Shown: positions 1-36,391 of the stretch, piece by piece | Layout of the letters: the number at the start of each line of letters is the position of its first letter | How positions within the stretch are numbered: position 1 is the first letter of the stretch | Translations under genes and position numbers: made by a program | Assembly: GCA_034117945.1 (NCBI GenBank) | Contig: JAXEOR010000005.1 | Coordinates: forward strand, 1 to 36,391 | Source of the DNA: Clostridia bacterium | GTDB lineage: Bacteria > Bacillota > Clostridia > HGM11514 | DNA: 36,391 nt | Direction of reading: 5' to 3' | Notes under the pieces: model-generated | Database searches by the model: none | What the model saw: only the letters and a program-made list of their open reading frames with translations | Told to the model about the DNA's origin: nothing

Positions 1-986
1 TTGTTTTACTGGGAAAAGCGGGTATGATGATTTGGGAATATAACGATCATACCTCGGAGGACAAGCACCAGGTGACGGTGACCGTTTTAGAGGGTGCTAC
101 AGTTGGTCAGATGGCTGACATTTTGAAGGATGCCGGCGTGATCAGATCTAAATTTGTGTTTAAGCGGAAGGCGGCCGCCTCTGAATACGGCCCCCTGCAG
201 TATGGAACCTTCACCTTGGATACCGGATGGTGCCTGGATGATATTATCAAAGTAATGGCAACCCAGGGAGCTCAGAAGGAAAGCTTTTCCTTTGTGGTGC
301 CGGAAGGGTATTCGGTAGAGCAGATCTGCGCCAAGGCGGTGGCCAATGAGATCTGCACCCAGGAGGAATTTTATGACGTGCTGGAAAACGGCTCTTTTCC
401 TTATGAGTTTTTAAATGAAATTCCTCAGGACAGGGAGGTTACCTACCGGCTGCAAGGGTTTTTATTCCCGGATACTTATTTGTTTGATTCGGATACGGAC
501 GCTTATGTGCTGATTGACACCATGCTGGCGGAGTTTGAAAAGCACTATCAAAATCTAAAAAATATCCCCTCGGATTATTCCTTTTTTGATATCGTAACGG
601 TAGCCTCCTTGGTGGAGCGGGAATCCAAGCTGGACGAGGAGCGGGCAACCATTGCCGGTGTGATTTATAATCGGATTCAGGAGAATATGCCCCTGCAGAT
701 TGACGCTTCTGTGGTGTATGCTTGCTCGGAGGGAATGTATGATATGGATCAGGTGTTATATGAGGATCTGGAGATTGATTCTCCCTATAATACCTACAAA
801 TATCCCGGTATGCCCGCAGGACCCATTTGCAACCCGGGGATTGCGTCTATCAAGGCGGCTCTGTTGCCGGAGCGACATTCCTACTACTATTATCACACGG
901 ATGAGGAAAAGCAGGACGGCAGTCATATTTTTACCGAAACCTTTGAGGAGCATTCCGCCACAATGACTTACGGGCAGGAGGAATAG
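1..986 (+). CDS. mltG: Endolytic murein transglycosylase MltG/YceG family, 5' end cut by window edge
   Basis: ORF 24..986 stays open in the same frame back to nt 3, so the N-terminal membrane anchor lies upstream. YceG hallmarks are present: ERESKLDEERATIAGVIYNRI, QIDASVVY, SPYNTYKYPGMPAGPICNPG. Confidence 0.9.
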   Translation, partial: VLLGKAGMMIWEYNDHTSEDKHQVTVTVLEGATVGQMADILKDAGVIRSKFVFKRKAAASEYGPLQYGTFTLDTGWCLDDIIKVMATQGAQKESFSFVVPEGYSVEQICAKAVANEICTQEEFYDVLENGSFPYEFLNEIPQDREVTYRLQGFLFPDTYLFDSDTDAYVLIDTMLAEFEKHYQNLKNIPSDYSFFDIVTVASLVERESKLDEERATIAGVIYNRIQENMPLQIDASVVYACSEGMYDMDQVLYEDLEIDSPYNTYKYPGMPAGPICNPGIASIKAALLPERHSYYYYHTDEEKQDGSHIFTETFEEHSATMTYGQEE

Positions 987-1065
987 GAAGCGGGCTGAAG
1001 GAACCGGATGGTTTTGGGGAAAATATGTAAGGCCTTTGATCGAAAATCAAGGCTGGCCTTAGAAG

Positions 1066-1108
1066 AAAAAACCGAAGCTGCTGTAAGCCGAGTGTTCTTA
1101 AGGACAGT
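1066..1108. repeat. Left arm of 43-nt imperfect inverted repeat bracketing the AT-rich GRE island (partner 5215..5257)
   Basis: aaaaaaccgaagctgctgtaagccgagtgttcttaaggacagt. Hand alignment against the reverse complement of 5215..5257 gives 37 Watson-Crick pairs, 4 G-T pairs and 2 mismatches. The inner 18 nt (1091..1108 vs 5215..5232) pair perfectly. Confidence 0.7.
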
Positions 1109-1136
1109 AAAAGGGGCTGAAAAAAATCCCCTAAAA
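1108..1136 (-). terminator. Weak hairpin plus T-stretch downstream of the activase gene
   Basis: On the minus strand, AGGGG-11 nt loop-CCCCT is followed by TTTTAC. The stem is only 5 bp. Confidence 0.3.
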
Positions 1137-1167
1137 CATTTTTACAGTCCCTTTAATTATTATTTCA

Positions 1168-2067
1168 TTACAAAATTTCAATAGTTATATTTGTTTTATC
1201 TCTCATATAATTAATAAATGGTGCTATGCTGTCGGCGGATAAAAATTCTCTATTCTGATATCCCTGTGTTTTTCCAAGTTTAATTGACTTATGAATTCCC
1301 AAAGGATGGTACGGTTCGATATGTATGGCGACAACATTCCTGAGTTCATTTGCGAGATTTGCAATCTTGTTAAAATGATTTTCCGTAAAATTGACACCAG
1401 GGATTATCGGGCAACGCAAGATGATTTTTGCCCCTATACTATCAAGATAAAAGAGGTTTATTAATATTTTTTCATTGGAAACACCTGTATACCTAATATG
1501 TTCTTTTTCAGAAAGCAACTTTATGTCATAAAGCCACAGATCAACATATTGAATTATTTCATTTAATTGTTTATAGCAATAACCGCTTGTTTCAACTGCA
1601 GTATGAACTCCGGCTGCTTTTGTTTTTTTCAGAATTTCCAAAGAAAAATCATATTGCATCAAAGGTTCTCCGCCTGAAAGTGTAATACCACCGCACGATT
1701 GTTTATAAAATTCTGCATCTCTTAAAATTTCATCCATAACCTCACCAACTGTTATCTCTTTTCCGCAGACTTCAAGTGCGTTGGCAGGACATTCCAAGAC
1801 ACATTTCATACATTTTTTGCAGTTATTGTGCAAAAAAATATGTTTATCGGTATCAAACATATGTTGCTTGAGATTGCACGCTTTTTCACACTTTCTGCAA
1901 TTTATGCATTTTTCTGAATCATAAAAAATTTCAGGACAAATGGATTTTGATTCCGGGTTGTGACACCATATACAAGAAAGAGGACACCCCTTAAAAAAGA
2001 CAACTGTACGTATACCCGGACCATCACTTGTTGAAAAGCGCTGAATATTAAATATATTTCCCGTCAT
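1168..2067 (-). CDS. Glycyl radical enzyme activating enzyme (radical SAM, PflA family) with two ferredoxin-like auxiliary cluster motifs
   Basis: N-terminal FSTSDGPGIRTVVFFKGCPLSCIWCHNPE (CX3CX2C). Auxiliary motifs are CINCRKCEKAC and CKKCMKCVLECP, plus GGITLSGGEPL. Its ATG (2065..2067) directly abuts the TAA stop of the upstream GRE (2068..2070). Confidence 0.93.
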   Translation of the reverse strand: MTGNIFNIQRFSTSDGPGIRTVVFFKGCPLSCIWCHNPESKSICPEIFYDSEKCINCRKCEKACNLKQHMFDTDKHIFLHNNCKKCMKCVLECPANALEVCGKEITVGEVMDEILRDAEFYKQSCGGITLSGGEPLMQYDFSLEILKKTKAAGVHTAVETSGYCYKQLNEIIQYVDLWLYDIKLLSEKEHIRYTGVSNEKILINLFYLDSIGAKIILRCPIIPGVNFTENHFNKIANLANELRNVVAIHIEPYHPLGIHKSIKLGKTQGYQNREFLSADSIAPFINYMRDKTNITIEIL

Positions 2068-4158
2068 TTATATTATATGCTCCGTTCTTAAAATCAACTC
2101 TTCCTGCATTTCAGGAGATAACTTTACAAAGTAATCACTGTAACCGCCTATTCTTACAACAAGGTCTTTATATTTCTCTGGATTTATCACTGCCTTTTCC
2201 AGTGTTTCTTTATCAATTACATTGATTTGCATTTCAAATCCGCCTCTTTTGAGATATGTTTTAATCAGGCTTTTCATGGTATCAAGAGAATGCCTGCCCA
2301 GTGACCTCTTTGAAAACTTCATATTTACTGCAATACCGCCGAGGAGTTCATGATGTGCCCATTTTGTAGAAGATAAAATAGAAGCGGTAGGGCCTTTCAT
2401 TTCTCTGCCCTGACACGGACCTGAGCCGTCACCGAGGGGGAAACCGGCTTTTCTGCCGTCAGGAGTTGCTCCTGTTTGTCTTCCGAAACGCTCATGCATA
2501 ACCCAACAAAAAACGCTTGGTATAAGATTTCCGTTTGTATGCATTCCTTTGTATTTCTTACATTCCGATATAATATGTTCCGTTATTTTCCCAAACAAGC
2601 AGTCAACTTCATCAATGTCGTTACCATATTTCGAAATAGAATTTAATAAACGCTGACTGAAAATTTCATTATTCTCAAAGTTACTGTCGAGTATCTTCTT
2701 AAACTCTTTGATGCTGAGTTCTTTCAAGTCAAATACAATTTGCTTTAACGCATACAAAGAATCTACCAAGTTTGCCATTCCTACGAAGCTTGGCATAATC
2801 CAGTTATATCGTGCACCACCCTGTTCAATATCTGTTCCGCGCTCAAGACAATCATCCACAAAACAGGAAAGAAAAGGATTCATTGAGTTTTCACTGCGAT
2901 ATTTTCTGTCTGCATTTTCGTTCTCAAAGTTACTTTTGATTTTAGCATCAAGGTTTGCAAACAAAGTTACTAATAGCTCACCCATGTCAGTGTATTCTCT
3001 GTCAAGAATATCAAGCAGAAGCTGAGGCATATTCGTATACGGACTTGCCACCCAGACATTTGAGGAAGCTACCGGCGTTATCTCCACACAGGTGCTATGA
3101 ATATAGCTGTGAGCTTCTTTTTCGGGTACACCATAGCATTTTAATCCTTTTGTTATAATATCATCGTTAAATATTGCCGGGTGTGAACAACCGTGTGATA
3201 TAATTTCGCAGGCTTTTTCCAGATACATGTCGTCCATCTCCTCAGTATAGCATAGCCCAACGGAGGGATAAACCAGTCTTATGTCGTCTACTACCTGCAT
3301 ACACATATCGGTGAGCTCATTTGCAACAATGTTATTGTTTTCGTCACGGCCTCCGACCATATAACCGCTCGACAAACCGTTCGGCACACGGTTGTTGATT
3401 TGTATTCCAAGGCAATTTAAAAGCAACTGTGCATATTCTTTTGTGATAACACCAGTTCCTATATCTTTAAGATAATATGGCAATAAATACCGGTCCGGAT
3501 GCCCCAACTGAAACTGCTGTGGACAATACCGGAAGGGGTTAAGAGAAAGACAAAAAGTAATAAAATGAACAGATTGTATTGCTTCGTAAAAACTTTCAGC
3601 AGGATTGGCAGGTACTTTTCTGCATATTTCTGATATTAGATTAAGCTCTTTACATCTGTTTGCATCCGTTGAATTTTCTGACAGTCTTGCTGCTTCGTCA
3701 GCGTAACGTTCTGAAAAACTTATAACTGCTTCAAGGCATTTTTTACATGTAAGATAAAATTTCTTTTTGCTATCATCGCAATTTAAGAGATAGATATTGA
3801 TTTTATCAATGATACCATTTAATCCGTAATTTAATATGAGTTCATAATCAACAGCCATATGTGAATCCTGACCGCTTCCTGCTTTTGCAGATTCCGCTTT
3901 TGCTATGTGCAAATACTTATTCAGCCATTCATTTTCTTCCTCATGCGATAGCTTATTATTGCATTTTCCCACGATAAGCTCATCTTCCGATATAGATGGC
4001 GTCAAGTTAGAAAATGCAAAACAAAAGGCTTCTGCATAGCGGTCTTCTTTTGATGTCTTTTGACTGTCACTATAACACTTGAAGAATTTATAAAAAAATT
4101 CATCATAGCAAATTACATTCTCCAAAGCCATCATGCGTAATTTCTTTATTCTTTTCAT
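2068..4158 (-). CDS. Compact glycyl radical enzyme (PFL-like superfamily, eliminase-type Cys-x-Glu loop), about 696 aa
   Basis: C-terminal glycine-radical motif VVRIGGYSDYFVKLSPEMQEELILRT. Thiyl loop is HSTCVEITP and the ATPDGR motif is present. Start taken as ATG 4158 (MKRIKKLR...), preceded by AAAGGA. The ORF-track start at 4230 lacks an RBS. Confidence 0.93.
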   Translation of the reverse strand: MKRIKKLRMMALENVICYDEFFYKFFKCYSDSQKTSKEDRYAEAFCFAFSNLTPSISEDELIVGKCNNKLSHEEENEWLNKYLHIAKAESAKAGSGQDSHMAVDYELILNYGLNGIIDKINIYLLNCDDSKKKFYLTCKKCLEAVISFSERYADEAARLSENSTDANRCKELNLISEICRKVPANPAESFYEAIQSVHFITFCLSLNPFRYCPQQFQLGHPDRYLLPYYLKDIGTGVITKEYAQLLLNCLGIQINNRVPNGLSSGYMVGGRDENNNIVANELTDMCMQVVDDIRLVYPSVGLCYTEEMDDMYLEKACEIISHGCSHPAIFNDDIITKGLKCYGVPEKEAHSYIHSTCVEITPVASSNVWVASPYTNMPQLLLDILDREYTDMGELLVTLFANLDAKIKSNFENENADRKYRSENSMNPFLSCFVDDCLERGTDIEQGGARYNWIMPSFVGMANLVDSLYALKQIVFDLKELSIKEFKKILDSNFENNEIFSQRLLNSISKYGNDIDEVDCLFGKITEHIISECKKYKGMHTNGNLIPSVFCWVMHERFGRQTGATPDGRKAGFPLGDGSGPCQGREMKGPTASILSSTKWAHHELLGGIAVNMKFSKRSLGRHSLDTMKSLIKTYLKRGGFEMQINVIDKETLEKAVINPEKYKDLVVRIGGYSDYFVKLSPEMQEELILRTEHII

Positions 4159-4186
4159 AACGAAATATCCTTTCTTTTTTTCTTGC

Positions 4187-4195
4187 ATTATAACA
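4187..4195 (-). promoter_or_regulatory. Candidate extended -10 promoter (TGtTATAAT) for the GRE-activase operon
   Basis: The minus strand reads catgTTATAAT about 25 nt upstream of the 4158 start. No good -35 box is present. Confidence 0.35.
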
Positions 4196-4264
4196 TGATT
4201 TATGATACAATAATAGTGAAAAAGATTCAAAATTATGTATTATCGTATCAAACGAGGCGGAGAA

Positions 4265-5119
4265 ATGGATATTAAATTTCATTGTGATTCAAAACAAAAT
4301 TTCAAAAATGAACATCAACAAGTTCGCGCATTTTTATATACTGATTATTCAATTGAACCCCATAATCACGATTTTTATGAGATGAATATTATTATGAAGG
4401 GAAAAGGAACGCATCAAATTGAGAATGCATGCTTCAGCGCGGAAACCGGAGACGTATTTATGATACCTCCAATGAGGATACATTCATATTACGACACCGA
4501 AGATTTAAATGTATATCATATTTTATTGCATAAGGATTTTATCAGCAATAATCAAAAGGAAAACTCAAGTATTCCGGGTTTTGTTCAATTTACTGAGATT
4601 GAACCATTTTTACGTCAGAATTTTTCAAAGAAAATGTTTCTACATCTTTCTCACGGACAAATATTGCAGTTAAAAACCGACTTAGCCTTTATTGAGGACA
4701 ATAGTGTTTATGATACAAAAGAAATGTTGCCTATAAAAAACCATACAACATGGAAAATCTTATATTGGCTTTCTGCCTTGCTTTTTGATCAAATATATGA
4801 TAAAAACAAAAAGACTTTGAATAAACATGATATTGAAATCATCAGAACTCTTGAATATATACATCAAAACTACGATAGTAAAATAACTATTGATTTGTTA
4901 AGTCAAAAATCGTTTCTTTCACGTTCGACATTTCTCCGTCGCTTTCGCGATGTATGTGAATGTACACCAATGGAATATGTAAACAGATACCGCTGTAAAA
5001 AAGCCCTGGAAATGATAGATAACACATGCTTTTCAAAAACAGAAATTGCATATCATTGTGGATTTTACGATTTATCTCATATGGAGCGGACAATGAAGCA
5101 ATTATGTTCATTACTGTAA
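4265..5119 (+). CDS. AraC-family transcriptional regulator (cupin-like N-domain plus C-terminal HTH), divergent from the GRE
   Basis: N-domain HNHDFYEMNIIMKGKGTH...GDVFMIPP. C-terminal AraC HTH is LSRSTFLRRFRDVCECTPMEYVNRYRCKKALEMI...IAYHCGFYDLSHM. Start is ATG 4265 after GAGGCGGAG. Confidence 0.9.
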   Translation: MDIKFHCDSKQNFKNEHQQVRAFLYTDYSIEPHNHDFYEMNIIMKGKGTHQIENACFSAETGDVFMIPPMRIHSYYDTEDLNVYHILLHKDFISNNQKENSSIPGFVQFTEIEPFLRQNFSKKMFLHLSHGQILQLKTDLAFIEDNSVYDTKEMLPIKNHTTWKILYWLSALLFDQIYDKNKKTLNKHDIEIIRTLEYIHQNYDSKITIDLLSQKSFLSRSTFLRRFRDVCECTPMEYVNRYRCKKALEMIDNTCFSKTEIAYHCGFYDLSHMERTMKQLCSLL

Positions 5120-5181
5120 CGAGCAGGGAAGATGTGTACCATCTTCCACGATTTTAGGATACTCCTAATACCTTATACAAT

Positions 5182-5212
5182 AAACCCCGAAACAAATTTT
5201 GTTTCGGGGTTT
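5182..5212. terminator. Bidirectional rho-independent terminator
   Basis: aaaCCCCGAAAC-aaatttt-GTTTCGGGGttt. This is a perfect 9-bp stem flanked by A and T runs. Confidence 0.75.
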
Positions 5213-5214
5213 AA

Positions 5215-5257
5215 ACTGTCCTTAAGAACACTTGGCATATGGCGGCCTCGGTTTTTT
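5215..5257. repeat. Right arm of the 43-nt inverted repeat (partner 1066..1108)
   Basis: actgtccttaagaacacttggcatatggcggcctcggtttttt. See the left arm for the alignment. Confidence 0.7.
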
Positions 5258-5269
5258 GCAGAAGGGAAT

Positions 5270-5298
5270 TTGACTTTTTGCGGAAATTGTGCTATACT
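5270..5298 (+). promoter_or_regulatory. Near-consensus sigma-A type promoter with no adjacent + strand gene
   Basis: TTGACT (5270..5275), a 17-nt spacer, then TATACT (5293..5298) with TG at 5290..5291. Confidence 0.5.
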
Positions 5299-5322
5299 AA
5301 AAAGAAAAAAGGGGCCTTCCCT

Positions 5323-5631
5323 TTAAAAATGATAAGGAACGGTAAACCGCTCTGCATTCAGGACGGGCAGGGGGAATTCCTTTGCCAGCAGGCGGAGCAT
5401 TTGATCCAGCTCGGTCGGATGATCGGCACTCAGTAAAATAACCGGAACAGCGTTCATTTCAGCAGCGCAGGCGATGCCCCGGCGCACCTCCTGCTCGAAG
5501 GTCTCCGGATCCTCGTTGGTGTCAAACACAGCGTACAGGTGCTTGGGGGGAGAGGGACGCATGTGAAACAGTAAAATAATCCCTGCCATGACTGCCAGCA
5601 GGCATAATGAAACAACAAAAGGGGACAGCAT
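5323..5631 (-). CDS. Hypothetical small membrane-anchored protein (about 102 aa)
   Basis: N-terminal hydrophobic helix SPFVVSLCLLAVMAGIILLF. ATG 5631 is preceded by AGAGAGGTG. I recognise no family. Confidence 0.55.
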   Translation of the reverse strand: MLSPFVVSLCLLAVMAGIILLFHMRPSPPKHLYAVFDTNEDPETFEQEVRRGIACAAEMNAVPVILLSADHPTELDQMLRLLAKEFPLPVLNAERFTVPYHF

Positions 5632-5710
5632 TGGGTTCACCTCTCTTTCAGCGGAATGTTCTGCTCTTATCTTATGCAGTATGATGGATTAATGTGACGG
5701 AGGAATGAGA

Positions 5711-5914
5711 ATGAACAATTATGAGCCAAGGTGCATTTTGTGTAATTTCGGGCGGGAGATCCGGCTGACAGGGCATGTGCTTTGCTCCCTGGAGGGGGTG
5801 ACAGAGCCGGGATTTTGCTGTAAAAAATTTGAGATGAATTATCTGAAGCTGCGGCTAAAACGGCCTGTGAACAAACGAAAAAGGGAATTTACCCCTCAGG
5901 ATTTTTCCCTGTAA
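5711..5914 (+). CDS. Hypothetical small Cys-rich protein (about 67 aa)
   Basis: Cysteine pattern CILC ... C ... CC, with a basic tail. GGAGGA lies 6 nt before ATG 5711. I recognise no family. Confidence 0.45.
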   Translation: MNNYEPRCILCNFGREIRLTGHVLCSLEGVTEPGFCCKKFEMNYLKLRLKRPVNKRKREFTPQDFSL

Positions 5915-5935
5915 GAAGGAAAGGAGAACAATCAA

Positions 5936-9060
<3,125 letters not shown>

Positions 9061-9110
9061 ATGACAACGGGAACGGTAATGTTCTAAGATGTGCGAGGTG
9101 GAGTTGCATT

Positions 9111-9479
9111 ATGGCGGAGCGGTTCAGTCCGGAAAGCAGCGAGCAGGTCAGCCTGTTTGAATGGTGCGAATACAGCCTGGGGAAGTATCCCCAGCTTTCT
9201 CTTTTGTTTCATGTCCCTAATGGGGGATTTCGTTCTGCGGCAACGGCGGGACGGATGAAGGCGGAGGGCGTGAAGGCGGGGGTGCCCGATCTTTGTCTTC
9301 CGGTGGCTCGGGGGGGCTATCACGGGCTTTTTATCGAGATGAAGGCCGGGAAAAATAAGCCTACAGAGCGGCAAAATAAATGGCTTGCAGACTTGCAGGA
9401 GCAGGGGTATTTGACCGCTGTTTGCTATGGCTGGGAGGAAGCTGCAAGGCTGCTTACCGATTATTTGGAAAAAAAGTAG
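9111..9479 (+). CDS. VRR-NUC domain nuclease (PD-(D/E)xK fold), stand-alone 122 aa
   Basis: Motifs HVPNGG...GVPDLCL...FIEMK...PTERQNKWLADL. RBS is GAGGTGGAG. Confidence 0.85.
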   Translation: MAERFSPESSEQVSLFEWCEYSLGKYPQLSLLFHVPNGGFRSAATAGRMKAEGVKAGVPDLCLPVARGGYHGLFIEMKAGKNKPTERQNKWLADLQEQGYLTAVCYGWEEAARLLTDYLEKK

Positions 9480-9498
9480 GATCAAGGGGGAGAAAGAA

Positions 9499-10926
9499 AT
9501 GATCAAACAATTCTTTTTTGAAAAAGGCTTTTGGAGAGTGACTCTTCAGCTGGCTCTTCCTATCGCCCTTCAAAATCTGCTGGTGAGCTCCTATGTTTTG
9601 GTAGATACGCTGATGGTGGGGCAGCTGGGAGATGTGTCTTTGTCTGCGGTGGGCATGGCAGGGCAGTGGAACTGGCTGATGAATATGATTGTGTTTGGGG
9701 TTTGCTCCGGGGCGGCTGTTTTTTTTGCCCAGTATTGGGGGATTGGCGACCGGGAAGGAATTCAGAGAACCTATGGCATCAGCCTGAGTACTGTTTTGCT
9801 GATCAGCTCTTTGTTTTTTTTTACAGGGCTGCTGTTTCCGGAATGGGTAATCAAGCTGTTTAACCGGGATCCCATGATTGTGGAAACAGGAACCAGCTAT
9901 TTAAAAATTGCAGCCTTTTCTTATTTGGCGGCGGCGGTGAATACCCTCTTTTGCACCCTGCTCCGGTCAACGGAGGAGGTCAAGCTGCCTATGTATGTTT
10001 CCTTGTTTACCACCCTGTTAAACGCATTGCTGGATTATGCTTTAATTTTCGGTGCCTTTGGGCTGCCTGAGCTTGGCATTCGGGGGGCTGCGCTGGCCAC
10101 TTGTATTTCCGCCTGGAGCGGCCCCTTGGCACTGATTGCCGTTTCCTTTTTCCGCAAAAATATGCTGATTGCCCCTCTGAAAAAATTATTCGGCTTTACG
10201 CTGTGGGATGTGAATTTATTTTTCGTCAAGGCGGCTCCCATTATTTTTAATGAGGGCATGTGGGGCTTGGGCACTCTTCTCTTTAATATTATTTATTCTA
10301 ACATGGGGTATGAATATTATGCGGCGGTGACCATTTTAAAAACCTTTGAAAACATTGCATTTGTGTTTTTTGTAGGTTTGTGCAATGCTTGCTCGGTGAT
10401 GGTGGGAAAATCCATTGGAGCGGGGAAAATCAGGCGGGGTGTGGCCGACGCCAGGCGGTTTACCGTGATTCTTCCGCTGTTGGCTTTGGTGCTGGGCATT
10501 GTTGTTGTGATATTTCGCAGTCAGCTGGTTGGTATTTTTAATATGAATCACAACATCACCCAAAAAACAGTGGATTCTGCCAAGGTGATTTTGCTGATCT
10601 ACGGGCTACATATCGGGATCAGGAACATTCCTTATGTTCAGATTGTGGGGATTTTCCGCTCCGGGGGAGATACCGGCAAGGGCGTGAAATATGACCTGCT
10701 TTGCCTGTGGCTGATTTCCCTGCCCGTCACCTTTATCAGCGCTTATTTCCTCCATCTCCCTTTTCCGGTGGTGTACGCTTTGATGTACGTTTGCGAGGAT
10801 TATGTGAAATCCATTTTGTGTCTGAAGTATTTTAAAAGCATGAAATGGATCAAGCCCGTAACGGAGGAGGGTGTTGCGGGCTTGGCAGAGTATCGCTTGG
10901 AAAAGCACGGTTTTTTTGAAGAATAA
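9499..10926 (+). CDS. MATE family efflux transporter
   Basis: About 12 predicted TM segments. The N-terminus LALPIALQNLLVSSYVLVDTLMVGQLG is typical of MATE. Start is ATG 9499 after GGGGGAG. Confidence 0.9.
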   Translation: MIKQFFFEKGFWRVTLQLALPIALQNLLVSSYVLVDTLMVGQLGDVSLSAVGMAGQWNWLMNMIVFGVCSGAAVFFAQYWGIGDREGIQRTYGISLSTVLLISSLFFFTGLLFPEWVIKLFNRDPMIVETGTSYLKIAAFSYLAAAVNTLFCTLLRSTEEVKLPMYVSLFTTLLNALLDYALIFGAFGLPELGIRGAALATCISAWSGPLALIAVSFFRKNMLIAPLKKLFGFTLWDVNLFFVKAAPIIFNEGMWGLGTLLFNIIYSNMGYEYYAAVTILKTFENIAFVFFVGLCNACSVMVGKSIGAGKIRRGVADARRFTVILPLLALVLGIVVVIFRSQLVGIFNMNHNITQKTVDSAKVILLIYGLHIGIRNIPYVQIVGIFRSGGDTGKGVKYDLLCLWLISLPVTFISAYFLHLPFPVVYALMYVCEDYVKSILCLKYFKSMKWIKPVTEEGVAGLAEYRLEKHGFFEE

Positions 10927-10956
10927 GCCCCCCATTTTTGAGTCGGGGAGCTATGT

Positions 10957-11010
10957 AAAGCCGTCAAATGCTGAATCCTTAAGGCTTCTGCAGGTGGCGG
11001 CTTTTTTGTT
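10957..11010. terminator. Putative bidirectional terminator between MATE and the small minus-strand ORF
   Basis: AAGCCG ... CGGCTT closes an imperfect inner hairpin centred on CCTTAAGG and is followed by TTTTTTGTTT. Confidence 0.35.
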
Positions 11011-11174
11011 TACGACTGTTTTTTTACCAGCTGTTCTGCGCAGCTGCGCAGATCCTCGATTCCTTGAAATGAAACGTTTTCCTGCATGATGGTTTCCTGT
11101 ACAAAGGGAGGCAAAGTTGCAAAATAACGCTGCATTTCCTCCGTTGGCAGAATCGGATTTTCCTTTTGATCCAT
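11010..11174 (-). CDS. Unlisted 54-aa ORF (hypothetical)
   Basis: Hand translation: MDQKENPILPTEEMQRYFATLPPFVQETIMQENVSFQGIEDLRSCAEQLVKKQS. GAGGTG lies 6 nt before the ATG. The ORF falls below the ORF-track length cut-off. Confidence 0.4.
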   Translation of the reverse strand: MDQKENPILPTEEMQRYFATLPPFVQETIMQENVSFQGIEDLRSCAEQLVKKQS

Positions 11175-11255
11175 CTTGTTCACCTCGTAGTTAGTATGAT
11201 TTCGGTCTCTCCTTTTTATTCACACAAATGTAATATTTCAATTCGGAAAAAGCCC

Positions 11256-11284
11256 TTGACAAATGATAGCAATTGATGTATATT
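11256..11284 (+). promoter_or_regulatory. Candidate promoter of the GH38 gene
   Basis: TTGACA, a 17-nt spacer, then TATATT, about 30 nt upstream of ATG 11316. Confidence 0.6.
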
Positions 11285-11315
11285 ACTTTTAAATCTGATT
11301 ATTTGGGGGAAAACC

Positions 11316-14300
11316 ATGAGATATCTTGATGAAAAAGCGGAAAAAACGGTGTGGCAGTTAGAAAAATTAACCGTGAAGGAATGCACTGCTTTAGAAGGGT
11401 TTTACATAAAATTTTGTGACTATAAAAAGGACAATGAAATTCCCGAAGTGGATGAAAGCTGGGAGCCTCTTTCCTCCTTTCTGCCCCTTGAGGGACGGGA
11501 TATGCATTGCTGGATCCGGGGCAGGTTTCAAACCCCGCCGGCTCGCCCGGGAGAATATTACGCTTTGGAATTTGCCCAGGAAAATAAAAATTGCAGAATT
11601 CAGGTGCTGTTGTATTTAAACGGCGAAATGACCCAGGGGCTGGATGTGAATCACACCAGAACCTTTTTGGAGCCGGATACGGAATATGATGCGGCCTTTT
11701 ATTGCTATTTTGACCGTATTTCTCCCTATTCTGCCTTAACTCCCAAACTTGTGACGGTGTGCGAACGGACGGAGGAGCTGTATTTTGACTTTTTTGTGCC
11801 CTATGACGCAATGACCTGCCTGGAAAGGAACTCTGACGATTATCGGATCATCCTTCACCATTTAGAGCTGGCGGCCAATCTGATTGATTTCAGACAGCCC
11901 TATAGGGCGGAGTATTACGAAAGCGTGCAAAGGGCAAAGGATTATTTAAAGCGGGAATTTTATGAAAAGGAATGTGGAAAATCGGGCGTTACCGTGAACT
12001 GTCTGGGACATTCTCATATTGATGTGGCCTGGCGCTGGCCGGTGAGACAAACGGTAGAAAAGGTGCAAAGAAGCTTTTCCACTGTGATTCATTTGATGAA
12101 ACGGTATCCGGAATATTTATTTATGATGACCTCTCCTCAGATGTATCTGTTTTTAAAGGAACAGGCACCCCAGCTGTATCAGCAGGTGAAGGATCGTATC
12201 CGGGAAGGACGGTGGGAGGCAGAGGGTGCCATGTGGCTGGAGGCAGACGGAAATCTGCCCTCCGGGGAAAGCTTTGTCCGCCAGCTGTTGTTCGGAAAGC
12301 GGTTTTTTCAGCAGGAGTTTGGAGTGGACAGCAAAACATTGTGGATTCCGGATGTGTTCGGTTATTCCGCCGCTTTGCCTCAAATTCTGAAAAAAGCGGG
12401 AGTGGATCGGTTTGTGACCGGTAAAATCAGCTGGAACGATACCAATCGGATTCCCAATGACACCTTTTATTGGAAGGGGATCGACGGGACGGAAATTTTC
12501 ACCCAATTTTTAACCACCAAGGATTTTGTCAATCCGGACAAATCCCGGGAGTTTGTGATGATCAACGGCGCTATGGACGCCAGAGAAATTAAAAGCACCT
12601 GGGATATTTACAGAAACAAAGAGTATAATGACCAAACCATTCACACCTTCGGATTTGGCGACGGAGGCGGCGGCCCCACCTATCAGATGCTGGAGCGCCA
12701 GCGGAGATTTGCTTACGGAATTCCCGGAATTCCGAAAACAAAAATGAATACCTTGAGCAATTTTTTAGATCAGGCGGAGGAAAACTTTAAGGCCTCCTGC
12801 AAAACCTATCAGCGCACACCGAAATGGACGGGAGAGCTTTATCTGGAATATCACCGGGGCACCTTTACCTCCATGGCGAAAACAAAGCGTTTGAACCGGC
12901 AATGCGAGTTTGCTTTGATGGAAGCAGAGGGACTTTGCGCCTTGGATTTGGCTGTGAATCATCAGGCATATCCCTATCAGGAGTTTTGCGATATGTGGCA
13001 GCTGATGCTGCTCAATCAATTTCATGACATCATTCCGGGCAGCTCCATCAAAGAGGTGTATGATCTTTCAGACAAACAGTATGAATCCGTTTCTGCATTT
13101 TGTCACAAAACAGCCCGGCAGGCAAGAGAGCATTTTGCAAATAAGATTCAGTGCGGCAAGGGGTATCTGGTGTTTAATCCTCATTCCTATGAATGCTCGG
13201 ATGTTGTGGCAGCAGAGGGCAGCTTTGCTTATGCTCCCGCTGTTCCTTCCTTCGGCTACAAGGCATTTGACAGCCTGAGCTTTGAAAATCATGCCCAAAT
13301 AGGGGAGCGGTCTGTTTCTAACCGGTTTTTTGATATTCGTCTGGACGAACAGGGAAATATCGTGTCCTTGTTTGATAAAAGAAACGGTCGGGAAACTGTG
13401 TCGGGGCCGGCAAACAAATTTTGCGCTTATGAGGATATGCCTCGGTTTTATGACGCTTGGGAGCTGACCTATTATTACAAGCAAAAATGCTATGAAGTGG
13501 ATGAGTTGGTCAGCATTTCGGAATATCGGGACGGGGCAAAGGCAGGACTTACCGTTGTTAAGAAATTTATGGATTCTATCATGACCCAAAATATTGTGGT
13601 GTATGACGAAATCCCCAGAGTGGATTTTGAAACGGAGATTGACTGGAAGCAGGAGCATTTGGTGCTGAAAACCTTGTTCCCGGTCAACGTGTTTACCAAT
13701 CAGGTTACGGCGGAAATTCAATTCGGTCATGTGGAGCGGGCGACCCATTCTAACACCAGCTGGGATGAGGCCAGATTTGAGATGTGCATGCACAAGTGGG
13801 TGGATTTTTCTGATCAAGCTTATGGGGTCAGTATGCTCAATGACTGCAAATACGGGTTCTCTGCACAGGAAACCCTGCTGGGACTGACCATTCTGAAATC
13901 AGCCACCGATCCCAATCCTGAGGCGGATAAGGGGATTCATCATTTGACCTATTCCTGGTATCCTCATCAGGGACATGGGGTTGCGGGCGGCACCGTTCAG
14001 CAGGCTTATAACTTAAATCAAAAAATGACGGCAGTGAAAACGGAAGGGTCGGAGGGTGCTTTGCCCGCCCAAGCCTCCTTTGTCAGCTGCGATCGGGAGA
14101 ATATTATTTTAGAAACACTGAAAAGAAGCGAGGATGGCACGGGGCTGATTCTCAGACTGTATGATGCGTACAACACCTCCAGTGCGCCTGTGATCTTCTT
14201 TGGGTTTGATGTGAAGCGGTGCTGGCTGTGCGATCTGAATGAGCACAAGCAAACTGAGGCAGAGGTGAAAAACAGATCTGTCTGCATTCCGGTTCAGAAT

Positions 14301-14333
14301 TTTGAAATTGTAACGCTGCTGCTTGAGGTATGA
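11316..14333 (+). CDS. Glycoside hydrolase family 38 alpha-mannosidase
   Basis: GH38 N-domain signature GHSHIDVAWRWP. Also LWIPDVFGYS and LYLEYHRGTFTS. About 1005 aa. Confidence 0.92.
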   Translation: MRYLDEKAEKTVWQLEKLTVKECTALEGFYIKFCDYKKDNEIPEVDESWEPLSSFLPLEGRDMHCWIRGRFQTPPARPGEYYALEFAQENKNCRIQVLLYLNGEMTQGLDVNHTRTFLEPDTEYDAAFYCYFDRISPYSALTPKLVTVCERTEELYFDFFVPYDAMTCLERNSDDYRIILHHLELAANLIDFRQPYRAEYYESVQRAKDYLKREFYEKECGKSGVTVNCLGHSHIDVAWRWPVRQTVEKVQRSFSTVIHLMKRYPEYLFMMTSPQMYLFLKEQAPQLYQQVKDRIREGRWEAEGAMWLEADGNLPSGESFVRQLLFGKRFFQQEFGVDSKTLWIPDVFGYSAALPQILKKAGVDRFVTGKISWNDTNRIPNDTFYWKGIDGTEIFTQFLTTKDFVNPDKSREFVMINGAMDAREIKSTWDIYRNKEYNDQTIHTFGFGDGGGGPTYQMLERQRRFAYGIPGIPKTKMNTLSNFLDQAEENFKASCKTYQRTPKWTGELYLEYHRGTFTSMAKTKRLNRQCEFALMEAEGLCALDLAVNHQAYPYQEFCDMWQLMLLNQFHDIIPGSSIKEVYDLSDKQYESVSAFCHKTARQAREHFANKIQCGKGYLVFNPHSYECSDVVAAEGSFAYAPAVPSFGYKAFDSLSFENHAQIGERSVSNRFFDIRLDEQGNIVSLFDKRNGRETVSGPANKFCAYEDMPRFYDAWELTYYYKQKCYEVDELVSISEYRDGAKAGLTVVKKFMDSIMTQNIVVYDEIPRVDFETEIDWKQEHLVLKTLFPVNVFTNQVTAEIQFGHVERATHSNTSWDEARFEMCMHKWVDFSDQAYGVSMLNDCKYGFSAQETLLGLTILKSATDPNPEADKGIHHLTYSWYPHQGHGVAGGTVQQAYNLNQKMTAVKTEGSEGALPAQASFVSCDRENIILETLKRSEDGTGLILRLYDAYNTSSAPVIFFGFDVKRCWLCDLNEHKQTEAEVKNRSVCIPVQNFEIVTLLLEV

Positions 14334-14407
14334 AGCGATATCAAAAGATCTTTGACAGCTGATGAACAGAGCGATCTGATGATTATTTGTGGGAAGAAGG
14401 ACGATGG

Positions 14408-15670
14408 ATGATGATATGGGAGCGAATCAAAAGAATGGTGCTGCCAGAGGTGAAATTTCAGCCTGCTTTTGTGGGATTTTTGTATTTGTTTGCCTGCTTT
14501 CAAGGCGCCCTTCATTTGTCCAGTGTTTTTATTAATTTGTTTTTGATGAGCGGTCAGGGCGACAGCATGGTCAGCGTTTGCCTTTATAATGGACTGAATT
14601 TTTTGTTTACGCCCATAGGGTTTTTCATCAGCGGCATCCTGAGCAAAAAAACCAATATGGCACTGCAAATCAGAATCAGCATGATTTCCTTAAGCTGCAT
14701 TTATTTGCTGCTGATTCTGTTAGGGGAGCGGGCGGTGGCTTTCAGCGCTTTGCTGGGAATGCTCAACGGCTTTGCGGCGGGCTTTTATTATCTGGCGCAC
14801 ATTTCCTTAATCAATCAGTTAAACGACCGGTACACCGTGGACGCAGGCTTGAATTCCACCAGCCTAATTGCTGCTGTGGAGGGGATTACCCTGCCGATGG
14901 TTGCGGGGACGGTGATCCATCAGATTCCGGGGATTCGGGGATATTTGCTGGTATTTACCGGCTCGCTGATGCTGATGCTGGGTGCCTTTGCATTCAGCTT
15001 TCGCTTGCCCGGCGGCCGTAACAGTCAGCCTTATCGGCTGGGGCCGGTGTTTCGGATGTACCGTCATCAGAAATGCTGGCGGAGAATGGCGGCTTTGGAT
15101 TTTCTGCGGGGCACCAGAGAGGGCGGCCTGGCTTTTTTAATCAGTATTTTGCTGTTTATCAGCGTGCGGAATGAGCTGTTTATCAGTGTCAATTCCACTA
15201 TGTGTTCCCTGACCAGCATTTTGCTGTTTGGCTTTGTTCTTAAGCGGATTATGGCGGATAACCGCCTGACCTATTACCATTATGCAGCTTTGGGAGGACT
15301 GGTTGGATCCTGTTTGCTGTTTGCAAACCAGGGGCCGGTAATTTTGTTTTTGTTCAGCCTGTTGAATACGGTAGCGGTGAATTTGACGGGGAATACCTCC
15401 ACCGCTCTGGAATATGAGGCGATCAACCAGTGGGACGAGGTGTCGGATTATCGCCAGGAGGCATTGGCCGTTCGGGAAAGCTTTGTGAATGCAGGGCGGG
15501 TGGTGTCTGTTTCGGTTTTAATTATACTGGAAGTGCACGGGGTTTGGAATTCCTTCACCGTGGCCTGCTATATTACGGCTATTTATTTGATTCAATACTT
15601 GCTCTTCTTTTTGCTTCGCAAAATTCAAAGTGAAGTCAACCGGCTGGAAAAAGAACGGATGGGGGTATAA
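14408..15670 (+). CDS. MFS-like polytopic membrane transporter (possibly a glycoside permease)
   Basis: Roughly 12 hydrophobic segments. It lies directly downstream of GH38. The start is uncertain (ATG 14408/14411 after GAAGGA; the ORF track uses TTG 14387). Confidence 0.65.
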
Positions 15671-15717
15671 TTACTGCTCTTTTCCTTCATACTATCCTTA
15701 GAAAAAGGAGGGATGGT

Positions 15718-16368
15718 ATGGAAGGACAGGAGGATCAGAAAAAGCCTTCGGCGCTGGAGGCGGGAGGGATTCATTGCCTGAATATTATCGGGCAGATTGA
15801 AGGGCACATGACCCTTCCGGCGCAGAACAAAACCACAAAATATGAACAGGTGATCCCCCGGCTGGTTGAGCTGGAGCAGGACGAAGGCTGCCGGGGGCTG
15901 TTGATGATTTTAAATACGGTAGGGGGAGATGTGGAGGCCGGGCTGGCCATTGCGGAGATGATCGCCAGCATGAAAACCCCTACGGTATCCCTGGTGCTGG
16001 GCGGCGGGCACAGCATCGGTGTGCCATTGGCGGTTTCGGCGGATTGTTCCTTTATTGCCCCCTCTGCCACCATGGCGGTGCACCCCATCCGGATGAGCGG
16101 TGTGGTCATCGGGGTCACTCAGACCTTTGAGTATTTTGACAAAATGCAGGAGCGGGTGGTGGCCTTTGTCTGCCGGAATTCTAACATTCAGGAGCAAACC
16201 TTTCGGTCGCTGATGCTGGAGACGGGAGAGATTGCCAACGATGTGGGAACGGTTTTGTTTGGTGCAGACGCAGTCAAATACGGTTTGATTGACCATGTAG
16301 GCGGGATCAGCGACGCCATGGATGAACTAAAAAAAAGAATGAGGCAATCGGAACGAGAGGATCCATAA
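15718..16368 (+). CDS. tepA: ClpP-fold protein of the TepA (translocation-enhancing protein) type
   Basis: Motifs NIIGQIEGH...TKYEQVIP...[22 protein letters not shown]...[10 protein letters not shown]. Confidence 0.8.
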
Positions 16369-16371
16369 CAT

Positions 16372-16427
16372 AAAAAGGGACTGTAGGCAGTTCGATATGA
16401 TCAATCGGCTTGCTTACAGCCCCTTTT
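16372..16427. terminator. Bidirectional terminator-like hairpin after tepA
   Basis: aaaaaGGGACTGTAGGC-23 nt-GCTTACAGCCCCtttt. 11 of 12 positions pair, one of them G-T. Confidence 0.55.
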
Positions 16428-16564
16428 CGTATTGCATTTGCAAGAGTGCTTCGGCAATTTTCAACATCTTTTTTGAGAAAAAAACCAGACGGTGAGCTTA
16501 CGCAAATTGTACCCAAAAGCCTTAGTTGATAAATTCTGATCGGCGAACCCTTTGATTACAAAGC

Positions 16565-19500
16565 TCAATCCCGGTTGATGTTACATTCAATGACGCTTTG
16601 AATCTCTTTTTTGATATTAAACTGATGGGTATCGGATAATTTCTCTGTTTGCGTGCAGAACTGCATTCTTGAAAGCGCAAGTGCGTTTTCCTCCTCCGGG
16701 CAGATGCCAAAAACAAATCTGAAGCTGTGGGGTCTTAATTCATAGCATTCCTCAGGATTGGGGCCGCAGGAATGACTGCCTAGTCCGCGCATTTTGTAAT
16801 CAATATACAGGTATTTGTTTTTGGATTTTTTAAGCTCATTTCTGTGCCTTGCGTTTTCCAGATCCTTTAGCGTAAAATCATGACAGGAAAAGTCAAGCCG
16901 ATCTGCACCGATAATGGAAAAGGATTTGTTTTCGGCAAGGAGTGTTGCAAAAAATGTTTCTGTTCTTGTTCCGCATTCCTGGGGAATATCATACATGAAA
17001 TTCATTTCTGTGATAGGCAGCTCATAAAGTCCGAAATTGCAATGCTCCTTTCTGTCAATATAATTTTCCTCAGGACCTCTTCCGTACCACCGAACAGTGC
17101 TATAATTCTCCGGTATTTCAAAGCATACGCCGATTCTGGGCAACACCTCCGGAAGGGCACCGAAGGGTTCGCCTACATATTCAACAAGAATCAATCCGTC
17201 CTCATAAACCCGGTAAATCAAGCTGATGTTAAATCCGGCAAACCGCGCTTCCGGGAATGCCTTTCCGTTCACTGTAATCTTGATGCAGTCCTCCTCTTCG
17301 TCTGCATTGACCGACTGAGCAAAAAATTTAAAATGTTTGAGAAAAACAGCATCCCATTTATCAATCCATCTCGGCGCAAAGCCGATGATACCGTCGTTAT
17401 CAATAGGCGCACGGTAAAAATTCAGCTTCATGGGAGAGCAAAGCAGAACGCTGCCCTTGTACTCATAATAGGAAATCAGCCCTTTTTGAAAGGATACTTT
17501 AAAATGTTCCCCATCCAAGGTAAGATTTTTTCCTTCCGAGGTGAGCGTTACACATGGTTTTTTGGCGGCATATATGGTTTTTTCATTGCGCCCGAGCGAA
17601 ACCTGCTTATAGGCAATTTCAAATCTGCGGTCGTCATAAAACCGTAGATTAACAAAATAGTTTGCTCCCGGTGTTTTACCGGGAATATCGGTATCAATGG
17701 GAAGCGCCTGCTCTGAATATGGCTTGATTGCAGGCAGCTGCATTTCTCCGCTCTTTAATACTTGAAAATCCTCGCAAATTTCCCATTTCAGAGAAACATA
17801 ATCAAGGGGGCGGAAATTGTTTGTATTCATGATCTTGATTGTATTATTCTCGTAGGTTACATAACATGGAGATAAAACATTTTTACATTCCCTCAACGAG
17901 GGCTTGGGTGTTCCGTCCGAAAGACAATATCCGTCTATGGAGAAATTTGACCAATGATTATAGTCGCCGAAATCACCGCCGTATTTGTAAAATGCATTAC
18001 CGTCAGCATCGCAGCTGTAAAATCCATGGCTTTTATATTCCCAAACATATCCTCCTGTAATATGACGGTTGTGATAAACATAATCCCAGGTATCCTTCAT
18101 CAGCCCGGGACTGTTCCCCATTGCATGACCATACTCTGTCAGAATCACAGGCTTTCCCTGTTCCGGATAACTCAGCAGTGATTCCATTGTAAAATATCCG
18201 TCGGTGCGAAAATCATTCATGATGGGATTTTTGGAATCATCCATTGTGTGAAAAACAGGAACATTCCCCAACCTTCTCTTGATATAACGGATGCATTCAT
18301 CAATATTTTCACCGCAGCCATGCTCGTTTCCGATCGACCAGATGATAACGCAGGTTTCATTTTTGTCTCGTTCTACCATCCTTTCGGTGCGGTTTAAATA
18401 GGCTCCCAGCCATTCCGGCTGTTTGGAAAGGTAGCCCTGATCGCCTGTTGTATTGCATCCGTGGGTTTCAATATCTCCCTCATTCATAACATAAAATCCC
18501 AGCTCGGAAGCAATTTCATAAAATGCCGGATGATTGGGATAATGAGAGCATCTGATGGCATTCATATTGTGATTTTTTAAATTTTTCAACTCATTTTCTA
18601 TGAGTTCAACAGTGATTGCTCTGCCGTTTTTGGGATCATATTCATGACGGCAGACTCCCTTAAGAGTAATGGGTGTGCCGTTTACAAACAGCTTGTTTCC
18701 CTCAATGTGTTTTTCAATCAAGCCGATTTTTTTTGAATGAATTTCTATGGGCACTCCGTTCCTTTCAAGGGTCAGATAGGTGTGATACAAAAAGGGTTCT
18801 TCGGCATTCCATTTGACCGCATGATCCACCTCAAATTCAAAATGCATATTTTTTTCTGCTTGTTTTTCAATGGTTTGCCCGTCCGCCTCTGCTCTTACGA
18901 TGCAATGAGTCATATCTTCACCGCCAAGAACAACCTCCATCAGAATTTTATTTCCCTGCGTGTGAATATGATAATCAAAAATATAATTATCTGAAAGCTG
19001 AAAAATCATAACATCTCTGAAAATGCCGTTTGCAAGAAGCATATCCTGATTTTCAAGATAGGTTGCGTCACTGTAGGTAAACACCTTTACGCACAAAATA
19101 TTCTCTCCGTCCACAGCCATATCCGAAACATCAAATTCTGCCGGAAGTCTGCTGCCCTTTGAAAAGCCGACGTATTTTCCGTTTAGATAAACAAAAAATG
19201 CATTGTCTACTCCCCCGAAATAAAGAATGGTTCTTTCTGTCTTTTGTAAATAAAATTTTTTTCTGTAGTATCCCACAGGGTTATCACAGGCGACAAAGGG
19301 CGGATAAAAGGGAATAGGATAGACTACATTGGGATAAGCAGGCTGAGAATAGCCCCTGTATTGCCACATGGAAGGCACATCTATCACATCCCAATCGCCA
19401 TCGTCTAAATCAGGCAGATAGAAATTTTCTATGCAGTCATCCTCTTTGTACAAAAATTTAAAATCTCCGTTCAGCAGACGGATCAGCTCAGAGTCGGATT

Positions 19501-19618
19501 TATTCCTATAATATACATCCTTATGCAAAGCCGGAACTAAAGAGGCTCTTGGCTTCATGCAGCCCTCCTGTAAATAAGCCGGGCTGTTAATTTTCTCTTG
19601 ATACATTTGTAATTCCAT
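16565..19618 (-). CDS. lacZ: GH2 beta-galactosidase (LacZ type, with C-terminal small-chain domain)
   Basis: Acid/base region WSIGNEHG and nucleophile region ILTEYGHAMGN. The C-terminal domain carries RWYGRGPEENYIDR. About 1017 aa, AT-rich. Confidence 0.95.
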   Translation of the reverse strand: MELQMYQEKINSPAYLQEGCMKPRASLVPALHKDVYYRNKSDSELIRLLNGDFKFLYKEDDCIENFYLPDLDDGDWDVIDVPSMWQYRGYSQPAYPNVVYPIPFYPPFVACDNPVGYYRKKFYLQKTERTILYFGGVDNAFFVYLNGKYVGFSKGSRLPAEFDVSDMAVDGENILCVKVFTYSDATYLENQDMLLANGIFRDVMIFQLSDNYIFDYHIHTQGNKILMEVVLGGEDMTHCIVRAEADGQTIEKQAEKNMHFEFEVDHAVKWNAEEPFLYHTYLTLERNGVPIEIHSKKIGLIEKHIEGNKLFVNGTPITLKGVCRHEYDPKNGRAITVELIENELKNLKNHNMNAIRCSHYPNHPAFYEIASELGFYVMNEGDIETHGCNTTGDQGYLSKQPEWLGAYLNRTERMVERDKNETCVIIWSIGNEHGCGENIDECIRYIKRRLGNVPVFHTMDDSKNPIMNDFRTDGYFTMESLLSYPEQGKPVILTEYGHAMGNSPGLMKDTWDYVYHNRHITGGYVWEYKSHGFYSCDADGNAFYKYGGDFGDYNHWSNFSIDGYCLSDGTPKPSLRECKNVLSPCYVTYENNTIKIMNTNNFRPLDYVSLKWEICEDFQVLKSGEMQLPAIKPYSEQALPIDTDIPGKTPGANYFVNLRFYDDRRFEIAYKQVSLGRNEKTIYAAKKPCVTLTSEGKNLTLDGEHFKVSFQKGLISYYEYKGSVLLCSPMKLNFYRAPIDNDGIIGFAPRWIDKWDAVFLKHFKFFAQSVNADEEEDCIKITVNGKAFPEARFAGFNISLIYRVYEDGLILVEYVGEPFGALPEVLPRIGVCFEIPENYSTVRWYGRGPEENYIDRKEHCNFGLYELPITEMNFMYDIPQECGTRTETFFATLLAENKSFSIIGADRLDFSCHDFTLKDLENARHRNELKKSKNKYLYIDYKMRGLGSHSCGPNPEECYELRPHSFRFVFGICPEEENALALSRMQFCTQTEKLSDTHQFNIKKEIQSVIECNINRD

Positions 19619-19674
19619 AATGTAAAAATCTCCATTCCGCCGCCCTGCGCCGGCATAGGTAATAAAAAAGTTTT

Positions 19675-19705
19675 CTCTTATCCGCAGGGCAAGGAATGAT
19701 AAGAG
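19675..19705 (-). promoter_or_regulatory. Terminator-like hairpin inside the GH2 5' leader
   Basis: CTCTTATC-15 nt-GATAAGAG, followed on the minus strand by AAAACTTTTTTATT and on the plus strand by ATTTTTT. It lies about 60 nt upstream of the lacZ start. Confidence 0.4.
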
Positions 19706-19869
19706 ATTTTTTGCCCAAGTGCGTTTCCGACCAAATGGTCGGAAAAATTCGCACGGGCAGTGAATTCCGCCGGAGTCATGACGTGAGAATCACGGCGACT
19801 TCCATTCTAGCGGAGGAAATAAGAAAAAAACTTTCACGTTACCACCTTCTTTTTTGTGTTGATACCTTG

Positions 19870-19878
19870 ATTGTAGCA
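19870..19878 (-). promoter_or_regulatory. Candidate extended -10 (TGcTACAAT) promoter for lacZ
   Basis: The minus strand reads gTGcTACAAT. This implies a leader of roughly 245 nt. Confidence 0.35.
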
Positions 19879-19898
19879 CAAATAAATGAAAATTAGTA

Positions 19899-19928
19899 TT
19901 GCAAAATGATACTGTTATATGGTAAAAT
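19899..19928 (+). promoter_or_regulatory. Candidate promoter of the AraC gene at 20010
   Basis: TTGCAA, an 18-nt spacer, then TAAAAT. Confidence 0.45.
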
Positions 19929-19934
19929 GATACT
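19903..19934 (+). repeat. Two exact 11-nt direct repeats AAAATGATACT with a 21-nt period
   Basis: Copies at 19903..19913 and 19924..19934, in the lacZ/AraC divergent control region. Confidence 0.6.
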
Positions 19935-20009
19935 ACACTATAGCGTGATGATCCTTTAGGCGTGATTTTATGGTTTTTTATGTGCTTTGTGGGCAGGAGG
20001 TCTTTTGAA

Positions 20010-20783
20010 ATGAATATGAACAATTTATCTGTTATGCGCATTATGCAGGAAAGTTGCAGCAAAAGTAAAGAGAAAACAGATATTATCATGCCCTACACCG
20101 CCCTTCATTACATCCTATCGGGATCCGGCTATTTCAATCGGGTAAAGCTTGGAGCAGGGCAGTTTTTCTGCGCCGTGAAGGATACAAAGGTGTGCTATTT
20201 CCCCTGCTATGAGGAGCCTTGGACCTATATTTATATTGATTTTTATAGCGAAAAAAGTAAAATGGACTCTCCTCTGAAATGGGGACTTGATGTTAACGCC
20301 CCCTACGGACAATTTGATTTTATGGAGGAGCTGAAAAAAATTTATGGCTTCTATGAGGAATATAGTCGGCATTATATATGTAATAATGAATTTATGACAT
20401 CGGTGGCAAGTATGATCCTTTTTCTGCACAAAACCCCGGCACAAAGGGACAGTTCTCTGGCACACAAGCATGTCAATGATATCAAAGAGTATTTAGATTT
20501 TAATTTCTACAAAAAAATCAGGATCGAGGATCTTGCAAAGGAATTCTATCTTTCTCGCCAATATGTACGCAATCTATTTGATCAGTATTTGAACATGTCC
20601 CCAAAGCAATATCTTCAAAAAGTAAGAATGGAGAAGGCCTCTGAATTGCTTTTGAATACGCAATATAGTGTGGCTCTTGTAGCCTATTCGATCGGGTATG
20701 ATGATCAGCTCGCCTTTTCTAAAATGTTTCAATCCTATTATGGATTGTCCCCGACACAGTATCGAAAGGCAAATGCAATATAG
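20010..20783 (+). CDS. AraC-family transcriptional regulator
   Basis: C-terminal HTH LSRQYVRNLFDQYLNMSPKQYLQKVRMEKASELL...VAYSIGYDDQLAFSKMFQSYYGLSPTQYR. Start is ATG 20010 after AGGAGG. Confidence 0.9.
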   Translation: MNMNNLSVMRIMQESCSKSKEKTDIIMPYTALHYILSGSGYFNRVKLGAGQFFCAVKDTKVCYFPCYEEPWTYIYIDFYSEKSKMDSPLKWGLDVNAPYGQFDFMEELKKIYGFYEEYSRHYICNNEFMTSVASMILFLHKTPAQRDSSLAHKHVNDIKEYLDFNFYKKIRIEDLAKEFYLSRQYVRNLFDQYLNMSPKQYLQKVRMEKASELLLNTQYSVALVAYSIGYDDQLAFSKMFQSYYGLSPTQYRKANAI

Positions 20784-20820
20784 GATGCTTTATTTTTAAT
20801 GATCGGAAAAATGGTTTCAG

Positions 20821-20862
20821 AAAAAATGACCCCCTCAAATATCAGGTTTTTGAGCGGGTCAT
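20821..20862 (-). terminator. Rho-independent terminator of the second GRE operon
   Basis: ATGACCCCCTCAAA-9 nt-TTTGAGCGGGTCAT pairs at 13 of 14 positions. It is followed on the minus strand by TTTTTTCTG. Confidence 0.7.
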
Positions 20863-20902
20863 TCTATGACAGGACAGGCACCCTTAATGACGAAGCCTGT
20901 GG

Positions 20903-22894
20903 TTAGACGGTATATTCGGTTCGTGCAATGATGTGATTTTGATATTCAATATCCAGCTCGTTGAAATAACCGCTCCAGCCCCACACCCGAACAATCAGAT
21001 TGGGGTGCTGCTCAGGGTGCTTTTGGGCGTCCAGCAGCTGATCCCGGTTGATGGAGTTGATTTGCAGCTGGTGGCCTCCCAGCAAAATAAATTCTTTGAC
21101 CAGTGCCGCTGTTTTGGTAATGCCGTCTTCTGTGCGGAATACCGTATCGTGCACTTCAATGGTCAAGGGGCCGCCGTTGATAATTTCCGTCAGATCGTAC
21201 TTGGTAAAGGATTGAATCACAGAAAGTAGACCGGCAGTTTTCACATCCAGAGAGGGAGAAAAGCTGGAGGCATAGGGTTCTCCGGCCAGCCGTCCGTCCG
21301 CTGTGGCAGGGCAGGCCTTTCCCTTGGAAATATAGTCCATAGCACTGCCGGTGCCTGCCCGCCAAATGCCCCCTCTGCCGTTGCTTTGGCCATTTAGGTG
21401 ATGAGAAAAGGCCTTCATCAGCTGGCAGGCAATCTGATCCACCTCATCCTCATTGCTGCCCATTTTCGGACAGGAGCGCAGCAAATTGCGCAGGGGGATA
21501 TTTCCTTCAAAATTGTGATCCAGAGCGTCTAAAAGCTCCTCCTTGGAAACTGCTTTATCATCATAAATGACCTGCTTGACGGCTGCCAGCGCATCCGCTC
21601 CGTTAGAGATTCCCGCACCGTGACAGCCAAAGTTTAGATATTTGGTTCCCCCTTGAAACAGACCGGTCAGGTTTTGGATGCAGCCGTCAAAGAAAACGGA
21701 CAGCAGGGGATGGATTCCCCAGCTTGCGCCTTCCGCCCCCTTGATCAGCCGCTGACATTCTGCTCCGATTGCCTTTTGTACCTGCTCCATCAGGTCGGAA
21801 AAGGTGGGGGCGGCCATCAGACAGCGGTGAAGGGTATCGCTGATCACATGGGGGAAATCCATGGTTTTCAGGTTGGGAACATCTGCTCCCAGACCGGGAA
21901 TGATATATTCCCAGCAGGCTGCTACGGTATAATCCAGTGCGTCCTTCTTATCATAGCCCAGCTTGACCAGCCCGGGAACGACCACGTCGTCGTTGCAGTA
22001 TTGGGGAAAGCCCAGCCCTTCCTTGGTAAGCATCGTGGCGGCTTTGAACAGGCTTGGAGGGGTGTTTTTCCCCACCCGCAGGTTGATTTTCGGATCAATG
22101 AGCTTCAGCTCTCGGGAGGCATCCATGCAGAATTGGGACAGTCGGTGATACATGTTGTTTCCCTGCTCGTCAAACCCGCCTAATACCATGCTTTGTCCAT
22201 TATCGCCCTGCTGAATGCCGGTGTAAAGATCAGTGTCAAAATTCAGGGAGATGAAAAATTCCTCCAGCAGCTCAAACAGCTCCTCATCCGGAACGCCCCG
22301 CTTTTGATCCGCCAGAAAAAAGGGCAGCATATATTGATCGAACCTGCCCAGGGTAACGTGGCACACATGGTCGTACCGTAGCAGATAAATGCAAAGCTTG
22401 AGAAAAACGCAGGCCTGATGGAAGGTTTCAGCCCCCCGGCGGGGAACGGTTTCCAGGGCCTTTGCCAATTCTGTATGTCCTTCCTGCAAAGCCTGAACCC
22501 GGTACCGTTCGGCAAAGGCAATCCCCGCTTGCAGGGAGGAAATCATTTCATGGGCAAACTGCCGCTGTTCTTCATTTTGGGGCTGCTGCCTTTTGATTTC
22601 CTCTATGATTTTGTCAAAGCCCTGGGTGATGACCCGGCTGTAATTGGGGGTTACGTTACCTCCCCAGTCCTGGGAGACAAAGCGGATGCTGCGGTGAAAG
22701 CCCAGCCGATCCTGACCGTAAAAAACCGGGCGTTCCTCTGCCAGAACCTTAGAGAGCCACCCGGCTCCGTTTTCCTTGCAGCAGCTTTGCAGCTGTTCCC
22801 ATTCTCGGGGCGCGTCCCGGCGATTGCTCCGGTATTCTCGTTTTCTCAATATTTCCAAAAGCTCCTGTACCCGTTTTGTCATAATGATTTTCAT
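20903..22894 (-). CDS. Compact glycyl radical enzyme, second paralog, about 660 aa
   Basis: C-terminal motif IVRVWGWSGYFNELDIEYQNHIIARTEYTV. Thiyl loop is TVAACWEYIIPG and PATADGR is present. The start is ambiguous (ATG 22894 or 22882; the ORF track uses GTG 22909). Confidence 0.92.
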   Translation of the reverse strand: MKIIMTKRVQELLEILRKREYRSNRRDAPREWEQLQSCCKENGAGWLSKVLAEERPVFYGQDRLGFHRSIRFVSQDWGGNVTPNYSRVITQGFDKIIEEIKRQQPQNEEQRQFAHEMISSLQAGIAFAERYRVQALQEGHTELAKALETVPRRGAETFHQACVFLKLCIYLLRYDHVCHVTLGRFDQYMLPFFLADQKRGVPDEELFELLEEFFISLNFDTDLYTGIQQGDNGQSMVLGGFDEQGNNMYHRLSQFCMDASRELKLIDPKINLRVGKNTPPSLFKAATMLTKEGLGFPQYCNDDVVVPGLVKLGYDKKDALDYTVAACWEYIIPGLGADVPNLKTMDFPHVISDTLHRCLMAAPTFSDLMEQVQKAIGAECQRLIKGAEGASWGIHPLLSVFFDGCIQNLTGLFQGGTKYLNFGCHGAGISNGADALAAVKQVIYDDKAVSKEELLDALDHNFEGNIPLRNLLRSCPKMGSNEDEVDQIACQLMKAFSHHLNGQSNGRGGIWRAGTGSAMDYISKGKACPATADGRLAGEPYASSFSPSLDVKTAGLLSVIQSFTKYDLTEIINGGPLTIEVHDTVFRTEDGITKTAALVKEFILLGGHQLQINSINRDQLLDAQKHPEQHPNLIVRVWGWSGYFNELDIEYQNHIIARTEYTV

Positions 22895-22959
22895 AGCCTT
22901 TCTGCCCACAGAATGAAAAATAGGGCGGACACGCTTGCTCTTACCGTGGGCGGATAAGG
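22895..22959 (-). promoter_or_regulatory. Conserved hairpin element, copy B (between activase and GRE)
   Basis: The minus strand reads CCTTATCCGCCCACGGTAAG-29 nt-TGTGGGCAGAAAGGCT, directly abutting ATG 22894. GCCCAC pairs with GTGGGC. Confidence 0.55.
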
Positions 22960-22983
22960 CGTATCCTTCAAAAGGAAATGGTT

Positions 22984-23832
22984 TTATAGCAGCTTTGTTT
23001 GGATGCCGTGCGCTTCAAAAAGCTCCTGCCGGGGGTTGGGGGACAGGGTGACATCAAAATTCGGCTGATAGCTTCTGCCGGTCATGGCATATTTACTGCC
23101 TGCCATGTTATGGTAGGGCATCAGCTCGGCATAGGCGATGCCCTCTTCTTGCAGCAAAGAGGCGATGGCGGCAATGTTTTGCTGGGTATCCGTCACTCCC
23201 GGAATCAGCGGAACACGGATGCAAAACGGAGTATCGCTCCGGGCAAGCAGATGAAAATGACGAAGAATGCTTTGATTGCTGCACCCGGTATAGGCTTTGT
23301 GCATAGCATCGTCTATGAGTTTTAAATCAAACAGGATATAGTCCGTAGCGGAAAGAACCGCCTCAAACAGGGGATCCTGGCAATAGCCGCAGGTCTGCAC
23401 TGCGGTGTGCAGTCTGCCCTTGAGCAGAGAAAGACATTCCAGCAAAAATTCCCCCTGGAGCAGAGGTTCTCCGCCGGAAAAGGTAACGCCCCCCTCCTGC
23501 TGTAAAATGGCCTGATTTTTGCATAATTTTTTTGTCAGCTCCTGAGCCGAATAGACTTGGCCGCACATACGCAGCAGCCCTCTGGGACAGACGGCAATGC
23601 TTTCCTCGGTCAAAATCACGCCGTCCGGTTGGGCAATGCCCGCCTGAAGGCAGCTTCCGCAATGGAGACAGCCGTTGGGACTTTTCACAATTTCAGGCTT
23701 GCTTTGCTGCCCTTCCGGGCTGTGGCACCAGCTGCACCGCAGAGGGCAGCCCTTGAAAAACACTGTGGTGCGGATCCCCGGTCCGTCGTAGATAGAAAAT
23801 TCCTCAATAGAGAATACAGTTCCCTGTGACAT
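22984..23832 (-). CDS. Glycyl radical enzyme activating enzyme (radical SAM), with a single reduced auxiliary-cluster insert
   Basis: FSIYDGPGIRTTVFFKGCPLRCSWCHSPE. There is one CLHCGSC...CP motif, plus GGVTFSGGEPL. Start is ATG 23832 (MSQGTVF). The ORF-track extension to 23949 covers the leader. Confidence 0.92.
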   Translation of the reverse strand: MSQGTVFSIEEFSIYDGPGIRTTVFFKGCPLRCSWCHSPEGQQSKPEIVKSPNGCLHCGSCLQAGIAQPDGVILTEESIAVCPRGLLRMCGQVYSAQELTKKLCKNQAILQQEGGVTFSGGEPLLQGEFLLECLSLLKGRLHTAVQTCGYCQDPLFEAVLSATDYILFDLKLIDDAMHKAYTGCSNQSILRHFHLLARSDTPFCIRVPLIPGVTDTQQNIAAIASLLQEEGIAYAELMPYHNMAGSKYAMTGRSYQPNFDVTLSPNPRQELFEAHGIQTKLL

Positions 23833-23844
23833 ACTTTGTTTCAC

Positions 23845-23897
23845 AGCCTTTCTGCCCACAAAAATAAAGAAATCATAAGCCCTTTTTGCCGTGGGCT
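23845..23897 (-). promoter_or_regulatory. Conserved hairpin element, copy A (upstream of the activase)
   Basis: The minus strand reads CAGCCCACGGCAAAAAGGGCTTATGATTTCTTTATTTTTGTGGGCAGAAAGGCT, ending 12 nt before ATG 23832. Confidence 0.5.
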
Positions 23898-23982
23898 GAC
23901 TTTGCTTTTCCGGGGGAGAGCACGGCGGTACAGAAAAAATCCGCCGCACCCCGATTTTGCAGAAATATGTCCCCCTATGGTT

Positions 23983-24012
23983 ACTATATCATTTTGCCTC
24001 TTGACAAAGCAA
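23983..24012 (-). promoter_or_regulatory. Candidate promoter of the activase-GRE operon
   Basis: The minus strand reads TTGCTT, an 18-nt spacer, then TATAGT with an upstream TG. Its -35 box is adjacent to the -35 box of the divergent AraC promoter. Confidence 0.4.
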
Positions 24013-24029
24013 GAAACTTTTTATACAAT
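24001..24029 (+). promoter_or_regulatory. Promoter of the AraC gene at 24070
   Basis: TTGACA (24001..24006), a 17-nt spacer, then TACAAT (24024..24029). Confidence 0.65.
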
Positions 24030-24069
24030 AATAGTCAAAAGTTATCTTTTTCAAAAGAAGGTGAGCAGA

Positions 24070-24831
24070 ATGTTTCATCAGCCCCACAACTCTATGGGGA
24101 ATTATCATTATAACGGGATTGTGTATCAGGCATACCGCTGGGCCTCTCATTTTCACAGAAGCTATGAGCTGGTGTATGGGATGGCGGGGCAAACAAAAAT
24201 CGGCGCCAACGGCCAGGAGCTTTTGCTGGGAGAGGGAGAATTTTATCTGATTTTTCCCAATACGGTTCACAGCCTGGAGTCTGTGGATGATTCCCGGTTT
24301 TGGGTAGGGGTGTTTTCGGGGGATTTTATCGGACGGTTTGCAAAGGCGGAGGAAGGGCAGTGCTATTCTCCCTTTCGGTGCGAGCCGGAGGTGGAGCGGT
24401 TTTTGAAGGGGTATTTGCTGTTTGACGGAACGCCTTCTTTGGACATGAGGATTGCCTGTCTGAATCTGGTTTGCGATCAGTGCTTAAAATATGGGGAAAA
24501 GCAGGAGATTTGCTATAATCCGGATTTGAAAAACAAGCTGCTTTTGTATTTTGCAGATCATTTCAAAGAAAATGTGACTCTTTCGGAGATTGCCGGGGAG
24601 CTGGGCTATGAATATCATTACTTATCCCGGGAATTTCACCGATGTTTTCAAATGAATTTTAAGACCTTTTTAAATTTATACCGCTTTGAAGCGGCCTGTG
24701 AGCTGCTGTCCGAAACGGAAAAGAGCTTAACGGAGATTGCCATGGAAAGCGGGTTTCAAAGTTTGCGCAGCTTTAACCGCCTGTTTAAGGATTTCAGCGG
24801 CATGGCGCCGCACCAATATCGAAGGAAATAG
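24070..24831 (+). CDS. AraC-family transcriptional regulator, divergent from the activase-GRE operon
   Basis: Cupin-like N-domain (HFHRSYELVYGMAG...FYLIFPNTVHS). C-terminal HTH is LSREFHRCFQMNFKTFLNLYRFEAACELL...IAMESGFQSLRSFNRLFKDFSGMAPHQYR. Start is ATG 24070 after AGAAGGTGAG. Confidence 0.9.
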   Translation: MFHQPHNSMGNYHYNGIVYQAYRWASHFHRSYELVYGMAGQTKIGANGQELLLGEGEFYLIFPNTVHSLESVDDSRFWVGVFSGDFIGRFAKAEEGQCYSPFRCEPEVERFLKGYLLFDGTPSLDMRIACLNLVCDQCLKYGEKQEICYNPDLKNKLLLYFADHFKENVTLSEIAGELGYEYHYLSREFHRCFQMNFKTFLNLYRFEAACELLSETEKSLTEIAMESGFQSLRSFNRLFKDFSGMAPHQYRRK

Positions 24832-24840
24832 CAAAGAAAT

Positions 24841-24886
24841 AGGGTGACCCGTAACGGTTTGCGTTACAGATCACCCTTTTTGATTT
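24841..24886. terminator. Bidirectional terminator between AraC and the ABC ATPase
   Basis: AGGGTGAcccGTAAC-ggtttgc-GTTACagaTCACCCT followed by TTTTTGATTT. Confidence 0.75.
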
Positions 24887-24914
24887 CTGTTGATTTTGCC
24901 GGAAGGCACGCAGC

Positions 24915-25649
24915 CTATGCATTTCTGAACCGAGCCAAAAATTCCTTGGTTTCCGGCTGGCTGGGATGCTCAAAAATATCCGTGGGACTGCCTTCCTCGC
25001 AGATGACGCCGTTGTGCATAAACACCACATGGTTAGCCACATCTCTGGCAAAGGCCATTTCATGGGTAACGATCATCATGGTCAGCCCCTCCTGTGCCAG
25101 GGTGCGGATGACATTTAACACCTCTCCCACCATCTGAGGATCCAAAGCGGAGGTAGGCTCGTCAAACAAAATCAGATCCGGCTTCATGGCCAGGGCCCGG
25201 GCAATGGCCACCCGCTGCTTTTGCCCGCCGGAAAGCTGCTTGGGCTTGGCATGGATATAAGGAGCCATTCCCACCTTTTCCAAAAAAGCAATGGCTTCCC
25301 GCTTGGCATCCTCCTTAGGGGTTTTCAGCACCTTTTGCTGGCCGATCATGCAGTTTTTCAGAACGGACATGTTTTCAAACAAATTAAAGCTTTGAAACAC
25401 CATGCCCACCTTGGCCCGGTAGGCAGGAATATTTTTGGTTTCCAGAATGTCCTGTCCTTTATAAATAATCTGCCCTCCTGTGGGAGTTTCCAGCAGATTG
25501 ACGCATCGGAGCAGGGTTGATTTTCCCGAACCGGAGGCGCCGATGATGCAGGTCACATCGCCGGTGTTGACAGAAAAATGAATATCCCGCAGTACCTCGT
25601 TTTCTCCAAACTGCTTTTTTAAGCCTTTGATTTCAATAATTTTACCCAT
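24915..25649 (-). CDS. Polar amino acid ABC transporter ATP-binding protein
   Basis: Walker [10 protein letters not shown], signature [15 protein letters not shown] and Walker [13 protein letters not shown]. Start is ATG 25649 after GGAAGGAGGG. It overlaps the permease stop by 8 nt. Confidence 0.95.
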
Positions 25650-26406
25650 TTTCCATCCCTCCTTCCTCCGCTGCCGACTGGGCGGCGGGCTGCAGCACAT
25701 AAGAAGCGGGGCCGTCGATTTTTTGCTCGATCAGCCGTAGCAGTCTTGTGATGCTGAAGGTAAGGATGAAATAAATCACGCAGGCCACCACATAGGTTTC
25801 AAAAATTGCCCAGGTCATTTTGGATATTTTCGCCGTAAAGAAGTACAGCTCTGTTACGCCGATCACGTTCAGTACAGAGGTGTCCTTAATATTAATGACA
25901 AATTCATTGCTGATGGCGGGCAGAATATTCCGCATGGCCTGAGGAATCACAACATGCAGCATGGTCTGCCAGTGGTTCATTCCGATGGAGTAGGCTCCTT
26001 CAAACTGCCCCTTATCAATGGAGATAATTCCCCCTCTGACGATTTCTGCCATATAGGCACCGGTGTTGATGGATACGATAAAGATACCCGCCGGAATCAA
26101 GGGGAGGGTTTTGCCGTTGTTCATAAAGGCATAGCCCCAAAAGATAACCATGGACTGCACCATCATAGGTGTTCCCCGGAAGATTTCCACATAAATGCTG
26201 ATCAATCCGTTAATAATTTTCAAAATTACCCTGACAACGGCTTTCTTTGATTTTGGGATGGTTCTGATCACCCCGGTAATCAGCCCGATGATCAGGCCGA
26301 TGACGGTACCCGTCAGGGCGATCAGCATGGTATAGCCGATTCCCTGGATAAAATAGCCTCGGTAGGAGACAAAAATTTCCGCAACTTCTTTCAAAAAATG
26401 AATCAT
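25642..26406 (-). CDS. Polar amino acid ABC transporter permease
   Basis: EAA-like loop [32 protein letters not shown]. Multiple TM segments. Confidence 0.92.
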
Positions 26407-26426
26407 AATAGTAACCCTTTTTCAGA

Positions 26427-27269
26427 TTATTCTTCCACCGGTGCAATTTTCACCATTTCAGCCATCAGTTCTTTTTGCGCCGCTTCATCAAAGGTGCTGA
26501 TAAAGCTGTTGATGCCCGCTGTCAGCTCGGAGCCTTTTTTCACACCCACTGCAATGCTGGTGTCTTCCACAGGAACCTGAAAACCGGTTTCATTGTTGAC
26601 CAAAGGAATATAGGTGTATTTTCCGCCTTCGGTGCATACGGCCATAGCGGTAGGCTCCTCTGCGATATACCCTTCGATGGTGCCCGCGTCAAGAGCGATC
26701 AGCATGGTAGAAAAGTCTGCCAGCTCGCTTACCTCAGCCTTGGTCTGGCTGGAAAGTGCGTCCAGATGAGAGGTTCCCGACTGGGCGGCAATTTTTTTAC
26801 CGTCTAAGTCCGCAATGGTTGTCACATCCTCCAGGCTGCCTTTTTTGGTGATCACAACCAGGTTGGATACATAGTAATTATCCGAGAAGTCAATTTTTTC
26901 TTTTCTTTCTTCTGTGGGGCTCATACCGGCGATGATCATATCCAGCTTGCCGGACTGCACGGCGGGAATCAGGCTGTCCCACTCATAGGAATAAATCTCC
27001 AGCTCTTTTCCCATGGACTGTGCAATTTGGATTGCAACCTGAACATCATACCCGTTGGTGAACATATTTGCAACGTTTTTGATGGGAACCGCACCGTTGC
27101 TGTCATCCGGCTGAGACCAGTTATAGGGTGCGTAATTACATTCCATTCCGATCCGGATCACATTGCTTTCTGCCGTTTCTTCCGTGCCGCTTTCCTGGTT
27201 TGATGCGCCGCACGCGCACAGGGCAAACACCATTGTGACTGCCAGCAGCATTGCCAATACTCTTTTCAT
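26427..27269 (-). CDS. Amino acid ABC transporter substrate-binding lipoprotein (family 3)
   Basis: Start is ATG 27269 (MKRVLAMLLAVTMVFALCACGASN, a signal peptide with lipobox-like Cys) after GGAAAAGGTGG. The ORF-track N-extension to 27482 covers the riboswitch. Confidence 0.9.
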   Translation of the reverse strand: MKRVLAMLLAVTMVFALCACGASNQESGTEETAESNVIRIGMECNYAPYNWSQPDDSNGAVPIKNVANMFTNGYDVQVAIQIAQSMGKELEIYSYEWDSLIPAVQSGKLDMIIAGMSPTEERKEKIDFSDNYYVSNLVVITKKGSLEDVTTIADLDGKKIAAQSGTSHLDALSSQTKAEVSELADFSTMLIALDAGTIEGYIAEEPTAMAVCTEGGKYTYIPLVNNETGFQVPVEDTSIAVGVKKGSELTAGINSFISTFDEAAQKELMAEMVKIAPVEE

Positions 27270-27311
27270 TTGATAACCACCTTTTCCTAAAAAATATTTA
27301 TGACCGTGCCC

Positions 27312-27545
27312 TTCAAACAAGAAAAGTCCGTAAACAGAAGCGTTTACGGACAAAATACCTTCCTGTTCAATCCTGATAGCGCTCCACAGATTTGTGACAG
27401 TGTATTGCATTTTCTGCAATACCCCAGCAAAGAAGTCTCCGGCGAAAGCCCCTTTGCTTCGGCGCCCGTTCCTTTCCTCCAAGCCCGGCGGCCGGCCGGT
27501 CAGCGGCCTGGAGTACTGATCCCAAACGCACCTCTACCATTGATC
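27312..27545 (-). promoter_or_regulatory. Lysine riboswitch (L-box) with intrinsic terminator expression platform
   Basis: The minus strand shows the conserved L-box blocks in order: GGTAGAGGTGCG ... ATCAGTA ... GGAGGAAAGG ... GGGCGCCGAAGC ... TTGCTGGGG ... ACTGTCAC ... GGAGCGCTATC. These are followed by GTCCGTAAAC-gcttct-GTTTACGGAC plus TTTTCTTGTTT (27312..27351). Confidence 0.9.
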
Positions 27546-27578
27546 TCATTTGAAAAACAACAGTTCATTTTCATTCCT

Positions 27579-27607
27579 ATTATGACACAAATGTTTCAGA
27601 AAGTCAA
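27579..27607 (-). promoter_or_regulatory. Candidate promoter of the riboswitch-ABC operon
   Basis: The minus strand reads TTGACT, a 17-nt spacer, then CATAAT with an upstream TG. TTGACTTTCT is tandemly duplicated (copies 27609..27618 and 27598..27607, 11-nt period). Confidence 0.5.
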
Positions 27608-27619
27608 TAGAAAGTCAAA

Positions 27620-28777
27620 TTATTTTTGAATTTTCCAGTCAATTTTTTCCCAGGGCAGATCCAGATCCTCCCGGCCGAAGTGGCCGTAAGCGGCGGTTTG
27701 CTTGTAGATGGGCCGGCGCAGATCAAAGCGCTGGATAATGGCAGAGGGTCTGAAATCGATATTATCCTCGATGGCCTGATAGATGACCTCCTCCGGTACC
27801 CGGTTGGTGCCGAAGGTGTTGACCAGCACCGAAACAGGCTTGGCCACCCCGATGGCATAGGCCAGCTGAATTTCACACTGCTTGGCTAAGCCTGCCGCTA
27901 CAATATTTTTGGCCGCATATCTTGCGGCGTAGCAGGCGGAACGGTCCACCTTGGTGGGATCCTTTCCGGAAAAGGCGCCGCCTCCGTGACGTGCATAGCC
28001 CCCGTAGGTATCCACAATAATTTTTCTTCCCGTCAGGCCGGAATCCCCTTGGGGTCCTCCGATCACAAAGCTGCCGGTGGGGTTGACATACAGCTTGGTG
28101 TTCTGATCCATCAGCTCAGCAGAGACAATGGGGGTAATCACATGGGTCAGAATATCCTGGCGGATGGTGCTTTGGCTGACTCCCGGATCGTGCTGGGAGG
28201 ATACAACGATGGTATCTACCCGGGCGGGAACACCATCGTGATATTCGATGGTCACCTGGGTTTTTCCGTCAGGGCGGAGGTAGGGAAGAACCCCCTCCTT
28301 ACGCACCTTTGTCAGTTGACGAGCCAGCTTGTGAGCCATAGAAATGGGGAGAGGCATCAGCTCCGGGGTTTCATCACAGGCATAGCCAAACATCATGCCC
28401 TGATCTCCCGCTCCCAGCTGTTCTGTTCCGTCCTCCTTGGCCTCCAGGGATTGGTTCACCCCTTGGGCAATATCGGGAGACTGAGCGTCAATGGTGGTCA
28501 GCACCGCACAGGTGTTGCCGTCAAACCCATAGGCGGGGTTGTTATAGCCGATTTGATTGATGGTGTCCCGGGCGATCTGGGCAATGTCGGCATAGCAGGA
28601 GGTAGAGATTTCTCCCATCACCGTAACCATTCCCGTGGTAGCCACAGTTTCACAGGCGACCCGGGCATAAGGATCCTGAGCCAGGATGGCGTCCAGCACC
28701 GCGTCTGAAATTTGGTCGCACACTTTATCCGGATGACCTTCGGTCACTGATTCAGAAGTGAAAAATGTTTTTTTCAT
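27620..28777 (-). CDS. metK: S-adenosylmethionine synthetase
   Basis: [36 protein letters not shown] and [16 protein letters not shown]. Start is ATG 28777. Confidence 0.97.
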
Positions 28778-28823
28778 GGGTAACGTCCTTTCCGTTCCCG
28801 TAAGGTTTTGGGGAACACTCCTT

Positions 28824-28852
28824 ATTATACTGATATTTTGTTGTTTTGTCAA
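28824..28852 (-). promoter_or_regulatory. Consensus sigma-A promoter of metK
   Basis: The minus strand reads TTGACA, a 17-nt spacer, then TATAAT. The leader is only about 45 nt. Confidence 0.7.
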
Positions 28853-28911
28853 GGCGGAGGCTCATTTTTTGCTCTTTCTTTTCATAAAATAAGAAAAAAG
28901 GGGGGACTGAC

Positions 28912-30102
28912 ATGAAATGTTTGGTAAAAACCAAAAGCGAAACCCTGCTGTTTTTTTATGAGGAAAAGCGGGGGCTGTGCTATCAGAGCGAGCTGGACGG
29001 AGATAAGATCCATCTTTTGACGGAGGATGCGCAAGGGGAGTTTGACGTTTATGCAGACGACGCTTTGCACCTTGTTTGTCAGAGCAAGGGGGGAGAGCTG
29101 TTTTATTTTTGCTATCGGATGGGGCAATGGCACAGGCGGACGCTGTTAAACAGCAAAAAGGGAGAGCCTGCGGTTCGCTGTCTGAGACTGTGGGGAAGAG
29201 AAGGGGACTACCGGCTGTTTTATGTGCTGGAGTACGGGGGAGAGCATTTGCTGATCTGCCATCCTCTGGAGGGCGGGCGGCCTCAGCCTTTGGCAAAGCT
29301 GCCCCGGCCTTCCTTTTTGTTGCGATCCGATCCGGCCGGGTGCCTTTATTTGATTTATGAGCGGGAAGGGGCGTCTGTTTCTCTGTGCTATCGGTACGGA
29401 AACTGGGGCAGCCCTGTTTCCTTGGGGGAATTCCGGGTAGAGGACGCCATCTATACCCAAACCCAGACGGCGCATCTGGCCGCCAGCCGGGGAGGAAGTC
29501 TGTTTTATCTTTCCTTTGAAAACGGGGCGGTCAGGGAAACTGTTCCCATTACCAGAAGCGGCCAGAATCAGCCTACTCTGCTGTTTTATGAGGATTCTCT
29601 TTGGCTGCTGTATGAGGAGCGGGGCAGGATCTTTTATTGGAAAAAGGGAGAGCGGGCGCCGGTGGCCATGATTACGGGCACCCAGCCGGAGCTGTTTCAT
29701 CTTCGTTTTTTGAACGGAGCGGAACGGGAGACTGCCCGCCGGGCTTACGGCTGCCGGGTCAGAGGAAAAGTGAATTTGTTTATTGCGACCAAGCTGCCCG
29801 AGGGGAAGAGACAGAGCTTTTCAGACGACTGCCGGATTCAGCTGACCAAGCTGAAGCTGCGGATTGACTCTTTGGAGCAGACGATCAGACAGCTTCATAA
29901 GGAGCTGCTGCGGGTTCAGACAGGGGAGGGTCAGCTTTGTCCCCCTCAAAAGCCGCCCCGTGAGGACAGCCGGGAGGAGACGCCGCCCCAGCCTGTGTTA
30001 CCCCAGGAGCCGGAAAAGGATTTCCGTGCTCCGGTTCAGACAGATCCCAATGAAACGGCAGAGGAGCAGCCTAACGAAAGGGATTTTCCTCCCGGGGAAT
30101 AG
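28912..30102 (+). CDS. Hypothetical 396-aa protein: repeated beta-strand-rich units, a coiled-coil segment and a Pro/Glu-rich tail
   Basis: Recurrent motifs LLFFYEE, LFYFCYR, RLFYVLEYGG, LYLIYERE, LCYRYGNWG, LFYLSFENG and LLFYEDSLWLLYEERGRIFYW. These are followed by IQLTKLKLRIDSLEQTIRQLHKELLRVQ and a P/E-rich end. There is no signal peptide, and I recognise no family. Confidence 0.75.
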   Translation: MKCLVKTKSETLLFFYEEKRGLCYQSELDGDKIHLLTEDAQGEFDVYADDALHLVCQSKGGELFYFCYRMGQWHRRTLLNSKKGEPAVRCLRLWGREGDYRLFYVLEYGGEHLLICHPLEGGRPQPLAKLPRPSFLLRSDPAGCLYLIYEREGASVSLCYRYGNWGSPVSLGEFRVEDAIYTQTQTAHLAASRGGSLFYLSFENGAVRETVPITRSGQNQPTLLFYEDSLWLLYEERGRIFYWKKGERAPVAMITGTQPELFHLRFLNGAERETARRAYGCRVRGKVNLFIATKLPEGKRQSFSDDCRIQLTKLKLRIDSLEQTIRQLHKELLRVQTGEGQLCPPQKPPREDSREETPPQPVLPQEPEKDFRAPVQTDPNETAEEQPNERDFPPGE

Positions 30103-30171
30103 AATTTTTTGCATTACATACCCTATTCTTACTGCTATTTGAACAAAAAAACGGCGGTAGGAGGGGAAAAG

Positions 30172-31056
30172 ATGAAAAAAAACAGAAAAAACGACAAAAA
30201 AGAAAAAAAGTGTTTTGAAAATCTGAGAAAGTATGGTATAATGTATATTGTAATTGCCTTGGGCGTTTTTTTGATGGCAATGGGGCTGAATCTGTTTTTG
30301 ATCCCCAACAAAATTGTGACCGGCGGGGTCAGCGGATTGGCTACCATATTGTATTATCTTACCGGCCTGGGTACGGGATTTTATGTGCTGCTCATTAACT
30401 TTCCGTTGTTTTGGTACGGCCTAAAGAGGCTGGGGAAGGGGTTTATGCTTCGCACGGCTGTTGCGACTGTGCTGTTTTCTGCTTTCCTGGAGCTGACGGC
30501 TCAGCTCCCTGCCGTAACGGAGGATGGGCTGCTTGCCGCTTTATACGGCGGGCTGCTGATGGGAGCGGGCATGGGACTGGTGTTCCGCTGGGGGGCTTCC
30601 ACAGGCGGAACGGATCTGATTGCTATGGGAGTTCGTCAGAAAAATCAGTCCTTTAGTATGGGAACGCTGGTGCTGGCGGTGGACGCGGCGGTGGTGGCTC
30701 TGTCTATGCTGACATTCGGGGATATTGCCCTGGGGCTGTACGCTTTTGCGGCGCTGGCAGTCAGCGGAAAGGTGATTGATTATATCGGAGAGGGACCCAA
30801 GTTTGCTCGGGCGGTTTATATCATTTCCGACCGGCAGGAGGAGATTTCCCGTATCCTGCTGTACCGTCTGCAGCGGGGGGTGACTGCCCTTTCGGGGCAG
30901 GGGCTGTTTTCCGGCAGCCAAAAGCAGATTCTGCTTTGCGTCATCTCCAGGCGGGAGGTCGTACAGATGAAAAAGCTTGTGCAACAAACCGATCCCAACG
31001 CTTTTGTGATTATTTGTGACGCAAAAGAGGTGCTGGGGGAGGGGTTTCAAACATAA
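30172..31056 (+). CDS. YitT family membrane protein (with C-terminal DUF2179-type domain)
   Basis: NKIVTGGVSGLATILYYL and ASTGGTDLIA, with a C-terminal soluble domain. Start is ATG 30172 after GGAGGGG. Confidence 0.85.
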   Translation: MKKNRKNDKKEKKCFENLRKYGIMYIVIALGVFLMAMGLNLFLIPNKIVTGGVSGLATILYYLTGLGTGFYVLLINFPLFWYGLKRLGKGFMLRTAVATVLFSAFLELTAQLPAVTEDGLLAALYGGLLMGAGMGLVFRWGASTGGTDLIAMGVRQKNQSFSMGTLVLAVDAAVVALSMLTFGDIALGLYAFAALAVSGKVIDYIGEGPKFARAVYIISDRQEEISRILLYRLQRGVTALSGQGLFSGSQKQILLCVISRREVVQMKKLVQQTDPNAFVIICDAKEVLGEGFQT

Positions 31057-31072
31057 AAGGAGGAACGCTGTC

Positions 31073-31909
31073 ATGGAGGAATGCAGCAAAATTGCAACCA
31101 AGATACGAAAGCATGTGATCGAGGGCGTGTATCATGCGGCTTCGGGGCACCCGGGAGGCTCTTTGTCTATTGCGGACATTCTTGCGGTATTATATTTTGA
31201 GGAAATGAGGGTGAATCCCAGCCATCCCAAGGATCCGGATCGGGATCGCTTTGTTTTGTCTAAGGGACACTGTGCTCCCGCCTTGTACGGAGCGCTGGCA
31301 GAGCGGGGCTTTTTTCCGGTAGAGGATATCAAAACGCTCCGCAGAATTGACAGCTATCTTCAAGGGCACCCCGATATGAAGGGAGTACCGGGGGTGGATA
31401 TGTCCACCGGCTCTTTGGGGCAGGGCGTGTGCGCTGCCAACGGAATGGCCTATGCGGCTAAGCTGGACGGCCGGGATTACCGGGTATATACCATTTTGGG
31501 AGACGGTGAGCTGGAGGAAGGACAGGTTTGGGAGGCGGCTATGTTTGCCGCTCATTATAAGCTGGACAATGTTTGTGCTTTCGTGGATCTGAACGGCCTC
31601 CAGATTGACGGAAAAGTGGAAGAGGTTATGTCTCCTTATCCGGTGGATGAGAAGTTTCAGGCCTTCGGCTGGCATGTGATTGTGATTGACGCCCATGATT
31701 ACAGCCAGATCCGCAGCGCTTTGGCGGAGGCAAAGACAGTCAAGGGCAAGCCTACCGTGATCATTGCCAAAAGCGTGAAGGGCAAAGGGGTTTCCTTTAT
31801 GGAAGGACAGGCCGGCTGGCACGGAGTTGCGCCAAAGCAGGAGGAATATGAACAGGCGATGGCGGAGCTGAATCAAAAGCTGATGGAGGAGGAATCGGAT
31901 CATGTCTGA
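31073..31909 (+). CDS. Transketolase, N-terminal (TPP-binding) subunit
   Basis: SGHPGGSLSIADIL, LSKGHCAPALY and ILGDGELEEGQVWEA. Confidence 0.95.
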   Translation: MEECSKIATKIRKHVIEGVYHAASGHPGGSLSIADILAVLYFEEMRVNPSHPKDPDRDRFVLSKGHCAPALYGALAERGFFPVEDIKTLRRIDSYLQGHPDMKGVPGVDMSTGSLGQGVCAANGMAYAAKLDGRDYRVYTILGDGELEEGQVWEAAMFAAHYKLDNVCAFVDLNGLQIDGKVEEVMSPYPVDEKFQAFGWHVIVIDAHDYSQIRSALAEAKTVKGKPTVIIAKSVKGKGVSFMEGQAGWHGVAPKQEEYEQAMAELNQKLMEEESDHV

Positions 31910-32846
31910 AAAAATGGCAACAAGACAGGCCTACGGCCTGGCGCTGGCGGAATTCGGCGAAAACCCCAATCTGGTGGTGATGGACGCGGATCTTTCCAAA
32001 TCTACCAATACGGCTACCTTTCAGAAAAAATATCCCCAGCGGTTTATCAATACGGGAATTGCGGAAGCGAATATGATGTCTACCGCCGCAGGGCTGGCCT
32101 CCTGTGGAAAAACGGTGTTTGCCAGCTCCTTTGCCATGTTTGCGGCAGAGCGAGCCTTTGAGCAGGTGCGAAATTCCATTGCTTATCCTAAGCTGAATGT
32201 AAAAATCGGTGCCAGCCATGCGGGTGTTACCGTGGGAGAGGACGGGGCCACCCATCAGTGCCTGGAGGATATTGCCTTGATGCGTACCCTGCCGGGAATG
32301 GTGATCCTCAATCCGGCGGACGCTACCGAAACGAGAGCGGCAGTCAAAGCGGCTATTGAGTACGACGGGCCGGTGTATCTGCGGCTGGGTCGGCTGGCAG
32401 TTCCCCAGATTTTTGACCGGGATCCGGCCTATCATTTTGAATTGGGGAAGGGAATTTGCATTCAGGACGGAACGGATATTACCATTGCCGCCACCGGGCT
32501 GATGGTGTTTGAGGCCATAGAAGCGGCACGGCAGCTGGGAGAACAGGGCATCAGTGCCAGGGTGCTGGATATTCATACCATTAAGCCCTTGGATCGGGAG
32601 CTGATTGTGAAGGCGGCTCGGGAAACGGGCGGAATCGTAACGGCGGAGGAGCATTCGGTCAACGGCGGTCTGGGAAGCGCAGTGGCGGAGGTGCTGGCGG
32701 AGGAATGTCCCACACCCATGTGCCGGATCGGTGTGCAGGATCAGTTCGGCCGCTCCGGAAAGCCTGCCCAGCTGATGGAATGGTATCACCTGACTGCTGC
32801 GGATATTGCTGCGGCGGCCTTGAAAACCATTGCGAGAAAATCATGA
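31902..32846 (+). CDS. Transketolase, C-terminal (pyrimidine-binding) subunit
   Basis: GIAEANMMSTAAGLA and GEDGATHQCLEDIALMR. It overlaps the N-subunit gene by 8 nt. Confidence 0.95.
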   Translation: MSEKMATRQAYGLALAEFGENPNLVVMDADLSKSTNTATFQKKYPQRFINTGIAEANMMSTAAGLASCGKTVFASSFAMFAAERAFEQVRNSIAYPKLNVKIGASHAGVTVGEDGATHQCLEDIALMRTLPGMVILNPADATETRAAVKAAIEYDGPVYLRLGRLAVPQIFDRDPAYHFELGKGICIQDGTDITIAATGLMVFEAIEAARQLGEQGISARVLDIHTIKPLDRELIVKAARETGGIVTAEEHSVNGGLGSAVAEVLAEECPTPMCRIGVQDQFGRSGKPAQLMEWYHLTAADIAAAALKTIARKS

Positions 32847-33253
32847 GATTACTGGGCATTGATTATGGAGACGCACGGGTAGGGGTTGCCCTGTCCGATC
32901 CCTTGGGATGGACGGCTCGCCCCCTGCCCCATTTACCGGGAAGAAACCAGGAGAAGCTGCTGAGGCGGCTGGAGGATTTGATCCGGGAGCACGGAGTGGA
33001 AAAAATTATTCTGGGCTTTCCGAAAAATATGAATGGTACGGTAGGTCCCAGAGGAGAGCTGACACGAGCCTTTGGGGAAAAGCTGAAAAAGCGCACCGGC
33101 CTGCCTGTAATTTTGTGGGACGAACGGCTGACTACGGTATCGGCCGCAAAGATTATGAATGAGACCAATGTGAGAGGGAAAAAACGAAAGGAACAGATCG
33201 ATTCCCTGTCTGCGGTGCTGATTTTGGAAAATTATTTGCAGTCTTTGTCATAA
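32843..33253 (+). CDS. ruvX: Holliday junction resolvase-like protein RuvX/YqgF
   Basis: MRLLGIDYGDARVGVALSD...VLWDERLTT. It has an ATGA overlap with the transketolase stop. Confidence 0.93.
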   Translation: MRLLGIDYGDARVGVALSDPLGWTARPLPHLPGRNQEKLLRRLEDLIREHGVEKIILGFPKNMNGTVGPRGELTRAFGEKLKKRTGLPVILWDERLTTVSAAKIMNETNVRGKKRKEQIDSLSAVLILENYLQSLS

Positions 33254-33282
33254 ATTTGTAATCTGAGGAAATGATATTTCTA

Positions 33283-33311
33283 TTGACTATTTTGAAGATT
33301 TAGGGTACAAT
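33283..33311 (+). promoter_or_regulatory. Promoter upstream of the DUF1292 gene
   Basis: TTGACT (33283..33288), a 17-nt spacer, then TACAAT (33306..33311). This implies a leader of roughly 120 nt. Confidence 0.6.
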
Positions 33312-33369
33312 AATAAGAGAGACGGCAGAAACGAGATGTGCTGTGGAGGATCTGCCGCCTGCTCACGTT

Positions 33370-33423
33370 CCTTATCTGCCCACGGTAGGGAGTTTGTTTC
33401 TGATAATTGTGGGCGGAAAGGCG
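33370..33423 (+). promoter_or_regulatory. Conserved hairpin element, copy C (upstream of DUF1292)
   Basis: CCTTATCTGCCCACGGTAGG-18 nt-TGTGGGCGGAAAGGCG, ending 11 nt before ATG 33435. The 5' block matches copy B at 18 of 20 positions and the 3' block at 14 of 16. Confidence 0.5.
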
Positions 33424-33434
33424 AAGGGCTTTTT

Positions 33435-33713
33435 ATGGATGAGGAACTGATTGTACTGTACGATGAAGAGGGCAACGAGCAATCCTTTGCTTATTTGGAT
33501 ACCATTGAAATGAACGGGGAAAGCTACCTTGCGCTGACTCCTGTTTATGAAGAGGAGGAAGAGGAGGACAGCGAGGACACGGAGGTTGTGTTTATGAAGC
33601 TGACTCGGGATGAGGAAAATCCAAATGAGGATCTTTTGCTGATTGTGGATGACGATGACGAGCTGGATGAGGTATTCGCAGAGTTTACCCGCAGAATAGA
33701 AGAGGAAGAATAA
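33435..33713 (+). CDS. DUF1292 family acidic protein (YrzB-like)
   Basis: MDEELIVLYDEEGNEQSFAYLDTIEMNGESYLALTPV, with an acidic C-terminal half. Its position after ruvX is typical. Confidence 0.85.
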   Translation: MDEELIVLYDEEGNEQSFAYLDTIEMNGESYLALTPVYEEEEEEDSEDTEVVFMKLTRDEENPNEDLLLIVDDDDELDEVFAEFTRRIEEEE

Positions 33714-33739
33714 AGGCTACATAGCAGACCTGCTGTGTT

Positions 33740-33903
33740 CGTAAAATGCCGGAGTAAAATTTAACCAACACAAACGAATAGGGAATCTTGCTCCGTCTGC
33801 GGCGTAAATGCCCCCCAAATCTGATTTGGCCAGGGGACTTATTATGCAGACGGGAGGATACCCACCTGCGAGAGCAGGTTAAATTTTTCCGGTATATAAA
33901 ACG
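33740..33903 (+). ncRNA. Candidate structured ncRNA, rod-like with a large central bubble (6S-like); strand uncertain
   Basis: The closing stem pairs CCGGAGTAAAATTTAACC (33749..33766) with GGTTAAATTTTTCCGG (33877..33892). The inner stem pairs CTCCGTCTGC (33791..33800) with GCAGACGGGAG (33846..33856). The apical hairpin is CCCCCCAAA-tctga-TTTGG..GGGG. The bubble has about 24 nt on the 5' side and 19 nt on the 3' side. Confidence 0.3.
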
Positions 33904-33936
33904 GCACGGCGGGTTTTTATCATTTTATTACATTTT

Positions 33937-34215
33937 TTGCAAAAGAAAAGCGGACTGCATGAGGGGGCGACGAAAATTTTACTGGCTGTTTTGTTAGTGG
34001 CATTGGTCGTAGTGATTCTGATCACGATCTTTCTGATGAATGTTTTGATTCCGCTGAAAAACGCCCGGCGCTATATTACCATGGAGCTGGAGCGTTCCTA
34101 TGGAACAGGGGAGCAGGCATATTGGGAAAGAGAATTAAAGCACCTGTATCGGGACGCCATTCCGTTTTATCATCTCTTTTCGGAAAAAAAGAAGGAGCGG
34201 AGCAAGAAAAAGTGA
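33937..34215 (+). CDS. Hypothetical small membrane protein (start uncertain)
   Basis: One TM helix ILLAVLLVALVVVILITIFLMNVLI and a basic tail. It has only a TTG start and no clear RBS. Confidence 0.35.
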   Translation: MQKKSGLHEGATKILLAVLLVALVVVILITIFLMNVLIPLKNARRYITMELERSYGTGEQAYWERELKHLYRDAIPFYHLFSEKKKERSKKK

Positions 34216-34256
34216 AGACTCTTGAACAAAAGGACGTTACTTTTTGAGGAAAAGAA

Positions 34257-34285
34257 TTGACTTTTGAAAATTATGGTGATATAAT
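34257..34285 (+). promoter_or_regulatory. Promoter of the GH3 gene
   Basis: TTGACT, a 17-nt spacer, then TATAAT with an upstream TG. GGAGG lies at 34286..34290. Confidence 0.65.
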
Positions 34286-34301
34286 GGAGGAAGATATTCA
34301 A

Positions 34302-36391
34302 ATGAACAAGGAGTTAGAGTTTGTGAATTCGCTGATTTCACAAATGACAGTAAAGGAAAAAATCGGACAGATAACAATGGCAGTCAGCGGTAAGGATATA
34401 TATGACAAGAACAACGGTAAATTTACTTTCCGCCAGAACTTTAAAAGGCAGTTGGAAGAGTACGGAATCGGAATTATGAGCACTCTTTTAAGAGCAGACC
34501 CTTGGTCAAAAAGAACATACGGAACAGGGGTAGAGCTTGAAGAGCGTGAAGAATTTATAAATCAATTTCAAAAATATGCAATTGAGCATTCCAGATTGGG
34601 TATTCCTGTTTTGATAGATTTGGAAGCATCTCATGGTATGCAGGCTTTGGGAAGTGTAGTGTATCCTACAAACATCTGCAGCGGATGCAGTTTTGATACG
34701 GATTTGTACGGAAAAATGATGGCGCTTATTGCAAAAGAACTCAGACTTTCGGGAAATCACATCGGTTTTATGACCATTATTGATATGGCAACCGACCCGA
34801 GATTCGGAAGAACAGAAGAAAGCATTGGCGAAGATCCATTGCTTGCATCTCGTATGGCATATAGTGCGGTAAAGGGCTTTGAACGCGAAAATACCAGCAT
34901 ATGTGCAAAGCATTTTTTAGCTCACGGCGGTGCCACATCAGGACATATGAGCGGTGAGGTATGCTCCGGAATACGCAATATTCATGAAATACATATACCG
35001 TCTGCAAAGGCTGCAATAGAAGCGGGTGCAGACCTTGTGATGACTGCATATAATGCAATTGACGGTGTTCTATGTGTTACAAGCAAGGATATTCTTACTG
35101 ATCTTTTGCGTGACGAATTGGGCTTTGAAGGCGTAGTAATGACAGACGGCGGCGGAATTCTTAGAGCAAGAGATGTTGTGCGCGGCGGCGCCGACTATCT
35201 GGCTGCAGCAGTGACTCTTAATGCGGGAAATGATGTAAGTTTGGGCGATAGCAACGGAGTGTTTTTGCATCTTGATGAGGCTCTGGAAAAAGGTGAAATC
35301 ACCGAGGAAAAACTTGACGAGGCAGTTCGCAGAGTGTTGTTGCTTAAAGTAAAACGCGGATTGTTTGACGATCCTTTCTTAAAACCGGGACATGTTGTAC
35401 CATTTGTAAAAAGCGGCGAATGTCAAAAAACTGCATATGATGTTGCTGCAGCAAGTATGGTATTGCTCAAAAACAATGGCAATATTTTGCCGCTGAAATC
35501 TTCACAAAAAATCGCACTTATCGGTCCTCAGGCAGACAGCGTATATCATTTGCTTGGAGATTATACTTCACCTCGTAAGGTAGGCGAAATGAACACAATA
35601 CACGAAGAAATGGCAAAAAGATTTGAAAAGGTAACAGTAGCAGAGGGCTACAAATTTGAAGGAGGAAAAGAAGGGTTTGCCGAGGCTCTTGACATCGCTC
35701 GTGAGGCTGATGTTACAGTACTTCTTATGGGCGGCAGCAGCGTGCGTGATTTTAGTACAAAGTTTAATGGTGCAGGAACTGCAATTGGCTGTGGCGATGT
35801 ATTTATGGATTGCGGCGAAGGCTGTGATGTAGCTTCTCTTAATTTGCCCGGAAGTCAGGTTCAACTTCTTGAAGAACTTAAGGTGGTCGGTAAGCCTGTT
35901 GTTGCTGTTCTTATCCAAGGCAGACCATATGCACTTCCGGAAGTAAGCGAAATGGCAGATGCCATTCTTGCTGCATGGTATCCCGGACAGCTTGGCGGAA
36001 AGGCTATTACGGATATGCTTTTGGGCGACATTCAGCCTTCGGGCAGATTGTGTATCTCTATACCGCGTGGTTCTGAATATCTTCCTGTTGCGTATAACAG
36101 ATACAAATCTACTGCCCGTAATTATGTTGACAACTTGTCAGGCGTGATTTATCCGTTTGGCTACGGACTAAGCTATATGCCAAAACGTTATTCAAATTTG
36201 TGTGTTGAAGGCAATTACAGCACTGAGGATATTGCAAACGGCAAATATTATACAGTTAGTGTTGATGTAGAAAATCTCGGTGACAAACCAATTAAAGAAA
36301 CGGTTTGTATGTATATATCTGCAAGTGAACAGCCTGTTTTTCGCCGTGCTAAAGAACTTGCTGACTTTAAGAAAATCGTACTTTGCCCCGG
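34302..36391 (+). CDS. GH3 beta-glucosidase/beta-xylosidase-like glycoside hydrolase, 3' end cut by window edge (absent from the ORF track)
   Basis: Hand translation from ATG 34302 is open for 696 codons to the window end. Motifs found: MTVKEKIGQ, AKHFLAHGG, GFEGVVMTDGGG (nucleophile Asp region), LIGPQAD, VAVLIQGRPY and YPFGYGLSY. Confidence 0.92.
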   Translation, partial: MNKELEFVNSLISQMTVKEKIGQITMAVSGKDIYDKNNGKFTFRQNFKRQLEEYGIGIMSTLLRADPWSKRTYGTGVELEEREEFINQFQKYAIEHSRLGIPVLIDLEASHGMQALGSVVYPTNICSGCSFDTDLYGKMMALIAKELRLSGNHIGFMTIIDMATDPRFGRTEESIGEDPLLASRMAYSAVKGFERENTSICAKHFLAHGGATSGHMSGEVCSGIRNIHEIHIPSAKAAIEAGADLVMTAYNAIDGVLCVTSKDILTDLLRDELGFEGVVMTDGGGILRARDVVRGGADYLAAAVTLNAGNDVSLGDSNGVFLHLDEALEKGEITEEKLDEAVRRVLLLKVKRGLFDDPFLKPGHVVPFVKSGECQKTAYDVAAASMVLLKNNGNILPLKSSQKIALIGPQADSVYHLLGDYTSPRKVGEMNTIHEEMAKRFEKVTVAEGYKFEGGKEGFAEALDIAREADVTVLLMGGSSVRDFSTKFNGAGTAIGCGDVFMDCGEGCDVASLNLPGSQVQLLEELKVVGKPVVAVLIQGRPYALPEVSEMADAILAAWYPGQLGGKAITDMLLGDIQPSGRLCISIPRGSEYLPVAYNRYKSTARNYVDNLSGVIYPFGYGLSYMPKRYSNLCVEGNYSTEDIANGKYYTVSVDVENLGDKPIKETVCMYISASEQPVFRRAKELADFKKIVLCP

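Follow-up and report, generated by a model that had tools for sequence, protein, structure and literature searches.

The window, a stretch of 36,391 nucleotides from a Clostridia bacterium, begins within mltG (YceG-like; 3..986 on the + strand; Pfam YceG, E = 4e-77), which is truncated by the window start. The next host gene, convergent with mltG on the − strand (5323..5631), encodes a 102-aa protein with no Pfam family and has a terminator-like hairpin of its own at 5324-5308. Between these two genes, positions 1084-5237 make up a 4.15-kb cassette that carries a glycyl radical enzyme operon and is seated in the 4-nt loop of the predicted terminator downstream of mltG; its G+C content is ~0.32-0.40 within the island against ~0.48-0.55 outside. 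The cargo consists of a glycyl-radical-enzyme activase, a radical SAM protein with ferredoxin-like clusters (1168..2067, − strand; Pfam Fer4_12 and Radical_SAM), the glycyl radical enzyme itself (2068..4158, − strand; 696 aa from the ATG at 4158; Pfam PFL-like, E = 1e-109, and Gly_radical, E = 3.5e-25) and an AraC-family regulator (4235..5119, + strand; Pfam AraC_binding and HTH_18). The gene call for the glycyl radical enzyme in L006 likewise gives 696 aa, and an exact look-up of the 696-aa sequence returned no match. The first-pass annotation had found no transposase, integrase or recombinase inside the island, and a Pfam scan of all island ORFs agrees, revealing neither a recombinase or transposase domain nor a relaxase domain. 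TnpV is not encoded in the island, and tblastn with five recombinase homologues (E <= 1) detected no large-serine-recombinase-like frame in the 36-kb window.

The borders of the cassette coincide with an inverted repeat, the arms of which read AAAAAACCGAAGCTGCTGTAAGCCGAGTGTTCTTAAGGACAGT (1066-1108) and ACTGTCCTTAAGAACACTTGGCATATGGCGGCCTCGGTTTTTT (5215-5257). Recounting these segments reproduced the complementarity originally reported for them, with 37 of 43 positions in Watson-Crick pairs, 4 G-T pairs that are G-U-compatible and two positions, A.C and A.A, that are truly mismatched; pairing is indeed perfect across the inner 18 nt of both arms. A repeat search recovered the same arm pair and extended it to 62 nt at 76%, and each half of the arm is present at two places only in the 36-kb window, where shuffled sequences give an expectation of 0. 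When joined, the two 43-nt arms fold with an energy of -61.4 kcal/mol (z = -12.8). No Rfam family matches within 900-5700. Elsewhere in the window, an AT-rich block at 16.4-20.9 kb holds no copy of the repeat at <=4 mismatches; this block is bordered by intact hairpins.

Each 43-nt arm is composite: its outer 18 nt come from the host terminator stem, the next 2 nt (TA) are the core, and the remaining 23 nt are an element end. On the left, the predicted terminator half, A6 plus stem (AAAAAACCGAAGCTGCTG; 1066..1083), corresponds to the B arm of attL and is followed by the TA dinucleotide (1084..1085), the presumed crossover core, and by the left terminal inverted repeat of the insert (1086..1108, + strand), which reads AGCCG followed by AGTGTTCTTAAGGACAGT and resembles an attP half-site. 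The right side mirrors this arrangement, with the right terminal inverted repeat (5215..5237, − strand; ACTGTCCTTAAGAACACT followed by TGGCA), a second TA (5238..5239) that is a direct repeat of 1084-1085, and the right half of the predicted host terminator (TGGCGGCCTCGG plus T6; 5240..5257), corresponding to the B' arm of attR. The left and right terminal repeats pair with each other and match at 21/23 positions. Just inside the left repeat, direct reading of the sequence identified a subterminal hairpin, GGGGCTGAAAAAAATCCCC (1113..1131, − strand), which is likely the terminator of the activase/glycyl radical enzyme operon of the insert; a simple terminator scan missed it. At the right end, a conserved module of ~125 nt (5112..5237) runs from just after the AraC stop to the repeat and includes a hairpin at 5181-5213 with 16-nt perfect arms.

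Occupied and empty alleles of this locus were retrieved from metagenome contigs through the 102-aa neighbour protein, and they reveal that the insertion is polymorphic. Five contigs of the same species (L008, L010, L011, L013 and L014) encode an identical 102-aa neighbour and lack the island, so that mltG directly adjoins the 102-aa gene. The island-free site reads AAAAAACCGAAGCTGCTG-CA-TGGCGGCCTCGGTTTTTTT, that is, the outer 18 nt of each arm only, the left and right terminator halves adjoining each other, which places the boundaries of the insert exactly. This sequence folds with -22 kcal/mol (z = -4.7), is flagged by a terminator-consensus scan (L010 832-817) and has the layout of an intrinsic bidirectional terminator, with A-tract, G+C-rich stem, short loop, stem and T-tract in succession between convergent genes. 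Together, the outer 18-nt segments of the two arms make up a pre-existing, predicted mltG terminator hairpin. The empty sites represent a sister haplotype with several further differences in the flanks, and they therefore do not tell exactly how the site read in the occupied lineage before insertion. The occupied contigs are all at least 99.2% identical, and DNA identity to the window reaches 100% for L009 and 99.96% for L007; an apparent length difference in AraC between the two (284 aa vs 294 aa) proved to be a gene-calling difference only. A scan of genome contigs with MltG returned relatives at 45-82% identity only, the two closest of which (L001, 82%, and L002, 74%) have other DNA downstream of mltG and hence provide no empty site.

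The first-pass annotation is partly supported. Its expectation that removal of the island would leave one long 43-bp hairpin is not supported, the stem at the empty site being only ~16 bp. It had offered a choice between insertion at the apex of a pre-existing hairpin and a non-autonomous element with terminal inverted repeats, and both are true, each for a different part of the arm. The former describes the outer 18 nt, which form an intact terminator hairpin in the five island-free contigs; the latter describes the inner 25 nt, a junction dinucleotide and the 23-nt terminal repeats, which arrived with the insert and recur at the ends of many other elements. The very stable fold of the joined arms might suggest a single ancestral long hairpin of 43-nt arms, into the apex of which the island was dropped by illegitimate recombination with no element ends involved, but the empty sites contain only the outer 18 nt per arm, and dozens of unrelated loci have the inner 18-nt core at the ends of elements. 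The empty-site sequences and the recurrent element ends refute this scenario, to which we assign a negligible probability.

The recurrence of the core became apparent in a metagenome scan with the 18-nt repeat core, which returned 42 loci. The core of the 1086..1108 repeat is identical to the end of recombinase-bearing elements, forming the exact end of ~25 independent insertions of a conjugative or mobilizable element, and the core-bounded end at these ~25 sites carries a conserved module of a 64-aa ORF, TnpV and DUF6809. The 43-nt arm thus includes an element end and is not a common genome repeat unrelated to the island borders, the outcome that would have spoken against the original reading. 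We set aside ~8 of the metagenome 18-mer matches as chance occurrences without the outer GC motif and A-tract, as well as three viral contigs in which the 18-mer lies inside a coding region and the outer arm is absent. Neither the island nor the end of the large element has a match in a plasmid collection. A single large copy could be traced from end to end over ~23 kb, past a relaxase and ParB, to a 566-aa recombinase at the far end, which reads ACTGTCCTTAAGAGGACCTTGCA followed by AA. This protein is a large serine recombinase of the TnpX/TndX type, with Resolvase, Recombinase, Zn_ribbon_recom and DUF4368 domains. In L037, the interior yielded capsule genes only, with no recombinase. The right repeat of the island (5215..5237) fits the consensus of the recombinase-side end, ACTGTCCTTWAGARSAC then 6 more nt. 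Beyond the 23-nt ends, the interior of the island has no resemblance to the large element.

Smaller units with such ends were also found. L052 is a recombinase-less 1.9-kb cassette that encodes an HTH protein and an ADP-ribosylglycohydrolase and possesses the 125-nt right-end module, which in the island is 93% identical to the end of this element despite its different cargo and 91% identical to that of L023. L020 is a recombinase-less mini-element of 0.3 kb that contains the Gut-1 RNA motif. L047 is a 92%-identical, recombinase-less copy of the island at another site, within a contig of 37% G+C that represents another host; its left end lies at the same position as that of the window island, and a different hairpin occupies the place corresponding to 1113..1131.

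The dinucleotide at the junctions is set by the type of element and not by the target. All distinct sites of the TnpV-type element have AA, and GA marks 9 distinct sites that belong to one identical recombinase (P0028). TA is present at L047, at the two junctions in the window and next to the related right-end module of L023. In each of the four complete elements (the island, L052, L020 and the 23-kb element), one dinucleotide is directly repeated at the two junctions, and it is AA in L052, L020 and the 23-kb element. As TA is its own reverse complement, it would not fix the orientation of insertion. The 23-nt terminal inverted repeats, the TA on both flanks and the lack of a transposase inside would also suit transposition by a DDE enzyme, such as a TA-duplicating transposase of the IS630/Tc1-like kind, acting on a MITE-like element or mobile insertion cassette. 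Against this, the dinucleotide is AA or GA in related types and constant per type over many sites, which is the behaviour of a recombinase core and led us to abandon an IS630-like TA target duplication. In addition, the potentially autonomous elements that share these ends carry a terminal large serine recombinase, and the gene tables of the 23-kb element list no DDE domain, although several of its proteins have no Pfam family and might conceal a transposase. We consider movement by a DDE enzyme very unlikely.

The landing sites follow a rule of their own. An A-tract and then a short stem are present in 33 of 36 genuine left flanks, with the A-run ending 7-15 nt before the core compared with a background of 6.6% (P ~6e-36), and a stem and then a T-tract are present in 11/11 recombinase-side flanks, with the T-run starting 8-16 nt after the core. 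Taken together, these flanks identify the landing sites as terminator loops. Rebuilding the targets of L052 and L020 gives perfect hairpins whose loops contain the core; for the one large element that is complete, it gives a weak hairpin (z = -2). When the island ends are joined through one TA they form a 48-bp palindrome, with 21/23 positions matching per arm and a fold of -39.3 kcal/mol (z = -10), comparable in size and shape to the attP of a large serine recombinase, and the rejoined host arms form a 38-bp dyad that is attB-sized. Insertion exactly at the centre of the hairpin loop, and the near-palindromic nature of the 18-nt core (14/18 positions self-complementary), could alternatively reflect a hairpin-specific reaction at an extruded or single-stranded terminator, carried out by an HUH or IS200/IS605-like enzyme, an IS1397-like, loop-targeting IS3 enzyme or host Xer. 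Neither the cassette nor the large elements show a gene for any of these enzymes, and a 2-nt direct repeat combined with 23-nt inverted arms is a better match to the att sites of serine recombinases. The island ends are not known to resemble dif sites. This mechanism appears highly improbable.

The island is probably a non-autonomous glycyl radical enzyme cassette that resides in a terminator loop and is moved in trans by the TnpX/TndX-type DUF4368 recombinase of a Tn4451/Tn6104-like element. On this explanation, a resident conjugative or mobilizable element of that kind, with ends of the same sequence, would supply the recombinase in trans. The enzyme would bind both island junctions and cut at TA with 2-nt overhangs, and subunit rotation and religation would follow. 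Excision would free a circle and restore the terminator, and the reverse reaction would put the circle into another dyad of A-tract, stem, loop, stem and T-tract; the cassette may still be mobile. Several observations count against the explanation. The loop dinucleotide at the empty sites is CA, not TA, and the self-complementary TA would leave the orientation of insertion unfixed. No recombinase is encoded in the 36-kb window, and assemblies of four pig-gut runs with the island contain only its occupied form. The weak hairpin at the target of the complete large element also counts against it, as does the likeness of both island ends to the TnpV-side arm, where one end of each arm type would be expected.

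The same sequences might instead be the decayed remnant of a full recombinase-bearing element that integrated here and had its core deleted, leaving a cis-mobilizable element that is now fixed and immobile. Ends like attL and attR without recombination or transfer genes correspond to the definition of a CIME (PMC5704250), and the near-identity of the occupied contigs accords with fixation, as does the fact that contigs from four pig-gut runs holding the island contain neither an excised circle nor an empty allele, rare forms being dropped by assemblies. A remnant sits poorly, however, with an island interior that is unlike the large element save for the 23-nt ends, and with one type of arm at both ends, which simple internal deletion of an L066/L074-type element would not yield. 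Nor does it readily accommodate the 92%-identical small island with the same left end at a different site in L047, or the occurrence of the 125-nt right-end module on L052 beside unrelated cargo. These observations suggest that small units move as such, and we regard the remnant as unlikely.

The proposed mover belongs to a known group. Tn4451/Tn4453 (TnpX), Tn5397 (TndX) and Tn6104-6106 are mobilizable or conjugative elements of Clostridia that are moved by large serine recombinases of the DUF4368 type, and TnpX alone suffices for excision and integration of Tn4451 according to work cited in PMC5704250. DUF4368 marks a multi-targeting clade of TndX-like recombinases, one example of which has a TT core and A/T-rich flanks (PMC10083194), and the 2-bp repeats flanking TnpX-like elements with TnpV recur in both the circle and the empty site (PMC3158075). 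The partner elements described here resemble the Tn4451/Tn6104 group in having a DUF4368 recombinase at one end, TnpV and a relaxase, share with Tn6104 a 2-bp direct repeat at both junctions (PMC3158075) and, like the multi-targeting clade, occupy many insertion sites (PMC10083194). The island itself resembles these Tn4451/Tn6104-type partners in its homologous ends, the same 2 bp (TA) at both junctions and joined ends that form an attP-like palindrome of ~50 bp; it differs from the autonomous type in encoding no recombinase, TnpV or relaxase.

With CIMEs the island has in common attL- and attR-like ends, the absence of integrase or transfer genes and a presumed reliance on the enzyme of a related element (PMC5704250). 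CIMEs are described as decay products of tyrosine-integrase elements in a specific att site (PMC5704250), whereas the island contains no internal parental remnant and the same ends bound units of 0.3-4.15 kb with unrelated cargo at many terminator sites. The likeness to MITEs and mobile insertion cassettes lies in the terminal inverted repeats, the presence of passenger genes or none, the missing transposase and the existence of larger relatives with the same ends; the island is unlike them in that its likely enzyme is a serine recombinase and not a DDE enzyme, and in that the flanking 2 nt are set by the element, not copied from the target. MIC231 is a mobile insertion cassette of this sort, with the inverted repeats of an IS at its borders and movement in trans. 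The IS3-family elements IS1397 and ISKpn1 insert in the loop of REP palindromes and leave the arms on either side, as the island does, but they use another class of enzyme, target a specific repeat family and generate a 3-4 bp duplication.

Movement of the cassette in this way would account for how a metabolic operon of 32-40% G+C that brings no mobility gene entered a genome of ~50% G+C. The reviews of mobilizable elements consulted here give no account of such a route, in which multi-targeting serine recombinases would move att-bounded cassettes in trans. The word 'terminator' does not occur in PMC10083194 or PMC5704250, and the terminator-loop rule is absent there; with this rule, the published 'A/T-rich flanks' become a concrete and testable statement, namely that crossover takes place within a bidirectional terminator loop. 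Sites of this kind are present in every genome, and insertion into them would cost the host little because the elements bring their own hairpins at both ends. More tentatively, with a probability that we would place a little short of even, gut Clostridia may harbour a whole class of recombinase-less cassettes, ranging from 0.3-kb non-coding units with the Gut-1 RNA motif to multi-gene metabolic operons, that are each bounded by two 23-nt attP half-sites and moved in trans by resident DUF4368 recombinases reading bidirectional terminators as a universal attB. If this is true, the class would parallel MITEs or integron cassettes among serine-recombinase systems, and its landing site would be independent of the host genome. 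The orphan Gut-1 RNA motif gains a genomic context, and the findings may matter for the use of DUF4368 recombinases as integration tools and are relevant to the reading of accessory-gene flow in gut Firmicutes.

The 43-nt arms at 1066-1108 and 5215-5257, which flank the glycyl radical enzyme (GRE) island, pair as the first-pass annotation had described, with 37 Watson-Crick pairs, 4 G-U-compatible pairs and 2 mismatches, the inner 18 nt being perfect when the sequence is read directly. A repeat search ranked them as the top inverted repeat of the window, and folding of the joined arms gave -61.4 kcal/mol (z = -12.8). Neither arm half has a further copy in the window (shuffles also gave 0), nor does the 18-nt repeat when as many as 4 mismatches are allowed. 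The earlier statement that no recombinase lies inside also held, as the three genes between the arms encode a radical-SAM activase (1168-2067, -), the glycyl radical enzyme (2068-4158, -) and an AraC regulator (4235-5119, +); no recombinase gene was found elsewhere in the window either. G+C falls from ~0.50 outside the island to ~0.32-0.40 inside. One subterminal hairpin lies just inside each cassette end (1113-1131 and 5181-5213), and neither was flagged by a simple terminator scan. These are probably the terminators of the cassette's own genes and may partly stand in for the split host terminator.

The relatives reached by a scan of genome contigs had no more than 82% identity; the nearest two differ in the DNA downstream of mltG and so offered no usable empty site. 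Exact look-up of the 102-aa protein encoded convergently to mltG (5323-5631, -) returned ten metagenome contigs. Five (L006, L007, L009, L012 and L015) are occupied, with 99.2-100% identity to the window over the island and junction, whereas in the five island-free contigs (L008, L010, L011, L013 and L014) mltG directly adjoins the 102-aa gene. The empty allele reads ...AGAAGAAAAAACCGAAGCTGCTGCATGGCGGCCTCGGTTTTTTTGCAG... and forms a short hairpin of A-tract, stem, 4-nt loop, stem and T-tract (-22 kcal/mol, z = -4.7), called terminator-like by a consensus scan. The ancestral part of each arm is its outer 18 nt alone, which places the insert at 1084-5237 (~4.15 kb). A TA dinucleotide marks each junction (1084-1085 and 5238-5239), and the inverted ends, 23 nt each, consist of AGCCG followed by the 18-mer at the left and of the complement of the 18-mer followed by TGGCA at the right. 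Insertion at the apex of an existing hairpin, one of two origins proposed earlier, thus explains the outer 18 nt, which form an intact hairpin in the empty contigs, but not the rest of the arm; the other, terminal inverted repeats of a non-autonomous element, explains the inner part with its 23-nt ends but not the outer 18 nt. We regard this composite anatomy, and the insertion itself, as very nearly certain.

The empty loop has CA where the model needs TA, and the empty contigs represent a sister haplotype rather than the pre-insertion loop of the occupied lineage. The two haplotypes encode the same 102-aa protein but are separated by several flank differences (window 1000-1083 and 5240-5330) and a 4-5-nt indel at ~5316, which ties the island to a single lineage of the species. 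A near-consensus promoter-like site (TTGACT-17-TATACT, 5270-5298, +) just outside the right arm also occurs in island-free contigs (L010 792-764) and was therefore not made by the insertion.

Searching metagenome contigs for the 18-nt core gave 42 loci, or 36 distinct genuine ends once chance matches were dropped. Three related viral contigs (L058-L060) carry the 18-mer once each, in an apparent conserved coding region without outer arm or A-tract, and are probably chance matches too. About 25 of the genuine ends have a common interior comprising a ~110-nt leader (which has a terminator-like hairpin of its own), a 64-aa ORF, TnpV (PF14198) and DUF6809, beyond which the cargo varies between copies. 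One such TnpV-type element, traced across a 58-kb contig, is ~23 kb long. Its genes include those for NikA-like, relaxase and ParB proteins, and the last of them encodes a 566-aa protein that combines Resolvase, Recombinase, Zn_ribbon_recom and DUF4368 domains. The element's junction beyond this gene reads ...ACTGTCCTTAAGAGGACCTTGCA, AA, host, and the opposite one host, AA, TGCAGAGTGTTCTTAAGGACAGT; the arms are thus imperfect inverted repeats and AA is directly repeated, a layout described for Tn6104 and other TnpX-like elements (PMC3158075). Homologues of the recombinase number in the thousands, and one identical protein (P0028) occurs in at least nine different contexts, its end always ...ACTGTCCTTTAGAGCACCGCTCA followed by GA. 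DUF4368 marks the multi-targeting, TndX-like recombinase clade (PMC10083194). Another product of the 23-kb partner element is a 1006-aa protein (L074:4692-7712, -) for which Pfam gives no more than a faint RdRP signal; several other large ORFs of the element have no family. On L037, two ends of the 18-nt-core family lie back to back 1.6 kb apart (10029-10046, - and 11686-11703, +), the second a diverged copy (GGTGTCCTAAAGGACAGT); as they face away from each other, they represent two separate insertions bracketing a short host segment.

An A-run ends 7-15 nt before the core in 33 of 36 genuine left flanks, against a background of 6.6% in the same loci (P about 6e-36), the exceptions being L070, L017 and L050. 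In all 11 recombinase-side flanks, a T-run follows after 8-16 nt whose sequence varies but is mostly rich in G+C. Reconstruction of the targets gave strong hairpins, the core lying in the loop, for the three complete small elements and a weak one (z = -2) for the one complete large element. Beside the recombinase end, host genes are for the most part convergent, their ends at most a few tens of bases away, which fits terminators as targets. At L070 (= L035):3590-3650, a TnpV-type element directly follows a complete hairpin (GGGGCATCTTCCTTACGGAGGATGCCCC, then AA) rather than lying in its loop. A second lower-G+C block in the window (16.4-20.9 kb, ~0.37-0.44) is bounded by intact, unsplit hairpins (16372-16427 and 20821-20862), the left one unusually long (AAAAAGGGACTGTAGGCAG...CTTGCTTACAGCCCCTTTT).

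Other members also lack a recombinase. A 1.9-kb unit on L052, bounded by AAAAAAAGACTACCGG and CCGGTAGTCTTTTTT, has one gene (HTH plus ADP-ribosylglycohydrolase) and the same 125-nt right-end module as the window island, 93% identical as far as the stop codon of the cargo gene. The same 18-nt end delimits a ~0.3-kb non-coding unit (L020:2076-2380, in AATAACCCCG/CGGGGTTATT) that occupies the loop of a perfectly paired terminator hairpin. Within the unit lies a match to the whole length of the orphan Rfam RNA motif Gut-1 (RF01706; 2274-2349, -), scoring 76.5 bits where the gathering threshold is 50. A GRE island copy on L047 (92% identity over 1.7 kb) has its left end at the same position as in the window, in a 37% G+C host contig with a different flank (AAAAAACACCGCC, then TA), and on L023 the right-end module lies at a further, different site, where the dinucleotide is likewise TA.

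The partner elements belong to the ordinary Tn4451/Tn6104 type; the island, having neither recombinase nor relaxase, does not. It falls within the operational definition of a CIME (PMC5704250), yet is closer to MITEs and mobile insertion cassettes, as it has no parental remnant and reuses its end module, with units of 0.3 to 4.15 kb at many sites. A TT core with A/T-rich flanks has been described for one example of the multi-targeting clade (PMC10083194); neither that paper nor PMC5704250 mentions terminators or hairpins, and a full-text literature search gave no match.

Elements of one type share a core dinucleotide across many sites; it changes from type to type (AA, GA, TA) and is directly repeated at both junctions. 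The joined element arms form a 48-bp palindrome and the joined host arms a 38-bp dyad. These features do not fit a DDE target duplication. Judged by sequence, they match the att sites of large serine recombinases, and on this basis we take the island to be a non-autonomous cassette that a DUF4368 recombinase supplied in trans would have integrated, with the host terminator acting as a generic, dyad-symmetric attB. That a serine recombinase mobilized it in trans appears likely. No excision product was present in the assemblies examined, and the cassette may still be excisable by the same route.

Follow-up and report, generated by a model that had tools for sequence, protein, structure and literature searches.

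What does a glycyl radical enzyme (GRE) of only 696 aa do when the genes beside it encode just an activase and a regulator, and how did such a group of genes come to lie where it does? The question is raised by an AT-rich island in a 36,391 nt stretch of DNA from a Clostridia bacterium (contig JAXEOR010000005.1; here called the window). The original prediction, made from the letters alone, saw in this island, without any pathway partners, a compact GRE, its activase and a divergent AraC regulator, and the ORFs are as it claimed. They encode a GRE-activating radical SAM enzyme (1168..2067, minus strand, 299 aa), the GRE (2068..4158, minus strand, starting MKRIKKL) and an AraC-family regulator with a cupin sensor domain and HTH_18 (4265..5119, plus strand, 284 aa), the last two separated by a divergent regulatory region (4159..4264). 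The GC content is 0.35 in 1168..5119 vs 0.48–0.51 in the flanks, the activase ATG follows the GRE stop codon (TAA) at once, and genes for shell proteins, dehydrogenases and transporters are all absent from within the unit. The explanation that best accounts for the whole, to which we assign a probability of about 0.7, is a mobile 4.15 kb cassette carrying a compact GRE for AraC-induced C–O cleavage.

The GRE reading frame can be extended to a TTG at 4230, but homologues begin at the Met of MKRIKKL, which is preceded by AAAGGA 9–10 nt upstream. The regulator would be 294 aa long if it began at 4235 (4235..5119, plus strand); position 4265 is the more likely start, judging from a GGAGA 4 nt upstream and the 281–287 aa length of homologues. 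The glycosidases reported around the island are real (GH38 at 11316..14333, GH2 at 16565..19618 and GH3 from about 34.26 kb to the window end). The window also contains, at 19980..24831, another compact GRE cassette, unrelated to the first, which had been missed.

In both fold and catalytic apparatus the GRE, an intact and oxygen-sensitive enzyme, is a complete member of the PFL2-type Cys-x-Glu class. It matches the Pfam PFL-like (368 bits) and Gly_radical (89 bits) domains, and the predicted motifs were all found, namely the radical glycine G672 in VRIGGYSDY (encoded at 2137..2154), a single Cys-x-Glu loop, HSTCVEITP (C357/E359), and GATPDGR. The dehydratase His is also retained, as H100 in the GH..DY motif common to diol dehydratases, and in sequence alignments H164, C433, E435 and G763 of glycerol dehydratase (GDH) correspond to H100, C357, E359 and G672. 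H100, C357 and G672 are among the invariant columns listed for 61 close homologues, E359 does not vary among the close homologues sampled, and all four are invariant across 49 distant homologues. The AlphaFold model (pLDDT 87.8, pTM 0.90) superimposes on all solved eliminases and isomerases with TM scores of 0.86–0.92 (0.90 for 1r8w in Foldseek). Assignment to the Cys-x-Glu (eliminase/isomerase) class thus stands, and neither a loss of the radical Gly or Cys nor a closely identical characterised enzyme came to light, the best match being glycerol dehydratase at 30–34 % identity. The NCBIfam equivalog models gave only 277–334 bits against cut-offs of 1000–1109, and TIGR01774 gave 434 against 678.

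The description of this GRE as unusually compact is correct relative to characterised enzymes (765–850 aa), but not relative to the sequence databases, where compact GREs are numerous. More than 100 clusters share 66–93 % identity with it and almost all are exactly 696 aa long. About 50 further 50 %-identity clusters of 684–774 aa (nearly all 684–760) group with it; in an exhaustive search these outscore any canonical-length GRE, and the compact clusters form one group in a neighbour-joining tree. Most carry the signatures (H/N)STCVE(I)TP and GYSDY, and many members of the compact family do not have an adjacent activase. The GRE is therefore one of a large, uncharacterised clade whose enzymes have about 700 aa; neither a 2026 review nor literature searches for 2025–26 turned up a characterised member, and on database comparison the short length of the GRE is a trait of that clade rather than a one-off.

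The activase scores 331.5 bits with TIGR02494 (cut-off 174) and falls below all substrate-specific equivalog cut-offs. It contains CX3CX2C and, rather than the two ferredoxin-like inserts originally described, a single ferredoxin-like domain in which the CX2CX2CX3C motif occurs twice, as is usual for GRE activases apart from PFL-AE and RNR-AE (PMC13450708). Just 3′ of the activase gene, a small hairpin read from the sequence (1110..1135, minus strand; GGGG...CCCC followed by a T-run) is a candidate terminator of the GRE–activase operon; a consensus terminator scan did not call it, and a stronger hairpin (AAAGGTCGTAGCAGATTGCTACGACCTTT) occupies the matching place in three of the comparison loci (L008–L010).

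The regulator matches AraC_binding (52 bits) and HTH_18 (51 bits) and is weakly similar to RhaS/RhaR. It is the one constant neighbour of the GRE, adjoining it in 18 of 22 sources (21 loci and the window) and divergent from it wherever inspected. Three blocks in the intergenic region are invariant in an alignment of 10 such regions from cassettes whose GREs are only 66–78 % identical: TGA.ACGAT.ATACAT at about 4252..4235, ACTATTATTRTATCA at about 4217..4203, and TATAAT at 4192..4187, approximately 29 nt upstream of the GRE ATG. We infer that they represent promoter and operator. A perfect 16 bp palindrome 3′ of araC (TAAACCCCGAAACAAA / TTTGTTTCGGGGTTTA; 5181..5213, plus strand), also kept in L008–L010, is likewise a candidate terminator.

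What the original account did not see is that the three genes together are a discrete unit, about 4.15 kb long (1086..5237), with inverted repeats at its ends, and that this unit recurs in several genomes. The 23 nt terminal inverted repeats are AGCCGAGTGTTCTTAAGGACAGT on the activase side (1086..1108, plus strand) and, as the reverse complement, TGCCAAGTGTTCTTAAGGACAGT on the AraC side (5215..5237, minus strand). The window has exactly two occurrences of their invariant 18 nt core (1091..1108 and 5215..5232), inverted relative to one another, where chance would give 0, and this core flanks the cassette in four further loci (L008, L009, L010 and L104). Copies of the cassette are 92–98 % identical (92–96 % to the window; 98.2 % between L009 and L010) in four unrelated genomic contexts; the homology covers precisely the stretch between the repeats, and the flanks are unrelated. 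Outside the repeats, beyond a TA on each side (1084–1085 and 5238–5239), lie AAAAAA-CCGAAGCTGC-TG (1066..1083) and TG-GCGGCCTCGG-TTTTTT (5240..5257), which are locus-specific inverted repeats of one another and resemble the two halves of a host terminator hairpin. When rejoined at the TA, a junction of our choosing for rebuilding the empty sites, the halves in the window fold at −22.4 kcal/mol (z −3.5), and the flanks form A-tract/stem/T-tract hairpins in three of the four loci (z −3.5, −7.0 and −10.1). The cassette thus appears to split a terminator-like hairpin in three of four contexts, and in the window it would have inserted at a TA in the loop of an intrinsic-terminator hairpin, between a convergent mltG-like gene and the orf at 5323..5640.

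Alternatively, the enzymology might be as proposed and the cassette not transposable, the repeats being palindromic intergenic or terminator structure and the unit having been spread through homologous or site-specific recombination or as part of a larger element. No cognate transposase, empty site or unambiguous direct-repeat target duplication was found for the cassette, hairpins adjoin both of its ends, the left flank of L008 is irregular and at odds with the split-hairpin model, and more distant cassettes do not have the flanking repeats. Nonetheless we consider this alternative unlikely, as every copy has the identical core at both ends and outer hairpin arms that differ from locus to locus, the near-identity of L009 and L010 stops at the cores, and L019 and L020 have decayed or solo ends of the kind that transposable elements leave as relics. 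The cassette has a GC content of 35–38 % in every copy, and this is below that of the host only in the lineage of the window. It has apparently moved between gut Clostridia, and its arrival in this lineage would be a recent acquisition from a donor whose GC content is below that of the host.

The activase is degraded in L019 and lost in L020, and together with the many relatives that do not have an adjacent activase this could be taken to mean that the cassette is decaying, non-functional cargo. That is highly improbable: the catalytic residues are all invariant, the three ORFs in the window are intact, and the length of 696 aa is held across the more than 100 clusters noted above. Moreover, dN/dS between cassette copies is 0.15–0.17 for the GRE, 0.19–0.25 for the activase and 0.14–0.23 for the regulator, and these values (0.14–0.25 overall) indicate that all three genes are functional.

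In function, the mobile cassette most likely serves AraC-induced radical C–O cleavage (dehydration), acting on a small neutral compound derived from a sugar or polyol. The regulator would sense a small carbohydrate- or polyol-derived molecule and switch on the GRE–activase operon from the conserved 106 bp divergent region, and the activase, using SAM and [4Fe-4S] clusters, would place a radical on G672. Transfer to C357 would yield a thiyl radical that abstracts a hydrogen beside a hydroxyl group; E359 would deprotonate this hydroxyl and H100 protonate the neighbouring oxygen leaving group, as would fit the roles of Glu and His in GRE catalysis (PMC13450708). A small neutral vicinal diol or polyol would most likely be dehydrated to an aldehyde or ketone, which could be consumed by housekeeping dehydrogenases or by a Zn-ADH that is adjacent in some genomes. 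The earlier view that the substrate cannot be inferred from context holds. Most loci sit among housekeeping genes and carbohydrate context is patchy: the hints to a carbohydrate or polyol are the GH38, GH2 and GH3 genes of the window itself, a polyol-type Zn-ADH and a second GRE in L005–7 and L012–13, and, in L024 (GRE 58 % identical), a xylose-isomerase-like TIM barrel immediately upstream and GH2 and a BNR protein close by. Of more than 20 loci, a single one has a candidate transporter immediately next to the GRE, in keeping with a neutral substrate that is permeant.

The predicted dehydratase chemistry rests on the conserved Cys, Glu and His, which isomerases also have. An isomerase of the PflD/YbiW/HplG type, in which hydrogen abstraction and deprotonation by E359 would be followed by opening of a cyclic ether or amine (e.g. 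an anhydro-sugar) to the isomeric ketone, shares the Cys-x-Glu apparatus (PMC13450708); PflD is among the better PDB matches (285–369 bits, TM 0.91), the surrounding carbohydrate genes and the TIM barrel in L024 would suit it, and few partners would be required if the product of isomerisation were a central metabolite. This is doubtful, given that known sugar isomerases take 6-phosphates as substrates and have PTS, kinase and aldolase genes as neighbours, all of them absent here, that the PflD equivalog model gives 328 against a cut-off of 1109, and that the GRE is slightly more similar in sequence to the diol dehydratases. Some decarboxylase loci resemble a stand-alone GRE and activase. A decarboxylase like HPAD, IAD or PAD, making a terminal volatile product, would account for both this layout and the missing downstream genes, pathway partners being absent in more than 20 loci. 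It is quite improbable: HPAD (129–205 bits) and the IAD model (235 bits) score well below glycerol dehydratase (329–429 bits), the small subunit gene is absent, H100 lies in a GH..DY motif as in diol dehydratases, and no genes for aromatic or amino-acid fermentation are near.

Among known systems, the best matches to the proposed dehydratase are the glycerol dehydratase of Clostridium butyricum (DhaB1; 1R8W/1R9D) and the GRE 1,2-propanediol dehydratases (5I2A, 9RCO), at 4.4e-97 and TM 0.90. The 10-stranded barrel, Gly loop, Cys-x-Glu loop, GH..DY His, PDGR motif and an activase with a ferredoxin-like domain are common to all. The GRE is, however, approximately 91 residues shorter than glycerol dehydratase, with deletions corresponding to GDH 76–147, 194–199, 324–335 (12 residues) and 463–478, and has Thr rather than Gly before the Cys. 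In the pocket, GHS280-282 is replaced by QQ214-215, D447 by A371 and Y640 by F550, this mapping being by sequence alignment only, with the alignment of GDH 276–290 and 324–339 varying by method. As the pocket is unlike those of the glycerol and propanediol dehydratases, the substrate is probably another compound. The cassette is also AraC-controlled and does not include genes for DhaT, a microcompartment or a glycerol facilitator. PflD/YbiW (anhydroglycolysis) and HplG have Cys-x-Glu chemistry, a carbohydrate theme, the fold and PflD-like scores in common with it, but are 765–810 aa long and only about 24–27 % identical (Foldseek alignments).

Insertion into palindromes is known for IS1397 and ISKpn1, which enter the loops of REP/BIME elements, and for class C group II introns, which insert at terminators. 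The cassette apparently lies in the loop of a stem–loop in the same way, leaving the arms outside as locus-specific inverted repeats, though its target preference comes from three of four sites only and features of a recombinase or an intron are absent from it. Passenger genes are also carried between terminal inverted repeats, without a transposase, by mobile insertion cassettes (MICs) and MITE-like non-autonomous elements (e.g. PMC4337579, PMC5444012) and, like these, the GRE cassette occurs in differing genomic contexts. Unlike in MICs, its sites look like the loops of intrinsic-terminator hairpins, with a TA duplication only suggested, and what it carries is an entire radical-enzyme module, complete with regulator and candidate terminators.

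The three open reading frames of the island lie where the original prediction had placed them, with the activase gene at 1168..2067 (- strand, 299 aa), the glycyl radical enzyme (GRE) gene at 2068..4158 (- strand, 696 aa) and a divergent gene for an AraC-type regulator at 4235..5119 (+ strand), and the activase ATG does follow directly on the TAA stop codon of the GRE gene. As an AAAGGA sequence lies 9-10 nt upstream and the homologues begin at the same Met, the GRE start was set at 4158, giving the N-terminus MKRIKKL. The regulator more probably starts at 4265 (284 aa) than at 4235, because GGAGA is found 4 nt upstream of the later start and the homologues are 281-287 aa long. The AT-rich character of the island was also clear, its GC content being 0.35 over 1168..5119, compared to 0.48 in the left flank, 0.51 in the right flank and 0.47 in the window as a whole. 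The domain assignments of all three proteins are unambiguous, the GRE matching PF02901 (PFL-like, 368 bits) and PF01228 (Gly_radical, 89 bits), the activase matching TIGR02494 (331 bits, cut-off 174) and the regulator containing the Pfam domains AraC_binding and HTH_18. The radical SAM motif CX3CX2C of the activase reads CPLSCIWC. However, the two ferredoxin-like inserts previously attributed to this protein are a single insert with two CX2CX2CX3C motifs, which is normal among GRE activases, PFL-AE and RNR-AE excepted (PMC13450708). All three genes are under purifying selection (dN/dS 0.14-0.25 between cassette copies).

The GRE includes the expected motifs, namely VRIGGYSDY (radical Gly, G672), HSTCVEITP (C357 and E359) and GATPDGR. 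For numbering, the sequence of the Clostridium butyricum B12-independent glycerol dehydratase (GDH, PDB 1R8W) was rebuilt from HMMER alignments, and H164, C433, E435, D447 and G763 were all recovered. In a 138-sequence MAFFT alignment the GRE is 34 % identical to GDH over 667 aligned positions. G672, in an RVxG[FWY]-type motif, corresponds to GDH G763 and is invariant in the alignments of both 61 close and 49 distant homologues, C357 corresponds to GDH C433 and is likewise invariant, and E359 (TCVE) corresponds to GDH E435 and is invariant among the distant homologues. H100, in SHMAVDY, aligns with GDH H164 (GHVSVDY) and is also invariant. An AlphaFold model of the GRE built with 61 homologues was confident (pLDDT 87.8, pTM 0.90), and a Foldseek search with it recovered 50 GRE structures with TM scores of 0.83-0.92. 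The 10-stranded beta/alpha barrel of the PFL-like domain is present, as judged from PF02901, the model and the Foldseek matches. Every superfamily feature that can be tested was therefore found, and the enzyme is predicted to work like a GRE 1,2-eliminase.

Membership of a characterised GRE family was considered and rejected. The best match among solved structures is GDH (1R8W, 4.4e-97), followed by the GRE propanediol dehydratases, PflD, HypD, CutC and others, all at 205-330 bits, and identity to PDB entries is at best 30-34 %. The protein scores below all NCBIfam equivalog and subfamily cut-offs: it reaches 434 bits against a cut-off of 678 for the PFL2-3 subfamily model TIGR01774, 334 against 1100 for HypD, 328 against 1109 for PflD and 277 against 1050 for CutC, with HpfG/HpsG (303/297), IAD (235) and HPAD (191 bits) all far from cut-offs of 1000-1150. 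Close identity to a characterised enzyme, or loss of the radical Gly or the Cys, would have refuted the original prediction; no such enzyme was found, and both residues are present. The GRE belongs neither to the glycerol/propanediol dehydratases nor to any other named family, and is most fittingly assigned to a compact subfamily of its own kind that is distinct and has no characterised member.

In GDH, His164 protonates the leaving hydroxyl and Glu435 deprotonates the neighbouring hydroxyl (PMC13450708). The presence of the equivalents, H100 and E359, makes radical C-O cleavage the most likely reaction on sequence grounds, in which case a carbonyl compound would be formed by dehydration of a small polyol or vicinal diol. 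The main chemical rival is a ring-opening isomerisation of the PflD/YbiW type. The Glu of the Cys-x-Glu motif is the general base in GRE isomerases as well as in 1,2-eliminases (PMC13450708), and the model resembles all GRE eliminases and isomerases (TM 0.86-0.92, 22-30 % identity), with glycerol dehydratase ranked first. A decarboxylase, another type of GRE, is less likely as the similarity is much weaker. The pocket differs from that of GDH: the pocket residue D447 is replaced by A371, Y640 by F550, and GHS280-282 by QQ214-215 in a locally different sequence (LNPFR..QQFQLGH) where the alignment is method-dependent. Together with deletions in loops, this remodelling speaks against glycerol and propanediol as the substrate.

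The enzyme had been described as unusually compact and it is indeed short, but it is not a one-off, since more than 100 related clusters are almost all of the same size. N-terminal truncation was rejected as the cause: the RIxxLR...ELIVG segment is retained and the losses are internal. In domain-1 alignments with 1R8W, 9RCO and 2F3O, the first 65 residues (M.RI..LR ... ELIVGK) correspond to GDH 11-75 and the N-terminus is typical for the family. Relative to GDH, approximately 58 residues are missing within 76-147, 6 at 194-199, 12 at 324-335 and 16 at 463-478. The largest deletion falls in the helical region ahead of the barrel, a region that is a conserved dimer interface in GREs (PMC13450708), and the oligomeric interface of the compact enzyme may thus be altered.

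A search of 5.8 billion proteins found the more than 100 clusters, which share 66-93 % identity with the GRE, are almost all exactly 696 aa long, and are annotated only as hypothetical proteins from metagenome-assembled genomes (MAGs) of Clostridia/Oscillospiraceae. The family is found in species-representative genomes that are MAGs; several come from the gut of water buffalo, sheep or goat, and the titles of the others state no source. In an exhaustive search of 50 %-identity representatives, nearly all of the top matches, down to ~350 bits, were 684-760 aa long, and GREs of canonical length (780-850 aa) appeared only below ~346 bits. The compact representatives (~50 clusters) form one group in a neighbour-joining tree, with the query inside it, apart from the glycerol dehydratase group and the other canonical-length groups. 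Most of this group share the Cys-loop signature (H/N)STCVE(I)TP, where the canonical enzymes have xxGCVE, and the Gly-loop signature GYSDY. Compactness as a singular oddity of this one protein was therefore rejected. None of the characterised GREs, all of which are listed in a review of June 2026, is in the compact clade, and whole GRE clades are still without any assignment (PMC13450708). No mention of a compact clade was found in the AARE paper or in a search of the 2025-26 literature.

Short GREs also occur elsewhere in the tree, namely a second GRE in the window (GRE2, 663 aa) and a paralogue linked to a Zn-dependent alcohol dehydrogenase in loci L005 and L013 (703-708 aa). In several distant relatives from the exhaustive search (P0227, P0246, P0260, P0266 and P0253) the radical Gly is replaced by Ala (VRVAAY...) or Thr (VRVATY...), which makes these sequences candidate members of the aminoacyl radical enzymes, a group described recently. 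At two loci (L029, 2329..6869; L031, 1233..5685) a compact-clade GRE forms a tandem pair with one of another lineage, ~720-730 aa in length, and no activase gene is adjacent. The metagenome loci L036-L103 encode a separate family of ~785-aa GREs with the Gly loop VRVAGYSDY, nearest to P0183 and outside the compact clade.

GRE2 belongs to a second, unrelated compact cassette (19980..24831) that adjoins GH2 and has the native GC content of ~52 %. It consists of an AraC gene (19980..20783, +), the GRE2 gene (20903..22894, -; ~663 aa, motifs AACWEY, PATADGR and RVWGWSGY), an activase gene (22984..23832, -; ~282 aa) whose product apparently has less than the full set of two-cluster ferredoxin motifs, and another AraC gene (23977..24831, +). 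No equivalog model recognises GRE2, the best PDB match is PflD (261 bits), and it groups with relatives of 725-733 aa elsewhere in the GRE tree. The window also includes a lysine riboswitch (27369..27544, -; 100 bits) upstream of the genes for an amino-acid ABC transporter, an operon encoding a binding protein at 26427..27410, a permease at 25642..26406 and an ATPase at 24915..25700, and a 6S RNA gene (33724..33919, +; 94.9 bits).

Genes that might reveal the substrate were sought around 21 genome or assembly loci and 80 metagenome loci, though only the radical motif was used in scanning the metagenomes, so that the unrelated 785-aa family dominated the results. In the 21 loci only the AraC regulator and the activase recur (18 and 7, respectively, of 22 sources, counting the window), no further conserved partner was detected in the search, and the surrounding genes are unrelated housekeeping genes. 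Genes for a 1,3-propanediol dehydrogenase, a microcompartment shell or an aldehyde dehydrogenase were found neither in the cassette nor in more than 20 related loci. Many family members (L001, L003, L011, L014, L016 and L017) have the AraC and GRE genes with no adjacent activase, and these GREs, if active at all, rely on an activase encoded elsewhere.

The hints to the substrate are sparse but agree in direction. The GH38, GH2 and GH3 glycosidase genes reported elsewhere in the window are present. The most informative carbohydrate context is that of L024 (4536..13000), where the GRE (58 % identical) is abutted, after a gap of 3 nt, by a gene for a xylose-isomerase-like TIM-barrel protein with the activase gene downstream, the three forming an apparent operon, and genes for a GH2 and a BNR-repeat (sialidase-like) protein lie upstream. 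In L005-L007 (10001..17045) and L012/L013 (e.g. L013, 10001..17697), a 696/703-aa GRE is accompanied by a second short GRE (703-708 aa) of a different clade. The two GREs are separated by a polyol-type Zn-dependent dehydrogenase and by one further protein, which either belongs to Acetyltransf_9 or is a 419-aa protein with no annotation. Threonine, idonate and scyllo-inosose dehydrogenases are among the best NCBIfam matches of the Zn-dependent dehydrogenase. Next in order is another regulator of the AraC type and, in L013, there are also NanE and a sugar-kinase-like gene. A candidate transporter gene (EamA family) is directly upstream of the GRE only in L005-L007, and in L020 one lies beside a different AraC gene. 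This rarity of transporters would fit better with a substrate that is small, neutral and permeant, or with an intracellular metabolite.

The 106-bp region between the GRE and AraC genes (4159..4264) contains blocks that do not vary even between cassettes with GREs of only 66-78 % identity, namely TGA.ACGAT.ATACAT, ACTATTATTRTATCA and a TATAAT ~29 nt upstream of the GRE ATG; ATTATAcAT and ATTATATCAT are further renderings of the conserved blocks. This supports a conserved regulatory design, and the blocks are putative operators. A scan with consensus promoter and terminator models found promoter-like sites at chance level and did not call the hairpins at the cassette ends. The sensor domain of the regulator is weakly RhaR/RhaS-like (PDB, NCBIfam), a similarity that adds to the hints to the substrate but is not diagnostic of the ligand.

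Nucleotide homology between the window and three of the related loci is limited to the island, at 95.7 % identity for L008 (1085..5240), 92.1 % for L009 (1150..5232) and 91.9 % for L010 (1150..5241), and the flanks are unrelated. Between L009 and L010, a stretch of 4133 bp is 98.2 % identical; it coincides exactly with the interval between the repeats, and there is no such identity elsewhere. The cassette is thus found at the site shared by the window and L104 and at those in L008, L009 and L010, with unrelated flanks and 92-98 % identity between the repeats. The homology ends at an inverted repeat with an 18-nt core, AGTGTTCTTAAGGACAGT, that is invariant at 8/8 ends in junction alignments. 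The core occurs twice in the window (1091..1108, +; 5215..5232, -), with 0 occurrences expected by chance, and twice, inverted, in each of L008, L009, L010 and L104. The ends of the cassette carry TATGYSRAGTGTTCTTAAGGACAGT, and the full terminal repeat is ~23 nt long (AGCCGAGTG... / TGCCAAGTG...); 21 of the 23 positions match, and the core is perfect. No transposase is encoded between the repeats, and the activase, GRE and AraC reading frames fill the unit. Just inside each end is a hairpin positioned to terminate the outward-facing gene, that at the AraC side being a perfect 16-bp palindrome (5181..5213).

As a possible target-site duplication, a TA dinucleotide lies outside the repeat at 7/8 ends; this is not decisive, since TA reads identically on both strands and the flanks form inverted repeats of their own. 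Outside the terminal repeats, the flanks of a locus form an inverted repeat specific to that locus, one side having an A-tract and the other a T-tract. In the window its arms, AAAAAACCGAAGCTGC and GCGGCCTCGGTTTTTT, would represent a split host hairpin between an mltG-like gene and a 105-aa open reading frame. When the flanks were joined at the TA beside each repeat, terminator-like hairpins resulted for the window (-22.4 kcal/mol, z -3.5), L009 (-18.1 kcal/mol, z -7.0) and L010 (-26.1 kcal/mol, z -10.1). The flanking genes converge on the insertion site in the window and in L010, and the left flank of L008 falls outside the hairpin pattern. The 105-aa reading frame (5323..5640, -) adjoins the cassette and is convergent with the mltG-like gene; it has no Pfam match and has its own terminator-like hairpin at 5308..5324.

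The island is therefore a discrete and apparently mobile cassette, a structure that is an additional, previously undescribed feature. It may transpose in trans, with terminator loops as its apparent target. Two further loci behave like relics of transposable elements. In L019 (8928; ~12100..12620) the copy has decayed: its ends are degenerate and only fragments of the activase are left. L020, whose GRE has lost its activase, retains a solo activase-side repeat (10144) with 1 mismatch beside AraC, EamA and melibiase-like genes. A partner transposase or autonomous element with matching ends was not found in 1.3 Mb of sequence or in viral contigs; three matches to the repeat core in the viral contigs, each a single copy inside a phage reading frame, were attributed to chance. 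Empty sites were also sought, and none was found: an exact-protein look-up with MltG gave nothing, and one with DapDH gave only two contigs, both carrying the island. No flanking repeats were found around the more distant cassettes. The GC content of the cassette is below that of the host only in the lineage comprising the window, L008-L010, L019 and L020, and that of the GRE matches the host in most other genomes. This indicates that the GRE family is old and that one lineage was mobilised recently from a donor of lower GC content.

GRE chemistry in gut microbes affects the host through the production of TMA, H2S, p-cresol and skatole and the degradation of hydroxyproline. That some GRE clades lack characterisation was already known, and the enzyme alone will not surprise a specialist. 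What is notable is that one such clade, now delimited as at least 50 clusters at 50 % identity and abundant in MAGs of Oscillospiraceae and other Clostridia, for the most part from the guts of ruminants and other animals, is large and of reduced architecture, and that its sensor-enzyme-activase unit makes the substrate question directly testable. For this clade there are now diagnostic signatures, a structural model of high confidence and a minimal unit of three genes. The three-gene unit is ideally suited to heterologous expression and to substrate discovery by way of inducers, and the regulator with its conserved putative operator could serve as a biosensor for the GRE substrate. The reduction by 91 residues, mostly in the N-terminal helical dimer-interface region, bears on the minimal requirements of a GRE, and a cassette with terminal inverted repeats and no transposase, apparently located in terminator loops and moving a complete radical-enzyme module between species, exemplifies the spread of an anaerobic trait. 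A more ambitious reading, which we hold only tentatively and consider rather doubtful as a whole, is that the STCVE/GYSDY clade is a major GRE branch in which the N-terminal helical (dimer-interface) region is reduced and the pocket remodelled, and which catalyses a reaction new to GREs on a carbohydrate-derived substrate, and that enzyme, activase and sensor here travel as a non-autonomous transposon inserting specifically into the loops of intrinsic terminators, a safe-harbour strategy undescribed for metabolic cassettes.

Compared to the glycerol and 1,2-propanediol dehydratases, the GRE retains, as H100, the active-site His164 that donates a proton to the leaving hydroxyl, but the pocket-lining Asp447 and the His281 and Ser282 of the GHS motif are not kept. 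In its organisation the cassette resembles the mobile insertion cassettes, which also have terminal inverted repeats at both ends, no transposase and passenger genes, and are found at several genomic locations. It differs from them in that the cargo is a complete, regulated radical-enzyme module and the target is apparently the loop of a terminator.

Follow-up and report, generated by a model that had tools for sequence, protein, structure and literature searches.

A family of compact glycyl radical enzyme cassettes in gut Clostridia with a distinct predicted pocket and a proposed role in the cleavage of glycan-derived sugars

The window (the whole stretch of DNA analyzed, 36,391 nt from a Clostridia bacterium) contained, at positions 20903-24831, an intact three-gene unit encoding an AraC-type regulator (AraC2), a radical-SAM activase (AE2), and a glycyl radical enzyme (GRE2); it is referred to as cassette 2. 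Pfam and NCBIfam assigned PFL-like and Gly_radical domains to the GRE, a radical-SAM GRE activase domain to AE2, and an AraC architecture (cupin plus HTH) to the regulator. The open reading frames as listed (20903-22909 and 22984-23949 on the minus strand, 23836-24831 on the plus strand) start too far upstream for these genes. As homologs begin with MT(K/E)R, GRE2 was set to 20903-22882 on the minus strand (659 aa, numbered from MTKRV; 663 aa if the ATG at 22894 is used). AE2 occupies 22984-23844 on the same strand (286 aa from the GTG at 23844, 282 aa from the ATG at 23832), and AraC2 24070-24831 on the plus strand (253 aa, identical to a called protein). The composition of the cassette (GC 0.47-0.53, GC3 0.56-0.61) is native, with MetK, LigA, and Tkt at a GC3 of 0.61-0.62; the description in an earlier note of an intact GRE/activase/AraC unit at host composition thus holds.

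Downstream of GRE2, an intrinsic terminator of the AE2-GRE2 operon (20821-20862, minus strand) consists of a GC-rich hairpin followed by U6; its predicted folding energy was -22.8 kcal/mol (z = -5.2), and none of 200 shuffled sequences was equally stable. A repeat search revealed a 42-nt direct repeat (family D1, 79% identity between the copies), also on the minus strand, which spans the ribosome-binding and start regions of both AE2 (copy 1, 23827-23868, within a similar leader of ∼70 nt) and GRE2 (copy 2, 22877-22918). This repeat was not found in other loci of the GRE2 family.

AraC2 (N-terminal cupin/AraC_binding and C-terminal HTH_18 in Pfam) is encoded divergently from the AE2-GRE2 operon, and a divergent promoter/operator region lies at 23971-24044. 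The araC promoter (plus strand; TTGACA at 24001-24006, 17 nt, TACAAT at 24024-24029) scored 11/12 in a promoter scan, and that of the operon (minus strand) combines a weak -35 element (TTGCTT, 24012-24007) with a -10 element (TATAGT, 23988-23983) at a distance of 18 nt. Direct repeats with the sequence TTGTC(T/A)A may serve as AraC half-sites. An nhmmer profile of the region matched 40 of 53 AraC-activase intergenic regions, that of the window included (E 5e-13); the divergent promoter region is conserved across the family. An AraC homolog was encoded at 65 of 82 loci of the family, mostly divergently and next to the activase gene, and AraC, activase, and GRE were the only genes conserved together (83 loci). 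Activase-first order, pointed out earlier as a peculiarity of this cassette, is real (on the minus strand) but not locus-specific, because AraC(-) AE(+) GRE(+) is the commonest layout (∼51 of the 83 loci).

AE2 matched TIGR02494 with 249.7 bits (cut-off 174.35) and contains the SAM cluster motif CPLRCSWC (CX3CX2C), followed by one auxiliary motif, CLHCGSC...CP (CX2CX2C...CP). The activase of cassette 1 (AE1), located elsewhere in the window, has two ferredoxin-type motifs, and most GRE activases carry eight extra cysteines (PMC13450708). The reduced auxiliary motif is therefore present as claimed, but as a family-wide signature rather than a local oddity: activases of the family typically carry a single such motif plus an insert of ∼80 aa.

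GRE2 itself matched the PFL-like (1e-82) and Gly_radical (7.5e-19) Pfam models, and its AlphaFold2 model (pLDDT 91.4, pTM 0.92) resembled glycerol dehydratase (GD), propanediol dehydratase (PD), PflD, CutC, and HypD (Foldseek TM 0.81-0.83), a GRE barrel fold nearest to the 1,2-eliminases and isomerases. Identity to any solved or named GRE did not exceed 29-31%, staying at or below 29% for the solved ones, and GRE2 scored below every NCBIfam functional (equivalog) cut-off, which places it, as anticipated, outside the known functional clusters. The cysteine loop reads AACWEY (residues 321-326) and the glycine motif RVWGWSGYF (residues 632-640). Both had been called atypical; they are indeed non-canonical, but RVWGW fits the published fingerprint RVXG[FWY] (PMC11528403), which leaves the Trp at position X as the sole unusual residue. 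The CXE motif, which a 2026 review describes as kept in all eliminases and isomerases, its Glu hydrogen-bonded to the substrate (PMC13450708), is retained as C-W-E (Cys323, 21914-21916; Trp324, 21911-21913; Glu325, 21908-21910).

Pocket-lining residues were assigned by sequence alignment to GD and PflD. Relative to GD, the exchanges are His164 to Asn76 (22655-22657), Tyr339 to Gly229, Val434 to Trp324, Asp447 to Asn337 (21872-21874), Tyr640 to Gly512 (within Thr511-Gly512-Ser513, 21344-21352), and Ala762 to Trp634 (within Trp634-Gly635-Trp636, 20975-20983). In all 17 aligned family members, His164, Tyr339, Asp447, and Tyr640 are replaced by Asn, Gly, Asn, and Gly, respectively, so the family pocket should be larger and devoid of the GD proton donor. 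The earlier note had overlooked what is the most informative feature of the protein, Asn in place of the conserved general-acid His and of GD Asp447.

Among gut Clostridia, the GRE2 family was present in at least 589 species-level genomes. The closest 120 database clusters (634-694 aa) shared 56-61% identity with GRE2, except for one match at 99%; RVWGWSGYF was present in 119 of them and AACWE[FYHV] in nearly all, and Cys, Glu, and Gly were invariant throughout the family. The short length of GRE2 (659-663 aa) is thus a family trait, neither chance nor a start-codon or assembly artifact, and its motifs are clade-wide signatures, not local peculiarities. GRE2 belongs to a large, deep, uncharacterized clade of compact GREs with a pocket of their own, marked by Asn for the general-acid His, the C-W-E loop, and Trp before the radical Gly, and further by Asn for GD Asp447 and Gly for the two pocket tyrosines. 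The triad of Asn, C-W-E, and Trp before Gly occurred in 46 of the 113 nearest full-length 50%-identity representatives, and nearly all triad members shown also carried the replacements of GD Tyr339 by Gly and of GD Asp447 by Asn.

Flanking genes in most family loci are unrelated housekeeping genes, and no conserved transporter or downstream enzyme was found among these loci. Among 46 same-strand neighbors within 150 nt (27 loci), however, furanosidase-type hydrolases recurred: GH127 (four; nearest solved structure a β-L-arabinofuranosidase), GH43 (three), and GH2 (three; second-best solved match a β-D-galactofuranosidase). The same set held three xylose-isomerase-like TIM barrels, a GH20, and sugar ABC components. 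Such carbohydrate-active neighbors occur in a minority of loci (GH127 or the GH2 in ∼12 of 83), and those in the window, a LacZ-type GH2 and a GH38, are not furanosidases. Distant clade members lie in sugar operons (GH36-like plus MFS sugar transporter; GH4 plus SIS, PfkB, and GatZ). GFO/IDH/MocA oxidoreductases and xylose-isomerase-like TIM barrels, both typical of keto- and anhydro-sugar pathways, recur near the GRE2-type cassette.

From the parts of the cassette, their conservation, the fold, the substitutions, and the gene neighborhoods, we infer radical formation, reaction type, and substrate as follows. It is fairly probable that cassette 2 is a self-contained inducible module for AraC-induced radical C-O cleavage (elimination or isomerization) of a glycan-derived sugar. 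AraC2, made from its near-consensus promoter, would sense a small molecule and switch on the operon from the neighboring promoter with its weak -35 element. Judging from its family membership, AE2, with one auxiliary Fe-S cluster, would abstract hydrogen from Gly635 of GRE2, and the glycyl radical would generate a thiyl radical on Cys323. The latter would take hydrogen from a hydroxyl-bearing substrate carbon while Glu325 deprotonates the hydroxyl; the resulting ketyl radical would expel the group on the neighboring carbon, with net dehydration or ring-opening isomerization as the outcome, and the product radical would regain hydrogen from Cys323. As the general-acid His of GD, PD, and HypD is absent, either another residue, perhaps His175 (22358-22360), would have to donate the proton in a simple dehydration, or the enzyme follows a different chemistry. 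On this reading, GRE2 does not act on glycerol, propanediol, hydroxyproline, choline, or sulfonates. Most likely, it uses a neutral carbohydrate set free from glycans of plants or microbes, perhaps a furanose (for instance L-arabinofuranose or galactofuranose) or a derivative of one.

Loss of the general-acid His could also mean that the substrate of GRE2 is a hydroxylated compound other than a carbohydrate, with a leaving group that needs no protonation (such as an amine, sulfonate, or phosphonate). C-S lyases carry Gln, an amide residue, close to this position, and Asn there would parallel these enzymes or CutC (Asp); at most loci, moreover, nothing in the flanking genes points to carbohydrates. 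However, GRE2 fell far under the cut-offs of the CutC, HpsG/HpfG, and HypD models, and has an Asp four residues before Asn76 but no counterpart of the Arg-x3-Gln sulfonate clamp described in the literature for IslA, IseG, and HpsG. Genes for sulfite reductase, amine handling, or microcompartments were not found nearby, and the only recurrent neighbors are glycoside hydrolases and sugar enzymes, which makes such a substrate unlikely.

A little less likely still, GRE2 could be a compact PflD/YbiW-like isomerase of sugar phosphates, which would convert an anhydro-sugar phosphate into a deoxy-ketose phosphate by opening its ring ether. E. coli PflD was the best sequence match of GRE2 among solved structures (E 1.5e-76; Foldseek TM 0.82-0.83), CXE is kept, and the recurrent oxidoreductases and TIM barrels would suit such a pathway. 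Nevertheless, identity was 29%, the PflD model NF007437 gave 287 bits (cut-off 1109), at the positions of Asn76 and Asn337 PflD retains His and Asp, and no PTS, kinase, or aldolase gene is conserved at the cassette, whereas the PflD locus examined has PTS components.

That GRE2 is a small-diol (glycerol/1,2-propanediol) dehydratase on a shortened scaffold, under AraC control as in Clostridium butyricum, is improbable. Its top structural matches were GD (1r8w) and propanediol dehydratases (9rcp, 5i2g), and an AraC-family regulator also lies upstream of dhaB1-dhaB2-dhaT, but four GD pocket residues are exchanged in every aligned member, TIGR01774 gave 317 bits (cut-off 678), and no alcohol or aldehyde dehydrogenase or microcompartment genes are conserved beside the cassette. 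A decaying or non-catalytic remnant would explain the ∼125 residues missing relative to GD and the non-canonical residues, and close to the clade a few representatives at the 50% identity level have no Cys or no Gly; conservation of length and motifs across the family's species, the invariant Cys, Glu, and Gly, the co-conserved activase and regulator, the confident structure model, native codon composition, and intact promoter and terminator leave this reading very little room. Least credible is a pyruvate formate-lyase, although relatives are publicly annotated as "pyruvate formate-lyase" or "formate C-acetyltransferase" and the Pfam match is PFL-like, since the loop (A-A-C-W-E) has one Cys instead of the PFL pair (C418/C419; PMC12338860), TIGR01255 gave 73 bits (cut-off 994), and PFL structures were among the weakest matches (E 1.6e-17).

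The GRE of cassette 1 (GRE1; 2068-4158, 696 aa) is likewise compact, uncharacterized, accompanied by an activase and AraC, and found in gut Clostridia MAGs. It differs in retaining His100, in its C-V-E and R-I-G-G-Y motifs, and in the GRE-first order, two-cluster activase, and foreign composition (GC3 0.28-0.35) of its cassette. The strong divergence reported earlier was borne out (24-27% identity; both proteins are closer to PflD and to the full-length GD than to each other). In a neighbor-joining tree, the GRE1 family grouped with GD and PflD, apart from the GRE2 family; this contradicts both a single short-GRE clade and a local or recent expansion of paralogs. Distinct substrates, also suggested in the earlier note, are plausible, as each enzyme has its own large family and pocket residues.

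A sister subclade (RVWGFSAYF and (S/A)ACWEP motifs; e.g., P0348 from a Planctomycetes MAG) resembles GRE2 in having Asn for the general-acid His, in its C-W-E loop, and in the Trp ahead of the radical Gly; most members shown also have Asn for GD Asp447, the proteins are of comparable size (660-740 aa), and an activase is encoded next to them. At 30-36% identity to GRE2, the members of this subclade may differ in function. They are encoded GRE-first, without AraC, in polysaccharide-biosynthesis operons with Wzx flippase, UDP-galactopyranose mutase, and glycosyltransferases (80 loci: flippase 46, GLF 22, GT2 20).

Among characterized systems, the B12-independent GD of C. butyricum (DhaB1; PDB 1r8w) and 1,2-propanediol dehydratases (5i2a, 9rco) share with GRE2 the barrel fold (TM 0.82-0.83), the C-x-E loop, RFDQY, the C-terminal glycyl radical domain, and a dedicated adjacent radical-SAM activase. 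Identity is 27-29%, and GRE2 has ∼84 fewer N-terminal residues than GD and lacks ∼40 more through internal deletions. Cassette 2 further differs in its activase-first order, in one auxiliary cluster motif instead of two, and, from the GD locus, in lacking dhaT or an aldehyde-handling partner. PflD/YbiW are GRE isomerases of 1,5-anhydro-hexitol 6-phosphates (PDB 8yjo, 8id0, 8id7); PflD is linked to PTS genes and GRE2 to AraC and activase only, but PflD has Gly at the position of Gly229, and its substrates, like that proposed for GRE2, are carbohydrates.

Cassette 2 consists of a compact glycyl radical enzyme (GRE2), its radical-SAM activase (AE2), and an AraC-type regulator (AraC2). The listed ORFs of all three genes (GRE2, 20903–22909, minus strand; AE2, 22984–23949, minus strand; AraC2, 23836–24831, plus strand) were too long at their 5′ ends. 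Because a Met-Thr start is invariant in alignments of the family, GRE2 was assigned to 20903–22882 (659 aa); AE2 starts either at the ATG at 23832 or the GTG at 23844, and AraC2 spans 24070–24831, its 253-aa product being identical to a called protein. On the minus strand, AE2 is followed by GRE2 and then by a strong intrinsic terminator (20862–20821, minus strand; ΔG −22.8 kcal/mol, z = −5.2), whereas AraC2 is divergent. GRE2 contains the PFL-like (1e-82; PF02901, 279 bits) and Gly_radical (7.5e-19; PF01228, 68.7 bits) domains, both passing their cut-offs, and AE2 was recognized as a glycyl-radical activating enzyme by TIGR02494 (249.7 bits versus a cut-off of 174.35). AraC2 has the AraC/XylS layout of an N-terminal cupin ligand-binding domain (AraC_binding, 34.8 bits) and a C-terminal double helix-turn-helix (HTH_18, 78.5 bits; HTH_AraC, 55.2 bits). 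The motifs quoted in the earlier note were all found (AACWEY and RVWGWSGYF in GRE2; CPLRCSWC, then one CLHCGSC...CP, in AE2), and the host-like composition it had described was borne out by a GC3 of 0.56–0.61, similar to that of MetK, LigA, and Tkt, compared with 0.28–0.35 in cassette 1, the other GRE/activase/AraC set of the window. A search of PLSDB for plasmid carriage of GRE2 gave a best record at most 33% identical.

The proposed short length of GRE2 (∼660 aa) also stood: the closest 120 database clusters measure 634–694 aa and, as the invariant MT N terminus fixes the start, the length is no start-codon or assembly artefact. Except for one 99% match, these clusters are 56–61% identical to GRE2; RVWGWSGYF is present in 119 of the 120, and AACWE[FYHV] in nearly all. 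With each species represented by a single genome, relatives were found in at least 589 genomes. The 80 loci kept all belong to uncultured Bacillota from gut samples (human, goat, sheep, deer, and chicken), nearly all of them Clostridia (Oscillospiraceae, Acutalibacteraceae, and Lachnospiraceae), plus a few Bacilli-labelled MAGs. When all ORFs of 83 loci were called and clustered, only the GRE (82 loci), the activase (73), and the AraC regulator (65) were conserved together; no further conserved pathway partner emerged from these loci, the next cluster being GH127, with seven. The commonest arrangement, AraC(−) AE(+) GRE(+), matches the window exactly. Thus, the activase does precede the GRE, as had been noticed, but this order is the norm of the family and not a local inversion.

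The same applies to the activase itself. Most GRE activases carry eight extra cysteines, serving as many as two auxiliary [4Fe-4S] clusters (PMC13450708), a number that AE2, with one motif only, does not reach. The auxiliary motif is indeed reduced to a single CX2CX2C...CP, as described before, but this is usual for activases of the family, in which it lies in a shortened insert (∼80 aa in AE2 versus 95 aa in AE1, the activase of cassette 1), and hence no local oddity. In one locus (L018), the activase gene, located upstream of its GRE, has lost the motif entirely (insert of ∼35 aa, no cysteine); activases of this family may thus be able to do without the auxiliary cluster.

The AraC–activase intergenic region contains a block of ∼70 nt (23971–24044 in the window) that is conserved in 40 of 53 loci and reads as two back-to-back promoters. 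That of araC on the plus strand is near consensus (TTGACA, 24001–24006; 17-nt spacing; TACAAT, 24024–24029; 11 of 12 matches). On the minus strand, the sequence preceding AE2–GRE2 offers a weak and variable −35 (TTGCTT, 24012–24007) and a good −10 (TATAGT, 23988–23983), which would be the pattern expected for activator dependence. A leader of ∼70 nt is duplicated upstream of AE2 (23827–23905) and GRE2 (22877–22950), with a 42-nt core 79% identical; it takes in the ribosome-binding site and the first codons as well as a possible GCCCACGG/CTGTGGGC hairpin. Owing to this duplication, the AE2–GRE2 spacer is ∼100 nt, versus 10–30 nt in other loci. The repeat was absent from the other family loci and is unique to the lineage of the window. 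A structured RNA in the leaders was considered and rejected, fold energies being ordinary (z = −0.4, +0.8, and −1.5) and Rfam giving no match.

Cassette 1 (1168–5119) encodes AE1 (1168–2067), GRE1 (2068–4158; called as a 696-aa protein in public data), and an AraC regulator of its own (4235–5119). Its GC3 deviates from that of the rest of the contig (about 0.6), and other Clostridia MAGs contain copies with identities of 90% or more, which suggests recent horizontal acquisition or, possibly, a chimeric MAG contig. The earlier note had suggested that GRE1 and GRE2 belong to one expanding family of small GREs. This view was not sustained: the two are 24–27% identical, GRE1 groups with Clostridium butyricum glycerol dehydratase (GD) and the E. 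coli GRE isomerase PflD in a neighbour-joining tree, and it belongs to a large, separate family of 696-aa proteins annotated as "hypothetical protein". Unlike GRE2, GRE1 keeps a histidine (His100) and C-V-E. The window therefore holds two unrelated compact families 17 kb apart; the earlier observation on cassette 2 is confirmed, its interpretation partly supported.

Other features of the window, which is an entire MAG contig of 36,391 bp in NCBI, were also recorded. A LacZ-type GH2 β-galactosidase (16565–19618, minus strand) with its own AraC (∼20007–20783, plus strand) has an intermediate GC3 (0.43–0.44); this block (16565–20783), bordered by the GRE2 terminator on one side and by a ClpP-like gene on the other, is possibly a third acquisition. 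On the other side of cassette 2, a lysine riboswitch (27369–27544, minus strand; RF00168, 100 bits) lies upstream of an amino-acid ABC transporter operon (binding protein, permease, and ATPase; 24915–27272), suggesting a lysine-regulated uptake system directly adjoining cassette 2. A 6S RNA gene is found at 33724–33919 (plus strand; RF00013, 94.9 bits).

Among solved structures, PflD (E 1.5e-76) and GD were the best sequence matches of GRE2, at ∼28–29% identity. An AlphaFold2 model of GRE2 (pLDDT 91.4, pTM 0.92) matched many GRE structures with a Foldseek probability of 1.00, and all PFL2-type eliminases and isomerases aligned with it at TM 0.81–0.83 and 22–29% identity, no single one being preferred. 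GRE2 is trimmed relative to GD, with 77 instead of 161 residues before the first conserved block and internal deletions of ∼40 residues. It scored 316.7 bits against TIGR01774 (PFL2/glycerol dehydratase subfamily; cut-off 678.2), and 144–287 bits against the models for HypD, CutC, HpsG/HpfG, PflD-type PRK09983, and the indoleacetate and 4-HPA decarboxylases (cut-offs 1000–1150). With every NCBIfam functional model far below its cut-off, GRE2 lies outside the known functional clusters, as the earlier note had suspected. The pyruvate formate-lyase annotation carried by its relatives in public data is untenable because A-A-C-W-E contains a single cysteine, not a Cys-Cys pair, and TIGR01255 gave 73 bits versus 994. 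A sulfonate lyase was likewise rejected, as there is no equivalent of the Arg-x3-Gln clamp.

The active site was mapped onto that of GD by two independent pairwise HMMER and two MAFFT alignments, which agreed. Catalytic Cys323, invariant in the family, aligns with GD Cys433 and PflD Cys419, and Cys433-Val434-Glu435 of GD corresponds to Cys323-Trp324-Glu325, an invariant C-X-E, the motif kept by all GRE eliminases and isomerases (PMC13450708). GD His164 is replaced by Asn76, the Ser282/His281 region by His175, Tyr339 by Gly229, His446-Asp447 by Pro336-Asn337, Leu639-Tyr640-Pro641 by Thr511-Gly512-Ser513, and Ala762-Gly763-Tyr764 by Trp634-Gly635-Trp636. Among 17 aligned family members (down to 47% identity), the only one of these residues to vary is Ser513 (Ser in 15, Thr in 2). 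The motif around the radical glycine, R632-V-W-G635-W636, conforms to the general GRE fingerprint RVXG[FWY] (PMC11528403); it had been called atypical, which holds for Trp at the X position, unusual among characterised enzymes, but not for RVWGW as a whole. As GD Glu435 deprotonates the C1 hydroxyl and His164 protonates the leaving hydroxyl (PMC13450708), GRE2 has kept the radical relay and the base but lacks the canonical acid. Two bulky pocket tyrosines of GD have become glycines, and the residues together imply a pocket that would be larger and lined by amides and tryptophan, as is typical of sugar sites.

When 1.84 billion 50%-identity representatives were searched exhaustively with HMMER, 5984 hits were obtained. 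Of the 113 full-length proteins within the top 150, 46 (median length of the 46, 688 aa) share the triad of Asn at the histidine position, C-W-E, and Trp before the radical glycine; in nearly all of those shown, GD Tyr339 is matched by Gly and GD Asp447 by Asn. The GRE2 type (RVWGW, AACWEF) accounts for about 25 of the 46, and a sister subclade (RVWGFSAYF, S/A-A-C-W-E-P; 30–36% identity) for 19. None of the clade members bears a functional name, the source labels being hypothetical protein or formate C-acetyltransferase. Five representatives near the clade (P0346, P0365, P0366, P0369, and P0380) lack the catalytic cysteine and/or the radical glycine in the alignment, which could mean that they are degenerate or fragmentary relatives, or that they are misaligned.

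The flanks of GRE2-type cassettes are for the most part unrelated. Nevertheless, co-oriented genes within 150 nt (46 genes from 27 loci) include GH127 (four), GH43 (three), GH2 (three), xylose-isomerase-like TIM barrels (three), GH20, and sugar ABC components. GH127 adjoins the cassette or shares its apparent operon in six lineages, and its closest solved structure is a β-L-arabinofuranosidase (4qjy, E 2e-144); the GH43 neighbour is similar to arabinofuranosidases and xylosidases, and the short GH2 has a named β-glucuronidase as best and a β-D-galactofuranosidase (9j6n, E 3e-78) as second solved match. A clade member 44% identical to GRE2 is part of a GH36-like/MFS sugar transporter/GRE/activase operon; another, 36% identical, lies between GH4 and SIS-PfkB-GatZ genes. 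In the sister subclade, an operon in the order flippase, GRE, activase, UDP-galactopyranose mutase, and GT2 is conserved in 80 metagenome loci (L093–L172, for example, L093 6618–13092), with a Wzx-type flippase at −1 in 46, the activase at +1 in 64, the mutase at +2 in 22, a GT2 glycosyltransferase in 20 (usually at +3), and DUF4422 in nine. The common thread of these neighbourhoods is carbohydrate, specifically furanose-making or furanose-releasing enzymes. In GRE2-type loci, this furanose signal is limited to ∼12 of 83, and the window's own neighbours, the LacZ-type GH2 with its AraC and a GH38, are not furanosidases.

GRE2 is probably an AraC-controlled radical eliminase or isomerase that cleaves a C–O bond in a carbohydrate, an assignment made at class level and with moderate confidence. 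AraC2 would sense a glycan-derived small molecule and turn on AE2–GRE2, and AE2 would place the radical on Gly635. Cys323 would then take a hydrogen next to a hydroxyl, which Glu325 would deprotonate, and the resulting ketyl radical would eject the neighbouring oxygen substituent, leading to dehydration or ring-opening isomerisation; the proton might come from His175 or the substrate itself. Among the rivals, a PflD-like sugar-phosphate isomerase draws on PflD as a best match and on the sugar-related neighbours, and is weakened by the PRK09983 score. A small-diol dehydratase would suit the similarity to GD; the exchanged pocket tyrosines and the TIGR01774 score speak against it. A non-carbohydrate eliminase would accord with the loss of the general-acid histidine and the mostly unrelated flanks, less so with the carbohydrate thread. 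Pyruvate formate-lyase, a further rival, is contradicted by the single cysteine and the TIGR01255 score. A decayed gene, as the short length and non-canonical residues might be read, hardly fits an invariant Cys323.

Beyond the proposed carbohydrate eliminase or isomerase, it is conceivable, albeit rather unlikely, that the Asn/C-W-E/Asn/RVWG clade constitutes a new functional class of GREs whose radical chemistry acts on furanose sugars (galactofuranose, L-arabinofuranose, or activated forms of these). Such an enzyme would, in gut Clostridia such as that of the window, catalyze a catabolic step that is induced by AraC and follows the action of furanosidases; its counterpart in the sister subclade would alter the nucleotide sugar from UDP-galactopyranose mutase in surface-polysaccharide biosynthesis. 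Literature searches returned no paper linking GREs with galactofuranose, capsule, or O-antigen synthesis, and a biosynthetic, glycan-building role for any GRE is absent from the 2026 review (PMC13450708) and from full-text searches. If the sugar or furanose link is true, a radical route would be added to the breakdown of dietary and microbial glycans and, via the sister subclade, the first GRE step to polysaccharide biosynthesis.

In gut microbes, GREs underlie particularly consequential anaerobic conversions, among them the routes to trimethylamine, p-cresol, skatole, and H2S precursors, as well as hydroxyproline use. Whole GRE clades are still without assigned function (PMC13450708), and cassette 2 provides a minimal way into such a clade: three genes with their own sensor, found across hundreds of uncultured Clostridia species from the guts of humans and herbivores. 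The AraC sensor is a direct handle on the inducer and hence on the substrate. The exact motif RVWGWSGYF had no match in the literature searched, where no paper on the GRE2 family was found, and no enzyme of this kind appears in the 2026 review (PMC13450708). GRE2 belongs to a large, uncharacterised GRE clade that is mechanistically distinct and has a testable connection to the metabolism of sugars. What sets it apart is the general acid: propanediol dehydratase (His166) and HypD (His160) have a histidine there, as does PflD in the alignment, whereas GRE2, all 17 aligned family members, and the 46 clade representatives have asparagine. At the proton donor, the active site of GRE2 is unlike that of any characterised eliminase.
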